Shown: positions 1-54,682 of the stretch, one piece after another
How positions within the stretch are numbered: the stretch's first letter is position 1
How the letters are laid out: the number at the start of each line of letters is the position of its first letter
Source: an uncultured Clostridia bacterium
GTDB lineage: Bacteria > Bacillota > Clostridia > Christensenellales > Borkfalkiaceae
Reading direction: 5' to 3'
NCBI GenBank assembly: GCA_947626305.1
Contig: CANQRP010000001.1
Span: 1 to 54,682 of the forward strand
Length of the DNA stretch: 54,682 bases
Program-made: the position numbers and the translations under genes
The notes under the pieces: model-generated
What the model saw: only the letters and a program-made list of their open reading frames with translations
Databases searched by the model: none
What the model was told of the DNA's origin: nothing

Positions 1-9
1 AGAACTACG

Positions 10-1239
10 CTATTTCTGGGACCTTTGTATTCGTTCAAGACGTTTCCAGACTTCCAAAGTCGCAATGTTGGATGTTCTTTGATTTTGTGTTCTCTGCATG
101 TATTTGGTGATACGAACGGTGATCTTCGTGCCGTCCTTTTCCAACGTGAACAGGTTGGTGTCAGCAGCGGTAGGTTTCGTGTCGGGCTTGCTCGCCACTT
201 TCCAGCCGGAGAGGCTGACAAACGTAGATTCGTGCCACAACAGGGAAGGAACGCCCGCAAGGAGGTCGGTGTCCATTGCATAGACCTTTTCTCTCGGGTT
301 GATCTTTGCAGTGTCGTCGACAACTGCCTTGCCGCCGCTGTTGTTTTCCCAAAGTCCGTTATAGTTCTTGGTGACGTCGCCGCTGACGGTGACATGCGCG
401 CCCTCAACGAACTTCGCAACGTCCGCCGTATCGATCTTCACTCTGTAGCAATAGTAGCCGCTGCAGAAGTCGTCGTCGATCATGTAGAAGGTCGCGTTAC
501 CGTAGCTCTCGGAAGCCTCTACCACATGAACGATGTAGCCGCTGAGTTCGAGAGGATAATCCGTTACCGAATAATAACGGTTGACGGTCTGGAGGTGTTC
601 GAGCAGAGGAACGACCGAGAACTGATATTTCTGCGTTGCGGTGTCGGTTTTGTAGGTGAAGGTCGCCTCGATCTCGACATCCACGATGTCTTCGCCGGGG
701 GTGACGAGGACCTTGTTGCCATTGAGCTTGATCCATGTGCTGTACTTGTCGTCGATCGCCCACGAGATCGTTGCCTTCTTGCCCTGGAAGGTCATCTCGG
801 TGTCGAGGTCAAAGTCCTCTTTCACACTCGTCTTTCTCTGAGGGAAATTATAATTGTCGAGGAAGGTGTAAACGCTGAACCCGTCGACGCGGACCGTGAA
901 ATTCTTGGAAGCACTGCCCGCGGAAACGGTGAGGGTGACGTCCGTCACCTCGTCCTGAATGGTGACTTTGGCGTTGTAACTTTCACCCTTGTCTTCGATC
1001 GTGATCGCCGCGGGGTTGTTCGACGTCCACTTTACCTCGACCGGGGATTCCGCACTGCCGAGGGTCTTGGGCAGGGTGAAATCTGCGTCTACGAGGGTTT
1101 GGTCTTGCGGAAGAAGGTACCGCTCGATCACCTCTTTCGCTGACATGCCGTTGCCACCGCAAGCGACTGCGCCGCAAATCAGGCAGAGCATGGATACCAT
1201 TGCCAAAATGGTGATCGCCGCTTTCTTCATAAATCTCAT
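10..1239 (-). CDS. secreted lipoprotein with bacterial Ig-like region and C-terminal OB-fold-like region (function unknown, possibly nucleic-acid binding)
   Basis: 409-aa ORF. AAGGAG lies 7 nt upstream of the ATG at 1239. Lipobox-type signal MRFMKKAAITILAMVSMLCLICGAVAC. Last gene of the nuclease/ABC operon. Confidence 0.7.
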   Translation of the reverse strand: MRFMKKAAITILAMVSMLCLICGAVACGGNGMSAKEVIERYLLPQDQTLVDADFTLPKTLGSAESPVEVKWTSNNPAAITIEDKGESYNAKVTIQDEVTDVTLTVSAGSASKNFTVRVDGFSVYTFLDNYNFPQRKTSVKEDFDLDTEMTFQGKKATISWAIDDKYSTWIKLNGNKVLVTPGEDIVDVEIEATFTYKTDTATQKYQFSVVPLLEHLQTVNRYYSVTDYPLELSGYIVHVVEASESYGNATFYMIDDDFCSGYYCYRVKIDTADVAKFVEGAHVTVSGDVTKNYNGLWENNSGGKAVVDDTAKINPREKVYAMDTDLLAGVPSLLWHESTFVSLSGWKVASKPDTKPTAADTNLFTLEKDGTKITVRITKYMQRTQNQRTSNIATLEVWKRLERIQRSQK

Positions 1240-1254
1240 ATCGTGTCTCCTTTA

Positions 1255-2508
1255 TTATTTGATGCTGATTTTGGAATAGTTCGGAATGGTAACTTTTCCC
1301 GAATTTGCCTCGAACTGATAGCAACCGGAGATGGTAAGTTCCGACCCTTCTTTGATGGCGCCGTCGTAGCCCTCGGGGACCGTCACCGTAAAGGTGAACG
1401 TTGCGGGCGTGGCTTCTTCGCCGGGGCTGGGAGCCGTGCCTTCAAACGTCAACGTTGTGCCCTCGCGTTTTACGGAAGTCACCGTAAGGTTGCCGTAGCA
1501 GTTATTCGTAACATAGTTGACAAAGAAATTGTTTGCGGCGTCAAAAATCAGGTAGTAGCCGCGCTGCGACCGCCAGGATTTCTCGTCTTTTCCCTTCTGG
1601 TCGTTATCGATCGCCACGCCCGAGATCTGCCACGCGCCGCTGTGCTTTTGCAGTGTGCCGACGACATGATAGAGATCGCCGACCTGCATGTTGCCCGTGG
1701 CACTCGTATGCCCCGCGTACAGAGCGAGAGTATACGCCTTCCCCGACGCTTCGTCGTATTGCCCAATGGTAAGCGTTACAGCACCCGAGGAAGCAACGTA
1801 CCTGTCGCTGACGTAGGCGTCGAGCTTGACTTTGGTGTTCTCGCTGTATTTGTCGGGATTCTCCGTCAGGTCTTTGAGCGAAATGGCTCTCACCGTCGTG
1901 TCGAACAGCGGGTCATCAAGTTCGGAGAACAGCCGGAGCTTTATGCCGCGGGCGAATTGCTCCGCCTTCTGGAAATAGCTGTAATAGGCGTAATTCGCGT
2001 TCTCCTTGTTGTTGGAGTAGCCGTTCTCCACGAGCTCGAGGTTGAGCAGCTTGAAGTCGTCCTTCTCCGTCTTGTACCAAACGTAGCACATAAGGCGTGT
2101 GCCGCTGATGGAGTCTTTTTCGGGAACGCCGCCGCTCGCCGATTCGATGACGATCTCGGTTGCCGCATGCAGCCGTTCGTTGGTGAAATTGCTTGCGGCC
2201 TTCCCCCACTTCTGCACGTCGGCGGTGCTTTCGGGCGTGTCTACCCCCTGATAGCGCACCGCGATGGAGCCGCCCTCCGCCAAAGAGAAGTTGGAGGTGT
2301 CGCCGTCGGTGGTGTCACCGATCAAGGTCGCCGCGCCGATGCCGTCACTGCTCATGAGGCTTTTGCCCTCATAGCTCTTGGAAAGTTTGAGGGTCTTTGT
2401 GATCTTATCGAAGTGCTCGGTATTGTCGGCGATCTTCGTGCCGCACGCCGTGAAGGCACAACATGCCGCGAGCACCGCAGTCGCAAAAACAATGAATAAT
2501 TTTTTCAT
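1255..2508 (-). CDS. thermonuclease (staphylococcal nuclease-like) family lipoprotein
   Basis: SNase-like block AVRYQGVDTPES...WGKAASNFTNERL...LMCYVWY...LNLELVENGYS. Start chosen at the internal M giving lipoprotein signal MKKLFIVFATAVLAACCAFTAC; the ORF is open to 2538. Confidence 0.8.
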   Translation of the reverse strand: MKKLFIVFATAVLAACCAFTACGTKIADNTEHFDKITKTLKLSKSYEGKSLMSSDGIGAATLIGDTTDGDTSNFSLAEGGSIAVRYQGVDTPESTADVQKWGKAASNFTNERLHAATEIVIESASGGVPEKDSISGTRLMCYVWYKTEKDDFKLLNLELVENGYSNNKENANYAYYSYFQKAEQFARGIKLRLFSELDDPLFDTTVRAISLKDLTENPDKYSENTKVKLDAYVSDRYVASSGAVTLTIGQYDEASGKAYTLALYAGHTSATGNMQVGDLYHVVGTLQKHSGAWQISGVAIDNDQKGKDEKSWRSQRGYYLIFDAANNFFVNYVTNNCYGNLTVTSVKREGTTLTFEGTAPSPGEEATPATFTFTVTVPEGYDGAIKEGSELTISGCYQFEANSGKVTIPNYSKISIK

Positions 2509-2522
2509 CTCGGTTTTCAATC

Positions 2523-3950
2523 TTATTTCCCACCGCATGCTTTATAAGCATCTCTGAGCGCCCTGTCGGCGTCTTTCTGCCCAAGCAGAACGTACTGCAC
2601 AACGCTCGTCATCTGCTCACGTGCCGTGGAGGAACCGACGAATGCGGGGGAGGTGAACAAACGCTTGTTGAAATCTTCGCCGCTGCCCGCCTTTACGCAT
2701 TTGGAAATGATCAGATCGGTACCCGTAAGGTTCTTTCCATCCTCATCCTTGCCCTCGACAAACAACTTGAAGTCCTCGTTGTCGTACACGTCCGTACGCA
2801 TGGGAGCATAGCCGCTTGCACGCGAGAACTTCGCCTGGAAGCTGACACTGAGGAGCTCTTTGATGAACTGGAAGGTCATGATCTCTTTCTCGGAGGCATT
2901 GGAGACGCCGTGCCCGCCCGTGAACATCACAAGGGAAGGACCCTGGCTGATGCACTGCATGTGATCTTCGTCGACCCCGGGGATGGGAGCAACTTCCGTC
3001 GTGAACAGATCGCCGCCGGATTGGTTTTTCGCGCCGCCCGTAGAACCGATACAGAACACCAAACCGCCCTCTGCGGGACCTTTGGTAAACAGGGAACTCG
3101 TATAGCTGCCGTAGATCTGCTGGGTGGTGATGTAACCTTTACCATAATACCCCGCGATCTCCGTGAGCCACTCTTTCGCACGGTCGTTATTAAAGAGGAA
3201 ATGGTTGTTGGGGTCTACACTCGTGTAACCGAACTCAAGCTGTTCGGACATGGTGATGAACCAGTTCGCCTCACTGTCATAACCGAGAGGGGTGCAGATG
3301 GGCCACTCGGCTTTTGCCTTTTTACACATCTCCCAAAGTTCGGTCCAAGTGGTGGGCGGAGCGTCATAATCGATCTGTTTGAGCGCTGTGGGGTTGTAGT
3401 ACAGCGCTTCGGTCGACTTGACGAAGGGAAGGGTGATGAGCGCTTCGGCAGTCATTCCGGCTGCTTCATACCCCGTGAAGTTTTTCGCGTAGCCTTCCTC
3501 GAAGTATCCGTCGATGAAGCTTTCGACATCTGCGTCGGTAAAGCCGATGCGATCGATCGTCTTGGTAACATCGCCGACGGTATAAGTATGAGACTCGGCG
3601 CTCTTGAGGTACTTGCTCATGTCCACTACTGTACCGGACGCGATATACTGTGCAACATGGTCGGCATAACAGTAGGCGACATCGGGTTGGATCCCCGCCG
3701 TGAGGTCGGAGCGCACCTTTCTCAACACTTCGTCGTATCCGCCGGGCTGCGAATGTTCGACCTCCCAGCCGGGATACTTTTCCTTAAAGTTTTCGATCGC
3801 CGTATCCGTCACCAACGCAAGGTCCTGCCCCTGGGACGAATAGAACACGATCGTATGGTCGTAATCGCTTTTCTGTTCGCATGCACCGAACATAAGGCAC
3901 CCCGTCAGAGCAAAGCAACTCACCAATGCAACTGTTAAAAACTTCTTCAT
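2523..3950 (-). CDS. ABC transporter substrate-binding lipoprotein (family 1, CUT1 sugar-type)
   Basis: 475-aa ORF with AAGGAG RBS and signal MKKFLTVALVSCFALTGC. Sits next to two MalF/MalG-type permeases and a MalK-type ATPase. Confidence 0.9.
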   Translation of the reverse strand: MKKFLTVALVSCFALTGCLMFGACEQKSDYDHTIVFYSSQGQDLALVTDTAIENFKEKYPGWEVEHSQPGGYDEVLRKVRSDLTAGIQPDVAYCYADHVAQYIASGTVVDMSKYLKSAESHTYTVGDVTKTIDRIGFTDADVESFIDGYFEEGYAKNFTGYEAAGMTAEALITLPFVKSTEALYYNPTALKQIDYDAPPTTWTELWEMCKKAKAEWPICTPLGYDSEANWFITMSEQLEFGYTSVDPNNHFLFNNDRAKEWLTEIAGYYGKGYITTQQIYGSYTSSLFTKGPAEGGLVFCIGSTGGAKNQSGGDLFTTEVAPIPGVDEDHMQCISQGPSLVMFTGGHGVSNASEKEIMTFQFIKELLSVSFQAKFSRASGYAPMRTDVYDNEDFKLFVEGKDEDGKNLTGTDLIISKCVKAGSGEDFNKRLFTSPAFVGSSTAREQMTSVVQYVLLGQKDADRALRDAYKACGGK

Positions 3951-4025
3951 CTCGTTCTCCTTTTTTTGATTTTATCTCTAAGCGTGCCTGTCGGAACGCG
4001 CAAGAAATCGTACTTTCGGCGGGAA

Positions 4026-5042
4026 TTATCCCTTCGTGCCGCTCTTGGATACGCCGCGCATGATATACTTACGGCAGAAAATGAACAGAACAAGCAACGG
4101 CAGGCTCACCATGCAGACCGCCGCCATTTTCAAGGTGTCGAGCGGCTGAGAAGAACCGTATTGAGAGCCGTAGAGCGTCCAATTGTCGCCCCAAGGGCTC
4201 GTCGGCTGGATCCGGTCGACAAATCCGCCCGTCACCCAGTTGGTGATCATCTGCCAGGACTGCGTATTGACGAGACGGGGCCAGATGTAGCTGTTCCACG
4301 TGCCGATAAAACGGAGCAGAGTGATGGAAATGAGCGTGGGGGCCGTGAGGGGGATCATCACCTTGATGAGATAGCCCATATCGCTCAATCCGTCTACCTT
4401 TGCCGCCTGATACAGTGAATTGGGGATCTGCATAAAGTTGTTACGCAAGAGGTAGATATAGTACACGCTCACGAGGAAGGGCAGGATGAGCACCGTATAA
4501 GAGTTGTTCATTTGCGCCTTGGCGACCGTGATGTAATTGGAGATCGTGAACAATTCGCCGGGGATCATCATGGTCGCAAGCATGAGGGCGAAAAGGATGT
4601 TCTTCCCTTTGAATTCCATCCGCGCTAAGGCATAAGCGGTGATGACGATGACGACAAGACCCAACAGCGTGGAAAGGATCCCGACGACCAACGTATTGAT
4701 CAGGATCTGCCCGAAAGAGGCACTCGAACTCGTCGCGCTGGTAGCCTGATGGAATACCATCCAATAGTTCTTCCACTGGAAGGTGTGCGGGAAGAACGTG
4801 GGCACCGATTCGCGGAACTCCATCTCCGTCTTGACGGACGACATGATCATCCAATAGAAAGGCAGAAAGGCGAGCACGGCGCACACCGTAAGGAAGATAT
4901 AGACCAAAATGTCCTTTATGACATGTCTTATCTTTTCCCGTTTTTGCGCTTTTTCCGCGTCGAAGCCCTCGTCGCCCGCGGAGAGATCCCACTTCCCTAC
5001 GACCGCTTCGGACGCGTTTTTCTTTTTGAAAAGTTTCGGCAT
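4026..5042 (-). CDS. ABC transporter permease (MalG/UgpE-like)
   Basis: 338-aa polytopic membrane ORF with GGAGG RBS and an EAA-loop-like AAKVDGLSDMGYLIKVMIPLTAP. Confidence 0.9.
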   Translation of the reverse strand: MPKLFKKKNASEAVVGKWDLSAGDEGFDAEKAQKREKIRHVIKDILVYIFLTVCAVLAFLPFYWMIMSSVKTEMEFRESVPTFFPHTFQWKNYWMVFHQATSATSSSASFGQILINTLVVGILSTLLGLVVIVITAYALARMEFKGKNILFALMLATMMIPGELFTISNYITVAKAQMNNSYTVLILPFLVSVYYIYLLRNNFMQIPNSLYQAAKVDGLSDMGYLIKVMIPLTAPTLISITLLRFIGTWNSYIWPRLVNTQSWQMITNWVTGGFVDRIQPTSPWGDNWTLYGSQYGSSQPLDTLKMAAVCMVSLPLLVLFIFCRKYIMRGVSKSGTKG

Positions 5043-5054
5043 CTTCTCTCCTCC

Positions 5055-6245
5055 TTACCTGTATGTCGTGCGCTTTTTCGTGACTTTGTTGTTGATCCAC
5101 GTGATGATCATAATGATCACAAAAAGCATCAGGGATCCGGCAAAGGCATAGCCCGTCTGTCCGAGTTCGATGTAGTTGTAAAGATATCCGACCATCGTGC
5201 CCATATCGTAATCCTGCCCCATCGTAACGCCGAAGAGACCGACGATCGCCGAATATTGCTTCATGCCGCCCATGATGCCCGTTACGAGAAGATAGCTGAT
5301 CTGCGGCATGATCATCGGCGCGGTGATCTTCCACAAAACCGTCCAACGGCTGGCGCCGTCCACCTTTGCCGCATCGTAATACTGCTTATTGATGGACTGC
5401 ATCGCGCTGAAAAGGATGAGGATCTTAAACGGGAGCCCGGACCATATCTCGTAAATGATGGCGACGATATATTTCGCCCATGGAATCCGCATGCTCCCGA
5501 TCTCCCAGTGCGGCGAATTGAGCCCCACCCAATCGATGGGGTCGATCCCGAACCAGCCGAGAACAATATTGACAATGCCGACCGTTTCGGTGTTGCTCGC
5601 CGTACCGATGATCTTGAAAAATGTTGCAAACACGGCGCCCATTGCGAGCGCGTTGGTAAGATAAGGCAAAAAGAGGATCGTTTGATAGGCCTTTTGCACT
5701 TTTTTGATGGAATTCAGCGCCACACTGATAAGAAGCGCAAGCAAAGTGGAAAGCGGAACGGAGACAAACGTGAGGACCAATGTATTTACAAGACATTGGA
5801 CGAAATCCGCACCGCCCGTGCCCGTATCGCCTTTCAGGACGCGGACAAAGTTTCCGAACCCCCAGCCGTTGAAGGAGCCGTGACCTTGATTTGCCGCCGC
5901 AATATAATCCTGTTGGAAAGAACCGATGAATGCCGCAATGATGGGGTAAAAGGTAAATACCGCCATCAAAATGAGCGCCGGCGCGACAAAAAGCCAGCCG
6001 CTTTGCGACTTTAACCCGCGGCGGAATCTTTCGCCTCTGCTGAGTTGCGGTCCTTCCGGTTCGAACTCTTCCTTGGGGCGTTTGCGGAACAACTCCACAA
6101 AGAAATCCTTGACCGCCGTATACTTATCCACAAACCAACCCTTGATACGGGCGCCCAAATTGATAAAATACCGAACAAACCTGTTGTGTTCTTTCGGAGG
6201 CGTTTCCGATATCGGATCGGTGTTGGCTTTCTTTTCTTCCATCAT
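5055..6245 (-). CDS. ABC transporter permease (MalF/UgpA-like)
   Basis: 396-aa polytopic membrane ORF with EAA-loop-like DAAKVDGASRWTVLWKITAPM. Its start overlaps the ATPase stop (ATGA at 6242-6245). Confidence 0.9.
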   Translation of the reverse strand: MMEEKKANTDPISETPPKEHNRFVRYFINLGARIKGWFVDKYTAVKDFFVELFRKRPKEEFEPEGPQLSRGERFRRGLKSQSGWLFVAPALILMAVFTFYPIIAAFIGSFQQDYIAAANQGHGSFNGWGFGNFVRVLKGDTGTGGADFVQCLVNTLVLTFVSVPLSTLLALLISVALNSIKKVQKAYQTILFLPYLTNALAMGAVFATFFKIIGTASNTETVGIVNIVLGWFGIDPIDWVGLNSPHWEIGSMRIPWAKYIVAIIYEIWSGLPFKILILFSAMQSINKQYYDAAKVDGASRWTVLWKITAPMIMPQISYLLVTGIMGGMKQYSAIVGLFGVTMGQDYDMGTMVGYLYNYIELGQTGYAFAGSLMLFVIIMIITWINNKVTKKRTTYR

Positions 6246-7315
6246 CTCAACCTCTCTTCCGTTTCCGCATCGAACAGATACAGTTTATAGGGCTTGATAT
6301 TGAATTTGAGGGTCGTGGCGTCTGCGGGTAAAGCGACGTCACTGTCGATAATACAACGCACGATCGGCTTTGTGGAACTCTCGTGCACAGCGACAACCGA
6401 TTTGTCTCTTCCCATGACTTCGATATGGTCGACATTGAGCGTGAAGGCACCGTTTTCGTCATAGACGAATCCCTCGGGACGAATGCCGACAAAGACCTCA
6501 CGGTCGTCATAAGAAGAACTTGCGACCGCTTCGCCGCCGATATATACCTTGCCGCCTTCGATCTTTCCCTTGAAGATATTGATCGGAGGTGTGCCGAGGA
6601 AGTTTGCGACAAACAGGTTGTTGGGATCATCGTAGATCTCCTGCGGAGCGCCGATCTGCTGCACAATGCCGAGTTTCATTACCACCATCGTGTCGCAGAT
6701 GCTCATCGCCTCCTCCTGGTCGTGCGTGACGAACACCGTGGTGATGCCCGTCGTGCGCTGGATCCGTTTGATCTCTTCGCGCGTCTGCAATCTGAGGCGT
6801 GCGTCCAGATTGGAGAGAGGCTCGTCCAGAAGCAATACATTCGGCATTTTTACAAGTGCGCGGGCGATGGCGACGCGCTGTTGCTGTCCGCCCGAAAGTT
6901 CGGAGGGCTTGCGCGCCATCAGATCTTCGATCTGCACCAGTCTTGCCGCATCCAACGCCCTTGCCCTGCCCTCTTCCTTGTTGATGCGCATGTTGTCCAA
7001 GGGGAAGCGGATGTTCTGTTCCACCGTCATGTGGGGATAGAGCGCATAATTCTGGAATACAAGACCAATGCCGCGTTTTTCGGCGGCGAGCGTGGTGACA
7101 TCCTGGTCGTCAAAGAAAATCTTGCCCGAGGATGGACTTTCCAGCCCGCTGAGCATGAACAGCGTGGTGGATTTGCCGCAACCGGACGGACCGAGCAATC
7201 CCACGAGCTTGCCGGACGGAATCTCGATGTTCATGTCCTCCACGGCATGCACCGCTTTGCCTCCCTTTGTACGACTGGGGAAAATCTTTGTTAAGTGCTG
7301 GATAGATATCTTCAT
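6242..7315 (-). CDS. ABC transporter ATP-binding protein (MalK/MsmX/UgpC-like)
   Basis: Walker A GPSGCGKST, signature LSGGQQQRVAIARAL, Walker B LLLDEPLS, C-terminal regulatory domain. Confidence 0.95.
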   Translation of the reverse strand: MKISIQHLTKIFPSRTKGGKAVHAVEDMNIEIPSGKLVGLLGPSGCGKSTTLFMLSGLESPSSGKIFFDDQDVTTLAAEKRGIGLVFQNYALYPHMTVEQNIRFPLDNMRINKEEGRARALDAARLVQIEDLMARKPSELSGGQQQRVAIARALVKMPNVLLLDEPLSNLDARLRLQTREEIKRIQRTTGITTVFVTHDQEEAMSICDTMVVMKLGIVQQIGAPQEIYDDPNNLFVANFLGTPPINIFKGKIEGGKVYIGGEAVASSSYDDREVFVGIRPEGFVYDENGAFTLNVDHIEVMGRDKSVVAVHESSTKPIVRCIIDSDVALPADATTLKFNIKPYKLYLFDAETEERLR

Positions 7316-8616
7316 AAGTGAACCTCACGCCTTACTATCTTGATCGTTATTTCCGTCTGATACCCGTCCACTTCCAAGTTGTCGGGCAGATCCACGGGAG
7401 CATACTCCCGATCGATATCGATAAACGGATTGACGTAGACGCCTGCCTTCATGCGGAGCGTCGCCGTATAGCCGTCTGCCTTCAGCAAAGAAAACGCAAA
7501 TTCCTCGCCGTCGGCGGAATACCTGACTTCCACGCTGCCGTTGAACTCGGGCACCTCCGTCACATCCAATCGGAGCGTCACCATGCTGTAAAAATCGTGT
7601 CCGAAGGCATCTTTCTTTTCGGGCGGTGCCTTGCCTTTGTGTGGGATCTTGCACACTTTGAACAAAAACCACGAGAAGAATTTGATGATAAAGTGCGTTC
7701 CCAACAGGAAATCGGCGATGATATAGATGAAGACAAAATATATGATGATGAACGGGATCGCCTTGCGGTTCGCCTGCTTGCCGACCGCCTCGGTCGCCGC
7801 CTTGTATTCCGCCGATTCGGGGGTCAGTTCGCATCCTTGCGCGTTTTCAAGCGCCGTGACAACGGACGCGACATAATCATTGCGCGCACCGTTGATCCTC
7901 GCCGTCTCCTCAGCGGAGATCCCCCCTTTCGCGCCCTCTGCCACCAAGTCGTTGTAACTTTCCATGTCGCCGAAGCAATCGAAAAAAACGCTTTCGAACC
8001 GGAGTTCCCGCTCCGCTTCGGCAACCAACACCGTGGCACCCGTTCGATCGGTAAAACTCAACCGTTTGATGGAAGCGACATCGTCTTCCCCGAGCTCCAA
8101 AACGATAAAACCATTTTGGTCGAACGTGGAGATCCCGTCATATCTGCCATCGCCGTCGGCGTCGTAGTCGAGAATGGGCAAAACGATCTCGTTGCCCTCG
8201 GCTGTCGTCACTTTCAGCGCGGTACCGTTGCGTTCCGCGGAAAACACCTCATAGCGGTCGGCAACGCCGTAAACATACCCCGTATAGCACTTATACAGCG
8301 TACCGCGCAACGGCTTGTCCGCACTCTCTCCGTCTGTTTGCGCGGAGTTCCCGTCGACCTCCATCACCGTCTCGTACAGGATGATGCCGCCGCCGTTTTC
8401 GAACGTGCGATCCAATACCGGTTCCCTGTAAAACCCGACGGGCTCCGTCAGAACGAGGCACGTTACGAAGTCGTTTGCCGCCAAGGCATTCCCAATGAGT
8501 TCCGCCGGCACCGTGAATGTTGCAAAGTATCCGGGGAGGGTGAGGGAAAATATCACGCCCATCCCGAATGTAAAAAGAAAGTAGACGACGGTAGCGAAGA
8601 TCTTACTTTTCTTCAT
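7312..8616 (-). CDS. hypothetical membrane protein
   Basis: 434-aa ORF with an N-terminal TM (IFATVVYFLFTFGMGVIFSL) and a central TM block. No recognisable family. ATGA overlap with the ATPase gene. Confidence 0.7.
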   Translation of the reverse strand: MKKSKIFATVVYFLFTFGMGVIFSLTLPGYFATFTVPAELIGNALAANDFVTCLVLTEPVGFYREPVLDRTFENGGGIILYETVMEVDGNSAQTDGESADKPLRGTLYKCYTGYVYGVADRYEVFSAERNGTALKVTTAEGNEIVLPILDYDADGDGRYDGISTFDQNGFIVLELGEDDVASIKRLSFTDRTGATVLVAEAERELRFESVFFDCFGDMESYNDLVAEGAKGGISAEETARINGARNDYVASVVTALENAQGCELTPESAEYKAATEAVGKQANRKAIPFIIIYFVFIYIIADFLLGTHFIIKFFSWFLFKVCKIPHKGKAPPEKKDAFGHDFYSMVTLRLDVTEVPEFNGSVEVRYSADGEEFAFSLLKADGYTATLRMKAGVYVNPFIDIDREYAPVDLPDNLEVDGYQTEITIKIVRREVHL

Positions 8617-8902
8617 TTTCTGCCGGATCTACTGCGATATCGTCCGAAGACATTCTCGCCGACGGTGCCTGTTCCGCAGAAGATACGTCACTCTGCGTGG
8701 GAAGTCCGTCGGTGCGTCGGACATTGGACTTGAACGCTGCTTCTCTCTTTTTGAGATTGTCGCGCAATTCCTTATATTGTTTTTTGTTGAATACGGGAAT
8801 TAAAAAATAAACTCCGATGCAAAGTGCAACGATCGCCGCCAACACAATGAAAAACACGATATCGGTCGTGTTGAGCGGATTCAGCGCCAATAAACCGAGC
8901 AT
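8603..8902 (-). CDS. small single-pass membrane protein
   Basis: 99-aa ORF with GGAGGAAG RBS. First ORF downstream of the consensus promoter at 8989-9017. One TM (IVFFIVLAAIVALCIGVYFLI). Confidence 0.6.
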   Translation of the reverse strand: MLGLLALNPLNTTDIVFFIVLAAIVALCIGVYFLIPVFNKKQYKELRDNLKKREAAFKSNVRRTDGLPTQSDVSSAEQAPSARMSSDDIAVDPAENEEK

Positions 8903-8988
8903 ATTCTTCTCTTCCTCCGAAAATCTTTGGTATCGGTCTTCCCCCCGGGAGGGGGCTCGCGTCGCTTTTTGAAAATCCTTCTGTATGA

Positions 8989-9017
8989 ATTATATCATTT
9001 TCTCGCAAACATGTCAA
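8989..9017 (-). promoter_or_regulatory. sigma-A-type promoter TTGACA-17-TATAAT with TGn extension
   Basis: Coding-strand read TTGACAtgtttgcgagaaaatgaTATAAT, ~85 nt upstream of the ATG at 8902. Confidence 0.6.
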
Positions 9018-9067
9018 ATGCAATACATTACTTTTTCCGCAAAAACCAACATTTTGTGCAGGTTGCC

Positions 9068-9114
9068 GCGGAGACCCCGCTCCGCATGGAAGCGCGCGGA
9101 GCGGGGTCTCCGCT
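9068..9114 (-). other. 18-bp perfect inverted repeat (hairpin) 17 nt after the endonuclease I stop
   Basis: gcggagaccccgctccgc - 11 nt - gcggagcggggtctccgc. No adjacent U-tract on the minus strand. Confidence 0.5.
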
Positions 9115-9130
9115 CCGTCCGCGCGTTTTT

Positions 9131-10663
9131 TCAGTCTTTTCGTCGACAAACCACCGCCACCACCGCGAGCGTTGCCGTAAAGACCACCACACTCGCGCCG
9201 CCGATGACGCTACCGCAACCGCCTTTTTCGGCAGGTTTGGGATCGACGGGCTCGGGGTCAACGGGTTCGGGGTCAACGGGTTCGGGGTCAACGGGTTTTT
9301 CTTCGTCATCTTCGTATTCGATGATGATGCTGTCGAGGTAGGAAGCGCCCGATTTTTCCGACAGCTCATAGGTGAGCGCAAAATAGGTGTCGTCCCCATC
9401 CACCATCCATGTGACGCCGCCCTCCGTGACCGTCTTGGTCCCATGGTCGGTCCCGTTCGTGGGTTTCCCCGTCACCTGCCCATATGGGCTATCCGAAGTG
9501 AGGAGTTTCCAAGGTCTGTCCGCGGTCCCCGCGAACGATCTCACCGTAACCGACTTGATGGCTCTCTCCGTGGGGAGATCGCTCGCAAGGTAATAAGAGC
9601 TCTTGTTCTTGTTGAATTGCATCCCCTGATTTGCGAGATATTGTTCGCTTCCGCCGAAGAGGAACGCGACACCTCCGATGCCGTCCGCCGACCATGTTTT
9701 GAAGCCGTAGCCTGCGGTGAGATCGAAACTCGAAAGTGTGATCGTGATCGTCTTCCCCGTCGGTTCTGTGGGTTCGGGGTCCACGGGTTCGGGGTCGGTT
9801 GCGGAAAGATTTTCCCAGATTTGATTTACATATTCGGGATGATCGACAAAGGGATTGCGATTGCCTTGAATTTCATAAGCGGCGTCGTTGCGCGCAAGTT
9901 CCAGCGCGTCCACGGGGTCCGCTCCATTCCATTTGAGAAGCAGGTCAATGGCTTCGCTCTCGCTCTTTGCGGATATTACGTTCGAAAAATTCAGCTTGCC
10001 GAAATAACTGCTCTTGCCGCTTCCGTTCGTAGAGCCGTGTACATTGGAATAAGAATTGTAATGGGTGTAAACATACAGGACTATGCGCGCTACATCGCCT
10101 TTGACCGAGTCGATCGGCTCAAACACTCTCCCCGCCGAGTAGCCCGCGATGGCGATATTTTGATTGCTTGTATCACGGTACCAAACGGGCGTTTTGGAAG
10201 AGACTTCTCCGTACTTATCGTTGCCGCGCGCACTGTTTACCCTCGTTTCCGTGGGGCGGATATGCAACAGGTCGCTTCCGCCGCCGCCCTGCCCCCATAG
10301 ACCGTTGGAAAGACTTTGGCACCAGACATGCTCGCGGTTCCAGGTCCCGCTTGCACCGCTTTGCCATTCGGCGGACAGCTCCGCCTGCGCATAAAACTCC
10401 GTCAACTGACCGTTGGGACCGGGATCCGTCCGCTTCACATAGTCGGGATTTTTACAGTCCTCATATGTAGTATATTTCGTATGCGTGGTCGTGATGAGGT
10501 CGTGGAGCTGACCCAAGAGTTCCTCCCCGCCCGTTGCGGTGATGGGAGCGTAGTAGTCTTCCGCAAACGCGGAAAGACCGACCGCTCTTCCCGCCGAGAG
10601 GACGCCGCAGAGCATCAGCCCCGCAAGGGAAAGAGAGAGAAGTTTTCCGAAGTTCCGTTCCAT
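9131..10663 (-). CDS. endonuclease I family extracellular nuclease with (PVDPE)n linkers and C-terminal TM anchor
   Basis: Endonuclease-I-like blocks REHVWCQS...DLLHIRPTE..NSARGN...GDVARIVLYVY...NPFVDHPE. Start chosen at MERNFGKLLSLSLAGLMLCGVL (signal peptide); the ORF is open to 10792. Hydrophobic C-terminus ...VVVFTATLAVVAVVCRRKD. Confidence 0.85.
   Translation of the reverse strand: MERNFGKLLSLSLAGLMLCGVLSAGRAVGLSAFAEDYYAPITATGGEELLGQLHDLITTTHTKYTTYEDCKNPDYVKRTDPGPNGQLTEFYAQAELSAEWQSGASGTWNREHVWCQSLSNGLWGQGGGGSDLLHIRPTETRVNSARGNDKYGEVSSKTPVWYRDTSNQNIAIAGYSAGRVFEPIDSVKGDVARIVLYVYTHYNSYSNVHGSTNGSGKSSYFGKLNFSNVISAKSESEAIDLLLKWNGADPVDALELARNDAAYEIQGNRNPFVDHPEYVNQIWENLSATDPEPVDPEPTEPTGKTITITLSSFDLTAGYGFKTWSADGIGGVAFLFGGSEQYLANQGMQFNKNKSSYYLASDLPTERAIKSVTVRSFAGTADRPWKLLTSDSPYGQVTGKPTNGTDHGTKTVTEGGVTWMVDGDDTYFALTYELSEKSGASYLDSIIIEYEDDEEKPVDPEPVDPEPVDPEPVDPKPAEKGGCGSVIGGASVVVFTATLAVVAVVCRRKD
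9237..9296. repeat. four tandem 15-bp units encoding the (PVDPE)n linker of the endonuclease
   Basis: tcggggtcaacgggt x3, preceded by the diverged unit ttgggatcgacgggc. Confidence 0.8.
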
Positions 10664-10679
10664 GATTTCTCCTTGGTGA

Positions 10680-11258
10680 TCATTTTTGCGCCGCAAGCTG
10701 TTTGAGCCAGCACCGCCGGCACATCGCAACATATCTGTCGTTCCCGCCGAGGAGAACTTGCGAGCCCTCCGTAACGATCTTTCCGCCGTCATCGAGACGG
10801 GCGTTCACCGTCGCTTTTGCCCCGCAGGTGCACACCGACTTAATCTCGCTGATCGATTCCGCGATCTCGAACAGCCGCTTGCTCCCCGGGAAGAGGTGAG
10901 TGGTAAAGTCGGTGGCGAGCCCGAAGCAGAGCACGGGGACATCCCGTTCGATCACGATGTCCGCCAGTTCGTCCACCTGCTCGGGAGTGAGAAACTGACA
11001 CTCGTCCACGATGATCACGTTGCAGTCCGAATAGCGTTCGAGATAGAGCGCGCGAAGGTCTTCCTTCTCCCCCACCGCGACCGCTTCCTTTTCCAGTCCG
11101 ATGCGCGATCGGACGACGGTATCGCCGTCCCGCGTGTCGACCGCGGGCTTCAAGAGAAGGACCTTCATGTTCCGCTCTTCGTAGTTGAATTTTGTGATGA
11201 GCGCCTGCGCCGTCTTGGAGCAGCCCATTGCGCCGAATTTGAAATATAATTTTGCCAT
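10680..11258 (-). CDS. tdk: thymidine kinase
   Basis: MAKLYFKFGAMGCSKT P-loop and C-terminal zinc-ribbon CxxC...CRRC. Start trimmed from the ORF-track 11360 to the conserved N-terminus. Confidence 0.95.
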   Translation of the reverse strand: MAKLYFKFGAMGCSKTAQALITKFNYEERNMKVLLLKPAVDTRDGDTVVRSRIGLEKEAVAVGEKEDLRALYLERYSDCNVIIVDECQFLTPEQVDELADIVIERDVPVLCFGLATDFTTHLFPGSKRLFEIAESISEIKSVCTCGAKATVNARLDDGGKIVTEGSQVLLGGNDRYVAMCRRCWLKQLAAQK

Positions 11259-11268
11259 AGCCGATTTG

Positions 11269-12570
11269 TTATTGTACGGTCTCGTAAACCAACGGTCCCC
11301 GCACGGGCGGTTCGCTGCCGATCTCCGTTGCGGCGGTGAGAATTTGCGAAGCGGAAGCAAACGCCTCGTCTCTGTTCGTAAAGAGCGTTGCGATCTCTTC
11401 CCCCTTTTCCACGCGGTCCCCCGTCTTCTTTTTCAGCAAAATACCGGCGGCGAAATCGATCGTGTCCTCCGCCGTGTTGCGTCCCGCACCGAGGGCAAGG
11501 CTCGCAAGCCCGTACGCCTCGGCGTCCGTCCGCACGATATACCCGCTCTTTTCACTCTTCACTGCGCGGGAATACTTTGCCTCGGCAAACTTTGCGCCGC
11601 CCTCGATGAGCGCCGCGTTGCCGCCCTGTGCCTCGACCGCTTGTGCGAGCTTGCCGAGCGCGCTGCCGTCCGCGATCGACCGTGCGGCGAGCCGTTCGCA
11701 TTCCTCGGGCGTTCCCTTGCCCGCAAGGGAGAGCATGTGCCCCGCGAGGGTCAGACAGACCTCGGTAAGGTCCTCCGGTCCCCTGCCTTTGAGCGTTTCC
11801 ACCGCCTCGATCACTTCGAGCGAATTGCCGATGGCGTTCCCCAACGGACGGTCCATATTCGTGATGAGCGCGACCATTTTTTTGCCCGCATTTTTGCCGA
11901 TGTCCACCATCAGCCGCGCGAGCTCTCTGCTCTCCTCTACCGTCTTCATAAAGGAACCGCTGCCCGTTTTCACATCGAGCACGATGCAATCATCGTCGGC
12001 TGCGAGCTTTTTGCCCATGATGCTCGCGGCGATGAGAGGCATGCTGTCCACCGTTGCCGTGACGTCGCGGAGGGCGTAGAGTTTTTTGTCCGCGGGCGCG
12101 AACTGCCGCGACTGTCCCACGATGGCGAGCCCGATCCGGTTCACCTGCGCGATGAATTCCTCTTCCGAAAGGGTGGTGCGGAATCCGTCGATCGCCTCGA
12201 GTTTATCCACGGTGCCGCCCGTATGTCCCAACCCTCTGCCGCTCATTTTGGCGACTTTCACGCCGAACGATGCGACGATGGGCGCAACGACGAGACTGGT
12301 CTTATCCCCCACGCCGCCCGTGGAATGCTTGTCCACGCGGATACCGTCGATCGCCGAAAAGTCGAGCTTCTCGCCCGAATCGCGCACGGCGAACGTGAGG
12401 TCGCAGGTCTCCCGCACCGTCATGCCGCGGTAGTAGATCGCCATGAGAAGCGCGGTGATCTGATAGTCGGGAATGCTGCCGTCGGTCACTCCGCGGATGA
12501 AAAAGTCGATCTCCCCCGTCGAGAGCTCCCCGCCGTCCCGTTTCTTTTTGATGATGTCGTACATCCGCAT
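11269..12570 (-). CDS. pdp: pyrimidine-nucleoside (thymidine) phosphorylase
   Basis: 433 aa. N-terminus MRMYDIIKKKRDGGELS..EI.FFI.G...G.IPDYQ..ALLMAI, HSTGGVGDK motif. Confidence 0.95.
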   Translation of the reverse strand: MRMYDIIKKKRDGGELSTGEIDFFIRGVTDGSIPDYQITALLMAIYYRGMTVRETCDLTFAVRDSGEKLDFSAIDGIRVDKHSTGGVGDKTSLVVAPIVASFGVKVAKMSGRGLGHTGGTVDKLEAIDGFRTTLSEEEFIAQVNRIGLAIVGQSRQFAPADKKLYALRDVTATVDSMPLIAASIMGKKLAADDDCIVLDVKTGSGSFMKTVEESRELARLMVDIGKNAGKKMVALITNMDRPLGNAIGNSLEVIEAVETLKGRGPEDLTEVCLTLAGHMLSLAGKGTPEECERLAARSIADGSALGKLAQAVEAQGGNAALIEGGAKFAEAKYSRAVKSEKSGYIVRTDAEAYGLASLALGAGRNTAEDTIDFAAGILLKKKTGDRVEKGEEIATLFTNRDEAFASASQILTAATEIGSEPPVRGPLVYETVQ

Positions 12571-12597
12571 ATGCGTTTTTCTCCTCTTTGAATGAGA

Positions 12598-14079
12598 TCA
12601 GTCTCCTCTTCTGCCGTCTGCGATGTATGCCGCCACGAGGTCGCGCGCATAGATGTTTTCGGTAAGCCGCGCAACTTCCGTGATGCGGTTGGGCGCATAG
12701 GTGGAAGTATAGCTGTCTACGATGAGATAATAGGTCTTGTTATCATCTACATCGCTTGCATAGAGACCGCTTGTATAGGTGTGATAGTTATTTTTTGCGG
12801 ACAGGAAATTGCTCTTTAAGTCTTTCCCCTTGATGCTTCCCAAGACGATGGCGTTGTCGAAAGGAAGCAGAGAGAAGAGGTCGGCATAGGTGACGTTCCC
12901 CCTTGCGAGGTCGTACGGGCTGCGCGTTTTGAGATAGCCGCCGCCGAGCGCGATCTCGTACTCGTCGCCCCACACTTCCATGCCTTTCTTATAGTAAAGT
13001 TCGGCAACCTTATCGGCAATGTCGGAGGAACCCCACTTAGAGGAGTTCTTCCCGAGCACCGTCGTATAGGGGTCCTCATCGGGGAAATATTTTTCGAACA
13101 CCTCCTGTATAAAGGGATCGTCCTTGATACTGCTCTTGGCATATTCGCTACTTTTGACGAGCTTGGGAGAGACGGTGTATTTTCCCGTTTGGATGTCGAT
13201 GGTGACGTCGGCACGGCTGATCGCCTTATTCTCGCCGCCGCCCTGCAAATGATAGACGCCGTATTCGTCTTTGAGAATATACTGTTGGTGCGTATGACCC
13301 TCGAATACGAGGTCGATATAGCCGTCCGAGAGGGCGGTATCGTAATAGGGCATGTCGCTGTTCTTCACGTCGTTCACGCCAGAGGACGAGAAGTCGTCGC
13401 CGCCGTCGTGAATGGAATAAACGATGAAATCGCACCCCTCTTCCTCTCTCAGACGGGTGGACTCCTTTTTGACGAGCGCAGTGAGTTCCCCGCCCGTTGC
13501 GAAGTGGAGCCCCGTCCGGAATTCGCCCGAGATGGAGGAAAGGCAATCGCCGATCGCGCCGATGACGCCGATCTTGACGCCGCTCTTTTCCACAACCACG
13601 GAGGGCTTGCAATAGCCTGCGGATCCACCCTGATAGGACACATTGATGGCGAGAAAGGGAAACTCCGCAAGCTCACTATTGGGCGTGAGAACGTCCGACC
13701 CCCAATCGAATTCATGGTTGCCGAGGGTCATGGAGACAAAGCCGACCTCGTTCATCCACTCCGTCATGAGCTTCCCTTTGTTCGTAGAAGACTCCACCGT
13801 CCCCTGCCACATATCGCCCGAAGAGAGCAGGATCTCTTCGCGCGCATTGTCGGCATACAGATCCTTCAAATAGGTAGTGAATTCATCCACGCCGGGCTGA
13901 CCGTCCGTGTCCATGAACTTGCCGTGCAGATCGTTGACGGCAAAAAAGGAGAGCTCCGCCGCATTGCCCGACGAAGGGCCGGAAGGCGTGGGGTCCGAAG
14001 GAGCGCACCCGACGACTCCCGCGCCGACAAAGAGCAGGGCAAAGAAGGAAGCAAAAATTTCGGTAAGCCGTTTTTTCAT
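12598..14079 (-). CDS. 5'-nucleotidase / calcineurin-like metallophosphoesterase lipoprotein
   Basis: Lipobox LFVGAGVVGC. Metallophosphatase motifs NDLHG, SGDMWQGT, GNHEFD, GHTH. C-terminal 5'-nucleotidase-like domain. Confidence 0.85.
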   Translation of the reverse strand: MKKRLTEIFASFFALLFVGAGVVGCAPSDPTPSGPSSGNAAELSFFAVNDLHGKFMDTDGQPGVDEFTTYLKDLYADNAREEILLSSGDMWQGTVESSTNKGKLMTEWMNEVGFVSMTLGNHEFDWGSDVLTPNSELAEFPFLAINVSYQGGSAGYCKPSVVVEKSGVKIGVIGAIGDCLSSISGEFRTGLHFATGGELTALVKKESTRLREEEGCDFIVYSIHDGGDDFSSSGVNDVKNSDMPYYDTALSDGYIDLVFEGHTHQQYILKDEYGVYHLQGGGENKAISRADVTIDIQTGKYTVSPKLVKSSEYAKSSIKDDPFIQEVFEKYFPDEDPYTTVLGKNSSKWGSSDIADKVAELYYKKGMEVWGDEYEIALGGGYLKTRSPYDLARGNVTYADLFSLLPFDNAIVLGSIKGKDLKSNFLSAKNNYHTYTSGLYASDVDDNKTYYLIVDSYTSTYAPNRITEVARLTENIYARDLVAAYIADGRRGD

Positions 14080-14083
14080 AAGA

Positions 14084-14488
14084 TCAAAGGTCTTTTTCGG
14101 TGAAGGAAAACGGAAGCAATGCTTCCAGGGGATATGCCTCGAATTTTTCGGGAGACCCGAGCAGAATTTTGAAATCCTTCCGGCAGAATTCCGCCATGAC
14201 CTGACGGCACACGCCGCAGGGGGCGCAGAAATCGGAGGTCTCCCCCTCCTTTCCGCCCACGATGGCGATCGCCTCGAATTCGCGCTCGCCCTCGCTCACC
14301 GCCTTGAAGAATGCGGTCCGTTCCGCACAGACGGTGGCGGGAAACGCCGCGTTTTCGATGTTGCAGCCCGTATACACTTTTCCGCTCTTTGCAAGGAGCG
14401 CCGCCCCCACGCGAAAATGGGAATAGGGAGAATGCGAGTTCCCCCGCGCCCTTTGGGCGGCTTGCATGAGTTCTCTGTCGTCCGTCAT
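14084..14488 (-). CDS. cdd: cytidine deaminase
   Basis: CAERTA and PCGVCRQ zinc-binding motifs. ATG at 14488 overlaps the deoB stop (ATGA); an alternative ATG lies at 14506. Confidence 0.9.
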   Translation of the reverse strand: MTDDRELMQAAQRARGNSHSPYSHFRVGAALLAKSGKVYTGCNIENAAFPATVCAERTAFFKAVSEGEREFEAIAIVGGKEGETSDFCAPCGVCRQVMAEFCRKDFKILLGSPEKFEAYPLEALLPFSFTEKDL

Positions 14489-15648
14489 TTTTTTACCACA
14501 CTCCAATAACTTTCACCCTGCGTGCCCTCCTGCGGAACGCCGAAATATTCGAGCACCGTGGCGGAAATGTCCGCAAAACTCGAACGGGTCCCGAGGTCCA
14601 CGCCGCTCCTGACGCCCTTGCCGCAGATGAGCATGGGCGTGTATTCGCGCGAATGGTCGGTGGAGGGAGTCGCGGGGTCGCAACCGTGATCGGCTGTGAT
14701 GAGGAGAACGTCCTCCTCCCGCATGTTCTTCAAAAAGTTCCCCAAAAAGACGTCGAACTCGGTCGCCGCGGCGGCATAGCCCGCAACGTCGTTCCGATGC
14801 CCGTATTTCATGTCGAAATCGACGAGGTTGACAAAGCACAGCCCGTTGAAATCCCGCGCTTGCAATGCCTCCGTCACCTGCATCCCGTGGGTGTTGGAGG
14901 AGGTGCGATTGCTCTCCGAAACGCCGCTTCCCGCAAAGATGTCGTAAATTTTTCCGACCGAGATGGTGTCGTACCCCGCCTTTTGCAGAAGGTTGAGCAT
15001 GGTATCCGAAGGGGGAACGAGCGAATAGTCGTGACGGTTCGCCGTGCGCGCAAACGGGTATTCGCCGCTGAACGGACGGGCGATGACCCTGCCCACATTG
15101 TGCGGCGGTACGAGCATCTCCCGTGCGATCTCGCAATAATGGTAGAGTTCTTTCACGGACACGACGTCCTCGTGCGCGGCGATCTGGAACACGCTGTCCG
15201 CCGAGGTGTACACGATGAGCGCCCCCGTCTCCATGTGCTCTTTTCCGTAATCTTTGATGACTTCCGTGCCCGAATAGGGTTTGTTGCAGAGGACCTTTCT
15301 GCCCGTTCTTTTTTCGAACTCGGCAATGACCTCTTCCGGAAAACCGTTCGGATAGGTGGGAAGAGGCTCGGGCGAGACGACGCCCGCGATCTCCCAATGT
15401 CCGATGGTGGTATCCTTCCCCATCGACTTTTCCGTCATTCTCGCATAGCTTGCCTTGGGGGAAGGCACTCCCCCACCCACGCCCTGAATGTTGAAAAGAC
15501 CGAGCTCCCGCAGATTCGGGCAGCGGAAGGCGGGATGGTTGCGGATGGCGCCGAGGGTGTTGCTCCCTTCGTCATGCCACAGGCAAGCGTCGGGAAGTTC
15601 CCCCACGCCGAAACTGTCAAGCACGATCAGAAAAAATCTTTTGGACAT
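14485..15648 (-). CDS. deoB: phosphopentomutase
   Basis: 387 aa. MSKRFFLIVLDSFGVGELPDA..., TADHGCDP motif. Confidence 0.95.
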   Translation of the reverse strand: MSKRFFLIVLDSFGVGELPDACLWHDEGSNTLGAIRNHPAFRCPNLRELGLFNIQGVGGGVPSPKASYARMTEKSMGKDTTIGHWEIAGVVSPEPLPTYPNGFPEEVIAEFEKRTGRKVLCNKPYSGTEVIKDYGKEHMETGALIVYTSADSVFQIAAHEDVVSVKELYHYCEIAREMLVPPHNVGRVIARPFSGEYPFARTANRHDYSLVPPSDTMLNLLQKAGYDTISVGKIYDIFAGSGVSESNRTSSNTHGMQVTEALQARDFNGLCFVNLVDFDMKYGHRNDVAGYAAAATEFDVFLGNFLKNMREEDVLLITADHGCDPATPSTDHSREYTPMLICGKGVRSGVDLGTRSSFADISATVLEYFGVPQEGTQGESYWSVVKK

Positions 15649-15659
15649 AATTTCCTCCG

Positions 15660-16379
15660 TCAGGCGAGTTCAAGCGCAATCTTCATCATCGCGGTAAAGG
15701 TCTTTTCCCGTTCCTCCGCCGTTGTGTTCTCCTCGGGGTGTACGAAACTGTCGCTCACGGTGCAGATGCAGAGCGCCTTCTTTCCCGCGCGCGCCGCGTT
15801 GCAGTAGAGCGCCGCGCTCTCCATTTCGACGCCGAGCACCCCCATCTTCGCCCACTGCATGCCGCTGTTTGCGTCGTCGTAGAACATGTCGGAGGAAAAG
15901 ATGTTCCCCACTTTATAGCGCACACCCGCCTCTTCGCAGAGGTCGGCGGCGCGGCGCAAAAGTCCGAAATCGGCGATCGGGCAGAAGGTGCCGGGCAGGT
16001 TGTATTGCGCGGCATAATTGCCGTTGGTGCAGGCGCCCTGCGCGAGGATGAGGTCGCGCACATGCAGGTCTTCGTCGAACGACCCGCACGAGCCCACGCG
16101 GATGATGTTCTCCACGCCGTAGAAATTGAAAAGTTCATAGGAATAGATCCCGATGGCGGGCTGTCCCATGCCCGACGCCATGACGGACACTTTTTTGCCC
16201 CGATACGTTCCCGTATAGCCGTTGACCCCGCGCACATTGTTTACGAGAACGGGGTTTTCGAAGAAGTTCTCCGCGATGAATTTGGCACGGAGCGGATCGC
16301 CCGGCATCAATACGGTCTTTGCGAAGTCGCCGTACTTTGCGGCGATGTGGGGGGTGGGAATGTTGGGATGATCGCTCAT
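15660..16379 (-). CDS. deoD: purine nucleoside phosphorylase (DeoD type)
   Basis: 239 aa from [12 protein letters not shown]... [31 protein letters not shown] at 16379 overlaps the deoC stop. The ORF-track N-terminal extension to 17009 is rejected. Confidence 0.95.
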
Positions 16380-17035
16380 AACAGGTGTTCCTCCTTTACG
16401 ATCTTCACGATGCGGGAGGTGCCGAGCCGCTCCGCGCCGAGAGCGACGAAGTCCTCCGCGTCCTTGACGGAGGAAATTCCGCCCGCCGCCTTGATCTTCA
16501 CGTTCTTGCCGACGTATTTTTTGAAGAGCGCCACGTCTTCGCGGGTCGCGCCCGCTTTGGAAAAGCCCGTGGATGTCTTGATGAAATCGGCGCCCGCCTC
16601 GGTGACGATCTTGCACATTTCGATCTTCTCCTCTTCGGTGAGCAGGCAGGTCTCGATGATGACTTTGAGGATCTTTCCGCCGCACGCCTCTTTGATCGCC
16701 TTGATCTCGTGCAGAATTTTTTCGTAGCGCTTTCCCTTGAGGTCGCCGATGTTGATGACCATATCGATCTCGTCCGCCCCCGCCGCGACCGCGTCCCGCG
16801 TTTCGAACACTTTGACCGCCTCGCTGTTGTAGCCGTTGGGGAAGCCGATGACCGTGCAGACGGCGAGCCTGTCTCCCGCGTATATTTTCGCCTCGCCCAC
16901 ATAGCAGGGCGGGATGCACACCGAAGCGGTGTGATATTCGATCCCGTCGTCGATGAGCGAGCGGATGTCCTCCCAAGTCGCCGTGACGGCGAGCTGGGTG
17001 TGATCGCATTTTGCCAAGATCTCTCTGATGTCCAT
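16376..17035 (-). CDS. deoC: deoxyribose-phosphate aldolase
   Basis: [19 protein letters not shown] (Schiff-base Lys). The start at 17035 has a GAGGAAAG RBS and lies downstream of the promoter at 17064-17092. Confidence 0.95.
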
Positions 17036-17063
17036 TTCTTTCCTCTTTTTTGATAGTGCTTTC

Positions 17064-17092
17064 ATTATAGCCGAAATTTTGCGCGTTGTCAA
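17064..17092 (-). promoter_or_regulatory. sigma-A-type promoter TTGACA-17-TATAAT for the deo operon
   Basis: Coding-strand read ccaTTGACAacgcgcaaaatttcggcTATAATgaa, ~30 nt upstream of the deoC ATG at 17035. Confidence 0.65.
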
Positions 17093-17228
17093 TGGAGAAA
17101 TCTTCTTTTTTTCTTTCGCCGCGAACAAAAAAATGAAAAAAATTTTCTCTTTGCCGCGCGCCGCGGGCGAAGTTGCCGATTTTCCGCCGCGGAGACGGCT
17201 CTTTTCTTTACTTTTTTATAAGGAAGAG

Positions 17229-17257
17229 TTGCATTTTCCCGCCGTATGTGGTAGAAT
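17229..17257 (+). promoter_or_regulatory. sigma-A-type promoter TTGCAT-17-TAGAAT (TGn extended -10) for the hybrid kinase/SBP pair
   Basis: TTGCATtttcccgccgtatgtggTAGAAT, 57 nt upstream of the ATG at 17314. Divergent from the deo promoter. Confidence 0.55.
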
Positions 17258-17313
17258 TACTGTGTGATTTTATCGAAATTACGCAAATTCCGCAAAAGGA
17301 GCCGCACAGCAGT

Positions 17314-20283
17314 ATGGTGAAGTGGGTGAAAAGGATCTTGCCGCCGGTCGTCGTTTGCCTCGTCATCGGCGTCGTCACCGCCATCATGATCGGCTATTTC
17401 AATTCGATTGCCGCCCAGGTACGGACAGACGGCGAACGCCACCTGAAAGAGATCTACGGACAGGTCAACCGCTCTTTCGGGTCCTTTCTCGACCGCAACT
17501 GGGGGCTTCTCGAAAGTTGCGACGACTACTACACCCTTGTTTCGGCATCCAACGACACCGCCTCCGACCGGATGCTGGAATTTGTCGAAGACAAAAAAGA
17601 ATATTGGGGATTCACCGATTTTTACTTCCTCAACGAGGAGCGGAACTATTATTCCATCGAAACTGGAAGGGGCGCAGAACCGCTCAAAAACGCTTCCGAA
17701 CAGCTGATCTTAGAGAAAAAACCGATCATGATCGGCGAACGCATCGGCGGAAGAGAGGTCACGATGTTTGCGATCGCGGCGGAGGGCAGCTATCGCGACT
17801 TCCCCTTTACGGCGATCGGCATCAGCTACACCAACACCGACATGGCGAAAGCGCTCAATGCCAACGCGTTCGAAGGCAAGGCGCAGTGCTATATTCTCCG
17901 CCCGGACGGCAGCGTGCTGCTCTCTACCGCGGTGGGAAGCGGCTCGATGCGCAACTATTTCGAATATCTGAGCGGACTCATCGACGAGGAAGCGCTCGCC
18001 AAGATCGAGAGCGACCTCGTTGTCATGCGCGACGCGCAGACGGAGGAGGGCGCGCAAAGCGCCGATCGGTACGGCTTCCTCCAGACCGAGATGGGCAGGG
18101 AGACGCGCTGTCTCATCTATATGCCCATCGGCTATGAGGATTACTTCCTCCTCAGCGACGTTCCGCAGACGGAAGTCAGCCAGGGCTTCCTGCTCGCCCA
18201 GCGCGATACCATGCGCGTGCTCATCACCATTTTCTCGCTCATCATTGCGGCATTCCTCGTCTTTGCCGTGGTGCGCATCGTAAGCCAGTCGAGACGCAGC
18301 AAGAAAGAGCTCATGTACCGCGAGCGGATGTTCGATGTCCTCTCCAACACCGTGAACGACATCTTCCTCATGCTCGACCCGCAGACGCAAAGCGTGGACT
18401 ACATCAGCCCGAACGTGGAGCGGCTGCTCGGCATCAAGGCAAAGAAAGTGCGTGAAAATATCCGTTCGATGGCGGCATGCGCCGTGGACTACAACATCAT
18501 CGTGCCGGACGAAGAGCTCCGCGCCATCCCCATCGGCGAAAACCGCACGTGGGAATGCGAATATATGCATCAGGCGACGGGCGAGCGCAGGTGGTACCGC
18601 GTGGCGATCTACCACATGAGCATACAGGGAATGCAGAAATATGTTGTCGTGATGTCCGACCGTACCCTCGACAAGCAGCTCAACCGCAAATTGCAGGAGG
18701 CGCTCGACGCCGCCAAGAGCGCAAACGAGGCAAAGAGCAATTTCCTCTCCAACATGTCGCACGACATCCGCACCCCCATGAATGCGATCGTGGGCTTCTC
18801 GGTGCTTCTCGAACGCAATGCCGACGACACCGACCTCGTGCGCGAATATACCCGCAAGATCATGGCGTCCAGCCACCACCTGCTCTCGCTCATCAACGAC
18901 GTGCTCGATATGAGCAAGATCGAGAGCGGTAAGACCTCCATCAACATCGCGCGTTTCAGTCTGCCCGACCTGTTGGAGGAACTCAACGTCATCATCATGC
19001 CGCAGGCGCGCGCCAAGAACCAGGAGTTCTCCATCCACACGCACGGCACGCCCCCGGACGAGCTCATGGGAGACAGGCTCCGCCTCAATCAGATCCTGCT
19101 CAACTTGCTCTCCAACGCCATTAAATATACGCCCGTCGGCGGAAAGATCGACTTTACGGTGCAGGAGCTCCCCGAAACTTCCAAGCAATTGACAAAACTC
19201 CGCTTTATCGTGAAAGACAACGGCATCGGCATGAGCAAGGAGTTTGTAAAGGAGATCTTCCAGCCCTTCAGCCGTGAGAAGAATTCCACGGTCAATAACA
19301 TTCAGGGCACGGGGCTCGGCATGGCGATCACCAAAAATCTCGTGGACCTCATGGGCGGCATCATCGAAGTGGAGAGCGAACCGGGCGTGGGAAGCACCTT
19401 TACCACCGAACTCTCCTTCGCCCTTGTGGAAGAACAGGCGCAGGACGCCTGGCTGCACGACAAGATCACCCGCATGCTCGTGGCGGACGACGAGGAAGAG
19501 ATCTGCCTCAACATCCGCGATATGATGCACGATACGGGCGTGGACGTGAGTTATGTTACCGACGGCGAAGCTGCGGTGACTGCCGCGCTGCGTGCGCATG
19601 AACACGGGTCCGAATTCGACGTGATTCTGCTCGACTGGAAGATGCCCGGGATGGACGGCGTGCAGACCGCACGGCTCATCCGCGAAAAGGTGGGAAAGGA
19701 GATCCCCATCCTCGTGCTCACTTCCTACGATTGGAGCGACATCGAGACGGAGGCACGGCAGGCGGGCATCAATGCCTTTATGCCGAAGCCCTTCTTCACC
19801 TCCACTTTCTTTCAGACCATCAAACCCCTCTTCGCCGAGAAGACGGGAAAAGAACTCCCCGTGCCGCAGACCGCCGAAAGCAGTGCGATGGAGGGAAAGC
19901 TCTTCCTCGTTGCCGAGGACAACGAACTCAACGCCGAGATCCTCACCGAGATGCTCGGCATAGAAGGCGCCTCCTGCGACTTGGCGCCCAACGGAAAAGT
20001 CGCCGCGGAGATGTTCGAAAATTCCGCTCCGGGGCACTACGATATGATCTTGATGGATGTACAGATGCCCATCATGAACGGTTACGAGGCGACCAAGGAG
20101 ATCCGCGCTTCCGCACATCCCGACGCCAAGACCATCCCCATCGTCGCCATGACGGCGAATACCTTCGCCGAAGACGTGAAAAACGCCCTCGATGCGGGCA
20201 TGGACGCCCACCTCGCAAAACCGATCGACATGGACGCCGTGCGCAAAACGGTTGCACAGCTCCTCGACCGCCGACCCACCTAA
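17314..20283 (+). CDS. hybrid sensor histidine kinase with two C-terminal receiver domains
   Basis: N-terminal TM, extracytoplasmic region, second TM. H-box SHDIRTPMNAI, N/G boxes LLSNAIKYTP and GTGLGMAI. REC1 DVILLDWKMPGMDG, REC2 DMILMDVQMPIMNG. ATG at 17314 has an AAAGGAG RBS. Confidence 0.9.
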   Translation: MVKWVKRILPPVVVCLVIGVVTAIMIGYFNSIAAQVRTDGERHLKEIYGQVNRSFGSFLDRNWGLLESCDDYYTLVSASNDTASDRMLEFVEDKKEYWGFTDFYFLNEERNYYSIETGRGAEPLKNASEQLILEKKPIMIGERIGGREVTMFAIAAEGSYRDFPFTAIGISYTNTDMAKALNANAFEGKAQCYILRPDGSVLLSTAVGSGSMRNYFEYLSGLIDEEALAKIESDLVVMRDAQTEEGAQSADRYGFLQTEMGRETRCLIYMPIGYEDYFLLSDVPQTEVSQGFLLAQRDTMRVLITIFSLIIAAFLVFAVVRIVSQSRRSKKELMYRERMFDVLSNTVNDIFLMLDPQTQSVDYISPNVERLLGIKAKKVRENIRSMAACAVDYNIIVPDEELRAIPIGENRTWECEYMHQATGERRWYRVAIYHMSIQGMQKYVVVMSDRTLDKQLNRKLQEALDAAKSANEAKSNFLSNMSHDIRTPMNAIVGFSVLLERNADDTDLVREYTRKIMASSHHLLSLINDVLDMSKIESGKTSINIARFSLPDLLEELNVIIMPQARAKNQEFSIHTHGTPPDELMGDRLRLNQILLNLLSNAIKYTPVGGKIDFTVQELPETSKQLTKLRFIVKDNGIGMSKEFVKEIFQPFSREKNSTVNNIQGTGLGMAITKNLVDLMGGIIEVESEPGVGSTFTTELSFALVEEQAQDAWLHDKITRMLVADDEEEICLNIRDMMHDTGVDVSYVTDGEAAVTAALRAHEHGSEFDVILLDWKMPGMDGVQTARLIREKVGKEIPILVLTSYDWSDIETEARQAGINAFMPKPFFTSTFFQTIKPLFAEKTGKELPVPQTAESSAMEGKLFLVAEDNELNAEILTEMLGIEGASCDLAPNGKVAAEMFENSAPGHYDMILMDVQMPIMNGYEATKEIRASAHPDAKTIPIVAMTANTFAEDVKNALDAGMDAHLAKPIDMDAVRKTVAQLLDRRPT

Positions 20284-20296
20284 GGAGGACACCCCT

Positions 20297-21553
20297 TTGA
20301 AAAAAATATGCCTGCCGCTCGCCTGTATGCTGCTCCCCACGCTCCTGCTCCCGGGATGCGGTCCCACATACGACGCCGACGCCCTGAGCATCATGGGCAA
20401 GACGAGCGACCTCAACAAACCCTACATGACCGAGATCTTCGACCATTACCGCGAAACGACGGGCGAGAATCTCAATCTCATCGGCATCGTGGACGAAGAA
20501 TTCGAAACGGAGGCGCTGCGCCGCATGGGAACGGAGGAGGCGCCCGACATTCTGCTCCACTTCCACAACGCCGACCTCAACCGCTTCGATGTGCAGAACA
20601 ACTTCTGCGCCCTGAACAATGAGAGCTGGGTGAATGACCTCACGGACAGCGCAAAGGCGTATTGCACGGACAGCAGCGGCACCCTGCTCGGGCTCCCCTT
20701 TTGGGAGAGTTCGGTGTCCGGTTGTTACTACAATACCAAACTGCTCAAAGGATTGAGCGCCGCAACGACGCAGGAGGATTTCGACGGGCTCTGCGCAGCG
20801 CTCAAACGCAAGGGCATTACCCCCATCTGCTGGCCCGCGGACGGCTGCTCGTGGATGGTGCAATTCGGGCTCGATCCCATCTTTGCCGATGACCCGAAAG
20901 TGCTCGAACAGATCAACCGCAACGAGATCGGCTATGCCGACATCCCGGCGGTGACGGACATGGTGACTTGGATCGCGGGCGCCGCGGCAAAAGGCTGGTT
21001 CGGGGACAAATACATGCAGACGGGTTGGGACGACATCTCCGACATGCTCAGCTCGGGCGAAGCCGCCATGACCTTTATCTGGGACACCTGGTTCTACACC
21101 GATTTCAAACCGAGAAAGTACACCAAGGAGGACTTTGCGCTCATGCCGGTGTTCATGAACACCGCGGAGGGCGGGACCTACGAGGGCGGCAACCTGAACA
21201 TGATGATGGTGAACAAGAACAGCGAAAAAAGAGAGCGTGCGCTCGAATTCCTCTCCTTCTGCGCCCAACCCGAAAATTACAACGTCGCCTTTCGGGACAT
21301 CTCCACGGTGAGCGTGTTCAAGGAGCAGACAACGAACATCCAATCGAAAATGGTGACGGACGCGAAGGACTCCATCGCCGCGCACGAACGGGTGTCCACC
21401 GCCAATACCAAGGTGATCGGATACAGTGCCGAGGAGGCGGTGGGCGCGCTCAACAAGCTCTTCCTCGGGCAGACCACGATCGCAGAATGTATCCGCAAAA
21501 TGGACGAAGACCGCCGCGCCGCCGCAAAACAGCTCGGCATTGCGGGATTTTAA
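20297..21553 (+). CDS. orphan family-1 solute-binding lipoprotein, translationally coupled to the hybrid kinase
   Basis: TTG start 8 nt after a GGAGG that overlaps the kinase stop. Signal (M)KKICLPLACMLLPTLLLPGC. No adjacent permease or ATPase genes. Confidence 0.8.
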   Translation: MKKICLPLACMLLPTLLLPGCGPTYDADALSIMGKTSDLNKPYMTEIFDHYRETTGENLNLIGIVDEEFETEALRRMGTEEAPDILLHFHNADLNRFDVQNNFCALNNESWVNDLTDSAKAYCTDSSGTLLGLPFWESSVSGCYYNTKLLKGLSAATTQEDFDGLCAALKRKGITPICWPADGCSWMVQFGLDPIFADDPKVLEQINRNEIGYADIPAVTDMVTWIAGAAAKGWFGDKYMQTGWDDISDMLSSGEAAMTFIWDTWFYTDFKPRKYTKEDFALMPVFMNTAEGGTYEGGNLNMMMVNKNSEKRERALEFLSFCAQPENYNVAFRDISTVSVFKEQTTNIQSKMVTDAKDSIAAHERVSTANTKVIGYSAEEAVGALNKLFLGQTTIAECIRKMDEDRRAAAKQLGIAGF

Positions 21554-21567
21554 GGAACTTCCCCCGA

Positions 21568-21640
21568 CGAAACCAAACCGGAAAACCAAAGCGGAAAACC
21601 AACCCAAAAACCAAGCCGGAAAACCGACAAAAAACAAACC
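21568..21640 (+). repeat. A/C-rich tandem ~13-nt repeats in the 3' untranslated region of the SBP gene
   Basis: aaaccggaaaacc / aaagcggaaaacc / aacccaaaaacc / aagccggaaaacc / gacaaaaaacaaacc. Confidence 0.7.
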
Positions 21641-21669
21641 CCGAGAGCGGACAGGTCTCTTGGGGTTTT
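21639..21669 (+). terminator. intrinsic terminator after the SBP gene
   Basis: ccccgagag / ctcttgggg 9-bp stem (one G-U), 9-nt loop, then TTTT. Confidence 0.55.
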
Positions 21670-21695
21670 CCATACAATTCTGCTGTTTGAGTTTG

Positions 21696-21729
21696 AAAAG
21701 CCGCCCGCAGCGTTTGCGCTGCGGGCGGC
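21696..21729 (-). terminator. intrinsic terminator after pilO (between convergent genes)
   Basis: 13-bp perfect GC-rich stem gccgcccgcagcg / cgctgcgggcggc with a 4-nt loop, followed on the minus strand by cTTTTc. Confidence 0.65.
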
Positions 21730-21752
21730 TTGATATTCCGTTGTCCCGGAAA

Positions 21753-22343
21753 TCAGTTACCGGAATCGAGTTCGAAGAACTTGATCGAACAGGTCACACC
21801 GATGGAGGTGGCGTTTTCGAGATCGCTGTCCGGGTTGAGGCGCAACCACGACATGGAGCAGCGGTATCCGGTGTTCATGAGGTCGTGCAGAACGGCCTTC
21901 GTCTTGTCGTACACGGTCGCCTCGTTGCCCTTGTCCTTCACGGTAAAGGACAGCCGCACGGTGCGGGTGCGCACGCCGTCGCTCGGAGCCGAGGTGTCGT
22001 AGTCGATGCTGCTCGATTCCATTCCCGCGAAGATCGCCTTAAAGCAGGCGTGCAGCTTTTCCTGCTGTTTGTTGTTGTCGTACTGGGGCATGACGGTTTT
22101 ATCGCCGCTCGCCTCGATTTTGTCGAGTTCCGCACGCATTCTGTCGTAATCGGCTTTGAGCCCGTTTGCGACTTCGATCTGCATGTTCACGGTGTCGAGG
22201 TCCTCGTTGACCTTCGCTCTGCGCTCCGTGATGGGATAGTAGACCAAGCCGAAATAGAGCCCGATCAAGAGCACCACGAGCAAAACGATGAGAAGGATCG
22301 TTTCGCGAAGGGTAAAACGGCGTTTGAGATACTTATTCGCCAT
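21753..22343 (-). CDS. pilO: type IV pilus assembly protein PilO-like
   Basis: Short basic N-terminus, one TM (ILLIVLLVVLLIGLYFGLV), then a coiled-coil. Position directly after pilM-pilN. Confidence 0.6.
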   Translation of the reverse strand: MANKYLKRRFTLRETILLIVLLVVLLIGLYFGLVYYPITERRAKVNEDLDTVNMQIEVANGLKADYDRMRAELDKIEASGDKTVMPQYDNNKQQEKLHACFKAIFAGMESSSIDYDTSAPSDGVRTRTVRLSFTVKDKGNEATVYDKTKAVLHDLMNTGYRCSMSWLRLNPDSDLENATSIGVTCSIKFFELDSGN

Positions 22344-22344
22344 A

Positions 22345-22998
22345 TCAGTTTCCTCCTTGGTCTGCGGGCACAAGACGGATCGTCATGCTCAGCGTTGCGC
22401 TTTCCGCACCCGTATCGTCCATTTCGAAGTTCACGTGCGACACTTCCACCCAGTCAACGATCCCCTCTTTTTCATTCAGCTGCTGCTGCATGGGTTCGAT
22501 GTCCTCACGCAACACGCCCGACACGGTGAGTTCCACCGTGTTGTTTTCGAGGAGCGCGGCGCTCGTGATCTTGCCCTTTTCGAACACGGTCTCTTCGAGG
22601 AGCGCCAGGATCTCTTCGCGGTTCACGATCTCGCGGGGGAAATTCTCGTAGTTGTATCTGCGATAATTGTCGCGGACCTCCTCGCGGGAGGGATTGGACA
22701 TACTGTCGTAGATCTGTTCGAGTTGCGTTTGCTTTTCGGCGAGGTCCGCCTCCGCCCTTTCCACGGCGAGATAGGGGCGGTACACCCCGAAGAACTCGAC
22801 GATGACGAGGATGATGAAGATCACGGCGAGAAGGAGGAAGAATAGCTCATACGAGATGCTCGTTTTCTCGCGCATGCAGAGGTTCACGGTCTCTTTCGAG
22901 GCGTGCTTGGAAGGGGGCGCCTGATACGTCCGCTTATTGGCGACGTCGTAAAAAGTGACCTGCACTTCGGCTTCTTTTTCTTTCTTCTTGGTAGCCAT
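22345..22998 (-). CDS. pilN: type IV pilus assembly protein PilN-like
   Basis: AAGGAGG RBS. Cytoplasmic N-terminus with an INLLP-like VNLCM, one TM, coiled-coil. Position after pilM. Confidence 0.6.
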   Translation of the reverse strand: MATKKKEKEAEVQVTFYDVANKRTYQAPPSKHASKETVNLCMREKTSISYELFFLLLAVIFIILVIVEFFGVYRPYLAVERAEADLAEKQTQLEQIYDSMSNPSREEVRDNYRRYNYENFPREIVNREEILALLEETVFEKGKITSAALLENNTVELTVSGVLREDIEPMQQQLNEKEGIVDWVEVSHVNFEMDDTGAESATLSMTIRLVPADQGGN

Positions 22999-23007
22999 AG
23001 TACCTCC

Positions 23008-23991
23008 TTATTGCAGAGCGACGCCCGCGGCACAAGCGATGAGCGGGTAGTCGATCGACTCTTTGGAACTGTTCCCTTCGAAGAACTCGCTCATGTCGGT
23101 CAGTTGGATGGGAAGAGTGCCGCGAAGGGTATTCATGAGCGCTTCGTTATGGGCGCCGCCGCCGCAACAGTGCAGGTGCTCGAGGTCGCTTCCGCCGTTG
23201 AAGCGGTAGAAGTTGATCGCTTTGAGCACTTCGAGCGCCATGGCGCCGTAGATGGTGCGGCAGGCGTCGAGGTCATTTGCGCCGTTGTTGTTGTTTTCGC
23301 GATAGGTCGCCGCCATGTAGGTGTCTACCCCGAAGTGTTCGGAGATCACCTCATCGAGCGCGTTGCAGCCGTAGTCGATGACGCGGACGCCCTCGAACAG
23401 GGTGCCGTCGTACAAAAAGAGCTTAACGGCGTTGTGCCCGATATCGAGGATGCCGTGGTGGTGGGAAGTATCCTTTGCTCTTTTGAGCAGGTTGACGTAG
23501 GAGAACTCCTCGGGGATGATGGTTTTGAGCTTGAAGCCCGCCTTTTTGAACATGGAGACGTAGTCCGCCACCACTTCCTTGCGCGTTGCGGCGGCGAGAA
23601 CGTCGAATTCGGGCGGACGTTCGTCTTCGTAGCGGACGGCGTTGAGCACTGCGCAGTCGAAGAAATAATGGCTCTTGTCGTCCGTGATGAAGTCGCGGAA
23701 GCCGTAGGGAAGGTTGAACATGAGCTGTTCGCGGGTATTTGCCGCAACAAAGAAACGGCGGCAATAGCAAAGCGGCGCGGGAAGGATGAGGGCGGCGTTG
23801 CGGGTAGGCAACTTCTGCGTGCGGCGGATCTCTTTGAGCGCGTCGGTCATCGCCTCGTAAGAGACGATGGTCCCGTTCTTCACGAGGTCGGCGGCAACGC
23901 GCACGGTGTACCCGCGCACAATGGAGCCCTTCTTCTGGACCGCGATGTGAACCGCATGATTCCCGATATCGAAACCGATGCAATTTTTCAT
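23008..23991 (-). CDS. pilM: type IV pilus assembly protein PilM (actin-like ATPase fold)
   Basis: MKNCIGFDIGNHAVHIA..., second phosphate-binding block HHHGILDIGHNAVKL, late GGGA motif. Confidence 0.85.
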   Translation of the reverse strand: MKNCIGFDIGNHAVHIAVQKKGSIVRGYTVRVAADLVKNGTIVSYEAMTDALKEIRRTQKLPTRNAALILPAPLCYCRRFFVAANTREQLMFNLPYGFRDFITDDKSHYFFDCAVLNAVRYEDERPPEFDVLAAATRKEVVADYVSMFKKAGFKLKTIIPEEFSYVNLLKRAKDTSHHHGILDIGHNAVKLFLYDGTLFEGVRVIDYGCNALDEVISEHFGVDTYMAATYRENNNNGANDLDACRTIYGAMALEVLKAINFYRFNGGSDLEHLHCCGGGAHNEALMNTLRGTLPIQLTDMSEFFEGNSSKESIDYPLIACAAGVALQ

Positions 23992-24006
23992 GAGCGTTCT
24001 CCTTTT

Positions 24007-24786
24007 TTATGTTAATAGAGAAAGATACCAAGTGAGGATCTCGCCGCCCGCGAGCAGCGTAAAGAGCGCCGCAAGCACGATGGCGGGACCGAAGGGGAAC
24101 TCCTTGTCTTTCCCCTTTCGCACGGAGAAAGAGAGGAGGAGCCCGATGACGCACGCCGCAAGGAGCATCAGCACCCCTTGGGCAAGCCCCGTATAGAGCC
24201 CGAGCATGGCAAACAGTTTGATGTCGCCGCCGCCGAGGCTCTCCTTTTTGAGGAGGAAGTCCATCCCGAGCGAGAGCAACAGCATGCCGCCGCCGAGGAC
24301 GAGGGCGCCCAAAATTGCGTCTTGAGCGCGGGAGGCGTGGTCGCCGCAGAGATAGAAGAAGGCGGCAAACAGCACCACCCCGTAGAGCACGAGCCCATCG
24401 GGGATCTCCATGGAGTCGCGGTCGATGAGGGCGACGGCAAGGAGGGCGGGCAGGAGCATGAGGTATTCGAGCGTGACGAACGAGAAGCCGAAGCGCAGGA
24501 ATACGGCGAGGTAGACGAAGGCGGACACGAGCTCCGTAAAGAGACAGCGGATGGGGATGGGCGCGCCGCATTTTCGGCATCTTCCGCGGAGGAAGAGGTA
24601 GCTGAAAATGGGGATGAGGTCCAAAAAGCCCAGCGTTCTGCCGCAGGCGGGGCAGTAGCTTCTGCCTTTGAGCACGCTCTGCTTAGCGAGATAGCGATCG
24701 GCGGCGCAGGTAACGAAGCTGCCCATACACGCGCCGAACAGGAACGCAAGGATCCCGATATATATTTGCAATAAGAGCATAGTCAA
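24007..24786 (-). CDS. pilD: prepilin peptidase (A24 family)
   Basis: N-terminal zinc-finger CPACG...CRKCG. Polytopic. Catalytic-Asp contexts IDRDSMEIPD and GGGDIKLFAMLG. Confidence 0.9.
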   Translation of the reverse strand: MTMLLLQIYIGILAFLFGACMGSFVTCAADRYLAKQSVLKGRSYCPACGRTLGFLDLIPIFSYLFLRGRCRKCGAPIPIRCLFTELVSAFVYLAVFLRFGFSFVTLEYLMLLPALLAVALIDRDSMEIPDGLVLYGVVLFAAFFYLCGDHASRAQDAILGALVLGGGMLLLSLGMDFLLKKESLGGGDIKLFAMLGLYTGLAQGVLMLLAACVIGLLLSFSVRKGKDKEFPFGPAIVLAALFTLLAGGEILTWYLSLLT

Positions 24787-24924
24787 GGCGCCTCCTTAGG
24801 AGGAGCTGTCACCGCAGGTGACTGAGGTGGTGATGATTCGGAAGCAAAGGGCACCACCCCCCTACCCCCCTCCTTGGAGGGGGCTCCTGATTGCGCCGCT
24901 CCAATCCTTGGAAGGGGCGCTTCA

Positions 24925-24970
24925 CCCAATGTCATAACACACGCAGGGGGGCGGGGGTTATGACATTGGG
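24925..24970. repeat. 14-bp perfect inverted repeat in the pilA-pilD spacer
   Basis: cccaatgtcataac - 18 nt - gttatgacattggg. Confidence 0.7.
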
Positions 24971-25061
24971 GGGCAAAAATGCCCTCCGTTGTCCCTCCGC
25001 TGCCGCCGCATCCCTTCATCCCTGTCCGACGGCGCGGAGAGTTAAGTTCGTTTTAATTCTA

Positions 25062-25544
25062 TTATGACGCAGTTCCTGTTTTCAGATTGGTAATGGTTAT
25101 GAAAACAGTAACATCATAACCACCGGCATCATTCTTCACGCAAGAATCAACAGCAGTTTCTGCAAGCGAACCAGAGGATACCTCATCCCCGGATGCTTTA
25201 ACAACCTCGACTTCTACAACATTGCCGGAAGCATCAATTTTACCGGTCGCTTTCCAAGGTCCTTTCAAAGCCCAAGAATAAGGTGTCTTAGTGCCGTCGC
25301 CCTCAAGCGTATAAATGGCATCGGTTGCGTCTAAAGCCGCTTTTGTGGTCGGTTCATAATTCAGAATTTCAACAACAGCAGCACCACGAACGGCACGGAT
25401 GTTTGCATCTTCGGTCGCTTTTTGCGCTCTAGTCAAAGCGCTCACAAACAGCGGAACTGCGATGGCAACGAGGACGGCGATGATCGCGACAACGATCAAA
25501 AGCTCTGCAAGGGTAAAGCCCTTGCGATTGTTTCTTTTCAACAT
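25062..25544 (-). CDS. pilA: type IV major pilin (prepilin N-terminal cleavage/methylation domain)
   Basis: Class III signal MLKRNNRKG|FTLAELLIVVAIIAVLVAIAVPLF with Glu at +5. AAGGAG RBS. Visibly lower GC than the flanks. Confidence 0.9.
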   Translation of the reverse strand: MLKRNNRKGFTLAELLIVVAIIAVLVAIAVPLFVSALTRAQKATEDANIRAVRGAAVVEILNYEPTTKAALDATDAIYTLEGDGTKTPYSWALKGPWKATGKIDASGNVVEVEVVKASGDEVSSGSLAETAVDSCVKNDAGGYDVTVFITITNLKTGTAS

Positions 25545-25704
25545 TTTTTTTACTCCTTATAAAATCATGATTTTTATTTCTTACACCGCCGGGATGAAGC
25601 AGTGCTTGAAAACTTTGATTTGTGCTGTGGCGACCCCTCGACAGGCTCAGGGTAACATATTAGAATGTCAGAGTGACATAGAGCGTCAGGGTGACAATGT
25701 TCCT

Positions 25705-25780
25705 AATTGTCATGTTGAGCGGAGGCGTAGCCGCAGTCGAAACATCGCATTGGTTTTAATACTAAGGCGACCCTTCGACA
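25705..25780. repeat. GIY-YIG-island repeat unit, copy 1
   Basis: aattgtcatgttgagcggaggcgtagccgcagtcgaaacatcgcattggttttaatactaaggcgacccttcgaca. Confidence 0.85.
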
Positions 25781-25933
25781 GAAAACTGTGGCGACCCTTC
25801 GACAGGCTCAGGGTGACAGTTTTTTATGCTGTGGCGACCCTTCGACTTCGCTACTTCGTCGCTACGCTCCTCGTGCCGCCCTTCGACAACATGGAACGTG
25901 CGGGCGGGGCAGGGTGACATATTAGAGCTCCCA

Positions 25934-26008
25934 AATTGTCATGTTGAGCGGAGGCGTAGCCGTAGTCGAAACATCGCATTGGTTTTAATACTGAGGCGAC
26001 CCTTCGAC
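25934..26008. repeat. GIY-YIG-island repeat unit, copy 2
   Basis: Same unit as copy 1, with 2 substitutions over 75 bp. Confidence 0.85.
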
Positions 26009-26055
26009 TTCGCTCAGGGTGACATATTAGAATGTCAGGGTGACATATTAGAGCA

Positions 26056-26355
26056 TCAGGGTGACAAATTGGGTGGCGCGTTGGGCATCAACTCTTCCCA
26101 TTTGGGATTGAGCGTTCTTATTAAACTTTGCTTCCTCTCTCGCTTCCACCCTTTTAACTGTTTTTCTCTGTGAATGGCTTGCTTTATATCGTTCCACTCC
26201 TCGCAATATACGAGTTTGTGCAAATGATATTTCTTGGTAAATCCGTCGATCTGTTCCGCACGATGTTCACCTATGCGGCGGGCAAGATCGTTTGTTACAC
26301 CAATGTATAATACACTATTGAAATCGTCTGTCAAAATGTATATATAGTATGGCAT
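26056..26355 (-). CDS. GIY-YIG nuclease family protein (UPF0213-like)
   Basis: MPYYIYILTDDFNSVLYIGVTNDLARRIGEH...KQAIHREKQLKGWKRERK. AT-rich. The 3' end runs into the flanking repeat family. Confidence 0.85.
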   Translation of the reverse strand: MPYYIYILTDDFNSVLYIGVTNDLARRIGEHRAEQIDGFTKKYHLHKLVYCEEWNDIKQAIHREKQLKGWKRERKQSLIRTLNPKWEELMPNAPPNLSP

Positions 26356-26384
26356 AACTTTTATACCGCCATGTTTTTGTTCTC

Positions 26385-26482
26385 AATTGTCATGTTGAGC
26401 GGAGGCGTAGCCGCATTATGATTGTCATTCCGAGCGTAGTCGAGGAATCGCATTATTTTTAATACTGCGGCGACCCTTCGAC
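26385..26482. repeat. GIY-YIG-island repeat unit, copy 3 (composite)
   Basis: The first 30 bp are identical to copy 1. A variant core follows, attgtcattccgagcgtagtcgaggaatcgcatt, and then the shared tail. Confidence 0.8.
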
Positions 26483-26524
26483 AGGCTCAGGGTGACAGTT
26501 AGAGCGTCGGGTGACAGTGTTCCT

Positions 26525-26600
26525 AATTGTCATGTTGAGCGGAGGCGTAGCCACAGTCGAAACATCGCATTATTTTTAATACTAAGGCGACCCTTCGACA
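26525..26600. repeat. GIY-YIG-island repeat unit, copy 4
   Basis: Same unit as copy 1, with 3 substitutions. Confidence 0.85.
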
Positions 26601-26644
26601 GGCTCAGGGTGACATAGAGCGTCAGAGCGGACAAATTGAGGGCA

Positions 26645-27862
26645 TCAGAAGCCGCCGGCGCCGGCAGACATGCTGAAGATCGGTACGTAGATCGCTATGA
26701 CGATAAACCCTACCACTACACCCAATATGATTGTGATCATCGGCTCGATCATGCCAAGCGCACGGTCGGACGCGGTGACGGCTTCGTCGTTATAATACAA
26801 CCCGATGGTGCGCAGCGTGTCTTCCAACATACCAGAACTCTCCCCCACCGTGATCATTTCGATGAGCATGGAGGGCAGATATTTGGAATCTTTGAGCGCT
26901 TCGCCCAAACTCATGCCGCTCTCGAGCTTGACGATCGCCTCGTTGAGCTCCTTGCCGACGCAACGGCTATCTACCACGCGGCTGACAATATCGAGCGCAC
27001 GCGTTACGGGCAGCCCCGCCGCAAGCAACGTTGCCAGCGTGTTTGCCGTCTGCGCCGCGGCGTTGAAGCGGGTGATCTTGCCGATCACGGGCATCTTCAT
27101 GCGAATTTTGGAATACGCCATCTTTCCGCTCTCGGTTTTGCCGATGAAGTAGATCGCCAAAATCACCGCAACGATAATGGCAATGAGCAGCCACCACCAA
27201 TGCGAGAAGAAGTTGGAAATGGCAATGAGGATGCGGGTGATGAGCGGAAGCTCGGTGCCGAAAGACGTCAACGTCTCGGTCATCCGAGGGACGAGCACGA
27301 CCATGACGACGCCGATGACGACGATCGCCAACAGGAGCACGATGATAGGATACGTGAGCGCGGAACGAATTTTCTTCTGCGTTTTTGCGGCGCGTGCGTA
27401 ATACTCTTCGAGGCTTTGGAAGGACTGCTCCAAAGTACCTGATTCCTCGCCCGCGCGCACCGTTTCGATGAACACGGCGGGGATCTTTTTGCCGTTTTTC
27501 TCCAAACTGTTGGCGAGCGAATAGCCCGCGGCGACGTCCGCCGCGCTCGCCCGCAGATAACGGCGCATGAGCTTGTCGTCACACTGTTCGGCAATGAGCT
27601 CGATGGTGCGGGACATGGTAAGCCCCGCTTTCAGCATGATGAAAAATTGGTTCGCCGTAAGAGACAACGTTTTGTTGCTGACCCAGAGCGGCTCGTTGAT
27701 GTCGATATTTACGCGCCGTTCTTTGCGCACGGGCTTGATGGATTCCACCACCGCATAGCTCTTGCGTATTTCGTTGACTGCTTCAAACTCGTCGTACGCT
27801 TCGACTACGCCGTTTACTGTGGACCCGTCCTGCGCGATCGCACGGTACTTATATGTCTGCAT
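26645..27862 (-). CDS. pilC: type IV pilus platform protein PilC (GspF family)
   Basis: 405 aa. Duplicated GspF-type domain, three TM blocks, N-terminus MQTYKYRAIAQDGSTVNGVVEA typical of PilC. Confidence 0.9.
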   Translation of the reverse strand: MQTYKYRAIAQDGSTVNGVVEAYDEFEAVNEIRKSYAVVESIKPVRKERRVNIDINEPLWVSNKTLSLTANQFFIMLKAGLTMSRTIELIAEQCDDKLMRRYLRASAADVAAGYSLANSLEKNGKKIPAVFIETVRAGEESGTLEQSFQSLEEYYARAAKTQKKIRSALTYPIIVLLLAIVVIGVVMVVLVPRMTETLTSFGTELPLITRILIAISNFFSHWWWLLIAIIVAVILAIYFIGKTESGKMAYSKIRMKMPVIGKITRFNAAAQTANTLATLLAAGLPVTRALDIVSRVVDSRCVGKELNEAIVKLESGMSLGEALKDSKYLPSMLIEMITVGESSGMLEDTLRTIGLYYNDEAVTASDRALGMIEPMITIILGVVVGFIVIAIYVPIFSMSAGAGGF

Positions 27863-27927
27863 ACGCCCTCCTTGATAATTTCAGCGGCGTCTCCGCCCGT
27901 TTTGCCGCTCCGCTTGCGGCAAGCGAC

Positions 27928-28977
27928 TTAAAATACGTTTTTGCGAATAAACTCGGGGTCGTGTGCCGCCGCTTTTGCCGTTTCCGCCGAGATCGCCTTC
28001 TGACGGTAGAGGGCGATGATGGAATTGTCCATCGTGACAGACCCTTCCGCCGCGGAAGTTGCCATGGAGCTCGCGATCTGCGGGGTCTTGCCCTCGCGGA
28101 TGAGGTTGCGGATCGCGGGAGTGACCATCATCAACTCGCACGCCGCCACTCTTCCGCCGGTCTTGCGGGGCAACAGCTGTTGGGAAAGCACCGCCATGAG
28201 CGTGGTGGAAAGCTGCATTCTGATCTGCTTTTGCCGCATTTCGGGGAAAACGGAGACGATACGGTCGATCGAGTCCGGTGCGGAATTGGTGTGCAACGTG
28301 GCAAATACCAAGTGACCGGTCTCCGCCGCCGTGAGCGCCGTCTCGATCGTGTCGAGATCGCGCATTTCGCCGATGAGAATGACGTCGGGGTCTTCACGCA
28401 AGATCGCCCTCAGACCGCTGCCGTAGCTCTCGGTGTCCGCCCCGATCTCACGTTGGTTGATGACGCACTTGTCGGGTTCGTAAATGTACTCGATGGGGTC
28501 TTCCAAAGTGATGATGTGGGCGTTTTCGGTATGGTTGATGCGGTTGAGCATCGCCGCGAGCGTGGTGGATTTACCGGAGCCCGTTTCGCCCGTTACCAGC
28601 ACGATGCCGCGGTTGAGCCCGGGCAACGTCTGCACCATGGGCGGAAGACCGAGCGTGTCGAGCTCGGGGATCTTATCCGAAAGGATACGGATCGCCGCCG
28701 AGACCGAACCCTGCTGGCGGAATAAATTGATACGGCAACGAATGTGCCCCGGGAAGGTGAGCGCGAGGTCGAGCTCCCCCATTTTTTCGATTTTTGTGTA
28801 CTCCGCACCCGCCATTTCCCGCGCGTAAAACTCGCAGTCGGCAGCGGTAAGCGGAGCGCCGAAGTTCTGAAGCTGACCGTCGATCCGGATCCGGGGGGGC
28901 AAATTGCGCACGAGGTGAATATCGGACGCGCGCATGTCTCTCGCCTGCGCGATCAACCTGTTGAGTTCCATCGGCAT
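27928..28977 (-). CDS. pilT: type IV pilus retraction ATPase PilT
   Basis: 349 aa. ASDIHL, Walker A GETGSGKSTT, Asp box, Walker B ILIGEMRD, His box ATLHTNSA. Confidence 0.95.
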   Translation of the reverse strand: MPMELNRLIAQARDMRASDIHLVRNLPPRIRIDGQLQNFGAPLTAADCEFYAREMAGAEYTKIEKMGELDLALTFPGHIRCRINLFRQQGSVSAAIRILSDKIPELDTLGLPPMVQTLPGLNRGIVLVTGETGSGKSTTLAAMLNRINHTENAHIITLEDPIEYIYEPDKCVINQREIGADTESYGSGLRAILREDPDVILIGEMRDLDTIETALTAAETGHLVFATLHTNSAPDSIDRIVSVFPEMRQKQIRMQLSTTLMAVLSQQLLPRKTGGRVAACELMMVTPAIRNLIREGKTPQIASSMATSAAEGSVTMDNSIIALYRQKAISAETAKAAAHDPEFIRKNVF

Positions 28978-29051
28978 AACCTGTTCTCCTTATGGAAAGT
29001 TTCTCTTAGTTTAATACTTTTTATTTCTATATAATGTTATAGGCGGTGGGT

Positions 29052-30752
29052 TCAACCGAGGTCGGCATTGAGCACGCCGAGCGCCTCTTCCGCCGAGGTG
29101 ATGCCCGCAAGCACCAATTTGCGGCAACTCTCCCGCAGAGTGGAGAAGGTGCCCTGTTTTACCCCTTCTGCAAGCTGCGCGGTGTGATGACCTTCCGCGA
29201 TCGCGCGCTTGAAGTCCTTATCGAGCAGCAAAATTTCGAATACGCCCGTCCGCCCGACGTAGCCGGTGTGATAGCAGTGCGGGCAACCCTTGCCGCGGTA
29301 GAAGCGGACGTCTTCCGCCGTTTCTTCGCACCCGAGCGCCGCGAGCACCTCGGGCGAGGGGGTATAAGCCTCCTTGCAGTGAGGGCAAATGCGCCGCACC
29401 AACCGCTGGGAGATCACGCCGTTGAGCGCGTCTGCGATCATGTAGGGCGCCACGCCGATGTCCACCAAACGATCGATCGCGGAGAGCGCGTCGCTCGTAT
29501 GCACGGTGGAGAGCACCAAGTGACCCGTGATCGCCGAACGAACGGCGATCTCCGCCGTCTCGCCGTCACGGATCTCACCGATGGCAATGATGTCGGGATC
29601 CTGACGGAGGATCGCGCGCAAGCCTTCCGCAAAGGTCATGTTGACTTTTTCGTTGATCTGAACCTGATTTACGCCGTCGATGTCGTACTCGATGGGGTCT
29701 TCCAAAGTGACGAGGTTGACTTCGTCGGTATTGAGAGAACGGATCATCGTGTACATCGTGGACGATTTGCCCGAGCCGGTCGGTCCCACAATGAGGACCA
29801 TGCCGTGCGCGGCGGAGAGCAGGCGATGATATTTTTCGAGATTTTCGCCTTCGAGACCAATGGCGTGCGCGTCGAGCAGCTGCGCGGATTTATCGAGCAG
29901 ACGGACGACGACCTTTTCCCCGTACATCGTGGGGATGGTGGACATACGGAGGTCGATATTGTGCCCTTTTACGAGGACGTTTGCACGACCGTCCTGCGGG
30001 ATGCGGGACTCGGCGATGTCCATTCCGCCCATGATCTTCAAGCGGGATACCACCGTGCGTTTGAGCTCGTCGGGTACGGTCAGCACCGTGCGCAACTTGC
30101 CGTCGATCCTCATGCGGACGACGACTTCATCCGCGCGGGGTTCGATGTGCACGTCGCTCGCGCGTTCGGAGGAAGCGCGTTCCAGAATGGAATTAACGAG
30201 GCGGACGGTGGGCGCGGATTGCTGCGTCTCTTCCGAGACCTCTTCGCTGTGGGGACGGGCGGACGCCGCCGTGTCGCGGGCGTTCGTGTCGCCGCGCATC
30301 TCCTCGATGGCACGCGCGACCCCCTCGTTGCCGTAGAGGGTGGAGATCGCCTTGTTCACCGCCACCGTAGTGGCGATCTTGGGCAAAATGCGCTTACGCG
30401 TTGCCGTACGGACCTCTTCGAGCGCGACGAAATTCAACGGGTCGGACATTGCAAGCGTGAGCTCGTCTTTATTGAGCCGTACGGGAACAACGCCGTGCCG
30501 ACGCGCAATATTCTTGGGCACGAGCGAAGCGAGCTCGATGGGGATGCGCACTTTGGAAAGATCGATGAAATCGATCCCGAGCTGCATCTCGAGCGTTTCG
30601 ATGAGGAGTTGTTCGTTGATGATGCCCTCTTCGATCAGAATCGTACCGAGACGCTCGTGCTTGGTCTTTTGCAATTCAAGCGCCTGATTAAGCTGTTCCT
30701 GCGTGATAGCACCATTGTTGACGAGGATATCGCCTAAACGAAAGTATTCCAT
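29052..30752 (-). CDS. pilB: type IV pilus assembly ATPase PilB (GspE family) with N-terminal MshEN-type domain
   Basis: 566 aa. Walker A GPTGSGKSST, ILRQDPDII, tetracysteine CPHC...CPHC. N-terminus carries two RLGxx..G....L...L..Q motifs. Confidence 0.95.
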   Translation of the reverse strand: MEYFRLGDILVNNGAITQEQLNQALELQKTKHERLGTILIEEGIINEQLLIETLEMQLGIDFIDLSKVRIPIELASLVPKNIARRHGVVPVRLNKDELTLAMSDPLNFVALEEVRTATRKRILPKIATTVAVNKAISTLYGNEGVARAIEEMRGDTNARDTAASARPHSEEVSEETQQSAPTVRLVNSILERASSERASDVHIEPRADEVVVRMRIDGKLRTVLTVPDELKRTVVSRLKIMGGMDIAESRIPQDGRANVLVKGHNIDLRMSTIPTMYGEKVVVRLLDKSAQLLDAHAIGLEGENLEKYHRLLSAAHGMVLIVGPTGSGKSSTMYTMIRSLNTDEVNLVTLEDPIEYDIDGVNQVQINEKVNMTFAEGLRAILRQDPDIIAIGEIRDGETAEIAVRSAITGHLVLSTVHTSDALSAIDRLVDIGVAPYMIADALNGVISQRLVRRICPHCKEAYTPSPEVLAALGCEETAEDVRFYRGKGCPHCYHTGYVGRTGVFEILLLDKDFKRAIAEGHHTAQLAEGVKQGTFSTLRESCRKLVLAGITSAEEALGVLNADLG

Positions 30753-30789
30753 TTCTTCTCCCTTTCGCGTAATCTGACTCTGCGTTTAT

Positions 30790-30817
30790 ATTATCACAAA
30801 AACCGAAACTTTGTCAA
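30790..30817 (-). promoter_or_regulatory. sigma-A-type promoter TTGACA-16-GATAAT (TGT extended) for pilB
   Basis: Coding-strand read TTGACAaagtttcggtttttgtGATAAT, ~37 nt upstream of the pilB ATG. Confidence 0.55.
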
Positions 30818-30907
30818 GAAATTCGAACAGTTCTCACACAATTTCCGATTTTTTCAAAGGTTCGCCAAAATCAACCTGCCCTTTTCCCTCGAAAAACGGG
30901 ACACAGG

Positions 30908-33670
30908 TCACTCTTTTTCGTTGCCGAGCAGCTGATCCTTCAACACTTTCATGAGACGGGGAATGTCAATCGGCTTAGCAATGTGGGCATTCATCCCGCA
31001 CTCGGCGGCGAGGCGGCGGTCTTCGTCGAACGCGTTCGCCGTCATCGCAATGATGGGAACGGAGGCGAGCCGTTCGTCTTCGAGCGCACGGATGGCACGG
31101 GTCGCCCGATAGCCGTCCATGACGGGCATCTGTACATCCATCAGCACGATGTCGTAATGACCCGGCTCGGAGTTTTTGACTTTTTCCACCGCAACGGAGC
31201 CATCCTCCGCCGTCTCCACTTCGAAGCCGCTCTCGGTCAACAGTTCCTCGGCGATCTCGCGGTTGAGTTCGTTGTCTTCGACGAGGAGGACGCGCTTCCC
31301 CTTGAATTCTTCAACGTCCATCGCGGCGGAAAGCTGCGGCGGCTCTTCTTTCTTGTTCGAATCGATGACAGATACGAGCGTTTCGCGCAGCTCGGACAGG
31401 AAGATGGGTTTGTTGCAATAGGCGGTGACGCCGATGTCCTTTGCCTCGTCCATGATGGCGGTGACGTCGTATGCCGTGATGATGATAATGGGAATGTCGT
31501 CGCCGATGATCTTTCGGATCCGACGGACGATCTCGAACCCGCTCAGATCGGGCATCACCCAGTCGATGATATACACGGAGAAACCGTCGCCGACTTCCAA
31601 CGCCTGGTGGGCGCGGAGCACCGCCTCTTTTCCGTACATCGTCCACTCGGCGCGCATGCCGATCCGCATGAGCATTTTGGATACGCTGTCGCAAGTGTCG
31701 AAATTATCGTCCACGACGAGCGCGCGCATCCCCTCGAGTTCGTGTATCACGTCGAACTGCTTGCTCTCCGTCTGTAAACGGAACTGCAAATTGATGATGA
31801 ATTCGGTCCCTTTGTCCTTTTCGGTCACGAGGTCGATGGTGCCGCCCATCGTATCGACGATGCTCTTGGTGATCGCCATGCCGAGCCCGGTGCCCTGTAT
31901 CCCGCTTACTGTGGAAGTGCGTTCCCGTTCAAAGGGTTCGAAAATATGCTTTGCGAACTCCTGGCTCATGCCGATGCCCGTATCCTTCACCCGGATCTCG
32001 TAGGCGCCGTAGCCCGCGGGTGCACCCGCTTTTTGGCGGATGGTGAGCGAAATGGAGCCGCCCGCCGGAGTGAATTTGATGGCATTGGAGAGAAGATTCA
32101 GCAAAATTTGGTTGACATGCAGCTTGTCGCAGAATACGTCTTCGTCCATGACGTCGAGCGTATCCATGTAGAAATTGAGCTGCTTGCTCTTCATCTGCGT
32201 TTGGATGATGTTGCGCATATCGCGGAAAATATCCGAAATGCTGCACGCCTTCTCTTCGATATTGAGTTTTCCGCTCTCGATGCGGGACATATCGAGGATG
32301 TCGTTGATGAGCGAGAGCAGATGATTGCCCGACGACATGATCTTTTTGAGATAGTCCTGCACACGTTCTTTGTCGTTGATGTTGGTCTCGGCGAGCGCCG
32401 TGAAGCCCAAAATGGCGTTCATCGGGGTGCGGATGTCGTGCGACATATTGGAGAGGAAGGTGGTTTTCGCACGCTCCGCCGCTTCCGCCTTATGCAATTT
32501 TTCTTCGAGGACGGCGCGCTCCACCGATTTTGCGATCGCCTCCTTGGCGGTTTTGCGGATCCACAAAAGATACAGGGCAAGCGCGACCGCCAACACCGAG
32601 CCGACCACGATAAATACGATCTGCACCGACTTTACGTTGCTGAACGCAACGCTATCGGGAATGGCGATCAGCACGCTCCAACGCGGCGCCGCATCCCCCA
32701 CGGGCATGTAATAGATATGCGTCCACTCCTTTCGGCTATCGGACCAGATCTGAGCGCTGCCCGAGTCGAGCGCGATCACGTCGTTTTGGAACGCTTCCAT
32801 GGAATCCCAGCCGCGGATCTTGTGCCCCGCATAGTCGCTGAAATAGCCGAGCTCGTAGTCCTCGATCGGCTTACCTTCCGCGTCGTAGGCGTGCATGGTA
32901 TCCATGATCATTTCGTACTGCTTCGTCTCGTCGCCGCTGTCGTTGCGGGAGAGGACGTCTACGATCGCCACATCGGCATTGTCGTTGTAGATGTTCCGCA
33001 CTTTGAGCTGTTCGGGAAGGGACGAAAGCGGTGTAACGCCGCACAGCAACGCCACGATCTCATTGTCGCGCAAAACGGGAACGTATTGCTGCACGATCTG
33101 CACGCCCTCCATTCCCTTGCGCCTGCTGACCTCCCGCGACGAGATAAAGTCGCGGAAGCCGCCCTCCTCCGTGCGGAGCAGCGAGACAAGTCCCTCGTAT
33201 GCCGCTTGCGAGATGGGGAAATTTGACAGCCCTTCGTCGGGCAGGAACACGTCGCCGCTCGGCACATAGATCCTGAGATTCATCATCGCCTGGATGGGCT
33301 CGACGAGCGCGATGTCTTCCGCGATCTTTCGACGGAACTCCGCGAGAGCTGCCTCTTTTTCGGGCTCCGGGACGTCGAGATCGACGTCGAACGCGTCGGA
33401 TCCCGCGACGATCTCCGCCGTCGCGTCCAACACTTCCTTATCGCGCTGGAATTTGGAGCGGATCTGGTCGATGACCGTATGAGCCGCGTCGTCCAACTGC
33501 TCGTACGCTCTCCGGTATACGATCCGATAGCATCCGATGTACGCCGCGATCAGACCGGCAACGACCAGCAGGATCAGCAGGATGGTCGCAAAAAAATTTT
33601 TCGTTTCCGCGGTCCGGTTCTTCAACGTGATCTTTCCGTCCCGCTGTTTGGGTGTTTCGTGTTCGGACAT
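30908..33670 (-). CDS. hybrid sensor histidine kinase with two receiver domains
   Basis: The start at 33670 has a GGAGAA RBS; the ORF is open to 33715. TM, sensor region, TM. H-box SHDIRTPMNAI, GTGLGMAI. REC1 VYIIDWVMPDLSG, REC2 DIVLMDVQMPVMDG. Confidence 0.9.
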   Translation of the reverse strand: MSEHETPKQRDGKITLKNRTAETKNFFATILLILLVVAGLIAAYIGCYRIVYRRAYEQLDDAAHTVIDQIRSKFQRDKEVLDATAEIVAGSDAFDVDLDVPEPEKEAALAEFRRKIAEDIALVEPIQAMMNLRIYVPSGDVFLPDEGLSNFPISQAAYEGLVSLLRTEEGGFRDFISSREVSRRKGMEGVQIVQQYVPVLRDNEIVALLCGVTPLSSLPEQLKVRNIYNDNADVAIVDVLSRNDSGDETKQYEMIMDTMHAYDAEGKPIEDYELGYFSDYAGHKIRGWDSMEAFQNDVIALDSGSAQIWSDSRKEWTHIYYMPVGDAAPRWSVLIAIPDSVAFSNVKSVQIVFIVVGSVLAVALALYLLWIRKTAKEAIAKSVERAVLEEKLHKAEAAERAKTTFLSNMSHDIRTPMNAILGFTALAETNINDKERVQDYLKKIMSSGNHLLSLINDILDMSRIESGKLNIEEKACSISDIFRDMRNIIQTQMKSKQLNFYMDTLDVMDEDVFCDKLHVNQILLNLLSNAIKFTPAGGSISLTIRQKAGAPAGYGAYEIRVKDTGIGMSQEFAKHIFEPFERERTSTVSGIQGTGLGMAITKSIVDTMGGTIDLVTEKDKGTEFIINLQFRLQTESKQFDVIHELEGMRALVVDDNFDTCDSVSKMLMRIGMRAEWTMYGKEAVLRAHQALEVGDGFSVYIIDWVMPDLSGFEIVRRIRKIIGDDIPIIIITAYDVTAIMDEAKDIGVTAYCNKPIFLSELRETLVSVIDSNKKEEPPQLSAAMDVEEFKGKRVLLVEDNELNREIAEELLTESGFEVETAEDGSVAVEKVKNSEPGHYDIVLMDVQMPVMDGYRATRAIRALEDERLASVPIIAMTANAFDEDRRLAAECGMNAHIAKPIDIPRLMKVLKDQLLGNEKE

Positions 33671-33711
33671 ATCATTCTCCGCCCTTGTCGGCACCGACGC
33701 TCCCGCCGTGC

Positions 33712-34068
33712 TCAAAGGCTCGCTTCAAACGTTTTGATCGCCTCTACGGTCTTTTCATAATCCGCCTGTACGGGAGGGAGCAACTCCGCAGCGCCACCGA
33801 GCTCTCCTCCGCGGAGCGATTCGGTAAGCGCCGTGGAAGATTTTTCGAGCGCGGTAAAGCCCAAGTTCTGGCACATGCCCTTGATGGTGTGGGCGGCGCG
33901 GAAAGCCTCCGGCGCGTTTCCCTCCGCCAGAGATCGCAAAAGCAGTTGGTAACTGCCGTCCGCGGGGAATTTCAGCATGAACTTCTGCACGAGCCGTTCG
34001 CTGCGCAGCCTGCCGATCACATCGTCGTAATTGCCTCCGAGCGCCCGATAACATTCCTGAATGGTCAT
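33712..34068 (-). CDS. histidine phosphotransfer (Hpt) domain protein
   Basis: 118 aa with Hpt signature AAHTIKGMCQNLGF. Confidence 0.85.
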   Translation of the reverse strand: MTIQECYRALGGNYDDVIGRLRSERLVQKFMLKFPADGSYQLLLRSLAEGNAPEAFRAAHTIKGMCQNLGFTALEKSSTALTESLRGGELGGAAELLPPVQADYEKTVEAIKTFEASL

Positions 34069-34070
34069 AT

Positions 34071-36137
34071 TTACTCCGTTGATCCTGTGTTGGGAGCGGA
34101 TGTCCCGCTCTCCATTGATGCCTCGTAAAAGTTATAGGTGGCTTTGCCTTGATTTTTGGATGCGTAGAGCGCGAGGTCCGCCTTGCGGAAGAGTTCGCTG
34201 TAACGCTCCTCCCGTTCCTGCATCTCCACCACGCCCATGCTTACGGTGAGGTCGAAATCGCCCACCTTGCCGCAGAGCGATCTGAACACACGCGCGATGA
34301 TGGGACGGATGTCGCCGTCGTACTCGAACACGATGAGGAATTCGTCGCCGCCGATGCGCGCACACAAGTCGTGCACCCGCGTGCTGTGGAGGAGCCGCTC
34401 GGACACCTCCTGTAATACTTTATCGCCGAACAGGTGTCCGTATTCGTCGTTCGCGCTCTTGAAAGAGTCGATATCGAACACGGCGACCGCATATTTCCTG
34501 TCCGGGAAATTGATGAATTTTTGGGGGAGCTCTTCGTTTGCGCCCTCTCGGTTGAGAAGCCCCGTGAGCGGGTCGCGGATGGATTTTTCCCGCAGTTCGC
34601 TCATGGCGATGTGGGTGTCGTTTACGTCTACGAGCTTCCCGATCGCACTTTCGATGGTGGGGTGCATGTCGTCCGTCCAGATGGCACGCATGATGACGTT
34701 GTACCAACGCATCTCCCCTCCGATGGGAAGCTGGCATTCGTGGCGGAACTCGGGGGACTCGGGCGAAGTCCGCTTGAAAAACTCGCCGAGCCGTACGAAC
34801 CAATCTTTCCCGAGCTGCTCCGCGAGAGCGAGATTGCTCGCGGGATCGACGATCTCCTGCCCCACGCCGAATTTCCGCGCCCCCCACGAGGAGAGAACGA
34901 GGATGTTTTCGGCGACCCGATATTCGAACTGGATCTCTTCCGTGAGTTCCGCATAGAAGTTGTACTTCATGCGCTCGTAGTCGAGAAGTTTGAGGGTGCG
35001 TTCGGAAGCGCTCGGACCTTTGGAATGGACCACCGCGTCCGCAAAGTTGCGGATCTCGCGACGGCTCGCATTCTCGCTCGTTTCATGGGAGAGCGTGGTG
35101 CGGATGTTGTCGAATTCGTCCGAAAGGCATTCGAGCAACAGCGGATTGAAGGTCCCGCACTGCCCCGACAAGATCATCGTCTTGGCTTGCTCGGGAGAAA
35201 GGGGCGGTTTGTACACCCGTTCGCTCGTGAGCGCGTCGTACACGTCCGCGAGGGCAACGATCTGGGCGGAGATGGGGATATCGTCCCCTTTCAGCCCGTC
35301 GGGATACCCCCTGCCGTCCCAACGCTCATGATGCCAACGGCAAATTTCATAAGCGTGCTTGATGAGCGGGTCGCCCTTGTGCGCCGCGATCCCTTCGAGC
35401 ATGTTCGCACCGATCATGCTGTGCGTCTTCATCACGGCAAACTCCTCTTCGGTCAGTTTGCCCGGTTTGTTGAGAATTTTATCGTCGATGCCGATCTTCC
35501 CGATGTCATGCAGCGCCGACGCCATGGCGATGACCGAAATATCCGTCTCGCTCAGCGGATAGCGGTCGGTCTTCTTCACAAGTTTTCTGAGCAGGAAATC
35601 GGTGATCGTGCGCACATGAAGGATATGCAGACCGCTCTCGCCGTTGCGAAATTCGACGATGTGGCTCAGAATATCCACCATCATGCTGCTGTTCTGTTCT
35701 TTCTCGTTGATCTGCGCCTCGATGATGCCGATCAACTTTCTCTGCTTGGCGTACAGAAAGATGGTGTTGAGTACGCGGCGATGGACGATGGAGGCGTCGA
35801 ACGGGCGCATGATAAAGTCGGTCGCGCCAAGTTCGTATGCCCGCTCGATCTGCGCCGAAGCCGTCTCCGCGGAGACCATGATGACGGGTAGGTCTTCGAT
35901 GAGACGGGTGCGCTTCATCTCGGTGAGAACGTCGAACCCGTCCTTTTTGGGCATTACGATGTCGAGCAGAACGAGAGAGAAGCGATCGCTCTCTCTCGCG
36001 AGGATCTCGAGGGCGATCTCCCCGTCCTCTGCTTCGGTGACGTCGAATTCATCCGCCAACATATCCGCGAGAATGGAACGGTTCATCTCCGAATCGTCCA
36101 CAATGAGAATTCTTTCCCGCGCCTGTCCTTGCTGCAT
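34071..36137 (-). CDS. response regulator with REC, HD-GYP and GGDEF domains
   Basis: REC LVLLDIVMPKKDG. HD-GYP LHDIGKI...HHERWDGRGYPDGL. GGDEF DPLTGLLNR...RIGGDEFLIVF with RVHD (RxxD) 5 residues upstream. Confidence 0.9.
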   Translation of the reverse strand: MQQGQARERILIVDDSEMNRSILADMLADEFDVTEAEDGEIALEILARESDRFSLVLLDIVMPKKDGFDVLTEMKRTRLIEDLPVIMVSAETASAQIERAYELGATDFIMRPFDASIVHRRVLNTIFLYAKQRKLIGIIEAQINEKEQNSSMMVDILSHIVEFRNGESGLHILHVRTITDFLLRKLVKKTDRYPLSETDISVIAMASALHDIGKIGIDDKILNKPGKLTEEEFAVMKTHSMIGANMLEGIAAHKGDPLIKHAYEICRWHHERWDGRGYPDGLKGDDIPISAQIVALADVYDALTSERVYKPPLSPEQAKTMILSGQCGTFNPLLLECLSDEFDNIRTTLSHETSENASRREIRNFADAVVHSKGPSASERTLKLLDYERMKYNFYAELTEEIQFEYRVAENILVLSSWGARKFGVGQEIVDPASNLALAEQLGKDWFVRLGEFFKRTSPESPEFRHECQLPIGGEMRWYNVIMRAIWTDDMHPTIESAIGKLVDVNDTHIAMSELREKSIRDPLTGLLNREGANEELPQKFINFPDRKYAVAVFDIDSFKSANDEYGHLFGDKVLQEVSERLLHSTRVHDLCARIGGDEFLIVFEYDGDIRPIIARVFRSLCGKVGDFDLTVSMGVVEMQEREERYSELFRKADLALYASKNQGKATYNFYEASMESGTSAPNTGSTE

Positions 36138-36152
36138 GCTTTTTTGCCTCTT

Positions 36153-38411
36153 TTATTCCTCTGATTTTTTGCCGAAGGGGCTGTTGCCGTCGTTCGCTTT
36201 GACTTCGCGGCGGGCAAGACCCTGCTGAATGAGTTTCACGATGTCCTGATAGGGTTCCGTGTAGTCCTGTTCGGGACGGTCGATGCGGGGAAGTCCGCGT
36301 TCTTCCATCACGCGTGCGATGAGGTCGAATGCCAAACGGAGCCGCTTTTCGTTCTTGATGCGGAACAGGCAGGGCGTCTCTTCGCTCGAACGGTTGGAGG
36401 AAGCGTCCTCTACCTTATAGCGTGTGCCGTTGTACTCCGAGGGGTCGAGCGGGAGGAAGAGACAGAGGGTGCTGCCGCGGAATTTCAATTTTGCCACGGT
36501 CCCGCCCGCCTTGAAGGTCTCGTGCTTCCAGCTCAATCTCTCATGCACTTTTTTGTAGGAGAGCAACTCGTTTTTGAGTGCGGAATAATATTTCTGGGTC
36601 TCTTCGTCCGACTGAATGATCTTGGCGCGGAAGCTCCTGTCGTAGCGGAGGGTGCCTCCTTCGACGGACTCTTCTTCGATGACGAGCGGCGCGGCGATCG
36701 CAACTTCTCCCTCCGCTTCGGGACGGCTGCCGAACCCGCCGCTTACGAGAAGACGCTTTGCGAGCCCCTTGTTGACAAGTTCGTAGATGCCCTCGTAGGG
36801 AAGATAGTAGTCCTCGGCGTTGCGCTCATAGCGCTCCGCACCGAGCCGTTCCATCATGACGGTGATGAGTTCCGTTGCCCGCTTCACCCGTCTTTCGTTC
36901 TTGATCCGCATCATGCAGGGGGTTCCTTCGAACGCCTTGCCGCCGGAGACGTCCTCCACCTTGTACTTGCTGTCCGCATAGTCCTTGGGGTCGAGGGCGA
37001 GGAAGAGACAGAGCATCTTTCCGCGGAAGCCGAACTTCGCGATGCCGTCTCTGCCGAGATGATAGCTCTCGCGCTTCCAACTCATGCGGTCCTTCACCTT
37101 GCGGTAGGAGAGAAGTTCGTTTTTGAGCAGAGTATACCAATGCTTCGTATCGTCGCTCGACTGGATGAGCCGCGCCGTAAAGCTGCGGTCATAGCGGAGC
37201 ATGTTCGCCTCTTCTTCGGCAACGGGCGCACTCGCCACAGGTGCCGCCGAGACGGGTTCCACGACCGTGACCGTGTAGGAAGCGCTCATGCCGAGGTATG
37301 TGATGGTGACTTCGTGTTCGCCCGCGACCGTCATGTCGGGAGCGTCCACCTCGAAGTCCTCCGTCTGTTCGCTGAAAGGCGCCGCGTCGTAATCTGCCGT
37401 AACGATGAGCCCGACGCAGTTGAATTCCTCGCCGGTCGCAAATTCGCGGCGCACCACGCTCGTATCGAGCGTAATGCCGACGAGCGCGCGCTCTTCGGCG
37501 ATGAAGATGGGGTAAGTCTGGACCAATTCGCCATAACGGACGACGACGTTCACCATGCCCTTTTGGGAGAGGTCGGGCGTCTCCACGACGAAATCTTCCA
37601 CGCGCTCTTCGTAAGGTTCGGTCTCGAAGCGGGCGATGACTCCGAGCCCTTCGCTCTCGAACTGTTCGCCGATGATGAAGTCGGTCTTCACAAGGTCGAG
37701 GTCGAGCTCGATCGCGATCGGCTGCCGTCCTTCGGCGGGAAGCACCGTGACCGAATACATCTCCACAAAGCCGCCGTAGCGGACATATACCTCTTTTTCG
37801 CCGGGTTCGTCCATGCGGGGCTCCTCGACGTTGTAGGTGTAAATTTCCTCGAAGAAGGGTTCGAGGTTATAATTCATGCGAACGGAGAGCCCGTTGCATT
37901 CGAAGGGCTCGCCCACGCGGAATTCCTTGCGTACCGCGGAAGTATCGAGCAGCATGCCCACGGGATAGCGTTCTTCCTCGGCGACGATCTCCACCGTGTA
38001 GACGGCGCTGAATCCGCCGTATCTGACCGCAACGGAGGGCTTGCCTTCACGGTCGGTCGCGGGAGCGTCCACGGTGTAGCCCGTCACTTGCTCCGTAGCG
38101 GGTTCGCCGTCGTAATTCGCGGTGACGGTAAGTCCGTCGTACTCGAATTCCTCACCCACCTTAAAGCGGCGCTTGACCGCCGTCGTATCGAGCGTAATGC
38201 CGACGAGCGTGCGTTCCTTTTTCTCCGAGACCGCTTGCGCGACGAGGATGCCCTGCTTTCCGCCGGACGACACATGTTTGCGCAGAACGAGCAGGAAGAA
38301 CACGACGAGAGCCACGGCGACGATGAGCAGTTGCACGAGCATCAGGACGAGCACCGTGGTGGAGACGGTCCATTCGAGCTGTTGACCGAAAATAACGACC
38401 AAATACGACAT
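36153..38411 (-). CDS. membrane-anchored protein with four Big_3-like Ig repeats and a duplicated basic C-terminal domain of unknown function
   Basis: The ATG at 38411 gives an N-terminal TM (VLVLMLVQLLIVAVALVVFFLLVL). Four ~80-aa repeats (GITLDT..V...F..GE.F...GL.V.A.Y........V.....D.P....G...V...Y.G....Y.V.V). Two ~150-aa repeats starting LRYDRSF. Confidence 0.75.
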   Translation of the reverse strand: MSYLVVIFGQQLEWTVSTTVLVLMLVQLLIVAVALVVFFLLVLRKHVSSGGKQGILVAQAVSEKKERTLVGITLDTTAVKRRFKVGEEFEYDGLTVTANYDGEPATEQVTGYTVDAPATDREGKPSVAVRYGGFSAVYTVEIVAEEERYPVGMLLDTSAVRKEFRVGEPFECNGLSVRMNYNLEPFFEEIYTYNVEEPRMDEPGEKEVYVRYGGFVEMYSVTVLPAEGRQPIAIELDLDLVKTDFIIGEQFESEGLGVIARFETEPYEERVEDFVVETPDLSQKGMVNVVVRYGELVQTYPIFIAEERALVGITLDTSVVRREFATGEEFNCVGLIVTADYDAAPFSEQTEDFEVDAPDMTVAGEHEVTITYLGMSASYTVTVVEPVSAAPVASAPVAEEEANMLRYDRSFTARLIQSSDDTKHWYTLLKNELLSYRKVKDRMSWKRESYHLGRDGIAKFGFRGKMLCLFLALDPKDYADSKYKVEDVSGGKAFEGTPCMMRIKNERRVKRATELITVMMERLGAERYERNAEDYYLPYEGIYELVNKGLAKRLLVSGGFGSRPEAEGEVAIAAPLVIEEESVEGGTLRYDRSFRAKIIQSDEETQKYYSALKNELLSYKKVHERLSWKHETFKAGGTVAKLKFRGSTLCLFLPLDPSEYNGTRYKVEDASSNRSSEETPCLFRIKNEKRLRLAFDLIARVMEERGLPRIDRPEQDYTEPYQDIVKLIQQGLARREVKANDGNSPFGKKSEE

Positions 38412-38504
38412 AGCGTTACCCCTTTTTCGAAAATTACGCCTGCGAGCGGTTTTGCCGCTTCGCACGCGCGAAAGGCGTGCAATACGCCTTTTTACTCGTA
38501 TACT

Positions 38505-38533
38505 ATTATAAAGCATACTTCGACAAATTGCAA
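38505..38533 (-). promoter_or_regulatory. sigma-A-type promoter TTGCAA-17-TATAAT for the Big_3/RR/Hpt/HK operon
   Basis: Coding-strand read TTGCAAtttgtcgaagtatgcttTATAAT. Leaves a ~87-nt leader with two GC hairpins. Confidence 0.55.
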
Positions 38534-38669
38534 GAGTTTATGAAAGAATTTTTGTTAAAATATTTGGATATATGGGTAAAAATTTGACCCTTTCCCCCAA
38601 AATACGCCTATTTTATGTTTTTTCTCACCCCATGTGCGCATTTCGACCGCAAAAAAACGTCCGCATCCG

Positions 38670-38694
38670 AAAAAAGCCCCGCAAAAAGCGGGGC
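38670..38694 (-). terminator. intrinsic terminator after SBP 38709-40007
   Basis: Minus strand gccccgc-ttttt-gcggggc followed by TTTTTT. Confidence 0.75.
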
Positions 38695-38708
38695 GAACAA
38701 AGACGTTA

Positions 38709-40007
38709 TTATGACCCATCGGCGGATGCGGCGGGGAAATTTGCGATCGCCGAGGCAATATCTTCCCCCCTCCCCACTTTTTGAAGCAGGTTCCACCACG
38801 CCGTGCGCGCTTCCGCCCAACCGGGCGTAATTTGATAGAAGTCGCCGAGATAACGGCTGAATTTGTTGTATTCCGCCATCAGTGCGTCGTTTTCATAGGG
38901 GTCGCGGTCCGTCTTGCGTACGGGAAGATAGGAGGACGTTGTCACCGCACCCACATACTTTTCGCCGTTGATAAAGCGGATGAATTCCTTCGCGGCGGCG
39001 ATGCGTTTTTCGTCCCCGTTATCGAAGATCCCGAACCCCCAAATGCCGCCTTGCAGGGAGGGCTCCCCCTCTGCGGTGGGATATGTCATGGGGAAGATGT
39101 CGAACGAGAGGTCGGGATTGTTCACGGTCTGCTGGATCTCCGCGGAGACGTTCCAGCAAAATGCCATGGCGAGCTTGCCGTTGCAAAACTGCGAGATCTC
39201 GTCGGAACCGACCATCTCGGAGGCGAAGCGGATCCCCTCGGTGTCTCTGAGCAGTTGCAGCGCCTCGATGTTTTCGGGGCTGTCTACGGTGTAGGCGGTA
39301 TGCTCTGCGTTGGTGAACGTTCCGCCGCAGAGATTGTTGACGAGCGCGCGGGTCCCCTGATCTCCCCCCTGTCCACCGCAGTAAACGACGGCAACATCGT
39401 CCTCGATGCCGTTTGCGCGGTAATACTCGCGGATGGCGCCGACCGCTTTGACGAAATTCTCCGTCGTCCAAGTGCGCTCCTCCGGGTCGTCGATGTATTT
39501 CCATGCGTCCGCCGCTTCGAAAATATCGCGGTTGATCGCCATGCAGTGCGTTGTCATGCAGAGCGGATAGATATAATAATCGCCGCTTCCGTTGCGGCAG
39601 GCGCTCGCAACGTTCTCGTAGATCGTTTGCGCGGCGGGCTCCTTCCACAGGTCGTTGAGGTCCGCCATCAGTCCGCGGGCGCCCCAACCCGCCACGAGGC
39701 GCTCCGGTCCTTCGAAGACGAGATCGGGCGCAGAGTCGGATCCGATCGCATTTTCGATCTCTCTATCGCCGTCCGTGTAGTCGACTGCCTTTGCCGAGAT
39801 GTGGATCTCGGGGTGTTCGCGGCGGAATGCCGTGAGGTAGGGCGCCACCGAGCTGACGCTTCCCCAGCCGCCCACGGGATAGGTCCAAAGGGTGAGGGAC
39901 ACTTCGTCTTTCGCGCCCGCGTTCTCCGAAGGATCGCCTTCGGAGGGAGTGCATGCGCAGCAGAAAAGCAGCGCGGCGATCGCGATCGCAGAGAAAAATT
40001 TTTTCAT
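38709..40007 (-). CDS. orphan family-1 solute-binding lipoprotein downstream of a hybrid kinase
   Basis: Start at MKKFFSAIAIAALLFCCAC (lipobox), 5 nt after the kinase stop; the ORF is open to 40109. No adjacent permease or ATPase. Followed by an intrinsic terminator. Confidence 0.85.
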   Translation of the reverse strand: MKKFFSAIAIAALLFCCACTPSEGDPSENAGAKDEVSLTLWTYPVGGWGSVSSVAPYLTAFRREHPEIHISAKAVDYTDGDREIENAIGSDSAPDLVFEGPERLVAGWGARGLMADLNDLWKEPAAQTIYENVASACRNGSGDYYIYPLCMTTHCMAINRDIFEAADAWKYIDDPEERTWTTENFVKAVGAIREYYRANGIEDDVAVVYCGGQGGDQGTRALVNNLCGGTFTNAEHTAYTVDSPENIEALQLLRDTEGIRFASEMVGSDEISQFCNGKLAMAFCWNVSAEIQQTVNNPDLSFDIFPMTYPTAEGEPSLQGGIWGFGIFDNGDEKRIAAAKEFIRFINGEKYVGAVTTSSYLPVRKTDRDPYENDALMAEYNKFSRYLGDFYQITPGWAEARTAWWNLLQKVGRGEDIASAIANFPAASADGS

Positions 40008-40012
40008 ATTCT

Positions 40013-42181
40013 TTACCGTTGTTTGCCGAGAAATTCTTTGAGAAGTTTGCACACCTGCCCCATGTCGATCGGCTTTGCCGTATGCGCATTCATGCCGCAG
40101 GCGAGGCAACGGGCAACGTCGTCGGAGAAGGCGTCCGCACTCATTGCGATGATGGGAACGGTCTTTGCGTCTGCGCGTTCCATTGCGCGGATCGCCTCCG
40201 TCGCCTCGTACCCGGACATCACGGGCATGCGGAGGTCCATAAAGATGACGTCGTAATATCCGATCGAGGAGGCGGCGAACAGGTCCGCACAGATCTTTCC
40301 GTTTTCCGCGGATTCGACGGAGAAGCCCACTTCGGAGAGGAGTTCCTCCGCGATCTCGCGGTTGAGCTCGTTATCTTCGGCAAGGAGCACCCGCTTGCCG
40401 CCGAAATCGGGCAGTTCTTCCGTTTGGGCGCTTTCGTGGAGTTCTTCCGCCGCCCGTTCGAGATCGAGCGCGATGTGGAACTCCGTGCCGATGCCGGGGG
40501 CGCTGGTCATGTCGATGCTCCCCTGCATTGCGTCGACGATATACTTCGTGATCGCCATGCCGAGCCCGGAGCCCTCGATCTGCCTCACCCGTCGGTCGTC
40601 TTCGCGGGCGAACGCCTCGAACACCTTCGACTGGAATTCTTCCGTCATGCCGATGCCCGTGTCCTTCACGCGGAAGTGCACCCGCACGAAGTTTTCGCCC
40701 CGCGGCGACGCCTCTTCGCGGCAGGAGAGCACGATCTCTCCCCCGTCCGGTGTGAATTTTACGGCATTGCCGAGCAGGTTGAGCAAAATTTGGTTGAGCC
40801 GCACGCCGTCGCAGAGCACATATTCGCTCCCGAGCGCATCGAACTCGGTTTTGAGGGAATGCTTCTTCGCCTGCGCCTGCGGCAGCACGATGTTCACCAC
40901 GTTTTCGAGGGTATCTTTGAGGGAGAGCGCCTCGTAGTGCAGCTCGAGCTTGCCGCTCTCGATCTTGGACATATCGAGAATATCGTTGATGAGCCCGAGG
41001 AGGTGGCGGCTCGAGACGGCGATCTTATCGAGACAGTTTTTAACCTGTTCCTTGTTGTCGAGATTGGCGAGCGCGATGGTCGTCATGCCGACGATGCCGT
41101 TCATGGGCGTTCGGATGTCGTGCGACATGTTGGACAAAAAGTCGCTCTTGGCTCTGCTCGCGTGTTCCGCGGTGCGGCGGGTCGCCTCCAATTCGCGCAG
41201 ATGCTTGCGCGTGAGGCGGAAATAGCACACGAACATCACCGACAGGGCGCAGAGGATGATGATACAGCTGATGACCGCCGCGATGCCCCACGCTCTGCCG
41301 AGGTTGTTGACCGTCATATCGAGCGGACCGTACGGCAGCAGGAGGAGCAGGCTCCATTCGGAGAAGGGCAGATCGGTCAAATACAAAAAGCGGCGTTCGC
41401 CGTTGAGCATGAACTGTGCCGAATACTCCTCCCCTTCCGCCATTGCCGTCTGCAATTGGGTGAGGAACACGTCCTTTTTCAGCGTTGCGCCGTCCTTATA
41501 GATGGCGCCGTAGCGCCGACGCACCCGCTCGAAATAATTGGTTTCGTCGATCTCGACGGTGCCGTCGTGCAGGATGATGTTTCCCTCGGAATCGATAATA
41601 AAGTAGTAGATCGAAGCGCTCTCGGTGTCGACGGAGAGGGTGTCGCGGATATAGGAAATGGGGAGCGCGGCGGCGAGGGCGCTGCTCTTTTCGCCGTTTG
41701 CCATATTATATGCCGCGGGCACGCCCATGACGACATAACTGTCGCCGTTGGCGTCGAGCGCCGTCGTCATCGCCTCTTCGCCCGAGAGGATGGACTGCAT
41801 GAACGAGCCGTCTTCCACGGTGAGTTGGTTGCCGTAGAGCATTTCGAATGTGCCGTTTTTTCCGCAGAGCGCGAGATGATCGAACCCGCGTTGGCGGGCA
41901 TGGTAGTTGAGAATGGCGTGCACGGAGGCGTCGTCCGTCTCCCGTTCGGGGGGAACGGCGTCTGTGAGCGCGCTCACCTGCGCAAGGCGGAGTTCGAACG
42001 TGGTGCCGAAGTGCGCGGCGGACTCTTCGCTGAGCCCCGACATATAGAGGGAGCCGAGCTCGCCGATCGCGTCTGCGTCGCGCTTGTTCATGATGCTGAC
42101 CATAACGGAAAAGACCGCCATGCACAACAGAAAGATGCAGACGATACTCACGAGCAAAAAGCGCGCCGTTTTGTTTTTCAT
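40013..42181 (-). CDS. hybrid sensor histidine kinase with one receiver domain
   Basis: TM, ~270-aa extracytoplasmic region, TM. H-box SHDIRTPMNGI, GSGLGMAI. REC DVIFMDLRMPVMSG. Confidence 0.9.
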   Translation of the reverse strand: MKNKTARFLLVSIVCIFLLCMAVFSVMVSIMNKRDADAIGELGSLYMSGLSEESAAHFGTTFELRLAQVSALTDAVPPERETDDASVHAILNYHARQRGFDHLALCGKNGTFEMLYGNQLTVEDGSFMQSILSGEEAMTTALDANGDSYVVMGVPAAYNMANGEKSSALAAALPISYIRDTLSVDTESASIYYFIIDSEGNIILHDGTVEIDETNYFERVRRRYGAIYKDGATLKKDVFLTQLQTAMAEGEEYSAQFMLNGERRFLYLTDLPFSEWSLLLLLPYGPLDMTVNNLGRAWGIAAVISCIIILCALSVMFVCYFRLTRKHLRELEATRRTAEHASRAKSDFLSNMSHDIRTPMNGIVGMTTIALANLDNKEQVKNCLDKIAVSSRHLLGLINDILDMSKIESGKLELHYEALSLKDTLENVVNIVLPQAQAKKHSLKTEFDALGSEYVLCDGVRLNQILLNLLGNAVKFTPDGGEIVLSCREEASPRGENFVRVHFRVKDTGIGMTEEFQSKVFEAFAREDDRRVRQIEGSGLGMAITKYIVDAMQGSIDMTSAPGIGTEFHIALDLERAAEELHESAQTEELPDFGGKRVLLAEDNELNREIAEELLSEVGFSVESAENGKICADLFAASSIGYYDVIFMDLRMPVMSGYEATEAIRAMERADAKTVPIIAMSADAFSDDVARCLACGMNAHTAKPIDMGQVCKLLKEFLGKQR

Positions 42182-42261
42182 GGGAGGACCCCCTCGGCAG
42201 TATAAACGGTATCGGGCAAAAGCAATGCCGTGCGGTGCTGTACGTCACGGCAAGATCGCTT

Positions 42262-42792
42262 TTACGTGGTAACTTTGGTGTAGAACGGGACGATGGACAT
42301 CTTATTGGACCAGAGCGTTTTGCCCGAACCGGCGATTTCGATCGTTACGGTGATGACGCCCGTCTTGTCATCCATCCCGAAGGTGAGCGATTGGAGGCTG
42401 ACCTCCTTATAGGCAACCGTGCCGATCGGTTTGAATTCGACCGCGGCGGAGGTAGTCTCACCGTCCCCGCCCACCGTGGAGCGTTCCGACGCGATGATGA
42501 GCATCCCCTCGTCCATATACATGGAGCTGTTGTCCCCGTAAGAGACGCTGTTATAATGCAATTCATCATTTTTGAGCGAAAACTCTTCGCCGAAGCGGAG
42601 TTCGTTGGTGATGATGTCCATAACGTCGGCGCCGAGCACGGCGGCTTTGGAGACCGCCATCATTTGCTCGCCCGTTCCGAAGAGCGCGGAGGTGCCGACC
42701 GCCGCCATGGAGACAAACACGGCGAGGATCGCCACGGCGACGAGCATTTCGGCGAGGGTGACGCCCTTTCTGTTAAAAATTTTCTTTTTCAT
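42262..42792 (-). CDS. minor pilin (prepilin-type N-terminal cleavage/methylation domain)
   Basis: MKKKIFNRKG|VTLAEMLVAVAILAVFVSMAAV with Glu at +5. AAGGAG RBS. Confidence 0.8.
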   Translation of the reverse strand: MKKKIFNRKGVTLAEMLVAVAILAVFVSMAAVGTSALFGTGEQMMAVSKAAVLGADVMDIITNELRFGEEFSLKNDELHYNSVSYGDNSSMYMDEGMLIIASERSTVGGDGETTSAAVEFKPIGTVAYKEVSLQSLTFGMDDKTGVITVTIEIAGSGKTLWSNKMSIVPFYTKVTT

Positions 42793-42801
42793 GGCGCTCC
42801 T

Positions 42802-43122
42802 TTAATCGCGGTACGAAGAGTATTGATCGTTGCCGAACTCCCGTACACCGACATTAAATTCCTCGGTTTCCTGACCGTGTTCGTCTTTATCAAATACTCT
42901 AATCTCTGTCTCATGTTCCTTCTTGTTCTGCATTGTCTCCATATCGCTGAGGGCGTCGTAATATTTGTCGTCCTCTTCCTTCGCTTTGAGGTTGAGGCTC
43001 ATGGACGCGGCGTACATCGAGGCGATGAGCGCGCAGCCGAACGCCACCACGAGCACGGCGACGAGGAGCTCCGCAAAGCCCTCGCCCTTTCTCGAACGCA
43101 ATTTTTTACTCAATTTCCGCAT
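42802..43122 (-). CDS. small minor pilin-like protein
   Basis: MRKLSKKLRSRKG|EGFAELLVAVLVVAF. Glu falls at +5 if cleaved after RKG. GGAGG RBS. Confidence 0.7.
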   Translation of the reverse strand: MRKLSKKLRSRKGEGFAELLVAVLVVAFGCALIASMYAASMSLNLKAKEEDDKYYDALSDMETMQNKKEHETEIRVFDKDEHGQETEEFNVGVREFGNDQYSSYRD

Positions 43123-43138
43123 ATCGGTTTCCTCCTTT

Positions 43139-43630
43139 TCATCCGTCGGTCTTATCCGCTTCGCCGCGCGAGATCTTGACGTTTGCTTTCTTCCAAGTGA
43201 TTTCGACTTTCTTTGATTGTTTTTCGGTGACGGAACCGGTAGTTCCGTCCCCGGTATAGTTGTATTCCGGCACGCCCTTTTCGGGAGATTCGCTCACGGT
43301 CGCCGCCCAATAGAGGTTGATGGCGTAGGAATCGCCCACGCTGTCCCCTTTATATAAAAAGGAAAAGAGCAGGTCGTAATTGGCTTTCATCACGAGAGTG
43401 CACTCCACAACGCCGAAAAGAGTATTATCCGGTTTGATCGTGAAAGAATGATACAGATCAGCGGGCAGCGTGGGAGTAACGGGGTTGCTCGATTTATCCA
43501 CACTGCTGTACCACTCCTGCGGGACGGACAGATAGGGCACGAGGTCATCGCAATGGTCGCGAATCGCCAGCGCAATACGAGACTTATAAACGCCATCTCT
43601 GACGCTCCCTTTTATCTCGCCCACCGGCAT
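43139..43630 (-). CDS. hypothetical protein, possibly the C-terminal part of the preceding pseudopilin
   Basis: 163-aa ORF with no signal or pilin N-terminus and a weak RBS. Its frame is -1 relative to ORF 43633-43986, across a G5 run. Confidence 0.5.
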   Translation of the reverse strand: MPVGEIKGSVRDGVYKSRIALAIRDHCDDLVPYLSVPQEWYSSVDKSSNPVTPTLPADLYHSFTIKPDNTLFGVVECTLVMKANYDLLFSFLYKGDSVGDSYAINLYWAATVSESPEKGVPEYNYTGDGTTGSVTEKQSKKVEITWKKANVKISRGEADKTDG

Positions 43631-43632
43631 AT

Positions 43633-43986
43633 TTACTTTATACCCCCATCTGTATTATTGCCTGTGAGGATATTCAAAGAATACTCATCGGTATAGGTCC
43701 GCTGAGGGGTTTCGTCTTTGTGGAAGGTCCAACTATGCGTATAGTCGAAGTTGATTGTCGCCGAGGTATATTTGAGTCCATTAAAGACATCGGCAACAAA
43801 GAGAGCGGCGGAAGTGACGGAGTAGTAGGGTTGACGGTCTTCCTCGGCGTGGGAATAGCGCCCGGCGTTGGCGGCAGCCATGGTGAGCGCGGACACGCCC
43901 GCGAGGGCGCAGAGCAAGAACAGGAGCATGGCAATGGTAATGGACGCCCCTCTTCTGCAATGAAATTTTCTCACAATTTTCTTCAT
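43633..43986 (-). CDS. PilX/GspK-like pseudopilin lacking Glu5
   Basis: MKKIVRKFHCRRG|ASITIAMLLFLLCALAGVSAL. GGAGGGAAG RBS. Confidence 0.65.
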   Translation of the reverse strand: MKKIVRKFHCRRGASITIAMLLFLLCALAGVSALTMAAANAGRYSHAEEDRQPYYSVTSAALFVADVFNGLKYTSATINFDYTHSWTFHKDETPQRTYTDEYSLNILTGNNTDGGIK

Positions 43987-44003
43987 GATTTAGTTCTTCC
44001 CTC

Positions 44004-45470
44004 CTATTCTAACGTCCACAGGCTTTGCATGTTACTCATAAGAGTCTTAAGGTTGTTTATGGAAGTATCAAGATTTGTCTTCAAAGTATTAAACGCTTGA
44101 TTTTTACCCGTACCATTTACCTTCAAATCTTTGATCGTCGTCCACAGCGTATCCAATTCGCCGGAAAAATCTTTGAGTTGGTTGTAAAGCTGTTTGACCG
44201 CATCCAAAGAGACATCATTTTTATTGTCTGCAAACTTTTGCACGGTCGCGTTCGCCTTGGTCAGTGCGTTCTTCATAGCGGTTTCGACACTATCTGTTTT
44301 ATTGTTCCAATTACTCGAATCTGCTATAAACTTATTTATCGTCGACTGCAAATCCGAGACTTGCGCGGAGACGCTTTGCAAAAGTTCCTTTTGCTGCTCT
44401 TCGGGGCTCTTTTGGATGTGATACTTATGATTGACGGGGTCTTCGGCGATCATGTCGGCAGTGAGCCAATCGCCATAATGAAACAACATCTCCGTTGCAA
44501 CAAGCCCCTTATCATTCGAGCCGCCGTCCGCGATCGCTCTGCCCGGAACCATGAGGTAAGGATAGTAACGCGTTAAATCGCCCTTTTCGTTATAGGGGAA
44601 CACGTTGTTATAAATGCCGTTGTCCTGATCGATGTAAGCGTGGGTCGAAAAATTATACGATGACTTGTAGTCGTAGAAGAACTCACCGCCGATGTGATGA
44701 TGACCTTCTTCATCGTGTCGAAGGTTGCGGAGTTCCGTAGCGGAATAGATGCGGTGCCCCGAATCGTGCCCTTCCCAATCTGTTCCGAGGAGAAGATTGA
44801 GGTTATTTTTGCACTCCTCTATGGCGGACGCATCCGTACTGGTGCAAGTCAGCTTATATTCGAGAAGGTCGAGTGCGCCGTCCACCCCCGAATTGATCAC
44901 GTTTACGGCAGCAGAAATATCGTAGCGCACATCATCGAAAAGGTCGCGGAAGCCGCGCAGATCGCCATACGCGAGTTGATAACCGGTACCCTTTTGATAA
45001 TACCCGAAATCGTCTTTTTCCTTGTTATCGAGGAACTTCACCGCGTTGTCGGCTTTTACGTCCTTCACATTTACGGTCTCGCTTACTACTTTTCCGTCGT
45101 CCGTTTTGGTAATTTTGGTAACGGTTTCTTTATCGAAGAAATCGTAGAGAGCGTCATAAGCGTTGTACGCCGTTTTCGCCTGCGTGCGCAACTCTTCGAG
45201 GTTGGTCGTAGGCGGCTTTTTCGCAAGACCTTCTACAAGTGTTTGCAAATCTACCAACGCACTCCTTGCCGTTGCCGCCTTTTCTCCGCCCGTCTTTTTG
45301 ATCTCATCCAAAGGAGATTCGGTCCAATTTTCCGACGCTTTCGTAAATTCGTCGATATATGCTATCGCCGTAGAGAGCGTTGCCTTTTTTTGCTTTGCAA
45401 AAGTTCTTGGCGTCTTGCGTCGGTCAACGTCATCGAGTGGAGCACCTCGAGCAAACGGTTGTTCGTCCAA
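44004..45470 (-). CDS. fragment 4 of the giant pilus-associated protein (helical C-terminal region)
   Basis: 488-aa ORF whose only start is a TTG with no RBS. A convincing coding signal begins at the A7 tract 45385-45391. Same frame as fragments 1 and 2. Confidence 0.6.
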   Translation of the reverse strand: MDEQPFARGAPLDDVDRRKTPRTFAKQKKATLSTAIAYIDEFTKASENWTESPLDEIKKTGGEKAATARSALVDLQTLVEGLAKKPPTTNLEELRTQAKTAYNAYDALYDFFDKETVTKITKTDDGKVVSETVNVKDVKADNAVKFLDNKEKDDFGYYQKGTGYQLAYGDLRGFRDLFDDVRYDISAAVNVINSGVDGALDLLEYKLTCTSTDASAIEECKNNLNLLLGTDWEGHDSGHRIYSATELRNLRHDEEGHHHIGGEFFYDYKSSYNFSTHAYIDQDNGIYNNVFPYNEKGDLTRYYPYLMVPGRAIADGGSNDKGLVATEMLFHYGDWLTADMIAEDPVNHKYHIQKSPEEQQKELLQSVSAQVSDLQSTINKFIADSSNWNNKTDSVETAMKNALTKANATVQKFADNKNDVSLDAVKQLYNQLKDFSGELDTLWTTIKDLKVNGTGKNQAFNTLKTNLDTSINNLKTLMSNMQSLWTLE

Positions 45471-46504
45471 CGGTCGCGATAGTAATAGAACGTTTGCCTG
45501 CCCACCTCGTCCCCCTGAGACTGGTAATAGTTTTTCGACCGGTCGAGCGCAGTATGGAGCACCGATAAGTTATGGGTATACAAAAGCCCCGTCGTGTAAT
45601 TATTACCCGTGCCGAAAATTTTGTCAAGAAGCGCCTTGTCCGCAGCGGCATCTGTCGAGGTGCCGCCGATCAAACGACCGAGCGCGCCTTTTGCGAGATC
45701 GTAAAAATACATAAAGGTGCAGTTTATCCCTTCAATGCCGTAGTTTTCTTTTAATACCGGTCCATCGTTGCCCGAAGGATTTGACTCCCATTGTCTTTCG
45801 TCGCGGAGTGTGATCTTCACCTCCTGCAACTTTCCATCTTTATCGGTGTACTCCCACGTTCCGTCGTAAAGGCACTTCATCAGTTGGAGCATGGTGACAT
45901 TGGCATAGCGCGTCCGTCCTTCTTCCGGAGTTTGGCTTTTGTCGTATTCCTGCGTTTTGCCGGTATCTTGCCATGTCCGGAAATGTATTCCTTCATAAAT
46001 ACACCACTTGTCGATATAGAAATCTGTGCCTACTTTACTCCCATCGCTACCGTAATAGCCGCCTTTGTTATATTCTTGCTCCGATGCGGGGGAGAACGCC
46101 GTCTCCTTGCTGAATTGCTCGATCAGCCTTTCGTAATTGATCTTCAACTCTTCGAGGCTGTCACGCTGCCGCGCCCACATGAGTTTATCGCGGGTGGCAG
46201 AAATCAAGTCCGTTGTCGATGTGGAACCCGGAAGGGCATTCAAAAAGTCCTGTGCGATCTGTTTTGAATCTTCAAAATATTTGCTGTCCCGATAGGGGAT
46301 GCCTTTCTGCGGGAAGAAGTAGTTCTCGTTGTCGTATTGGAAGTCCGCGCCGAAGAAGAGGGCGCCGCCGAGACTATATTTTTTATCCTTACCATCTTCC
46401 TTCTTCCACTCTATTTGACTGCCGCTACTGATCGCCGACCCGGAATTCGACGTGAGCCACTTATAGCCGTCGCCCTCGAAGGTGCCGTAAATGGGCGTTG
46501 TCAC
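45362..46504 (-). CDS. fragment 3 of the giant pilus-associated protein
   Basis: 380-aa ORF with a GTG start and no RBS. The frame stays open and protein-like up to the TAA at 46568-46570. It is +1 relative to fragment 2. Confidence 0.6.
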   Translation of the reverse strand: MTTPIYGTFEGDGYKWLTSNSGSAISSGSQIEWKKEDGKDKKYSLGGALFFGADFQYDNENYFFPQKGIPYRDSKYFEDSKQIAQDFLNALPGSTSTTDLISATRDKLMWARQRDSLEELKINYERLIEQFSKETAFSPASEQEYNKGGYYGSDGSKVGTDFYIDKWCIYEGIHFRTWQDTGKTQEYDKSQTPEEGRTRYANVTMLQLMKCLYDGTWEYTDKDGKLQEVKITLRDERQWESNPSGNDGPVLKENYGIEGINCTFMYFYDLAKGALGRLIGGTSTDAAADKALLDKIFGTGNNYTTGLLYTHNLSVLHTALDRSKNYYQSQGDEVGRQTFYYYRDRWTNNRLLEVLHSMTLTDARRQELLQSKKRQRSLRR

Positions 46505-46538
46505 CTTGGCGCCGCCGGTTCCGATCGGGTCGCCGGCT

Positions 46539-47339
46539 TCATCGACCTCCGTTGCAATGCGATTTCCTTATTTCATCGAGCGAAAATGTCTGCAACGTGG
46601 AGTCCCATGTATACGAAGAGCCGGACCCTGTTCCGTAAATGACGGCGCAGTAATTATCGTACACGAGGAGCGCGGATTTCGTAATACCGCCCTGTTCGTC
46701 GATATACCCGATGAGCCCCGCGGCGCTCTGCGTGACATTTTCGATATGACCCGCCGTATAGCAACTGGTGATCTCATATCGGTCGCCTGTGTTATCGGAG
46801 TCCTCAAAAACAGTGCCGACGAGCCCGCCCACGCCCATTTCGTACACCTGCGAAATATAAGCCGTCATTCGCGACTTTACACTGGGGTTGACAAGCAGAA
46901 TGTTGTATAGATTATCTTTGTAAACATATCCGAACAGCCCCGCATAGAACGGAGCGTCCACTTTCAGATGCTTGATGGTGAGATAATTCCCCGCGTAGGT
47001 AAAGCCGGAGGGAAGGTTGATCGGCTCGAAGAGAATTTGATTGCCATAGTCGACAGCCGCCCCATTCTGCATCCAATCCTTGCATTGGAAATCGATCGCC
47101 ATCACCTGATTGGCTTGGGTGATCTCTTTGACGCACTTGCGATACTTATATTTTGGGCTTATTTCTTCGTCTCCGGCGTCATCTGTATAAAAATAACCTT
47201 TTCCGCGACTGACATCGCTGTATTTATAAGTTCCGTCCGGCTGCAATTCTTTTGTCGACAACCACTTTTCGTTGAATGCCGAATTCGGTTCGGTGAGTTT
47301 TGCGAGATTCTGCAAATGCCGTCCGCAGGCAATATCCAC
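46539..47339 (-). CDS. fragment 2 of the giant pilus-associated protein (GLUG-motif-like repeats)
   Basis: GTG start with no RBS. In frame with fragment 1 across a single TGA. Motifs AGLFGYV, VGGLVGTV, AAGLIGYI resemble GLUG adhesin repeats. Confidence 0.6.
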   Translation of the reverse strand: MDIACGRHLQNLAKLTEPNSAFNEKWLSTKELQPDGTYKYSDVSRGKGYFYTDDAGDEEISPKYKYRKCVKEITQANQVMAIDFQCKDWMQNGAAVDYGNQILFEPINLPSGFTYAGNYLTIKHLKVDAPFYAGLFGYVYKDNLYNILLVNPSVKSRMTAYISQVYEMGVGGLVGTVFEDSDNTGDRYEITSCYTAGHIENVTQSAAGLIGYIDEQGGITKSALLVYDNYCAVIYGTGSGSSYTWDSTLQTFSLDEIRKSHCNGGR

Positions 47340-47363
47340 CGAGCTACTACCGTAATTTTGAAA

Positions 47364-48113
47364 TCAGCCGTTGAACGTCACCGTGCCGGTCCGCGGCATA
47401 TAGGTAGGGTCGATCACTTGATTGGTCCCTTCGCCGCCGCTCACACAGAACACCGTCACCGCCACCTGCACGTTGTCTCCGAGTTTGATATAGCTGTCAT
47501 CGGTACCATCGAAAGCCTTCGTCAAATTCGCCCACTGTTCAAAGGTGCCCGAAGGGGTGTCGGAGAGTTTCGCTGCCGGCTCTGTCTTGGGCGTGTAGAA
47601 TACATTGTTGGGCGTATCGAGAATGAGCTTATATGTCTCGCCCATTTCAATGTTGGCGTCCTGCATCACAGCGTTCGTTCCCGTTCCGTATGTTTTGTAG
47701 ATCGCAGTGTCGTCGTAGGTGAGCCCACCCTCGCTGTAAGCTTTGAGATTTTCGTCCGCCATGGAAATGCGGAGCCCCAAAACCTTATTGAGCGCTTTCA
47801 GTTCCTGCACCTCGGGCAGATAAATGGAGAGCGTGAGCTGCTCGTAATTGGTGATGGTGAGCTGAGGCGTGGGAAGCTGCGCAAACGCAACGTCGCCGGT
47901 ATCTACCGAACCTTCGTAATAGCCCACCTTGTCCGTCTTGCGCCGAGCCAAATCATTTGCAAGGTTGTTCAAATAGGCTGTGGTGTATTCTTTGAATTTT
48001 TCTTGGCTCCAAAATACCTGCCCCACACTGCCCGTGTTCGCATAAAATCCAACGGCATAGTACCCCGCCGCCACATCGCTCTCGAGAGAACCGAAGGGCA
48101 ACAAATTGCTCAT
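47364..48113 (-). CDS. fragment 1 of the giant pilus-associated protein
   Basis: 249-aa ORF. Its ATG overlaps the pilin stop (ATGA), with only a distant weak SD. No signal peptide. A -1 shift in the A7 tract 48121-48127 would fuse it to the pilin module. Confidence 0.6.
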   Translation of the reverse strand: MSNLLPFGSLESDVAAGYYAVGFYANTGSVGQVFWSQEKFKEYTTAYLNNLANDLARRKTDKVGYYEGSVDTGDVAFAQLPTPQLTITNYEQLTLSIYLPEVQELKALNKVLGLRISMADENLKAYSEGGLTYDDTAIYKTYGTGTNAVMQDANIEMGETYKLILDTPNNVFYTPKTEPAAKLSDTPSGTFEQWANLTKAFDGTDDSYIKLGDNVQVAVTVFCVSGGEGTNQVIDPTYMPRTGTVTFNG

Positions 48114-48463
48114 ATGTGTATTTTTTTCCCATCCTCATCATAGCTGAACAAATAGCGATAGCCGCCCTCGTCCCCGCTGTCCGTGGAGAGGGAGGCGCCG
48201 CTGATGATAGAATTCTTCGGAGTAGCCTTTTCGCCGATCGTCAACAAAGAATCGAGCTGACCCGCCGTGCGCATCTCGGCAAAGCGGTTTTGAAGCGCGG
48301 TCGCAATGGATTCGGCGTTGCGGTCATATTCCACATGGTAGATCGTTTGCGGGTCGACAAACAAAAATGCGATCCCCGCAAGCAAGGCAATAATGGCAAC
48401 GACGATAAGCAATTCGGTCAAAGTAAAACCGCGTCTTTTTTGTAATTTTCAAGCGAGCTTCAT
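48110..48463 (-). CDS. prepilin-type protein whose leader is interrupted by an in-frame TGA at codon 5 (possible pseudogene, phase-off state or recoded)
   Basis: GGAGG-7nt-ATG AAG CTC GCT TGA AAA TTA CAA AAA AGA CGC GGT TTT ACT TTG ACC GAA reads MKLA*KLQKRRG|FTLTELLIVVAIIALLAGIAFLF. The ORF track starts at the TTG at 48421, which would remove the leader and the Gly-1/Phe+1 cleavage site. Confidence 0.65.
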
Positions 48464-48487
48464 ATCTGTGCCTCCGTTTGGGCTCGG

Positions 48488-48522
48488 TTTTTCAATGTTT
48501 TTAGCTGTTTTGAGATGTTTTT
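48488..48522. repeat. four T(4-5) tracts phased at exactly 10 bp in the leader of the pilin operon
   Basis: T-runs start at 48488, 48498, 48508 and 48518. The coding strand reads gaaaaacatctcaaaacagctaaaaacattgaaaaacc. Confidence 0.75.
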
Positions 48523-48564
48523 CACTGCTTGGGCGGGCGATCCGCCGCCTTCTATACAGAGTGA

Positions 48565-48593
48565 ATTATACTATAATATGCCGAAGTTGTCAA
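48565..48593 (-). promoter_or_regulatory. consensus sigma-A promoter TTGACA-17-TATAAT for the minor-pilin/adhesin operon
   Basis: Coding-strand read ccaTTGACAacttcggcatattatagTATAATtcac, ~100 nt upstream of the ATG at 48463. Confidence 0.65.
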
Positions 48594-48700
48594 TGGAAAT
48601 TACACAATTTATTGCCGCACGAGCGCGTGTTTCACACAATTATCATTTCCAGATGTGACTTTTTTTGAGAAAATGATCAGACGCTTAACATTTTTGCCAC

Positions 48701-48728
48701 AAAAAAAGGCTCTCCTCCTCGGAGAGCC
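48701..48728 (-). terminator. intrinsic terminator after the large GH16 gene
   Basis: Minus strand ggctctcc-gagga-ggagagcc followed by TTTTTTT. Confidence 0.8.
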
Positions 48729-48759
48729 CCTATTTGCGCGGCATGCCGCCGCCCGCAAC

Positions 48760-51204
48760 TCAATCTTTTTTGGTGAACAGGAAGTTGCCGACCGTCACGC
48801 TCGCGTCGTGGTCGTTTGTGTCCCCGCCCGCGGATGCCACGAAGATGAGGATGTTTCCCACCGCACCCTGCGCCATGGTCGCGTCATAGGTGATGGTGAG
48901 GGTAACTTCTTCGCCCGCGGCAAGCGTCACTTTCGTGCCGCCCCACGTCGTGTCGGTATACAGCCCCGTGCCGCCCGTGCAGGTCGCCGAGACGTTGGTG
49001 CAGTTGGTCGAGCTGTTATCTCCCGTGGAGACGGAAGTCGTGCCCTGTACGTCCACACGCACGGTGACGGCGGTATCTTTGTTGTTCTTGATCGTGACGG
49101 AGAAGGTGTTCTTTCCCGCCGCAAGGGTCGCACAATCGGCTGTGACGGGTTTATAGGTGTTGCCCTTGCCGGTGTAGCCGAGCGTCCACGACTTGTTCTC
49201 CGCGCCCGCCGTTGCGGTGCAGCCGCTGTTTGCCTCTGCGGTGAAGGTGAGCGCCGCGGGCTCTCCTGCGGGAACGTCGGGTTCTACGGGCATATAGCTG
49301 CCCTCGCCTTCGAATGCCATTTCGGAGAGCAATACGTCGCCGTCGTACGTGTTCTTATCCTGGTCGACGGAGCTGTCGAAAAAGAGTTTGACCTTGGTGG
49401 GTCCTTCCGCCGTGGTGTACGTCACTTTGCAGACCGCGGTCGCGCCCGCCTCGATCTCGAATTTGGAGCCGCCCCATGTCGTATCGGTGTACATCTCGCT
49501 GCCGTCCTGCGTTGCGGAGACGTTGCAGCAGGAGGTATGCTCTTTCTGCGTTTCGCTCTCGATGTCGACGCGGAAGACGAGTTTGCCCGTTCCGTTGTTG
49601 GTCACTTTGACGGAGAACACGTTCTTGGTGCGGGCGATTGTTTTGACGTCCGCCCAGATGTTTTTATAGCTGCCGCCCGCGAGTTTCGCATAGGCAACGC
49701 GCATCGTGTTCGCCGTCGTATCGGTGACGATCACATATTCTCCCGCCTCGGTATTGCCCACGAACGTGAGTTTCGCGCCGTTTACGGTGATCCCTTGGTT
49801 GTTTGCTTCGGGGAGTTCGGGCGTTTCGCCGCCCTCGTCGCCCGCGCCGAATTTGAGCTCGGAGAGGGTGAGATCGCCGCTCTTTGCCTCGGTGTTGCCG
49901 TAGATGGCGGAGTCGATCATGAGCTGAAGTTTATTCGCAACGCCCTCGTAGAGCACGACGCATTCCGCCTCTTCCCCGGCTTCGAGGTCGAAGTAGGAAC
50001 CTCCCCATTCGAGGTCCGTTCTCACGGTGACGCCGTCCTGCGTGGCCGACTTGTTGACGGCGGAATTTTGCGCGCCCGCGGCAAGCTGTTCGTCGTTTAC
50101 GAGATTGAATCTGACATTAACAGGCGCCGTGCCGTTGTTCTTGATCTTGAGATGCGCGGCATTCTTGCCCGCAGCGCTCTCGGTGACGTCCATCTCGATG
50201 TTGTGATAGTTGGTGGTCACGCCCTCATAGGTGATGTCTGCGGACTTCTTATCCGCTGCGGGAGTGACGACATACTCTTCCGCGCTCTCAAAGCCGAGCT
50301 CCTGCGCTTCTACCTTGCTCCAATCGAGCGTTTCGCCTGCGGGCGGAGTGGGAGTATCGGGCTTGTCCGGATAGGGATCGCCCATGGGCGGATTGACCTT
50401 CGTTGCGGAAGTCTTTACCCATTCATAGTCGGCCGTCTTGCCGTCGGGACCCGCAAACTTGCCCATCCAACCCTCCGAGGTGGCGGTGCCGCTCCAATAG
50501 TTCATGAGGATCCTGCCCGCGGTGTGGGGGAAGTCCTTGCCCTCCGTCTTATCGATGCGATAGACGGGCTTGCCGTCCACGAACCATGTGATATAGTTCT
50601 CCGCCCAGCGGAAGCCGTAGTTGTGAAATTCTTCGCTCGCGTCAAAGCCGAGTTTATACATAAACTCATGCCCGCCCTTGCTGTTTGCGAAGTAGTTGAA
50701 CTGCACCTGCGTCGTATCCTTTCCGAGGAACTCGATATCGATCTCGTCCCACGGATTTTCCACGCCCTCGGGGGTCTTGTCGTAGGGTCCCGTGCAAACG
50801 AAGAAGGTGCTCGCCGTGCCGACGGACGTCGAGGGTTTCATGCGAACTTCATAGTCGCCGTAGCCGTAGTAATAGCTCGTGCGGAGCTCGCCGCCGAGAT
50901 AGCCCTCTCCCTCGGGTTTGTTTTCCGCGGGGTTTTCGGAGATGGCGAGGTGCGCCTGTCCGCCCGAGAAGGTCACTTGGGAAGCCGTCCAACGGGCGTT
51001 GAACGGGTCGCCGTTCGTCCAGCCGTCCGAAGCGAACTGCACTTTTTCGCCGGGATCGCCCGCGGAATAGTCCGCAAGCATGCTGCCGGAGAGCGCCTTG
51101 TCGGTGAGCCCCTCCTGTTTGCCCTCCGGTTTGCAAGCCGCAAACGCAAAGCTCATACAGACGGTGAGCGCCAACGAGAGTGCGGCAAAAGATTTTGCTT
51201 TCAT
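48760..51204 (-). CDS. multimodular GH16 beta-glucanase (lichenase/laminarinase-like) lipoprotein with three carbohydrate-binding-like modules
   Basis: Lipobox LTVCMSFAFAAC. GH16 catalytic block NPWDEIDIEFLGKDTTQVQFNYF. Three ~150-aa repeated beta-sandwich-like modules. Strong terminator downstream. Confidence 0.9.
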   Translation of the reverse strand: MKAKSFAALSLALTVCMSFAFAACKPEGKQEGLTDKALSGSMLADYSAGDPGEKVQFASDGWTNGDPFNARWTASQVTFSGGQAHLAISENPAENKPEGEGYLGGELRTSYYYGYGDYEVRMKPSTSVGTASTFFVCTGPYDKTPEGVENPWDEIDIEFLGKDTTQVQFNYFANSKGGHEFMYKLGFDASEEFHNYGFRWAENYITWFVDGKPVYRIDKTEGKDFPHTAGRILMNYWSGTATSEGWMGKFAGPDGKTADYEWVKTSATKVNPPMGDPYPDKPDTPTPPAGETLDWSKVEAQELGFESAEEYVVTPAADKKSADITYEGVTTNYHNIEMDVTESAAGKNAAHLKIKNNGTAPVNVRFNLVNDEQLAAGAQNSAVNKSATQDGVTVRTDLEWGGSYFDLEAGEEAECVVLYEGVANKLQLMIDSAIYGNTEAKSGDLTLSELKFGAGDEGGETPELPEANNQGITVNGAKLTFVGNTEAGEYVIVTDTTANTMRVAYAKLAGGSYKNIWADVKTIARTKNVFSVKVTNNGTGKLVFRVDIESETQKEHTSCCNVSATQDGSEMYTDTTWGGSKFEIEAGATAVCKVTYTTAEGPTKVKLFFDSSVDQDKNTYDGDVLLSEMAFEGEGSYMPVEPDVPAGEPAALTFTAEANSGCTATAGAENKSWTLGYTGKGNTYKPVTADCATLAAGKNTFSVTIKNNKDTAVTVRVDVQGTTSVSTGDNSSTNCTNVSATCTGGTGLYTDTTWGGTKVTLAAGEEVTLTITYDATMAQGAVGNILIFVASAGGDTNDHDASVTVGNFLFTKKD

Positions 51205-51219
51205 ACTGTTCCTCCTGAT

Positions 51220-51981
51220 TTATTTGTTGCCCTCTGCGGGCGCATATCCGATCCAACGGTAGGATGCGCAAACGGGGAGCTCCGTTCCCTCGAACGCTCC
51301 GCTCCATCCGTCTACGCCCTTCGCATTCCAGACGTTCACCATGATCTGCGTCCTTGCCGACGGAATGTTCTCCGTCGCGCGGTGGACCGCGACCCCGTCC
51401 ACATACCAGATGATGGACTCCGGCTGCCAATCGAACGCATATTCGTGAAACTCATCCGCGCCGTCGAAGCCGAGAGAGTAGAGAAATTCATGTCCGCCCT
51501 CTCCCCCGGTGTAATAGTTGAACTGTATCTGCGTCGTGTCCTTTCCCAAAAACTCGATGTCAATCTCGTCCCAGGGTGTCCCCGTATAAGTAAAAAACGA
51601 GGAGATCACGCCGCTCGCTCTTGCCGCCTTCATGGAGACGGAGTAGAATCCGTAGGAATAGCATCCCCGCGAGCGGTACTCCGCGCCGCCGTACCCGCTC
51701 TCCTCCCGCGTGAGGGAGAGGGTCATGCTCTCTCCGCCGAAGGAAATATTGTCCTGTAAAAAGACACAATCGAAGGGGGGACCGTTGCGTCCCCTCCGCT
51801 TTTCGAACAGCGGAGACTCGCCCGCGGAAAACACCGCGATCTTTTCCCCTTCTTCGGTGCGCCGCGGCGGTGCGATCTCAGAGGGAAGGGTGCCGCCCTC
51901 TCCCGCGGGGCGGCAAGCGGAAAGTGCCCCCGCGCAGAACGCAAGTGCCGCCATGACGATAGCGATCCGTTTCCCGAACAT
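51220..51981 (-). CDS. GH16 beta-glucanase lipoprotein (single domain)
   Basis: Lipobox LAFCAGALSAC. TPWDEIDIEFLGKDTTQIQFNYY. GGAGGAG RBS. Confidence 0.9.
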   Translation of the reverse strand: MFGKRIAIVMAALAFCAGALSACRPAGEGGTLPSEIAPPRRTEEGEKIAVFSAGESPLFEKRRGRNGPPFDCVFLQDNISFGGESMTLSLTREESGYGGAEYRSRGCYSYGFYSVSMKAARASGVISSFFTYTGTPWDEIDIEFLGKDTTQIQFNYYTGGEGGHEFLYSLGFDGADEFHEYAFDWQPESIIWYVDGVAVHRATENIPSARTQIMVNVWNAKGVDGWSGAFEGTELPVCASYRWIGYAPAEGNK

Positions 51982-51992
51982 TTCTCCTCCCC

Positions 51993-52021
51993 ATTGTAAT
52001 AGGCGAAAAACATCCCGTCAA
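51993..52021 (-). promoter_or_regulatory. candidate promoter TTGACG-17-TACAAT whose -35 lies in the loop of the preceding terminator
   Basis: Coding-strand read TTGACGggatgtttttcgcctatTACAATggggaggagaaATG. The -10 ends only 11 nt before the GH16 ATG, so the assignment is doubtful. Confidence 0.3.
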
Positions 52022-52030
52022 GGGATGTTT
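52004..52030 (-). terminator. intrinsic terminator after the GHKL kinase gene
   Basis: Minus strand aaacatccc-ttgac-gggatgttt followed by tt; the T-run is partly inside the stem. Confidence 0.65.
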
Positions 52031-52049
52031 CCTAAACTGTCTTATTTTT

Positions 52050-53408
52050 TCACCGATTGTCTTCGGAAAAAATGATATTGAGGTGGAACACATCCCCCTT
52101 GGCAAAGGCGGACATTTCGCCGCCGTACTTGCGGGCGATGAGCCGCAGGCTCCGCATTCCGAAGCCGTGGTGATCTTTATCCCCCTTGGTGGTGACGGGA
52201 AGCCCGTCCTCGAATTCGAGCACGCCGTCGAAATAGTTCTCCTCCTGCACGAGAAGCAACCCATCCTTCTGTTTGACCACGAGGTCGATGATCCGACGGT
52301 TGGGCTCGGCGATGTTTTTGACCGCTTCGAGCGCGTTGTCCACAAGGTTGCCGAACAGACAATACAGGTCCCCTTCCTCGATAAAGGCGAGCTTTTCGCC
52401 GTCGATCATGCAGGACATGCTGATGCGGTTCTGTTCGCAGAAGAGGCTCTTTTCGGTGAGAAGCACATCGAGGAGCGGGCTGCCCGTTTCGATGCGGGAA
52501 TCGTAAATGGAGATGTTTTCGTTCAAGTCTTCGAGGGTGGGCGCGCCGCGCGCGGCGAGCATGCCGAGCTTATAGCGGATATCGTGGCACTTGATGTTGA
52601 TGAGGTCGATGGTGTCCTTCGAAATGCGATATTGCCGCTCGCTCTGGCGGATGGCGTATTTGAGATATTCCACTTCGCGGGAGAGTTCGTTCGCGACGAC
52701 CGTTTTCCCCGCAAGGAGGAAGACGATCACACAACAGACGACGGAAAAAACGTTGCCCGTCTGCCGCAGGACGACATGAACGGAACTCTCGAAGCGATTC
52801 TCCCTCACGGAACTCAATTGGGCGAAGTAGACGTCCTCGAAGGAGCAAAGAAGCACGGTGACGCCGAGCACGAACACGGTGATGGCGAGCATGCGGTGAT
52901 CGAGCCGACAGGCTTCGAGCCGCTTGTTCATTCCGCGGACAAAGCAAAAATAGACGGCAACGGCACACACGAGGAAGCAGGCATAATAGATAAGACGGTA
53001 ATAAAGGGCAAAAAACTCACCCCATGTATCAAAAATGCGATAAGCCTCTCCCGCCGTCCAGAATATGAGAAAGAGTTTGTATACGAGATTTTGCGCGGCA
53101 TAGGCGAGGGTACAGCGGAAGAGCAAGGCAAAAAACGGCTCGTCGAAGCACCAAAGCGAGAGCAGAATGACGGCGACGAAGAGGAAGAGATAGACAACGA
53201 TGCGCCCGGAGACATAGCGCACCCCGAACAGCGAGTAAAACCATGCAACGGGGATCCCGACCGCAAAGAGCTGGAGCAGGGAGAGCGGAAATTTCCACCA
53301 AAACCCGCGCGCGCGTTTGAGTTTGCGGAAAAACATGGCGCAAAAGACGAGGAGTTCCGCGAGGAATTCAGCGATCACGATGCCGTAGAGGCGAAAGATC
53401 TCACTCAT
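52050..53408 (-). CDS. GHKL-type sensor histidine kinase (AgrC/LytS-like, partner of the LytTR regulator)
   Basis: Six or more N-terminal TM segments, H-box-like KCHDIRYKL, C-terminal FGNLVDNALEA...HGFGMRSL. The ATG at 53408 overlaps the regulator stop; the ORF is open to 53441. Confidence 0.8.
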   Translation of the reverse strand: MSEIFRLYGIVIAEFLAELLVFCAMFFRKLKRARGFWWKFPLSLLQLFAVGIPVAWFYSLFGVRYVSGRIVVYLFLFVAVILLSLWCFDEPFFALLFRCTLAYAAQNLVYKLFLIFWTAGEAYRIFDTWGEFFALYYRLIYYACFLVCAVAVYFCFVRGMNKRLEACRLDHRMLAITVFVLGVTVLLCSFEDVYFAQLSSVRENRFESSVHVVLRQTGNVFSVVCCVIVFLLAGKTVVANELSREVEYLKYAIRQSERQYRISKDTIDLINIKCHDIRYKLGMLAARGAPTLEDLNENISIYDSRIETGSPLLDVLLTEKSLFCEQNRISMSCMIDGEKLAFIEEGDLYCLFGNLVDNALEAVKNIAEPNRRIIDLVVKQKDGLLLVQEENYFDGVLEFEDGLPVTTKGDKDHHGFGMRSLRLIARKYGGEMSAFAKGDVFHLNIIFSEDNR

Positions 53409-54120
53409 TTTTCCCCTCCGCGCCCGCGTACCAATCGGCAAGTTCCGCCAAAAACGCGTTGCGCCGCGGGCGGCTGATGGAGAGCGTTTCGCTGCCGACC
53501 TGCACGGACAGCCCCTTGATGCTCACGATAAACTTGGGGTTGACGAGATAACACTGGTTGCAGCGCAGAAAACCGAATTTTTTGAGTTCGTCCTCCACCT
53601 TGTAGAGCACCCCCGTGATCTCGATCACGTCGTCCACGAGATGATAATAGAGACGGTGGCGGACGATCTCCACATACATGAGTTTTTCGGTGGAGATGCG
53701 GCACAGTCCGCCCGCGGTATTCACCGTGATCGCCTGCTCGGCGTTCATGACGTAGATATCGAGCGCCTTGCGGAATTTGAGCGCGAAATCGTAATACTGC
53801 ACGGGCTTGATGAGATAGGCGACGGCGTCCACCTCATACCCCTTCTGCGCATACTGCATGAGGTTGGTGATGAAGATGATGGAGACCGTTTTGTCGATCG
53901 CCCTCAGATCGACTGCGGCGCTCATGCCGTCGCGGTGGGGCATCTGGATGTCCATGAACACGACGGAATAGAGCGGTTGATAGCCCGTTAAAAATTCGAC
54001 CGCATCGCGAAAGCGGACCACGTTGAATTGCTGCCCGCTGTTCTTTTCGTATTGCACGATATGCGCTTCGAGCGCCTGCGCGGCGATGTCCTCGTCCTCT
54101 ACAATGGCGATGTTCCTCAT
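53401..54120 (-). CDS. LytTR-family response regulator
   Basis: 239 aa from MRNIAIVEDEDIAA. REC VVFMDIQMPHRDG. C-terminal LytTR block FLRCNQCYLVNPKFI. The ORF-track extension to 54354 is rejected. Confidence 0.9.
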   Translation of the reverse strand: MRNIAIVEDEDIAAQALEAHIVQYEKNSGQQFNVVRFRDAVEFLTGYQPLYSVVFMDIQMPHRDGMSAAVDLRAIDKTVSIIFITNLMQYAQKGYEVDAVAYLIKPVQYYDFALKFRKALDIYVMNAEQAITVNTAGGLCRISTEKLMYVEIVRHRLYYHLVDDVIEITGVLYKVEDELKKFGFLRCNQCYLVNPKFIVSIKGLSVQVGSETLSISRPRRNAFLAELADWYAGAEGKNE

Positions 54121-54138
54121 AATTTCCCCTCTGATGGT

Positions 54139-54167
54139 ATCATAACAAATCCGCCCCGTCTTGTCAA
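54139..54167 (-). promoter_or_regulatory. sigma-A-type promoter TTGACA-17-TATGAT (TGn extended) for the LytTR/kinase operon
   Basis: Coding-strand read TTGACAagacggggcggatttgtTATGAT, immediately after the terminator of the upstream gene. Confidence 0.55.
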
Positions 54168-54168
54168 G

Positions 54169-54212
54169 AAAAAAATAAGCGCCCGCACAGCCGTTTCCGG
54201 CTGCGCGGGCGC
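54169..54212 (-). terminator. intrinsic terminator after the GH3-like gene
   Basis: 14-bp GC-rich stem (one mismatch) gcgcccgcgcagcc / ggctgtgcgggcgc, followed by ttaTTTTTTT on the minus strand. Confidence 0.75.
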
Positions 54213-54229
54213 GTTCGAGGGGAAGAATG

Positions 54230-54682
54230 TCAGCTGTTTTGCGCGGAACTTTCCGCCTTTTCGGGCTTCTTTCTGCCGCGCAGAATGGCTTTTGCGAGGA
54301 AGGTCGCCATGACCGCAACGCCCGCGGCGAGCGCGACCTCCACCAGCGCCACATACCAGATCCACGTCAGATCATAAGAAGCGCCCGCGCCGAGGTCGAT
54401 CTCCGCCGCATCGGGGTCAAACGCCGCCTCCGCCCGAAGCGTGTCGGTAAGCGTCCAGAGGACGTCGTGTGCAACGTGCTCGGCGATCTTATAGCCCGTA
54501 TCGTTCTTTATGGAGTTGAATACGGTGTTCGTGAGCCCGTTGGTGAGCCAAATATCGTTGCCCGCCCAAATTCCTCTGTAGGGGGGCATGTAGTCCTCGT
54601 TCGAATTCATCCAGTCGGTGACGATGGTGCCGTGGAAGCCCCATTCGCCGCGGACGATCTCGTTGACGAGCCCGTAGTTCGC
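54230..54682 (-). CDS. GH3-like glycoside hydrolase, C-terminal part only (5' end outside window), with C-terminal TM anchor
   Basis: The frame is open to the window edge. It reads ANYGLVNEIVRGEWGFHGTIVTDW (GH3 catalytic-Asp context), and ends in a hydrophobic WIWYVALVEVALAAGVAVMATFLA plus a basic tail. Confidence 0.55.
   Translation of the reverse strand, partial: ANYGLVNEIVRGEWGFHGTIVTDWMNSNEDYMPPYRGIWAGNDIWLTNGLTNTVFNSIKNDTGYKIAEHVAHDVLWTLTDTLRAEAAFDPDAAEIDLGAGASYDLTWIWYVALVEVALAAGVAVMATFLAKAILRGRKKPEKAESSAQNS

Follow-up and report, generated by a model that had tools for sequence, protein, structure and literature searches.

The closest described counterparts of the locus analysed here are the Ssn nucleases and their hairpin targets. 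Ssn proteins, the CDD family cd10448, are single-domain GIY-YIG nucleases of about 94 amino acids that act site-specifically on ssDNA (Chenal et al. 2025, PMC11893778). In the four homologues that have been characterised, all from Gram-negative bacteria, the enzyme binds a GTCA-headed hairpin only as ssDNA and cuts a few nucleotides upstream, and dsDNA is not a substrate. The GTC of the motif governs cutting and the C after it governs binding, while mutants of Tyr6, Tyr17 and Glu64 in Neisseria SsnA keep binding and lose cleavage. A motif is found at 71% of homologue loci, 42% being flanked on both sides, and homology to Neisseria SsnA at E < 1e-10 serves as the working criterion for family membership. 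The Neisseria target, NTS, makes up about half of the dRS3 copies. NTS clusters adjoin membrane and host-interaction genes, and loss of ssnA in N. meningitidis gives about 5-fold more transformation by NTS-bearing DNA. The discoverers also raise a selfish, IS-like origin and point to a resemblance to IS elements and REP/RAYT (all PMC11893778).

The window, by which we mean the whole 54,682-nt stretch of DNA that was analysed, contains a repeat island of about 1 kb between pilC and the major pilin gene pilA, which carries a 99-aa GIY-YIG ORF (26056-26355, minus strand). It shares with the Ssn/SRM system a protein of about 94-99 aa that consists of a GIY-YIG domain alone and has Tyr6, Tyr17 and Glu64 (46% identity), repeats that cluster at the gene with others dispersed, and an almost always intergenic position beside surface-protein genes. 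Its hairpins have the GTCA head, A-T closing pair and TC tail of NTS. However, they have a 5-bp variable stem followed by GAGC..CGA, which possibly forms tandem G.A pairs plus a mini-loop, whereas NTS has a long GC-rich palindrome, the 9-bp ATTCCCGCG. The protein carries Thr9/Asp10 and Arg74 where NTS-type proteins have Ala9/Ser10 and Trp74; most relatives with GAG-type hairpins have Thr9/Asn10. The host is a Gram-positive gut anaerobe, and the gene lacks the canonical flanking arrangement.

The REP/BIME (REPIN)-RAYT system of Proteobacteria is similar in its short hairpin with a conserved 5' tetranucleotide, its inverted doublets, its recognition of ssDNA, and its single-copy nuclease gene between inverted hairpins with many gene-less intergenic copies. 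It differs in that the enzyme here is of the GIY-YIG and not the HUH/Y1 (IS200/IS605) type and in that the hairpin sequences are unrelated. Membership was rejected because Pfam gives only GIY-YIG and T5orf172 and no HUH/Y1 transposase. The Neisseria NIMEs bounded by dRS3 are likewise mosaics of 50-150-bp blocks with short inverted hairpins between them, concentrated near pilin and other surface-protein genes, but organism and hairpin subtype differ and the blocks here consist for the most part of hairpin doublets and half-sites in place of RS blocks. With GIY-YIG homing endonucleases (I-TevI, T4 Seg) the locus has in common the catalytic fold and an intergenic, patchily distributed gene; unlike these, the window gene has no DNA-binding domain and no phage or intron context, and the Ssn family acts on ssDNA only.

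The ssn-like gene and its surroundings

The island is bounded by PilC (26645-27862, minus strand; Pfam T2SSF match, E 6e-55) and the type IV pilin PilA (25062-25544, minus strand; Pfam N_methyl match). As the original prediction had it, the island splits the pilC-pilA junction in the orientation of the pil genes, with ssn, pilC and pilA all on the minus strand. The operon is of the PilB/T/C/M type and not a ComG competence pilus. A scan of the pil strand of the island gave zero intrinsic terminator-like sites, and no sigma-70-like site was found directly before pilA. Transcription of pilA by read-through across the island is possible, and the island may, as originally predicted, influence pilin expression.

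The predicted GIY-YIG ORF is intact, with a GC content of 42% against 55.6% for the window. The Pfam GIY-YIG match (E 8.7e-15) spans residues 3-75; the sole other Pfam match, T5orf172, overlaps it, and the 99-aa protein has no accessory domain. Pairwise BLASTP with the 94-aa N. gonorrhoeae SsnA orthologue, which was used as reference in place of NMV_0044, gave 46% identity over 85 residues (E 2e-23), and tblastn retrieved the same relationship at E 5e-14 in a 7.3-Gb database; both values lie below the family threshold of 1e-10. The N. gonorrhoeae gene itself lies inside an NTS array, among dRS3 repeats. Tyr6, Tyr17 and Glu64 are invariant in an alignment of 16 sequences that includes the window protein (A3), which ends about 15 residues past the catalytic core. 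AlphaFold predicts a single compact domain (pLDDT 91), whose best fold matches are UPF0213 (1zg2; Foldseek E 9e-5) and Slx1; by sequence, 1zg2 matches at E 0.004. This homology marks the window protein as a probable member of the Ssn family. It is the only ORF of its family in the window, and a copy at another locus, 73% identical, adjoins surE. Membership of a defence system was rejected, PADLOC giving only weak partial matches to GIY-YIG domains of larger proteins, and so was a phage origin, with zero tblastn matches in 50,697 phage records.

A hairpin motif in two orientations

All repeats of the island can be reduced to one motif, consisting of (T)GTCA, a 5-bp variable stem, GAGC..CGA, the complementary stem and TC, and present on both strands. 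The original prediction distinguished a long unit of about 75 bp and a short one of 29 bp. The long unit consists of two such hairpins arranged as a tail-to-tail doublet, and the short unit is the reverse complement of the hairpin motif contained in the long one; the island is therefore built from one motif in two orientations. The predicted four long copies around the ORF were found with starts at 25705, 25934, 26385 and 26525, three of them full (with 2-4 substitutions between them) and one truncated, and the variant core noted for the third copy is GTCATTCCGAGCGTAGTCGAGGAATC at 26424-26449. The six short-motif copies that had been listed are also present, joined by a seventh, partial one at 25766. 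Searching with GGCGACCCTTCGAC at up to 2 mismatches gave 7 sites, all inside the island, with 0.88 expected; CAGGGTGACA at up to 1 mismatch gave 10 sites in the island and 5 outside, against 1.9 expected over the whole window. Around the gene the island totals eleven whole or truncated hairpins, one isolated 3' half and seven hairpin-head fragments. From the pilC side to the pilA side, the features are as follows (bit scores and E-values of hairpins refer to covariance model R1).

26615-26635 (-): degenerate half-site at the pilC-side island edge, beginning 10 nt past the pilC stop
26586-26614 (-): SRM-type hairpin H2 no. 1, TGTCA-CCCT-GAGCCTGTCGA-AGGG-TCGCC; 28.4 bits, E 2e-4
26526-26568 (+): SRM-type hairpin H1 no. 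1, stem TGTT/AACA, loop +12 nt; 30.1 bits, E 8e-5
26526-26614: tail-to-tail doublet of 89 nt, H1 no. 1 (+) with H2 no. 1 (-)
26498-26516 (-): half-site, hairpin head TGTCACCC without T before GA, plus flank; no 3' arm
26469-26497 (-): SRM-type hairpin H2 no. 2; 27.1 bits
26421-26451 (+): SRM-type hairpin H1' variant, stem TTCC/GGAA, loop GAGCGTAGTCGA; 45.1 bits, E 3e-8
26388-26415 (+): truncated H1 hairpin, reduced to 5' arm and loop; immediately precedes the ssn start as read on the gene strand
26056-26355 (-): ssn-like gene, intact ORF for a 99-aa single-domain GIY-YIG nuclease, last ~8 codons entering a repeat head
26025-26066 (-): two tandem 21-nt half-site units, TGTCACCCTGA plus YRYTCTAATA; the first provides the ssn stop codon
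25995-26024 (-): SRM-type hairpin H2 no. 3, loop GAGCGAAGTCGA; 42.9 bits, E 1e-7
25935-25977 (+): SRM-type hairpin H1 no. 2, doublet partner of H2 no. 3; 30.1 bits
25833-25919 (-): H2-type hairpin with an insertion of ~60 nt in the loop; the same expanded-loop form occurs in L120
25790-25818 (-): SRM-type hairpin H2 no. 5; 27.1 bits
25766-25784 (-): isolated 3' half of an H2 hairpin
25706-25748 (+): SRM-type hairpin H1 no. 3; 30.1 bits
25658-25696 (-): two tandem half-site units
25629-25657 (-): degenerate H2 hairpin with TGTTA head; 14.7 bits, E 0.24; final unit before the native pilA leader
25584-25604 (-): native pilA leader stem-loop, loop TCATCCC; on the pilA side of the island and outside it, given for context

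The H1' hairpin is the best island match to the cross-phylum consensus. As had been predicted, the 3' end of the nuclease ORF runs into a repeat: its last codons (..TTG TCA CCC TGA) are the head of one. Half-site arrays of the same kind before a hairpin also occur in Treponema zioleckii (L010).

Model R1 was trained on hairpins adjoining homologues in other phyla. On the 54.7-kb window it gave 9 matches, all within 25630-26616, of which 8 have E-values from 3e-8 to 4e-4 and one has 0.24; six further listed matches all had E > 3. Among 104 anchor-defined instances, 60 have all four stem pairs, against 19% with shuffled partners, and the fully paired instances comprise 16 different stem combinations. 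Two hairpins of one element have differing stems, each of which is self-complementary. GTCA and TC are near-invariant in 89 instances. The 89-nt doublet at 26526-26614 has a folding energy of -15.4 kcal/mol (z -3.2). With nearest-neighbour DNA parameters single hairpins were no more stable than shuffled sequence (z -1.1 to +0.7), but this result is uninformative rather than negative, because these parameters give tandem G.A pairs and GNA triloops no extra stability. Folding of the putative hairpins is thus supported by covariation and not by energy.

Other identities for the motif were rejected. A hammerhead-like reading of CUGAG..CGAA does not hold on inspection, since the CU is not conserved (GAG also follows stems such as TTCC and TGTC) and the lengths of the core are incompatible with it. 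A palindromic dsDNA operator for a dimeric protein was rejected as well: the arms vary and covary, and the conserved GAG and CGA are not mutually complementary. An Rfam scan of 25000-27200 at E <= 10 gave nothing better than E 0.36, the three listed snoRNA matches being attributed to chance.

Homologous genes and related pilus operons

The link between gene and hairpins was examined at the 80 closest homologue loci, which come from many phyla. The covariance model found 239 matches over these loci, with at least one in 60 of them, and hairpin density was 5.8/kb within 100 nt of the gene against ~0.1/kb beyond 500 nt, a difference of about 50-fold. The most frequent arrangement places a sense hairpin 13-60 nt before the gene and an antisense one 4-70 nt after it. 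The closest homologues L120 and L121 keep this canonical SRM-ssn-SRM layout, as do L122 and L082; the window does not. The hairpins nearest to the window gene are reversed, antisense upstream (26421-26451 and the truncated 26388-26415) and sense downstream (25995-26024), a layout that is rare (2 of 60 loci). Oriented hairpins in which GTC immediately precedes the stem and C immediately follows it are associated with the window gene. The proposal that repeats and nuclease gene belong together was upheld, in that the same motif brackets relatives in 60 of the 80 loci and binding and cutting beside such hairpins have been published (PMC11893778).

The published SRM pattern, HGTCWYN(0-2)YYVSBRHN(0-5)WNVSBRGN(0-2)RNCYNB, has 0 matches in the whole window, while the same script returned 9 matches in a Neisseria control and matches in 14 of the 80 homologue loci. 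The published pattern misses the window hairpins, and assignment to the motif therefore relies on shared features and gene association instead of the published definition. In the set of 80 closest homologue loci the GAGC..CGA subtype prevails over the type captured by the published pattern, 60 against 14.

Relatives were sampled over about 8 kb around pilC only. In rabbit-gut Clostridia relatives, pil spacers are empty or differently occupied. The suggested comparison of the pilC-pilA junction showed it to be empty (~90-125 nt) in at least 7 relatives and occupied in 7 others; L082 and L087 carry ssn there, 59-65% identical to the window's. In L086, ssn lies between pilA and pilD and its product is 51% identical to the window protein. 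SRMs in relatives occur in the pilT-pilC, pilC-pilA and pilA-pilD spacers and bracket pilA in L082, L084 and L086. Exact-pattern scans of genome and metagenome contigs and an exact PilC look-up gave no empty site in the same species. All four of the occupied loci that carry ssn have it co-oriented with the pil genes, for which the chance expectation is about 1 in 8. Identity is 37-74% for pilA among relatives and 70-86% for pilC among the closer ones.

Origin and role of the island

The island is very probably an Ssn/SRM locus, that is, a candidate Ssn-family gene amid copies of its cognate hairpin on both strands, and as such it adds one more case to a system already described and does not represent a new type of element. 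The mechanism is modelled on the published enzymology of the four homologues. When the DNA is single-stranded, during replication, repair or as incoming DNA, each motif would fold into a short hairpin. Ssn would bind this hairpin, for which it would need the GTC and the C that adjoin the stem on its 5' and 3' sides, and would then cleave that strand a few nucleotides farther 5'; it would not act on dsDNA, RNA or the complementary strand. Comparison of loci shows how the island was built. The basic unit is hairpin -> ssn <- hairpin, from which gene loss leaves a tail-to-tail doublet of 75-90 nt. Doublets and fragments then accumulate locally, and repeat rearrangement in the window has removed ssn's own canonical flanking hairpins, leaving the gene intact. 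In L082 and in L120/L121, whose protein is 86% identical, the doublet spacer consists of the sequence that flanks the gene on either side, and by this comparison the doublets arose from the gene-bearing unit by exact deletion of the gene. The original prediction of a selfish or homing-type element stands only in its first part: a selfish IS-like origin is plausible in view of the doublets, but a homing type is unsupported, as the characterised members cut only ssDNA and the window protein lacks a DNA-binding domain. For the bacterium, the locus may act as a selfish IS-like element, may modulate recombination near the variable pilin gene, or may do both.

Two alternatives to the Ssn/SRM reading can largely be dismissed. 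The order and number of repeats might be an assembly artefact, by collapse or chimeric joining of dispersed repeats. Within the island, the short-read contigs of ENA sample ERZ27249596 end at 25866 and 25912, so that 25867-25911 is present in one assembly only, and contigs of relatives often end in the pilC-pilA spacer. Yet these two short contigs, from a sample possibly not independent of the window's own source, reproduce the island save 45 nt and include both unique flanks (25912-26940 at 99.9% and 24785-25866 at 100% identity), and islands of this kind, composed of the same types of unit, are found on long contigs of the related MAGs L082 and L086, which makes an artefact very improbable. 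A free-standing homing endonuclease of the I-TevI/Seg type, with dsDNA targets and spread by double-strand break and gene conversion, would account for the GIY-YIG fold, the intergenic position, the foreign base composition and the patchy presence among relatives. However, homing enzymes of the GIY-YIG class carry a separate DNA-binding domain, and the window protein is a catalytic domain alone. The group I intron endonuclease model TIGR01453 (NCBIfam) scores 17.5 bits against a cut-off of 56 bits, with 30 residues matched. What is conserved is a stem-loop whose arms covary, not a long asymmetric duplex site, the phage records contain no match, and characterised family members are inactive on dsDNA (PMC11893778). 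Homing is thus hardly credible.

The remaining readings concern what an Ssn/SRM locus is for. The unit could be an active or recently active IS-like transposon with Ssn as its ssDNA transposase, the doublets being MITE-like and mobilised in trans and the island an insertion pile-up at a preferred site. This transposon would be compatible with the Ssn/SRM explanation and is a possibility, albeit a doubtful one. Inverted hairpin ends surround one small gene, and doublets lacking the gene agree with the gene-bearing unit at the two ends and in the subterminal sequence. One 23-mer hairpin recurs unchanged across many phyla; just 3 of 120 loci have ssn nearby, and the copies are often paired tail to tail with 22-29 nt between them. 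Orthologous pil spacers are polymorphic for presence, ssn lineages disagree with locus, homologues lie mostly on very short contigs, as is typical of multicopy repeats, and the Ssn authors remarked on the IS and REP/RAYT resemblance (PMC11893778). On the other side, solo elements in L072 and L004 showed no target-site duplication or defined insertion site, Ssn has been shown only to cut, and presence or absence was seen at the species level, no near-identical genome pair differing by one insertion having been found. No GIY-YIG domain is known to have strand-transfer or joining activity. The window gene lacks canonical ends, and this copy would therefore be unable to move as a unit. Alternatively, a domesticated system may influence how the pilin locus recombines: ssDNA that enters the cell or becomes exposed would be cut by Ssn next to the SRM cluster, which would shorten homology and uncouple the variable pilA from the conserved assembly genes, with ssn maybe co-expressed with the pilus operon. 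The same role has been proposed for Neisseria NTS clusters beside surface-protein genes, and the transformation phenotype of ssnA loss and the setting of NTS clusters agree with it (PMC11893778). Every SRM match in the window lies in one spacer upstream of pilA, and in relatives SRMs occupy several pil spacers and bracket pilA in the three loci named above. The much greater divergence of pilA than of pilC and the co-orientation of ssn also fit, but the latter is expected by chance at the rate given, pilins are hypervariable also in the empty-spacer relatives L088, L093 and L095, and occupancy rests on the ~8 kb sampled per relative. This uncultured Clostridium is not known to be naturally transformable, and the pilus is not of the ComG type. 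We regard domestication as unlikely. A joint reading, in which the unit would be an ssDNA mobile element of a new enzymatic class, the GIY-YIG counterpart of REP/RAYT and IS200/IS605, is speculative and somewhat improbable. Its doublets would spread MITE-like and it would repeatedly colonise type IV pilus spacers in gut Clostridia; expression of the co-oriented ssn would accompany that of the pilus genes, the hairpin cluster would influence recombination around the hypervariable pilin gene, and the GAGC..CGA subtype with a Thr9-Asn10/Lys74 signature would mark a second Ssn specificity class missed by the published motif.

The Ssn/SRM reading places in an uncultured Gram-positive gut anaerobe a system whose family was described only in 2025. 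What is new is the GAGC..CGA subtype, the tracing of doublets to a gene-bearing unit, and the pil spacers of relatives that are empty, hairpin-only or differently occupied. The subtype is common yet lies outside the published pattern, and pattern-based genome surveys therefore undercount the Ssn system. For annotators, the locus explains repeat islands that break assemblies and yield spurious small ORFs, and for users of enzymes each pair of hairpin and protein is a candidate new ssDNA cutting specificity. For the biology of the family, the derivation of the doublets and the spacer polymorphism bear on whether these elements are mobile.

The pil cluster and its repeat island

All the pil genes are on the minus strand, ordered pilB, pilT, pilC, spacer, pilin, prepilin peptidase and pilM. 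The spacer contains a 99-aa ORF (ssn) with a GIY-YIG match in Pfam (E 8.7e-15).

29052-30752, minus strand: pilB
27928-28977, minus strand: pilT
26645-27862, minus strand: pilC, with two T2SSF domains
pilC-to-pilin spacer: 1.1 kb
26056-26355, minus strand: nuclease ORF (ssn)
25062-25544, minus strand: type IV pilin gene (pilA), N_methyl
24007-24786, minus strand: prepilin peptidase gene (pilD)
23008-23991, minus strand: pilM

The nuclease ORF has 42% GC, below the 55.6% of the whole window and the 56-60% of pilB, pilT, pilC and pilD. Its stop codon lies inside the first downstream half-site, and its C-terminal tail past ..EELMP exceeds that of most aligned relatives by 4-7 residues. The island begins 10 nt past the pilC stop and stops short of the conserved pilA leader.

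That leader has a conserved stem-loop of its own (25584-25604, minus strand, some 45 nt before pilA begins), also present in the related pil loci L082-L100. The loop (T)TCATCCC is invariant; the stems differ among 12 relatives yet stay complementary, with compensatory changes in five of six pairs. It is duplicated in tandem in L098-L100, is absent from more distant pil loci and has no match in Rfam. It may serve the mRNA of the major pilin as a cis-regulatory or processing element.

Hairpin design and covariation

Every repeat family named in the original prediction was recovered where it had been placed. The short cores are far over chance counts: GGCGACCCTTCGAC (up to two mismatches) occurs seven times against 0.88 expected, always in the island, and CAGGGTGACA (up to one mismatch) 15 times against 1.9 expected, ten of them in the island. 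The unit of 29 bp reads TGTCA-CCCT-GAGCCTGTCGA-AGGG-TCGCC on the gene strand, while on the opposite strand the core of the 75-bp unit is TGTCA-TGTT-GAGC..TCGA-AACA-TCGC and its variant TGTCA-TTCC-GAGCGTAGTCGA-GGAA-TCGC. These are one motif in two orientations, with a GTCA head, a variable but complementary 5-bp stem, GAGC ... CGA and a TC tail. Since all three share this design, the long unit is a tail-to-tail doublet of two hairpins, separated by an AT-rich spacer of 16-17 nt. The island comprises:

Pil strand: six hairpins, including one with a loop insertion of about 60 nt and one degenerate
Opposite strand: three full hairpins, one variant and one truncated
Isolated 3' half of a hairpin: one
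Half-sites (the head of a hairpin with some 10 nt of flank): seven, of which four form two tandem 21-nt pairs

A covariance model trained on hairpins beside homologues in other phyla was run unfiltered on the entire window. It gave nine matches, all between 25630 and 26616, eight with E values of 3e-8 to 4e-4 and one with 0.24; the six further matches listed all have E above 3. The stems were also checked without circularity by collecting all GTCA-N4-GAG-N4-8-CGA-N4 instances in 80 homologue loci, pairing not being required. All four stem pairs form in 60 of 104 instances, versus 19% once 3' arms are exchanged at random between instances, and the remainder are mostly register variants or truncated copies. 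The fully paired instances include 16 distinct stem combinations. The two end hairpins of one element have different stems, each self-complementary, such as TTCT/AGAA and TCCT/AGGA in a Patescibacteria element and TGTC/GACA and CATC/GATG in Treponema zioleckii. In nearest-neighbour folding single hairpins were no better than shuffles, and the case for a stem-loop therefore rests on this covariation.

The Ssn family and the link between hairpin and nuclease

A N. gonorrhoeae homologue (46% identity) sits within an array of CGTCATTCCCGCGCAGGCGGGAATC repeats. The SsnA protein of N. meningitidis has 94 aa and a single domain, GIY-YIG (CDD cd10448). It binds the NTS hairpin solely as single-stranded DNA, leaving dsDNA, RNA and the reverse strand unbound, and makes its cut a few nucleotides upstream of the hairpin (Chenal et al. 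2025, PMC11893778). Cutting is governed by the three bases 5' of the palindrome and binding by the C just 3' of it; mutants Y6A, Y17A and E64A bind but no longer cut, and three more homologues cut beside their own repeats (PMC11893778). At least one Ssn-related motif (SRM) was reported at 71% of homologue loci, and motifs on both sides at 42% (PMC11893778). The window protein retains Y6, Y17 and E64 in the alignment, and its confident predicted model is of the GIY-YIG type, with UPF0213 and Slx1 as best structural neighbours. Its hairpins resemble NTS in having a GTC head, an A-T closing pair and a TC tail. The island is thus very probably an Ssn/SRM locus.

Relatives at E ≤ 1e-3 number more than 1,500, mostly on contigs shorter than 2 kb. 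From these, 80 encoding loci were taken from Clostridia, Bacteroidota, Spirochaetota, Patescibacteria, Chloroflexota, Proteobacteria, Verrucomicrobiota and others. The covariance model finds 239 hairpins spread over 60 of the 80, with densities per kb of 5.8 up to 100 nt from the gene, 3.3 between 100 and 250 nt and about 0.1 past 500 nt, and the proposed association of repeats and nuclease is thereby upheld. In the commonest layout (20 loci) a sense hairpin precedes the gene by 13-60 nt and an antisense one follows it after 4-70 nt, giving a unit of about 360 nt with TGTCA...TGACA ends.

The reverse search used 120 loci chosen solely by an exact 23-nt hairpin, found in Nitrospirota, Eremiobacterota, Bacteroidota, Alphaproteobacteria, Clostridia and more. 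The gene lies no more than about 4 kb away in only three of them (at distances of 18, 18 and 166 nt), so gene-less copies are many and genes few; tail-to-tail pairs 22-29 nt apart are frequent. The identical hairpin, GTCACCCTGAGCNTGTCGAAGGG, occurs in genomes of at least 10 phyla (L123-L242), too alike for vertical descent, which implies either that the protein constrains it strongly or that it has spread horizontally.

The published degenerate SRM pattern (PMC11893778), run on the window, a Neisseria control and the 80 loci, gives no site in the window and nine in the control, and matches 14 of the 80 loci, where the GAGC..CGA model matches 60. Of the 20 loci which that model misses, eight or nine have the classical long-palindrome type, and the score of the Neisseria NTS under the model is only about 20 bits. 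Proteins beside classical hairpins cluster together in part and share A9, S10 and W74 with SsnA, whereas GAG-type loci mostly have T9, N10 and K/R74 (55 versus 8 sequences, kinship ignored); the window protein has T, D and R. This signature, which appears to track hairpin subtype, is a lead on specificity and no more.

Rearrangement, turnover and possible function

The closest homologue (86% identity) occurs in canonical layout on two small contigs. Its gene-bearing unit reads H2 -> GCAGTGTTAAGAATAACT-ATG ... TGA-TGAGTTGCAGAATAA <- H1, and adjoining doublets read H2 -> GCAGYGTTAA(GAAT/AACC)AA <- H1, where H2 and H1 are the hairpin types of the pil and plus strands. On comparison the doublet therefore has the unit's two ends with their subterminal bases, and a pil locus of a relative (L082) has a like relation. 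By sequence, the doublets are gene-deleted derivatives of the gene-bearing unit. In the window the gene sits between doublets, with a truncated antisense hairpin upstream and sense half-sites downstream, so its own ends were lost by rearrangement.

Arrays of tandem 21-22-nt units precede full hairpins in two unrelated phyla, in the window (26025-26066, 25658-25696) and in Treponema zioleckii, whose locus (L010 2860-2960, 3370-3500) repeats flank plus hairpin head. They are thus a recurrent by-product of the repeat rather than a local oddity, and may have been left behind by rounds of cutting and repair or by slippage of replication at the hairpin. Loop insertions of 40-60 nt, some making stems of their own, occur at 25833-25919 and in L021, L030, L062, L082, L087 and L120. 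Such tolerance agrees with published work in which the identity of the loop was not needed and the stem could be made from two halves supplied separately (PMC11893778).

PilC relatives at 70-86% identity all come from rabbit-gut Clostridia MAGs, more distant ones from Oscillospiraceae. In the comparison of junctions that the original prediction called for, both empty and occupied ones exist: the pilC-pilA spacer is about 90-125 nt and free of repeats in seven loci (L088, L090, L093, L095, L098, L100, L116) and has hairpins in seven (L082, L083, L084, L086, L087, L092, L094). Hairpins are also found in the pilT-pilC spacer (L083, L094) and the pilA-pilD spacer (L082, L084, L086). An ssn gene lies in the pilC-pilA spacer of L082 (59% identical to that of the window) and L087 (65%), and between pilA and pilD in L086 (51%). 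The window protein is nearer to copies elsewhere (86% on unplaced contigs, 73% beside surE) than to those in orthologous pil spacers, which, with the presence and absence in spacers, argues for turnover or repeated arrival and not simple vertical descent. The L084 spacer (4720-4800) also holds another repeat family, a direct repeat of about 50 nt (GGAGCAACTTGCTTCCCCCTCTGGGGAGCCGAGG), and in that of L086 (4720-5230) there are TGTCATACCGAGCGTAGCGAGTGTATC-type units whose stem register is shifted. Between the window and L082-L116 the pilin has 37-74% identity, confined mostly to the N-terminal part, and so diverges much more than PilC (70-86% in closer relatives) or prepilin peptidase (55-67%); some relatives have two tandem pilin genes.

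In single-stranded DNA the hairpins would fold and the protein would cut 5' of them on the motif-bearing strand; motif sites are present on both strands of the island. Scanned on the pil strand, the island has no terminator-like site, and no sigma-70-like site stands directly in front of pilA; upstream of ssn there is a weak promoter-like site (26443-26415). Transcription could therefore run on from pilC into ssn and pilA.

The locus has two candidate readings, which are not mutually exclusive. It could be a selfish IS-like element with MITE-like derivatives; the NTS-ssnA-NTS arrangement was likened by its authors to insertion sequences and REP/RAYT (PMC11893778). No target-site duplication was found at the solo elements inspected, nor a fresh insertion between near-identical genomes. 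Alternatively, by analogy with the proposal for Neisseria, it could be a domesticated modulator of recombination beside a hypervariable pilin gene; ssnA loss raises transformation by NTS-bearing DNA about 5-fold (PMC11893778). Of the earlier suggestion of a selfish or homing-type element, an IS-like origin is plausible; a homing enzyme is not borne out, the locus being assigned to the Ssn/SRM family, whose SsnA binds only single-stranded DNA (PMC11893778). The window system is a new case of a family published in 2025, to which it adds details of hairpin subtype, doublet origin and a hotspot in the pilus operon.

Follow-up and report, generated by a model that had tools for sequence, protein, structure and literature searches.

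Hybrid kinases, one Hpt protein and a predicted c-di-GMP enzyme beside a clostridial type IV pilus cluster: a proposed convergent phosphorelay

Phosphorelay genes lie around and inside a type IV pilus cluster of an uncultured, monoderm gut Clostridia bacterium, which raises the question of whether several hybrid histidine kinases converge on one Hpt protein, and through it on c-di-GMP turnover and the pilus. We examined the whole stretch of DNA, a contig of 54,682 nt (the window). An original prediction had described three hybrid kinases ending in receivers and a single Hpt protein here, and both Pfam and an Hpt HMM run on 527 ORFs agree with it. The signalling genes and sites are as follows.

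17311..20283, plus strand: HK3; Pfam (scanned as 17173-20283) HisKA, HATPase_c, two REC; layout TM, dCache-like sensor, TM, PAS-like, HisKA (H531), HATPase_c, REC (D821), REC (D962)
20297..21553, plus strand: lipoprotein solute-binding protein (SBP) paired with HK3; Pfam SBP_bac_1/8, carbohydrate-type; lipobox LLPGC
30790..30817, minus strand: near-consensus sigma-70-type promoter ahead of pilB; TTGACA, 16 nt, TG-GATAAT
30908..33670, minus strand: HK1; Pfam (scanned as 30908-33715) HisKA, HATPase_c, two REC; layout TM, extracytoplasmic sensor of ~300 aa, TM, HisKA (H426), HATPase_c, REC (D718), REC (D860)
33712..34068, minus strand: monodomain Hpt, 118 aa; Pfam Hpt
34071..36137, minus strand: response regulator (RR); Pfam REC, HD_5/HD and GGDEF; layout REC (D59), long helix, HD-GYP, disordered linker, PAS-like (~400-505), GGDEF
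36153..38411, minus strand: Big_3-repeat membrane-anchored protein, 752 aa; Pfam Big_3; opens the RR-Hpt-HK1 unit
38505..38533, minus strand: promoter-like site of the Big_3-RR-Hpt-HK1 unit; TTGCAA, 17 nt, TATAAT
38676..38694, minus strand: strong intrinsic terminator closing the HK2-SBP unit; GCCCCGC-TTTTT-GCGGGGC, then TTTTTT
38709..40007, minus strand: lipoprotein SBP paired with HK2; Pfam SBP_bac_1; sugar-binding type
40013..42181, minus strand: HK2; Pfam weak dCache_1, HisKA, HATPase_c, one REC; layout TM, dCache sensor, TM, HisKA (H354), HATPase_c, single REC (D649)

Pfam and the sequence identify HK1, HK2 and HK3 as transmembrane hybrid histidine kinases. All three carry the H-box SHDIRTPMN (around H426, H354 and H531), and their receivers retain the DD/ED pair, the phospho-acceptor Asp, the T/S and the KP residues. 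None of the kinases contains a fused Hpt domain; each protein stops at its last REC. The start of HK1 was placed at the ATG at 33670, ahead of which lies a GGAG ribosome-binding site, and the PAS-like region of HK3 gives a weak PAS_9 match. The terminal receivers of the kinases share 50-58% identity with each other and 25-36% with the other REC domains compared. Profile comparison shows that the HK3 sensor is homologous to the dCache sensor of HK2 (hhalign probability 99.3%, E 7.6e-21) and that the HK1 sensor is distantly homologous to that of HK3 (probability 96.6%). Sequence comparison thus identifies the three kinases as paralogues with homologous, dCache-like sensors. Their cores match NCBIfam LuxQ_Vibrio at E 1e-82 to 1e-93, far under the equivalog cut-off.

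The Hpt protein scores 38.6 bits against the Pfam cut-off of 24.6 (E 1.3e-9). Its His60, the predicted phospho-acceptor, lies within AAHTIKG in the HxxKG form (H60-T-I-K-G); H60 is kept in 83/83 orthologues, and K63 and G64 in 82/83. An HMM built from these 83 orthologues and run with filters off against the 527 six-frame ORFs of at least 50 aa matched only 33712-34068, so that the statement of one Hpt applies to the 54.7-kb contig and cannot be claimed genome-wide. The Hpt ATG lies 2 nt past the RR stop and the HK1 ATG 41 nt past the Hpt stop, exactly the range of spacers first reported. The claim of one operon stands for RR, Hpt and HK1. The wider region, in contrast, appears from the predicted terminator and promoter-like sites to comprise three transcription units, with the Big_3 gene first in the RR unit. 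The terminator follows directly on the HK2-coupled SBP gene, and the pilB promoter matches the consensus at 11/12 positions and has an extended -10. The Big_3-repeat protein matches nothing in NCBIfam or among PDB sequences; its gene lies upstream of RR in many clade members. As proposed, two kinases are coupled to orphan SBPs: one SBP gene begins 13 nt past HK3 and the other 5 nt past HK2, and no permease gene adjoins either. The HK3-coupled SBP shows weak PDB matches to maltose, chitin-oligosaccharide and mannotriose binding proteins, while the HK2-coupled SBP gives a full-length match (E 1.1e-53) to PDB 9rsi, a 'sugar ABC transporter, sugar-binding protein'.

We asked whether RR could act on c-di-GMP. 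Its HD-GYP domain displays H210-D211 and HHERWDGRGYP at 269-279, and its GGDEF half displays an RVHD I-site at 587-590 and GGDEF at 596-600 (109.9 bits against NCBIfam TIGR00254, cut-off 37.4). These residues are well conserved: D59 in 89/91 homologues, the HD dyad and HHExxDGxGYP residues in 90-91/91 and, among the full-length homologues, RxxD in 70/71 and the GGDEF residues in 65-71/71. More broadly, D555, D557, K560, N563, D564, R587-xx-D590 and G596-G-D-E-F600 are kept in ~63-71/71 full-length homologues. An AlphaFold2 model (mean pLDDT 79.6) recovers the domain layout, and Foldseek matches it to the PA4781 HD-GYP protein (TM 0.88, 30% identity), PmGH, PleD, WspR and PAS-GGDEF proteins. 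The best PDB sequence matches are PmGH (phmmer E 6.6e-34) and PA4781, both at E ~1e-33, followed in third place by V. cholerae cGAMP phosphodiesterase 3 (5z7c, E 1.5e-27). RR thus has the motifs and modelled fold of an HD-GYP c-di-GMP phosphodiesterase and the motifs of a GGDEF diguanylate cyclase; both active sites and the RxxD inhibitory site appear intact from their residues, and the protein is probably capable of c-di-GMP synthesis as well as breakdown. Like PA4781 (4r8z) and PmGH (4mcw), it combines the HD-GYP fold with the metal-binding motif, and PA4781 is also REC-linked; unlike them, RR adds PAS-like and GGDEF domains and has an Arg at the conserved Lys of the receiver. That receiver has D14, D15, D59 and S89, all conserved, and Arg111-Pro replaces the usual Lys-Pro, with Arg in 90/90 homologues and in most of 150 distant representatives. 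Because Arg111 sits at the conserved Lys position, the activation mechanism may differ from that of canonical receivers.

The pilus genes of the window are as follows.

21753-22373, minus strand: PilO-like; by position and conserved synteny only
22345-22998, minus strand: PilN-like; by position and conserved synteny only
23008-23991, minus strand: PilM; Pfam PilM_2
24007-24786, minus strand: prepilin peptidase PilD; Pfam Peptidase_A24
25062..25544, minus strand: major pilin with the prepilin G/FTLAE cleavage motif; Pfam N_methyl, NCBIfam IV_pilin_GFxxxE
26645-27862, minus strand: PilC platform protein; Pfam T2SSF
27928-28977, minus strand: PilT retraction ATPase; Pfam T2SSE
29052..30752, minus strand: PilB extension ATPase; Pfam T2SSE and MshEN
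42262-42792, 42802-43122, 43139-43630 and 43633-43986, minus strand: minor-pilin/pseudopilin genes, directly upstream of HK2

The minor-pilin genes were assigned from a Pfam N_methyl match on 42262-42792, prepilin-like N-termini and synteny in four related loci (L003, L004, L025, L084). No Pfam match to Secretin occurs among the ORFs scanned, and the gene content (PilB, PilC, PilM/N/O, PilD, pilins) fits a type IV pilus cluster of the monoderm Clostridia type. The phosphorelay cassette interrupts this cluster, with the minor-pilin genes on one side and pilB on the other. Pilus genes of C. difficile are known to receive their input from a c-di-GMP riboswitch, whereas the window contains no such riboswitch at Rfam gathering thresholds or E <= 1, and any control would therefore be post-translational. 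An MshEN motif consists of two 24-residue stretches, RLGxx(L/V/I)(L/V/I)xxG(L/V/I)(L/V/I)xxxxLxxxLxxQ, separated by a 5-residue spacer at the GspE/PilB N-terminus (PMC11656802). Residues 5-57 of PilB form such a tandem, with RLGDILVNNGAITQEQLNQALELQ at 5-28, the spacer KTKHE, and RLGTILIEEGIINEQLLIETLEMQ at 34-57, and score 65.8 bits against NCBIfam NF053729 'c-di-GMP_motif' (cut-off 38). By motif PilB fits an MshEN-type c-di-GMP receptor and is a predicted binder. The motif is kept across 83 aligned PilBs wherever the N-terminus was recovered. The same tandem arrangement in the extension-ATPase N-terminus is found in C. perfringens PilB2, likewise part of a monoderm clostridial pilus system, and in V. 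cholerae MshE (PMC11656802). PilB2 binds c-di-GMP through its MshEN-type motif, and its ATPase rate in vitro is unchanged by c-di-GMP (PMC11656802). Unlike the window, the PilB2 and MshE pilus loci encode no upstream phosphorelay or dedicated c-di-GMP enzyme.

Related genomes show that the cassette is conserved. Hpt lies within 700 nt of RR on the same strand at 41/44 loci with a full-length RR, and a flanking hybrid kinase is also present at 32/44; both counts are lower bounds, as some contigs end early. The RR-Hpt pair is thus a conserved cassette. It lies directly upstream of pilB in all 20 distinct species-level cassette-bearing genomes whose PilB is at least 70% identical, all of them rabbit-gut species; PilB orthologues at <=71% identity otherwise lack the cassette. 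The closest genomes belong to Clostridia/Oscillospiraceae, and the nearest relatives are rabbit-gut MAGs. Of the synteny proposed as a check, the order of RR-Hpt and pilB is therefore kept, and together with the PilB motif score it backs the suggested link to the pilus. Likewise, the intact, strongly conserved motifs and the conserved gene order are most plainly read as a His-Asp-His-Asp relay whose last member is a c-di-GMP enzyme.

Proteobacteria offer textbook examples both of several kinases funnelling into one Hpt and of a hybrid kinase that feeds a REC-HD-GYP regulator. In Vibrio, the hybrid kinases LuxPQ and CqsS have no Hpt of their own and converge on the monodomain Hpt LuxU, which passes phosphate to LuxO. 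The window resembles this system in its Hpt-less hybrid kinases and one monodomain Hpt, on which convergence is proposed here, and at least one kinase has, like LuxQ, a tandem-PAS/dCache-like periplasmic domain whose ligand would be read via a separate SBP (LuxP in Vibrio). It differs in its monoderm host, in its SBPs, which unlike LuxP are SBP_bac_1/8 sugar binders, and in its terminal regulator, a predicted c-di-GMP enzyme and not a sigma-54 activator like LuxO. In Xanthomonas, the hybrid kinase RpfC signals via an Hpt domain to the REC-HD-GYP phosphodiesterase RpfG and affects type IV pilus motility via c-di-GMP. The order of hybrid kinase, Hpt and REC-HD-GYP is the same here, as is the presumed pilus output through c-di-GMP signalling. 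Unlike RpfC, which has a fused Hpt and senses DSF via membrane helices, the Hpt here is a separate protein of 118 aa; unlike RpfG, RR has both PAS-like and GGDEF domains; and the Xanthomonas pilus link runs via GGDEF/PilZ partners, whereas here an MshEN-type PilB is encoded next door. The predicted mode of action is RpfC/RpfG-like, but membership in that family was rejected on these grounds: a separate Hpt, kinases that end at the last REC, and an RR with added PAS-like and GGDEF domains. In Pseudomonas aeruginosa several hybrid kinases signal to HptB in a network with the diguanylate cyclase HsbD (PMC5085249). That network is likewise a multi-kinase Hpt hub tied to c-di-GMP synthesis and surface behaviour; it differs in being proteobacterial, in that its cyclase is a separate protein, and in that the direct target of HptB is HsbR, a phosphatase/partner-switch module. 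Every step proposed here therefore has a precedent, in the LuxPQ/LuxU and HptB funnels, in RpfC/RpfG and in C. perfringens PilB2. The novelty first claimed was overstated, given those familiar funnels and the published c-di-GMP binding of PilB2 (PMC11656802). Every part is of a familiar type, and the arrangement alone looks undescribed.

Taken as a whole, the locus is best explained by a sugar-fed multikinase relay that sets c-di-GMP through one Hpt and is read by PilB, to which we give a probability of about 0.58. HK1, encoded in the same operon, would autophosphorylate and pass phosphate through its own terminal REC to His60 of Hpt, from which it would reach Asp59 of RR. HK2 and HK3, each with an orphan sugar-type lipoprotein SBP, would add phosphate to the same Hpt or drain it, so that glycan signals would be summed there in the manner of the LuxPQ/LuxU funnel. 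Phosphorylation of REC would act on the adjoining HD-GYP phosphodiesterase via the long helix at 115-146. By analogy with RpfG and PA4781 it most likely would activate the enzyme; whether the phosphodiesterase is turned on or off is judged from that analogy. Past a disordered 45-residue linker, the PAS-like-GGDEF half would supply product-inhibited c-di-GMP synthesis. The phosphorelay would thereby set the net c-di-GMP level, and PilB would read it by its MshEN and adjust pilus extension. The convergent relay to the pilus is a well-supported hypothesis drawn from sequence, and the cassette is probably a sugar-sensing switch for adhesion pili. A bolder version, in which RR serves the PilB motor next door as its own source and sink of c-di-GMP, bifunctional and switched by phosphorylation, and one Hpt sums the signals of as many as three kinases that sense oligosaccharides, is tentative and somewhat doubtful. 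If it were true, glycans from the diet or the host would determine when adhesion pili are extended by these gut Clostridia. A glycan-to-pilus circuit of this kind is not yet known from monoderms, and it would use a receiver subfamily in which Arg takes the place of the universal Lys.

HK2 and HK3 might instead have partners elsewhere. On that account only HK1 signals via Hpt to RR, and the HK2-SBP and HK3-SBP pairs are independent sugar sensors that neighbour the pilus cluster by chance. Indeed, HK2-SBP is a separate transcription unit with a strong terminator at its end, and is absent from several clade members, while HK3-SBP is convergent at the far end of the cluster. The latter is a conserved two-gene module (~20 species). 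At 15/21 loci of close HK3 homologues, it occurs without RR-Hpt or pilus genes in the available flanks, so that it must often have another protein as partner, or one encoded elsewhere. Relatives also carry many other hybrid kinases, among them L224 and L230, which share their assemblies with L084 and L085, and additional RR/Hpt paralogues occur in at least one related genome; Gemmiger formicilis ATCC 27749 has two RR paralogues (L043, L073). A self-contained circuit is therefore more than a contig of 54.7 kb can support. Gene losses and neighbourhoods nevertheless speak against a relay of HK1 alone. In seven pilus-linked genomes the gap between Hpt and pilB is only 45-224 nt, so that HK1 is absent while RR-Hpt is intact; by an NJ tree of PilB, HK1 was lost independently at least three times, and in three of the seven genomes the 22-kb locus has HK3 as its sole hybrid kinase. 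Sensor-only searches place HK2-type kinases directly after Hpt at ~30 loci, HK1-type kinases there at 9 loci outside the PilB-derived set, and an HK3-type kinase directly before RR-Hpt in L006 (with its SBP) and L037. HK3-type kinases also adjoin RR-Hpt in L163, L168, L179, L182, L184 and L185; altogether HK2- and HK3-type kinases are operon partners of orthologous RR-Hpt at more than 35 other loci. Clusters of one Hpt and several hybrid kinases recur (e.g. L168, L040, L062), and L168 has RR, Hpt, two hybrid kinases, an HK3-type kinase and an SBP on a single strand. The terminal receivers of the three kinases, moreover, form one close paralogue group, and HK3-SBP keeps its place at the far end of the pilus cluster in 7/8 loci that reach so far. 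Since all three sensor types adjoin orthologous RR-Hpt, and HK1 is lost with RR-Hpt kept, the data point to an Hpt that can accept input from several kinases. The neighbour loci, the HK1 losses and the recurrent clusters thus lend circumstantial support to three kinases funnelling into this Hpt; we regard the relay of HK1 alone as unlikely.

The output, too, could be global and not pilus-specific, because most orthologous RR-Hpt-kinase cassettes (Oscillibacter, Acutalibacter and others) lie away from pilus genes and MshEN is also present in PilBs without the cassette. The cassette would then set a global c-di-GMP pool, or work by RpfG-like protein contacts, and its adjacency to pilB would reflect co-expression or insertion history. 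Such a reading agrees with the ancestral state of MshEN in clostridial PilBs, which have it both with the cassette and without, and with the strong promoter of pilB's own. It is made rather improbable by the place directly upstream of pilB, which 20 species retain although HK1, HK2 and Big_3 have been gained and lost, by independent RR-Hpt/pilus linkages in L125, L025 and L031, and by a Pfam scan of the ORFs and an Rfam search that found no other c-di-GMP receptor and no riboswitch in the window. V-cGAP enzymes hydrolyse 3'3'-cGAMP, and the third rank of 5z7c among the PDB sequence matches would suit an HD-GYP domain that cleaves another cyclic dinucleotide such as 3'3'-cGAMP, with GGDEF as a regulatory or allosteric module and not a cyclase. 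This is very improbable: the top matches are the c-di-GMP phosphodiesterases PmGH and PA4781, the adjoining target PilB carries the c-di-GMP motif, and the catalytic, Mg-binding and I-site residues of GGDEF are kept in ~70/71 homologues.

The original prediction had three hybrid kinases converge on one Hpt and, through it, on a c-di-GMP enzyme and an MshEN-PilB pilus. Pfam searches confirm its description of the genes, including the domain content of the kinases, the Hpt protein and the response regulator (RR), and the 2-nt and 41-nt gaps that it gives can be read in the sequence. The genes of the relay are:

17311-20283, plus strand: hybrid kinase HK3, with HisKA, HATPase_c and two REC domains
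30908-33670/33715, minus strand: hybrid kinase HK1, with HisKA, HATPase_c and two REC domains
33712-34068, minus strand: phosphotransfer protein Hpt, with an Hpt domain
34071-36137, minus strand: RR, with REC, HD-GYP (HD_5/HD) and GGDEF domains
40013-42181, minus strand: hybrid kinase HK2, with a weak dCache_1 match, HisKA, HATPase_c and one REC domain

All three kinases end at their last receiver domain. Genes for lipoprotein solute-binding proteins (SBPs) of the SBP_bac_1/8 family lie 13 nt after HK3 and 5 nt after HK2, and no permease gene is found near either of them in the window. Reading the residues from the sequence, we found H-box histidines in HK1, HK2 and HK3, a complete set of acidic pocket, Asp, Thr/Ser and Lys in all five kinase receivers, the phospho-acceptor motif AAH60TIKG in Hpt, and D14, D15, D59 and S89 in the RR receiver. 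The HD-GYP motifs of RR are HD at 210-211 and HHERWDGRGYP at 269-279; in its other half the Mg/GTP residues and the RVHD I-site are intact, with GGDEF at 596-600. A profile search with an HMM from 83 Hpt orthologues returned no second Hpt among the 527 six-frame ORFs of the window, a complete 54.7-kb contig, in agreement with the single Hpt that had been predicted there. At E <= 1, Pfam gave no names to the sensors of HK1 and HK3, to the middle domain of RR or to the C-terminal repeats of the Big_3 protein encoded upstream of it, save for a weak PAS_9 match in HK3.

On the minus strand, minor pilins (42262-43986) are followed by HK2, the HK2 SBP and a strong intrinsic terminator (38694-38676). 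A promoter-like site (38533-38505) then precedes the genes for a Big_3-repeat membrane protein, RR, Hpt and HK1, and a near-consensus promoter with an extended -10 (30817-30790, minus strand) separates HK1 from PilB, PilT, PilC, a GIY-YIG ORF, the major pilin, PilD, PilM, and PilN-like and PilO-like proteins. HK3 and its SBP are convergent to these genes, at the far end of the pilus cluster. The relay lies between the minor-pilin block and pilB, and the terminator and promoter sites divide the supposed operon into three transcription units. The Big_3 protein (36153-38411, minus strand), first gene product of the RR-Hpt-HK1 unit, is anchored in the membrane and carries four Big_3 Ig-like repeats; a C-terminal domain of ~150 aa occurs in it twice, at about residues 438-590 and about 612-760 of its 787-aa ORF. 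This duplicated domain has no Pfam match and the protein no NCBIfam or PDB sequence match, and its position upstream of RR is kept in many clade members. The small GIY-YIG nuclease-domain ORF (26056-26355, minus strand) lies between pilC and the pilin gene, and homologues occupy the same place in three compared loci of other genomes (L082, L085 and L100).

Public annotation of the RR family reads only 'diguanylate cyclase'. An AlphaFold2 model of RR (mean pLDDT 79.6) comprises REC (8-113), a long helix (115-146), HD-GYP (152-350), a disordered linker (352-396), a PAS-like beta-sheet domain (~400-505) and GGDEF (520-670), the middle domain being called PAS-like from its secondary-structure pattern in the model and from Foldseek matches to PAS-GGDEF proteins. 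Foldseek aligned RR with the PA4781 HD-GYP domain at TM 0.88 and also matched it to PmGH, PleD and WspR; PmGH and PA4781 were likewise recovered by PDB sequence search (E about 1e-33). At the position of the conserved Lys-Pro of CheY-like receivers RR carries Arg111-Pro. Arg-Pro is invariant in the 90 RR homologues from the fetched loci (90/90), and a rough regular-expression count over the best 150 50%-identity REC-HD-GYP representatives gave 97 R against 6 K, which marks the residue pair, as far as these alignments go, as a subfamily hallmark.

We examined conservation in loci gathered by similarity to RR, PilB and HK3; locus frequencies therefore depend on these queries, and are minimum values wherever a contig stops short. 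The nearest relatives, uncultured rabbit-gut Clostridia MAGs, share ~80% amino-acid identity for RR and up to 90% for PilB; Oscillospiraceae, Oscillibacter and Acutalibacter follow at 50-55%. A full-length RR homologue is present in 44 loci; in 41 of these Hpt is encoded on the same strand no more than 700 nt away, and 32 also have a flanking hybrid kinase, so that RR and Hpt, judged by gene neighbourhood, form a cassette. HD-GYP residues are kept in 90-91 of 91 RR homologues, GGDEF and the I-site in about 70 of 71, and the Hpt histidine in 83 of 83 orthologues, indicating that the relay motifs are under strong constraint. RR-Hpt lies directly upstream of pilB in 20 distinct species-level genomes. 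PilB orthologues of <=71% identity are otherwise without the cassette, and separate linkages of the RR-Hpt family to pilus genes occur in L125, L025 and L031. Together these comparisons indicate a clade-specific but robust pilus link. The RR-Hpt-kinase cassette is also found in cultured gut Clostridia (Oscillibacter, Acutalibacter and Intestinibacillus strains) and, on this sampling, is widespread in the group. Shorter REC-HD-GYP homologues (~500 aa, without GGDEF) adjoin Hpt and hybrid kinases in Fibrobacter MAGs (L059, L061, L068, L075) and Treponema MAGs (L064, L071); the association of REC-HD-GYP with Hpt therefore predates the GGDEF-containing version of the Clostridia and is more widely distributed.

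That several kinases feed one Hpt is suggested by four kinds of neighbourhood evidence. Searches with the sensor domains only placed HK2-type sensors beside orthologous RR-Hpt pairs in about 30 loci, HK1-type sensors in 9, and HK3-type sensors in L006 (with its SBP) and L037; HK3-type kinases also adjoin RR-Hpt in L163, L168, L179, L182, L184 and L185. In L168 one strand encodes RR, Hpt, two kinases, an HK3-type kinase and an SBP in succession, and L040 and L062 likewise combine one Hpt with several hybrid kinases. The gap between Hpt and pilB is 45-224 nt in seven pilus-linked genomes, compared with about 2.8-3.0 kb where HK1 is present, indicating that HK1 is absent from these seven (L084, L085, L088, L089, L091, L092, L128), all of which keep RR and Hpt intact. 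The losses fall on at least three separate branches of the PilB tree, and in L088, L092 and L128 the 22-kb locus has no hybrid kinase but HK3, which sits with its SBP at the distal end of the pilus genes. Such repeated loss of HK1 with RR-Hpt kept provides natural 'experiments' useful for phosphorelay rewiring. The terminal receivers of HK1, HK2 and HK3 share 50-58% identity among themselves, and 25-36% with the REC1 domains and the receivers of RR and the LytTR regulator; by profile-profile alignment the three sensors are homologous and dCache-like (hhalign probabilities 99.3%, 96.6% and 77.7%). Against convergence of all three kinases, however, HK2-SBP is separately terminated and variably present, HK3-SBP has no nearby RR-Hpt in 15 of 21 close loci, and related genomes contain other hybrid kinases and sometimes other RR/Hpt paralogues.

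Everything past sequence and synteny in the following scheme is what we infer. The kinases would autophosphorylate and pass phosphate through the terminal receiver to His60 of Hpt and then to Asp59 of RR. LuxP-LuxQ is the classic SBP-stimulated sensor kinase. Stimulation of sensor kinases by SBPs is an established theme (PMC8050422). Among PDB sequences the HK2 SBP has a full-length match to a solved 'sugar ABC transporter sugar-binding protein' (PDB 9rsi, E 1e-53), and the HK3 SBP weak matches to maltose, chito-oligosaccharide and mannotriose binders; SBPs of this sugar type suggest that HK2 and HK3 probably sense oligosaccharides by contact between SBP and dCache. In the RR model REC and HD-GYP are joined by a continuous helix and PAS-like-GGDEF hangs on a disordered linker, and phosphorylation would thus be expected to act on the HD-GYP phosphodiesterase, the GGDEF half probably performing product-inhibited synthesis. 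The effect on the phosphodiesterase would be activation, by analogy with RpfG and PA4781.

PilB would sense the resulting c-di-GMP level through its MshEN domain. Residues 5-57 of PilB are a pair of 24-residue MshEN motifs, 5 residues apart, and with the NCBIfam model for the MshE-related c-di-GMP motif they reach 65.8 bits (cut-off 38). MshEN domains read c-di-GMP in V. cholerae MshE, M. xanthus PilB and C. perfringens PilB2 (PMC11656802), and the PilB of the window may be a PilB2-like receptor. The motif as a mark of cassette-bearing PilBs was rejected: in an alignment read by eye it is general in clostridial PilBs. In C. difficile, pilin/pilus genes are under c-di-GMP riboswitch control. 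Rfam found no riboswitch here, either at gathering thresholds over the whole window or at E <= 1 over 21500-48500, and such control of the pilin/pilus genes was rejected.

The kinases-to-Hpt part would work like a LuxU or HptB funnel, with an RpfG-like output. A separate Hpt and the extra PAS-like and GGDEF domains of RR set the system outside the RpfC/RpfG family, and its different output and SBP class set it apart from Lux systems. Searches of full-text literature gave no description of the RR-Hpt cassette or its pilus-locus insertion. Each step has proteobacterial or clostridial precedent and no concept is overturned; the arrangement is plausible rather than surprising to a specialist. Type IV pili are among the chief means by which gut Clostridia adhere and colonise, and to our knowledge little is known of their control in Oscillospiraceae-like bacteria. 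The locus offers a concrete, testable wiring, from sugar-type SBPs and dCache kinases through Hpt and a dual c-di-GMP enzyme to MshEN-PilB, and a clean, testable model of glycan-controlled piliation in gut Clostridia. The cultured Oscillibacter, Acutalibacter and Intestinibacillus carriers make biochemistry of the cassette feasible.

Beside the pilus cluster, 10-17009 (minus strand) is a block of secreted nuclease and nucleoside-salvage genes: an aBig_2 protein, SNase, an SBP_bac_8 ABC transporter, Endonuclease I, thymidine kinase, pyrimidine-nucleoside phosphorylase, 5'-nucleotidase, cytidine deaminase, phosphopentomutase and PNP/UDP phosphorylase. As the neighbouring pilus cluster includes PilT and is of the retractile kind, the position of the block suggests that extracellular DNA is used. 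None of the relatives examined has the block beside HK3 or the pilus genes, and without such synteny a 'DNA-foraging' locus tying pilus and HK3-SBP to it is not supported. Upstream of the minor pilins, 44004-48113 (minus strand) holds four ORFs of 488, 380, 266 and 249 aa without family assignment, two of which are probably pilus-associated because their homologues follow PilO in L094 and L104. Further on are two GH16 glycoside hydrolase genes (48760-51204 and 51220-51981, minus strand), adjoined by a GHKL (AgrC/ComD-like) kinase (52050-53441, minus strand) and a LytTR response regulator (53401-54354, minus strand). Taken with the sugar-type SBPs, the GH16 genes hint that beta-glucan-derived signals matter at this locus.

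Follow-up and report, generated by a model that had tools for sequence, protein, structure and literature searches.

A giant modular pilin gene in a probably recently decayed minor-pilin operon of an uncultured gut Clostridia bacterium

Introduction

How should a coding region be read that opens like a minor-pilin gene and then falls into short open reading frames (ORFs)? The question is raised by a metagenome-assembled, complete contig of 54,682 bp from an uncultured Clostridia bacterium (hereafter the window), on whose minus strand a consensus promoter and a GGAGG-N7-ATG open a prepilin leader that is followed by ~4.4 kb of coding sequence. An earlier note had read this region as one giant modular pilin/adhesin gene broken in five places and had offered three explanations, i.e., (a) recent inactivation, (b) a contingency locus switched by tract slippage, possibly with recoding, or (c) assembly errors. 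Modular type IV pilins include PilB and PilC of Streptococcus sanguinis, which carry a vWA and a lectin module, respectively (PMC8179133; PMC9934059), and the architecture IPR012902-IPR011493 (GLUG/M26-type) is listed explicitly by Raynaud et al. 2021 (PMC8179133).

Results

Layout of the operon

The operon, its fragments and the pilus genes elsewhere in the window are as follows:

48565..48593, minus strand: sigma-70-type promoter of the minor-pilin operon, TTGACA-17-TATAAT, 12/12 consensus match
48475-48471 (GGAGG), 7 nt, 48463 (ATG), minus strand: start of the giant pilin gene
44004..48463, minus strand: giant modular type IV pilin gene, now a probable pseudogene, conceptual product 1486 aa (repaired translation and homologues)
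47364-48113, minus strand: fragment 1 ORF, start ATG
46539-47339, minus strand: fragment 2 ORF, start GTG
45362-46504, minus strand: fragment 3 ORF, start GTG
44004-45470, minus strand: fragment 4 ORF, start TTG
43139..43986, minus strand: GspK/PilX-like minor pilin, second probable pseudogene, leader RRG/ASITIAMLLFLL, now two ORFs (117 and 163 aa)
42802..43122, minus strand: small minor pilin, 106 aa, apparently intact, AAGGAGG ribosome binding site (RBS)
42262..42792, minus strand: minor pilin, 176 aa, N_methyl (Pfam E=1.4e-6), apparently intact, AAGGAG RBS
21753..30752, minus strand: type IV pilus machinery (pilB, pilT, pilC, pilA, pilD, pilM, pilN, pilO), full-length Pfam or homologue matches
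24007-24786: PilD, A24_N_bact and Peptidase_A24

The promoter, the prepilin module and the four ORFs are where the earlier note had placed them. No Shine-Dalgarno (SD) sequence was found before any of the four internal ORFs, the N-termini of which are out-of-frame junk; the note's remark that these ORFs, with their ATG, GTG, GTG and TTG starts, have no convincing RBS was thus borne out, as was its impression of an AT-rich region (GC content of 47-52% vs 55-60% in the flanks). Low GC is a family trait, since the same gene is also lower in GC than its flanks in most relatives. A syntenic gene in a sister species (locus L007) has a nearly identical promoter (TTGACAAC...GCATATTATAGTATAAT) upstream. 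The perfect promoter and RBS still present in the window are an observation that we counted against decay.

In related bacteria, the operon comprises four genes, encoding a giant modular pilin of ~1500 aa, a GspK/PilX-like pilin of ~240-330 aa and two small pilins. In 10 of the 14 related loci, the match to the 106-aa pilin spans its full length (query residue 1-3 to 105), with the remaining four alignments starting at residue 12-13 or ending at 63 (locus L013); the 176-aa pilin has full-length matches in relatives and is identical to a protein on an independent contig of 1055 bp (L016). The window also holds a cognate prepilin peptidase and assembly machinery (PilD, PilB, PilT, PilC, PilM and a major pilin), with Pfam matches to T2SSE, T2SSF, N_methyl, Peptidase_A24 and PilM_2, and in locus L015 the same eight genes (pilBTCADMNO) immediately precede the giant pilin gene. 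From a distance of 12-27 kb in the same window, this machinery would assemble the minor pilins of the 42.2-48.5 kb operon. As the pilus machinery has full-length matches, it would be odd if the sole minor-pilin set in the window were dead; a second set could be present elsewhere in the genome.

One gene behind four ORFs

When one A is added at each of two A7 tracts and one base is skipped at 46541, a single frame of 1486 codons results, which contains only two TGAs, so that the five breaks counted by the earlier note (two TGAs, two A7 tracts and one +1 junction) hold. Its observation that fragment 3 differs in frame from fragments 1, 2 and 4 (f0 vs f2) holds as well: the path runs from the pilin module in f0 over the A7 at 48127-48121 into f2, through the in-frame TGA at 47366-47364, still in f2, to TGA 46541 with its +1 shift into f0, and over the A7 at 45391-45385 into f2 again. 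Single proteins from metagenome-assembled genomes of rabbit-gut Clostridia, 1344-1884 aa long, match 90-100% of the length of the repaired product, and tblastn found no change of frame within the gene in 12 of 13 related loci, a comparison that the note had proposed and that upholds its one-gene reading. PF07963 is carried by 15 homologues of 1419-1884 aa that cover 90-100% of the repaired product, and most of them also carry PF07581 (GLUG motif); some family members have a C-terminal Hint domain.

The conceptual product has a class III signal peptide with the pilin module; it also has conserved N-terminal domains and a remnant of GLUG, and its long C-terminal half is helical. Its leader (MKLA, stop, KLQKRRGFTLTELLIVVAIIALLAG; Pfam N_methyl E=9e-9) contains the signal KRRG/FTLTELLIVVAIIALLAGIAF and itself holds a TGA at codon 5; no alternative start codon was found in the leader before the Gly/Phe cleavage site. 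Intact homologues establish, at the level of the family, that a pilin module and a non-pilin domain are joined in one polypeptide; Pfam detected the GLUG motif in homologues and none in fragment 2 of the window. An AlphaFold model of one fragment was uninformative (pLDDT of 40), and a PDB profile search matched the pilin N-terminus only. Judged by its architecture only, and by analogy with other modular pilins, the intact product is predicted to be an adhesin located at the pilus tip.

The next gene is also split. Both halves match the same frame of one uninterrupted ORF in 13 of 13 relatives (~241-334 aa; 496 in L013), and the G5 junction that the earlier note had named as a candidate is a real break. 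No Pfam family match was obtained for the 117-aa and 163-aa halves, and the protein is called GspK/PilX-like from its position and leader type only.

Nature of the lesions

The following sites, all on the minus strand, separate the window from its relatives:

48449..48451, minus strand: lesion 1, TGA in frame at codon 5, within the prepilin leader
48121..48127, minus strand: lesion 2, A7 tract lacking one A, frame change f0 to f2
47364..47366, minus strand: lesion 3, in-frame TGA in place of a conserved Trp codon
46814..46847, minus strand: in-frame deletion junction, one hybrid unit YEMGVGGLVGTVFEDSD remaining
46538..46579, minus strand: lesion 4, +1 junction (f2 runs to TGA 46541; f0 opens at 46567)
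45385..45391, minus strand: lesion 5, A7 tract lacking one A, at an invariant Lys, frame change f0 to f2
43643..43647, minus strand: lesion 6, in the GspK/PilX-like gene, G5 run lacking one G, frame change f1 to f0 (switch confined to 43654-43636)

Against orthologous DNA, each lesion looks like a single simple mutation. At codon 5, relatives have Lys, Arg or other residues (CGA in L015, AGA in L011), and lesion 1 is probably a C-to-T change from CGA. The frame switch of lesion 2 is confined to 48134-48113, where the A7 is the sole homopolymer; with A8 the window reads ...DGKKNTHMSNLLPFG, matching ...ENKKNPEMTYILPFG (aag aaa aat) in L011. At lesion 3, the window has aacggcTGAttt vs aacgg(c/t/g)TGGttc (FNGWF) in 13 of 13 related loci, and the column is W in 12 of 14 protein homologues. 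The in-frame deletion has removed 95-119 residues that are present in all relatives (GLUG repeats 2-3 and, in part, 1 and 4), so that only one hybrid unit (VGGLVG) survives. Lesion 4 lies in a variable loop, directly before the conserved PIYGTFEGDG, and looks like a small +1 insertion: an 8-nt direct repeat, TCGATGAA, occurs there at a spacing of 34 nt, and dropping 34 nt (3n+1) restores the frame, although repeats of this size arise by chance in the region and the exact event is uncertain. With A8, lesion 5 reads ...LLQSKKKATLSTAI, which aligns with ...AKKNALMTA (L007) and ...TKKEYIMTE (L011), K1026 being invariant in the alignment, and with G6, lesion 6 reads ...NNTDGGYKVNMPVGEIKG....

The damage would amount to two nonsense transitions (TGG to TGA and probably CGA to TGA), one small +1 insertion, three homopolymer single-base losses (A8 to A7 twice, G6 to G5) and the in-frame loss of ~100 aa between GLUG repeats. 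While the five breaks of the earlier note stand, its count was too low, as the split neighbour gene and the deletion have to be added. Translation from the kept promoter and RBS should end after four codons, and therefore no processable prepilin would be made.

Clustering, genetic code and age

Six frame-breaking lesions fall within 6.2 kb of the 54.7-kb window; none was seen in ~30 other genes checked for full length and Pfam coverage, including the type IV pilus machinery, in agreement with the note, which had seen no comparable break elsewhere. Under a uniform distribution, such clustering has a probability of ~(0.113)^5, roughly 2e-5, and it is not chance. At least five 7-nt homopolymers (A7, T7 and G7 runs) elsewhere in the window lie in frame within genes that appear intact. 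TGA ends 21 of 43 other ORFs (composition-based gene set), including the Pfam-supported pilB, pilC and a large GH16 gene; the genetic code is standard. Reassignment of UGA to Trp or Gly was rejected, as TGA is an ordinary stop and no other checked gene has an in-frame TGA. No tRNA gene or Rfam element was found in the window.

Among otherwise-invariant columns, the window deviates at 8 of 155 (5.2%), compared with 4.1% for the intact L011 and 5.6% for L007, which points to recent decay. Because the conserved residues are still in place, the decay would be young, at around 1% neutral divergence or below. With 6-7 lesions next to a protein sequence that is fully preserved, the lesion density is high, which we counted against decay; by our estimate, it is compatible with ~0.5-1% neutral divergence.

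The sister locus L007 carries a single frameshift of its own at a C5 run, in other sequence and in the opposite direction vs the shift in the window. This frameshift is repeated in an independent low-coverage contig (L066, 99.96% identical), and true frameshifts in the giant pilin gene are hence found in this clade and with this type of data; the sister species has broken the gene independently. No second contig covering the lesions in the window was found, L016 spanning 42189-43243 only.

Discussion

We consider it likely that the window holds a recently decayed minor-pilin/tip-adhesin operon, i.e., an ordinary young pseudogene and not an unusual decoding system, and that the first two operon genes would be pseudogenes in this genome. 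Intact orthologues stand against five lesions here and one in the next gene, and the fragments are without translation signals of their own; of the three options of the earlier note, recent inactivation fits best.

It is unlikely that assembly or consensus errors caused some or all of the lesions and that the true gene is intact. Half of the six frame breaks are single-base homopolymer shortfalls, the classic error type, and no independent copy over the lesion sites was found; however, all six are confined to this one operon while ~30 other genes are full length, the other in-gene 7-nt homopolymers (at least five) are in frame, and two base substitutions and one insertion are not homopolymer artefacts. 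In addition, the assemblies of the relatives are SPAdes short-read assemblies, in which such errors are rare, and the comparable L007 frameshift was reproduced. Quite unlikely, too, is a contingency or recoded locus in which traces of full-length tip pilin would arise from slippage (of DNA or in transcription) at A7, A7 and G5, from UGA read-through by tRNA-Trp or a suppressor tRNA and from a +1 shift at GGAGGT-CGA-UGA. Promoter and RBS are perfectly kept, all three homopolymer lesions are one base short, one TGA lies exactly at the conserved Trp codon, where read-through by a near-cognate tRNA-Trp would restore the native residue, and suppressor tRNAs occur in ~0.3% of standard-code bacterial genomes (PMC13092985). 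By contrast, no site is conserved (orthologues have one frame, TGG and no A8), the codon-5 TGA is not aligned with Trp, the window has neither a tRNA gene nor an Rfam element and uses TGA as an ordinary stop elsewhere, and five sequential low-efficiency events would give negligible yield. The SD-like GGAGGT directly before CGA-TGA at the +1 junction resembles prfB (+1 at CUU-UGA with an upstream SD), and the A-runs at the -1 junctions resemble dnaX and IS3 (-1 at A-AAA-AAG), but the sites in the window are absent from all orthologues, have no re-pairing codon and, in the case of the A-runs, form no X-XXY-YYZ heptamer in the zero frame. A CGA in the P site is unable to re-pair in the +1 frame, and the spacing of the SD is unlike that of prfB. 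A programmed frameshift or read-through gene is not supported, given the absence of these sites from orthologues.

The likeness to Neisseria PilC, a pilus-associated adhesin whose gene goes out of frame at a homopolymer tract (poly-G, in the signal-peptide region), does not extend far. Neisseria PilC has one long tract of ~11-13 G, a single reversible lesion, whereas the window combines tracts of 7, 7 and 5 nt with two nonsense codons, an insertion and a deletion; tracts of 7 nt are short, nonsense codons are not reversible by slippage, and the locus is not a switch of the PilC type. A phase-variable contingency locus is not supported by this combination. Functional gene fission, in which the fragments would be translated separately by termination-reinitiation and form a multi-subunit tip complex, appears very unlikely. 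The pilin stop overlaps the ATG of fragment 1 (ATGA), an ATGA at the +1 junction opens a mini-ORF of 13 codons, with its TGA overlapping the fragment 3 GTG (GTGA), and another mutation breaks the L007 gene within ~10 codons of the same inter-domain loop, a split that recurs in a second sample. However, the TGA at codon 5 leaves no route to a cleavable prepilin, no fragment has an RBS, ATGA overlaps are trivial when ATG-A is read out of frame, and we estimate at ~0.1 the chance of the L007 lesion meeting one of the five window lesions within a 30-codon loop. Moreover, fragment 4 has no start codon where homology begins, the in-frame TTG at 45311 (source gene call) lying 24 codons downstream without an RBS. 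Very unlikely, finally, is an operon alive at trace expression via stacked low-efficiency recoding, with the giant tip adhesin made in rare cells or ribosomes only; if true, the recurrent break in the L007 loop would reflect selection for switchable or split pilin expression.

The intact homologues, with the Pfam architecture IPR012902-IPR011493, resemble S. sanguinis PilB and PilC in being encoded with other minor pilins, in their predicted role as tip adhesins and in their monoderm hosts. They differ in that most of the protein is without a Pfam domain, and the window copy is in addition broken and has lost most GLUG repeats. At 1344-1884 aa, the intact homologues are ~three times the size of PilB and PilC. 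The gene order, a large pilin followed by a ~240-330-aa pilin and two small pilins, and the non-canonical leader of the second pilin (RRG/A..., no Glu5) recall the T2SS/T4P tip complex (GspK/PilX-like plus GspI/J/H-like), but the window shows no sequence-level family match. Adhesin and fimbrial pseudogenes are known from niche-restricted bacteria, for example from the fimbrial operon decay of Salmonella Typhi; the window is similar in having several inactivating lesions in a surface-adhesin operon with an intact neighbourhood, and differs in that its host belongs to an uncultured gut Clostridia lineage.

For annotation, the ORFs at 42.2-48.5 kb should be merged into two pseudogenes instead of ~seven hypothetical proteins. 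The pseudogene status as such is of local interest, with an uncultured rabbit-gut Clostridia lineage losing its tip-adhesin module while the assembly machinery still shows full-length matches, and the breaks in the window and in the sister species hint at selection against, or a lost need for, the adhesin. The more useful by-product is a gene family of 1344-1884-aa GLUG-repeat pilins with three partner minor pilins, which are among the larger modular pilins described.

Reading-frame path of the giant pilin gene

The giant pilin gene opens with a textbook prepilin leader, MKLA*KLQKRRG|FTLTELLIVVAIIALLAGIAF, in a module matched by Pfam N_methyl (E=9e-9); its promoter is directly preceded by the terminator-like hairpin of an upstream GH16 gene, and no alternative start codon was found ahead of the Gly|Phe processing site of the leader.

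Features of the pilin operon and of the type IV pilus genes (window coordinates)
48593-48565, minus strand: promoter TTGACA-17-TATAAT, consensus match 12/12
48463, minus strand: ATG of the giant pilin, 7 nt behind GGAGG
48451-48449, minus strand: TGA at codon 5 of the leader; Lys, Arg or other residues in relatives
48127-48121, minus strand: A7, one A short, inside the sole 22-nt interval permitting a frame change
47366-47364, minus strand: in-frame TGA; TGG in 13/13 relatives (FNGWF)
46538-46579, minus strand: +1 junction, in a length-variable loop immediately before invariant PIYGTFEGDG
45391-45385, minus strand: A7, one A short, on an invariant Lys
43986-43139, minus strand: putative GspK/PilX-like partner gene; ORFs of 117 aa and 163 aa match one uninterrupted ORF in 13/13 relatives
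43643-43647, minus strand: partner-gene break at a G5 run; G6 brings the frame back
29052-30752: pilB, full-length match
25062-25544: major pilin pilA, full-length match
extending down to 21753: type IV pilus machinery genes, full-length matches

A three-frame stop-codon map places the pilin module in frame 0 as far as the first A7 tract; frame 2 then runs to the in-frame TGA at 47366-47364 and resumes until TGA 46541, where a +1 step leads into frame 0, open until the second A7 tract, and the final stretch, again in frame 2, ends at TAG 44006. One extra A in each A7 tract and one base skipped at 46541 yield a single 1486-codon frame with only two TGAs. The four fragments open with ATG, GTG, GTG and TTG and all lack a Shine-Dalgarno sequence, whereas two small downstream pilin genes carry AAGGAGG and AAGGAG; the observation in the earlier note held in all its details. 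A 13-codon mini-ORF (MKPATRSEPAAPR) at 46503-46545 overlaps the TGA of fragment 2 with its ATG (ATGA) and closes at a TGA overlapping the GTG of fragment 3 (GTGA); it probably arose by chance from the frameshift, and ATGA and GTGA, considered as translational-coupling motifs, were judged trivial by-products of out-of-frame reading.

One gene in relatives

A search of 5.8 billion proteins with the 1486-aa repaired product gave 20 matches, the top 15 being single proteins of 1344-1884 aa, all with N_methyl and most with the GLUG motif; the best local alignment spans 90-100% of the query in 14 of these 15, at 31-37% identity, and the multiple alignment is continuous across every junction. A scan limited to a single genome for each GTDB species yielded 15 loci, every one in an uncultured Clostridia MAG from rabbit gut ('Lapin'); of the 13 loci with most of the gene, tblastn showed 12 to have it in a single frame. 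Single-frame orthologues and the alignment of the repaired product thus bear out one giant modular pilin gene with five breaks; the proposed orthologue comparison returned a single ORF, not four genes. The family is small, since the C-terminal 459 aa, searched against the full library, gave only 15 representatives; a metagenome scan returned distant relatives only (24-30% identity, mostly over the N-terminal 200-500 aa), mostly from human-gut contigs.

Three of the matched proteins (P0004, P0005 and P0008; ~1880 aa) extend past the shared core by a C-terminal ~250 aa. Residues 1648-1783 of P0004 match the Pfam Hint module (PF01079, E=6e-5, under the curated cut-off), of intein/hedgehog-type autoprocessing, and the other two align with this region; such a candidate module would be uncommon in a pilin. 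The 5' leaders of eight related loci (L002, L004, L005, L006, L008-L011) share an inverted repeat, ~GTACAnAGAAT...ATTCTnTGTAC, ~40-130 nt upstream of the start and often followed by a second half-site, which may be operator-like or an RNA hairpin; of this, just the half-site-like CTCTGTATAGAA / ACACAGAAT is kept in the window and in L007, a syntenic sister locus.

Lesions in the giant pilin and its partner gene

The codon-5 position is CGA in one related locus (L015) and AGA in another (L011), and a C-to-T change from CGA would thus be the simplest origin of the TGA there; that at 47366 is a G-to-A transition from TGG. Read as A8, the first A7 tract encodes KKN, identical to L011 (aag aaa aat), and the second gives SKKKA, where the closest relatives have AKKNA and TKKEY. 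An 8-nt direct repeat, its copies 34 nt apart, brackets the +1 junction, and removal of 34 nt would mend the frame; the repeat was rejected as proof of a 34-bp insertion because the same 300 nt contain chance repeats of 8-12 nt, and no second copy of the 26-nt insert was found in the window. A 34-bp insertion is a possible origin of the junction.

The damage goes further than the five breaks first counted, all of which stood. At 46814-46847, 95-119 residues found in all relatives have been lost in frame; these correspond to GLUG repeats 2-3, a single hybrid unit remains, and the loss accounts for the absence of a Pfam GLUG motif from the window copy. The partner gene, an ORF of about 240-330 aa in 12 relatives and 496 aa in another (L013), is split at the G5 run, confirming as a true break what had been only a candidate. 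Its leader, RRG|ASITIAMLLFLL, lacks Glu5, and leader and position suggest a GspK/PilX-like tip pilin. In total, six frame-breaking lesions and one in-frame deletion lie within 6.2 kb.

A second frameshift in the clade

The closest relative, L007 (~50% identity), has a single frameshift of its own in this gene, in a C5 run immediately ahead of PIYGTFEGDG (L007:6320-6345); the +1 junction of the window is ~10 codons away. L066, an independent 1.8x-coverage contig from another sample that is 99.96% identical, carries this frameshift too (150-200), and the clade therefore has real frameshifts in the gene; that of L007 is a second, independent break. Exact-protein look-ups of the fragments and flanking genes for same-species copies gave only a 1055-bp contig (L016, ENA ERZ27249325), which matches window 42189-43243 at 99.8% identity (2 mismatches), places the window's species at ~1.4x coverage in an independent sample, and spans only two intact small pilin genes and none of the lesions. 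P0021 (435 aa), considered as a same-species copy, is the window's own gene call.

Genomic context

The type IV pilus machinery encoded in the window is complete, and its genes have full-length matches (pilB, pilT, pilC, pilA, pilD, pilM, pilN, pilO). The same eight genes lie directly upstream of the giant pilin gene in L015, and L007 shares with the window the promoter sequence and a downstream histidine kinase (66% identity); the operon is therefore taken as the minor-pilin set of this pilus.

Between pilA and pilC, a 99-aa ORF (26056-26355; N-terminus GIY-YIG-like by eye) is flanked by several direct repeats of 60-95 nt, up to 92-97% identical (25550-26640), a cluster that looks like a small mobile or REP-like element inserted in the pilus operon. 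Adjoining the pilus genes, a gene cluster for secreted nucleases and nucleoside salvage (1255-17009; SNase, Endonuclease I, a 5'-nucleotidase-like gene, pyrimidine-nucleoside phosphorylase, a PNP/UDP-family gene, and an ABC importer with solute-binding protein) suggests extracellular DNA scavenging. Signalling genes interleaved with the pilus genes (17173-20283, 30908-36137, 40013-42181, 52050-54354) encode three hybrid histidine kinases, a response-regulator-HD-GGDEF protein (c-di-GMP turnover) and a LytTR two-component pair; Rfam at gathering thresholds found no c-di-GMP riboswitch in the window.

Discussion

Recent pseudogenisation of a pilus-tip module, one of three options in the earlier note, is the best-supported explanation and, in our judgement, a likely one: the lesions are simple and conserved residues are kept. 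Assembly or sequencing error would leave similar traces in principle. The window spans one entire contig of 54,682 bp; its relatives are SPAdes short-read contigs, in which such errors are rare. Error is improbable, as Pfam covers ~30 other genes over their whole length and none of them shows a comparable break, as first observed. At least 5 other in-gene 7-nt homopolymers stay in frame, which also led us to reject general homopolymer error; confinement of all lesions to this operon by chance would have a probability of ~2e-5 if a uniform distribution is assumed; and the comparable frameshift of L007 is reproduced in the independent L066.

A contingency or recoded locus, the remaining option, seems marginally less probable than error and was set aside: no lesion site is conserved, A8 is absent from intact orthologues, the A-runs have no zero-frame slippery heptamer, CGA is unable to re-pair in the +1 frame, and five serial low-efficiency events would give negligible yield. 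UGA reassignment or selenocysteine was likewise rejected, TGA being a common stop (21 of 43 other ORFs in the composition-based gene set, including the Pfam-supported pilB, pilC and large GH16 gene), and the search of the window for tRNA genes and Rfam elements having found neither. Functional fission, in which the fragments would still work as separate products, is less credible than either error or recoding.

The lesions attributed to pseudogenisation comprise GC-to-AT transitions, single-base homopolymer losses and a deletion between repeats, which are the commonest spontaneous mutations. The window protein departs, always conservatively, at only 8/155 otherwise-invariant columns (5.2%), similar to intact L011 (4.1%) and to L007 (5.6%); the decay therefore appears young, and long-term relaxed constraint was not detected. 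As a rough estimate, two nonsense mutations and three or four indels within 4.5 kb are equivalent to a neutral divergence of ~0.5-1%, which would not show at this phylogenetic distance. Horizontal transfer was rejected as the source of low GC, since the gene lies below its flanks in most orthologues too.

The intact family fits the modular pilins defined by Raynaud et al., who argue for a tip-exposed adhesin role and give the pilin-GLUG architecture (IPR012902-IPR011493) as one of 264 architectures (PMC8179133). An adhesive role is inferred for this family, because nothing past the pilin helix emerged from the sequence and fold searches: a PDB profile search matched the pilin N-terminal helix only, and AlphaFold2 on fragment 2, with an alignment of 19 sequences, gave a pLDDT of 40. 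Pseudogenisation of the kind proposed here is an ordinary phenomenon, and it affects a protein architecture that is little studied yet already catalogued.
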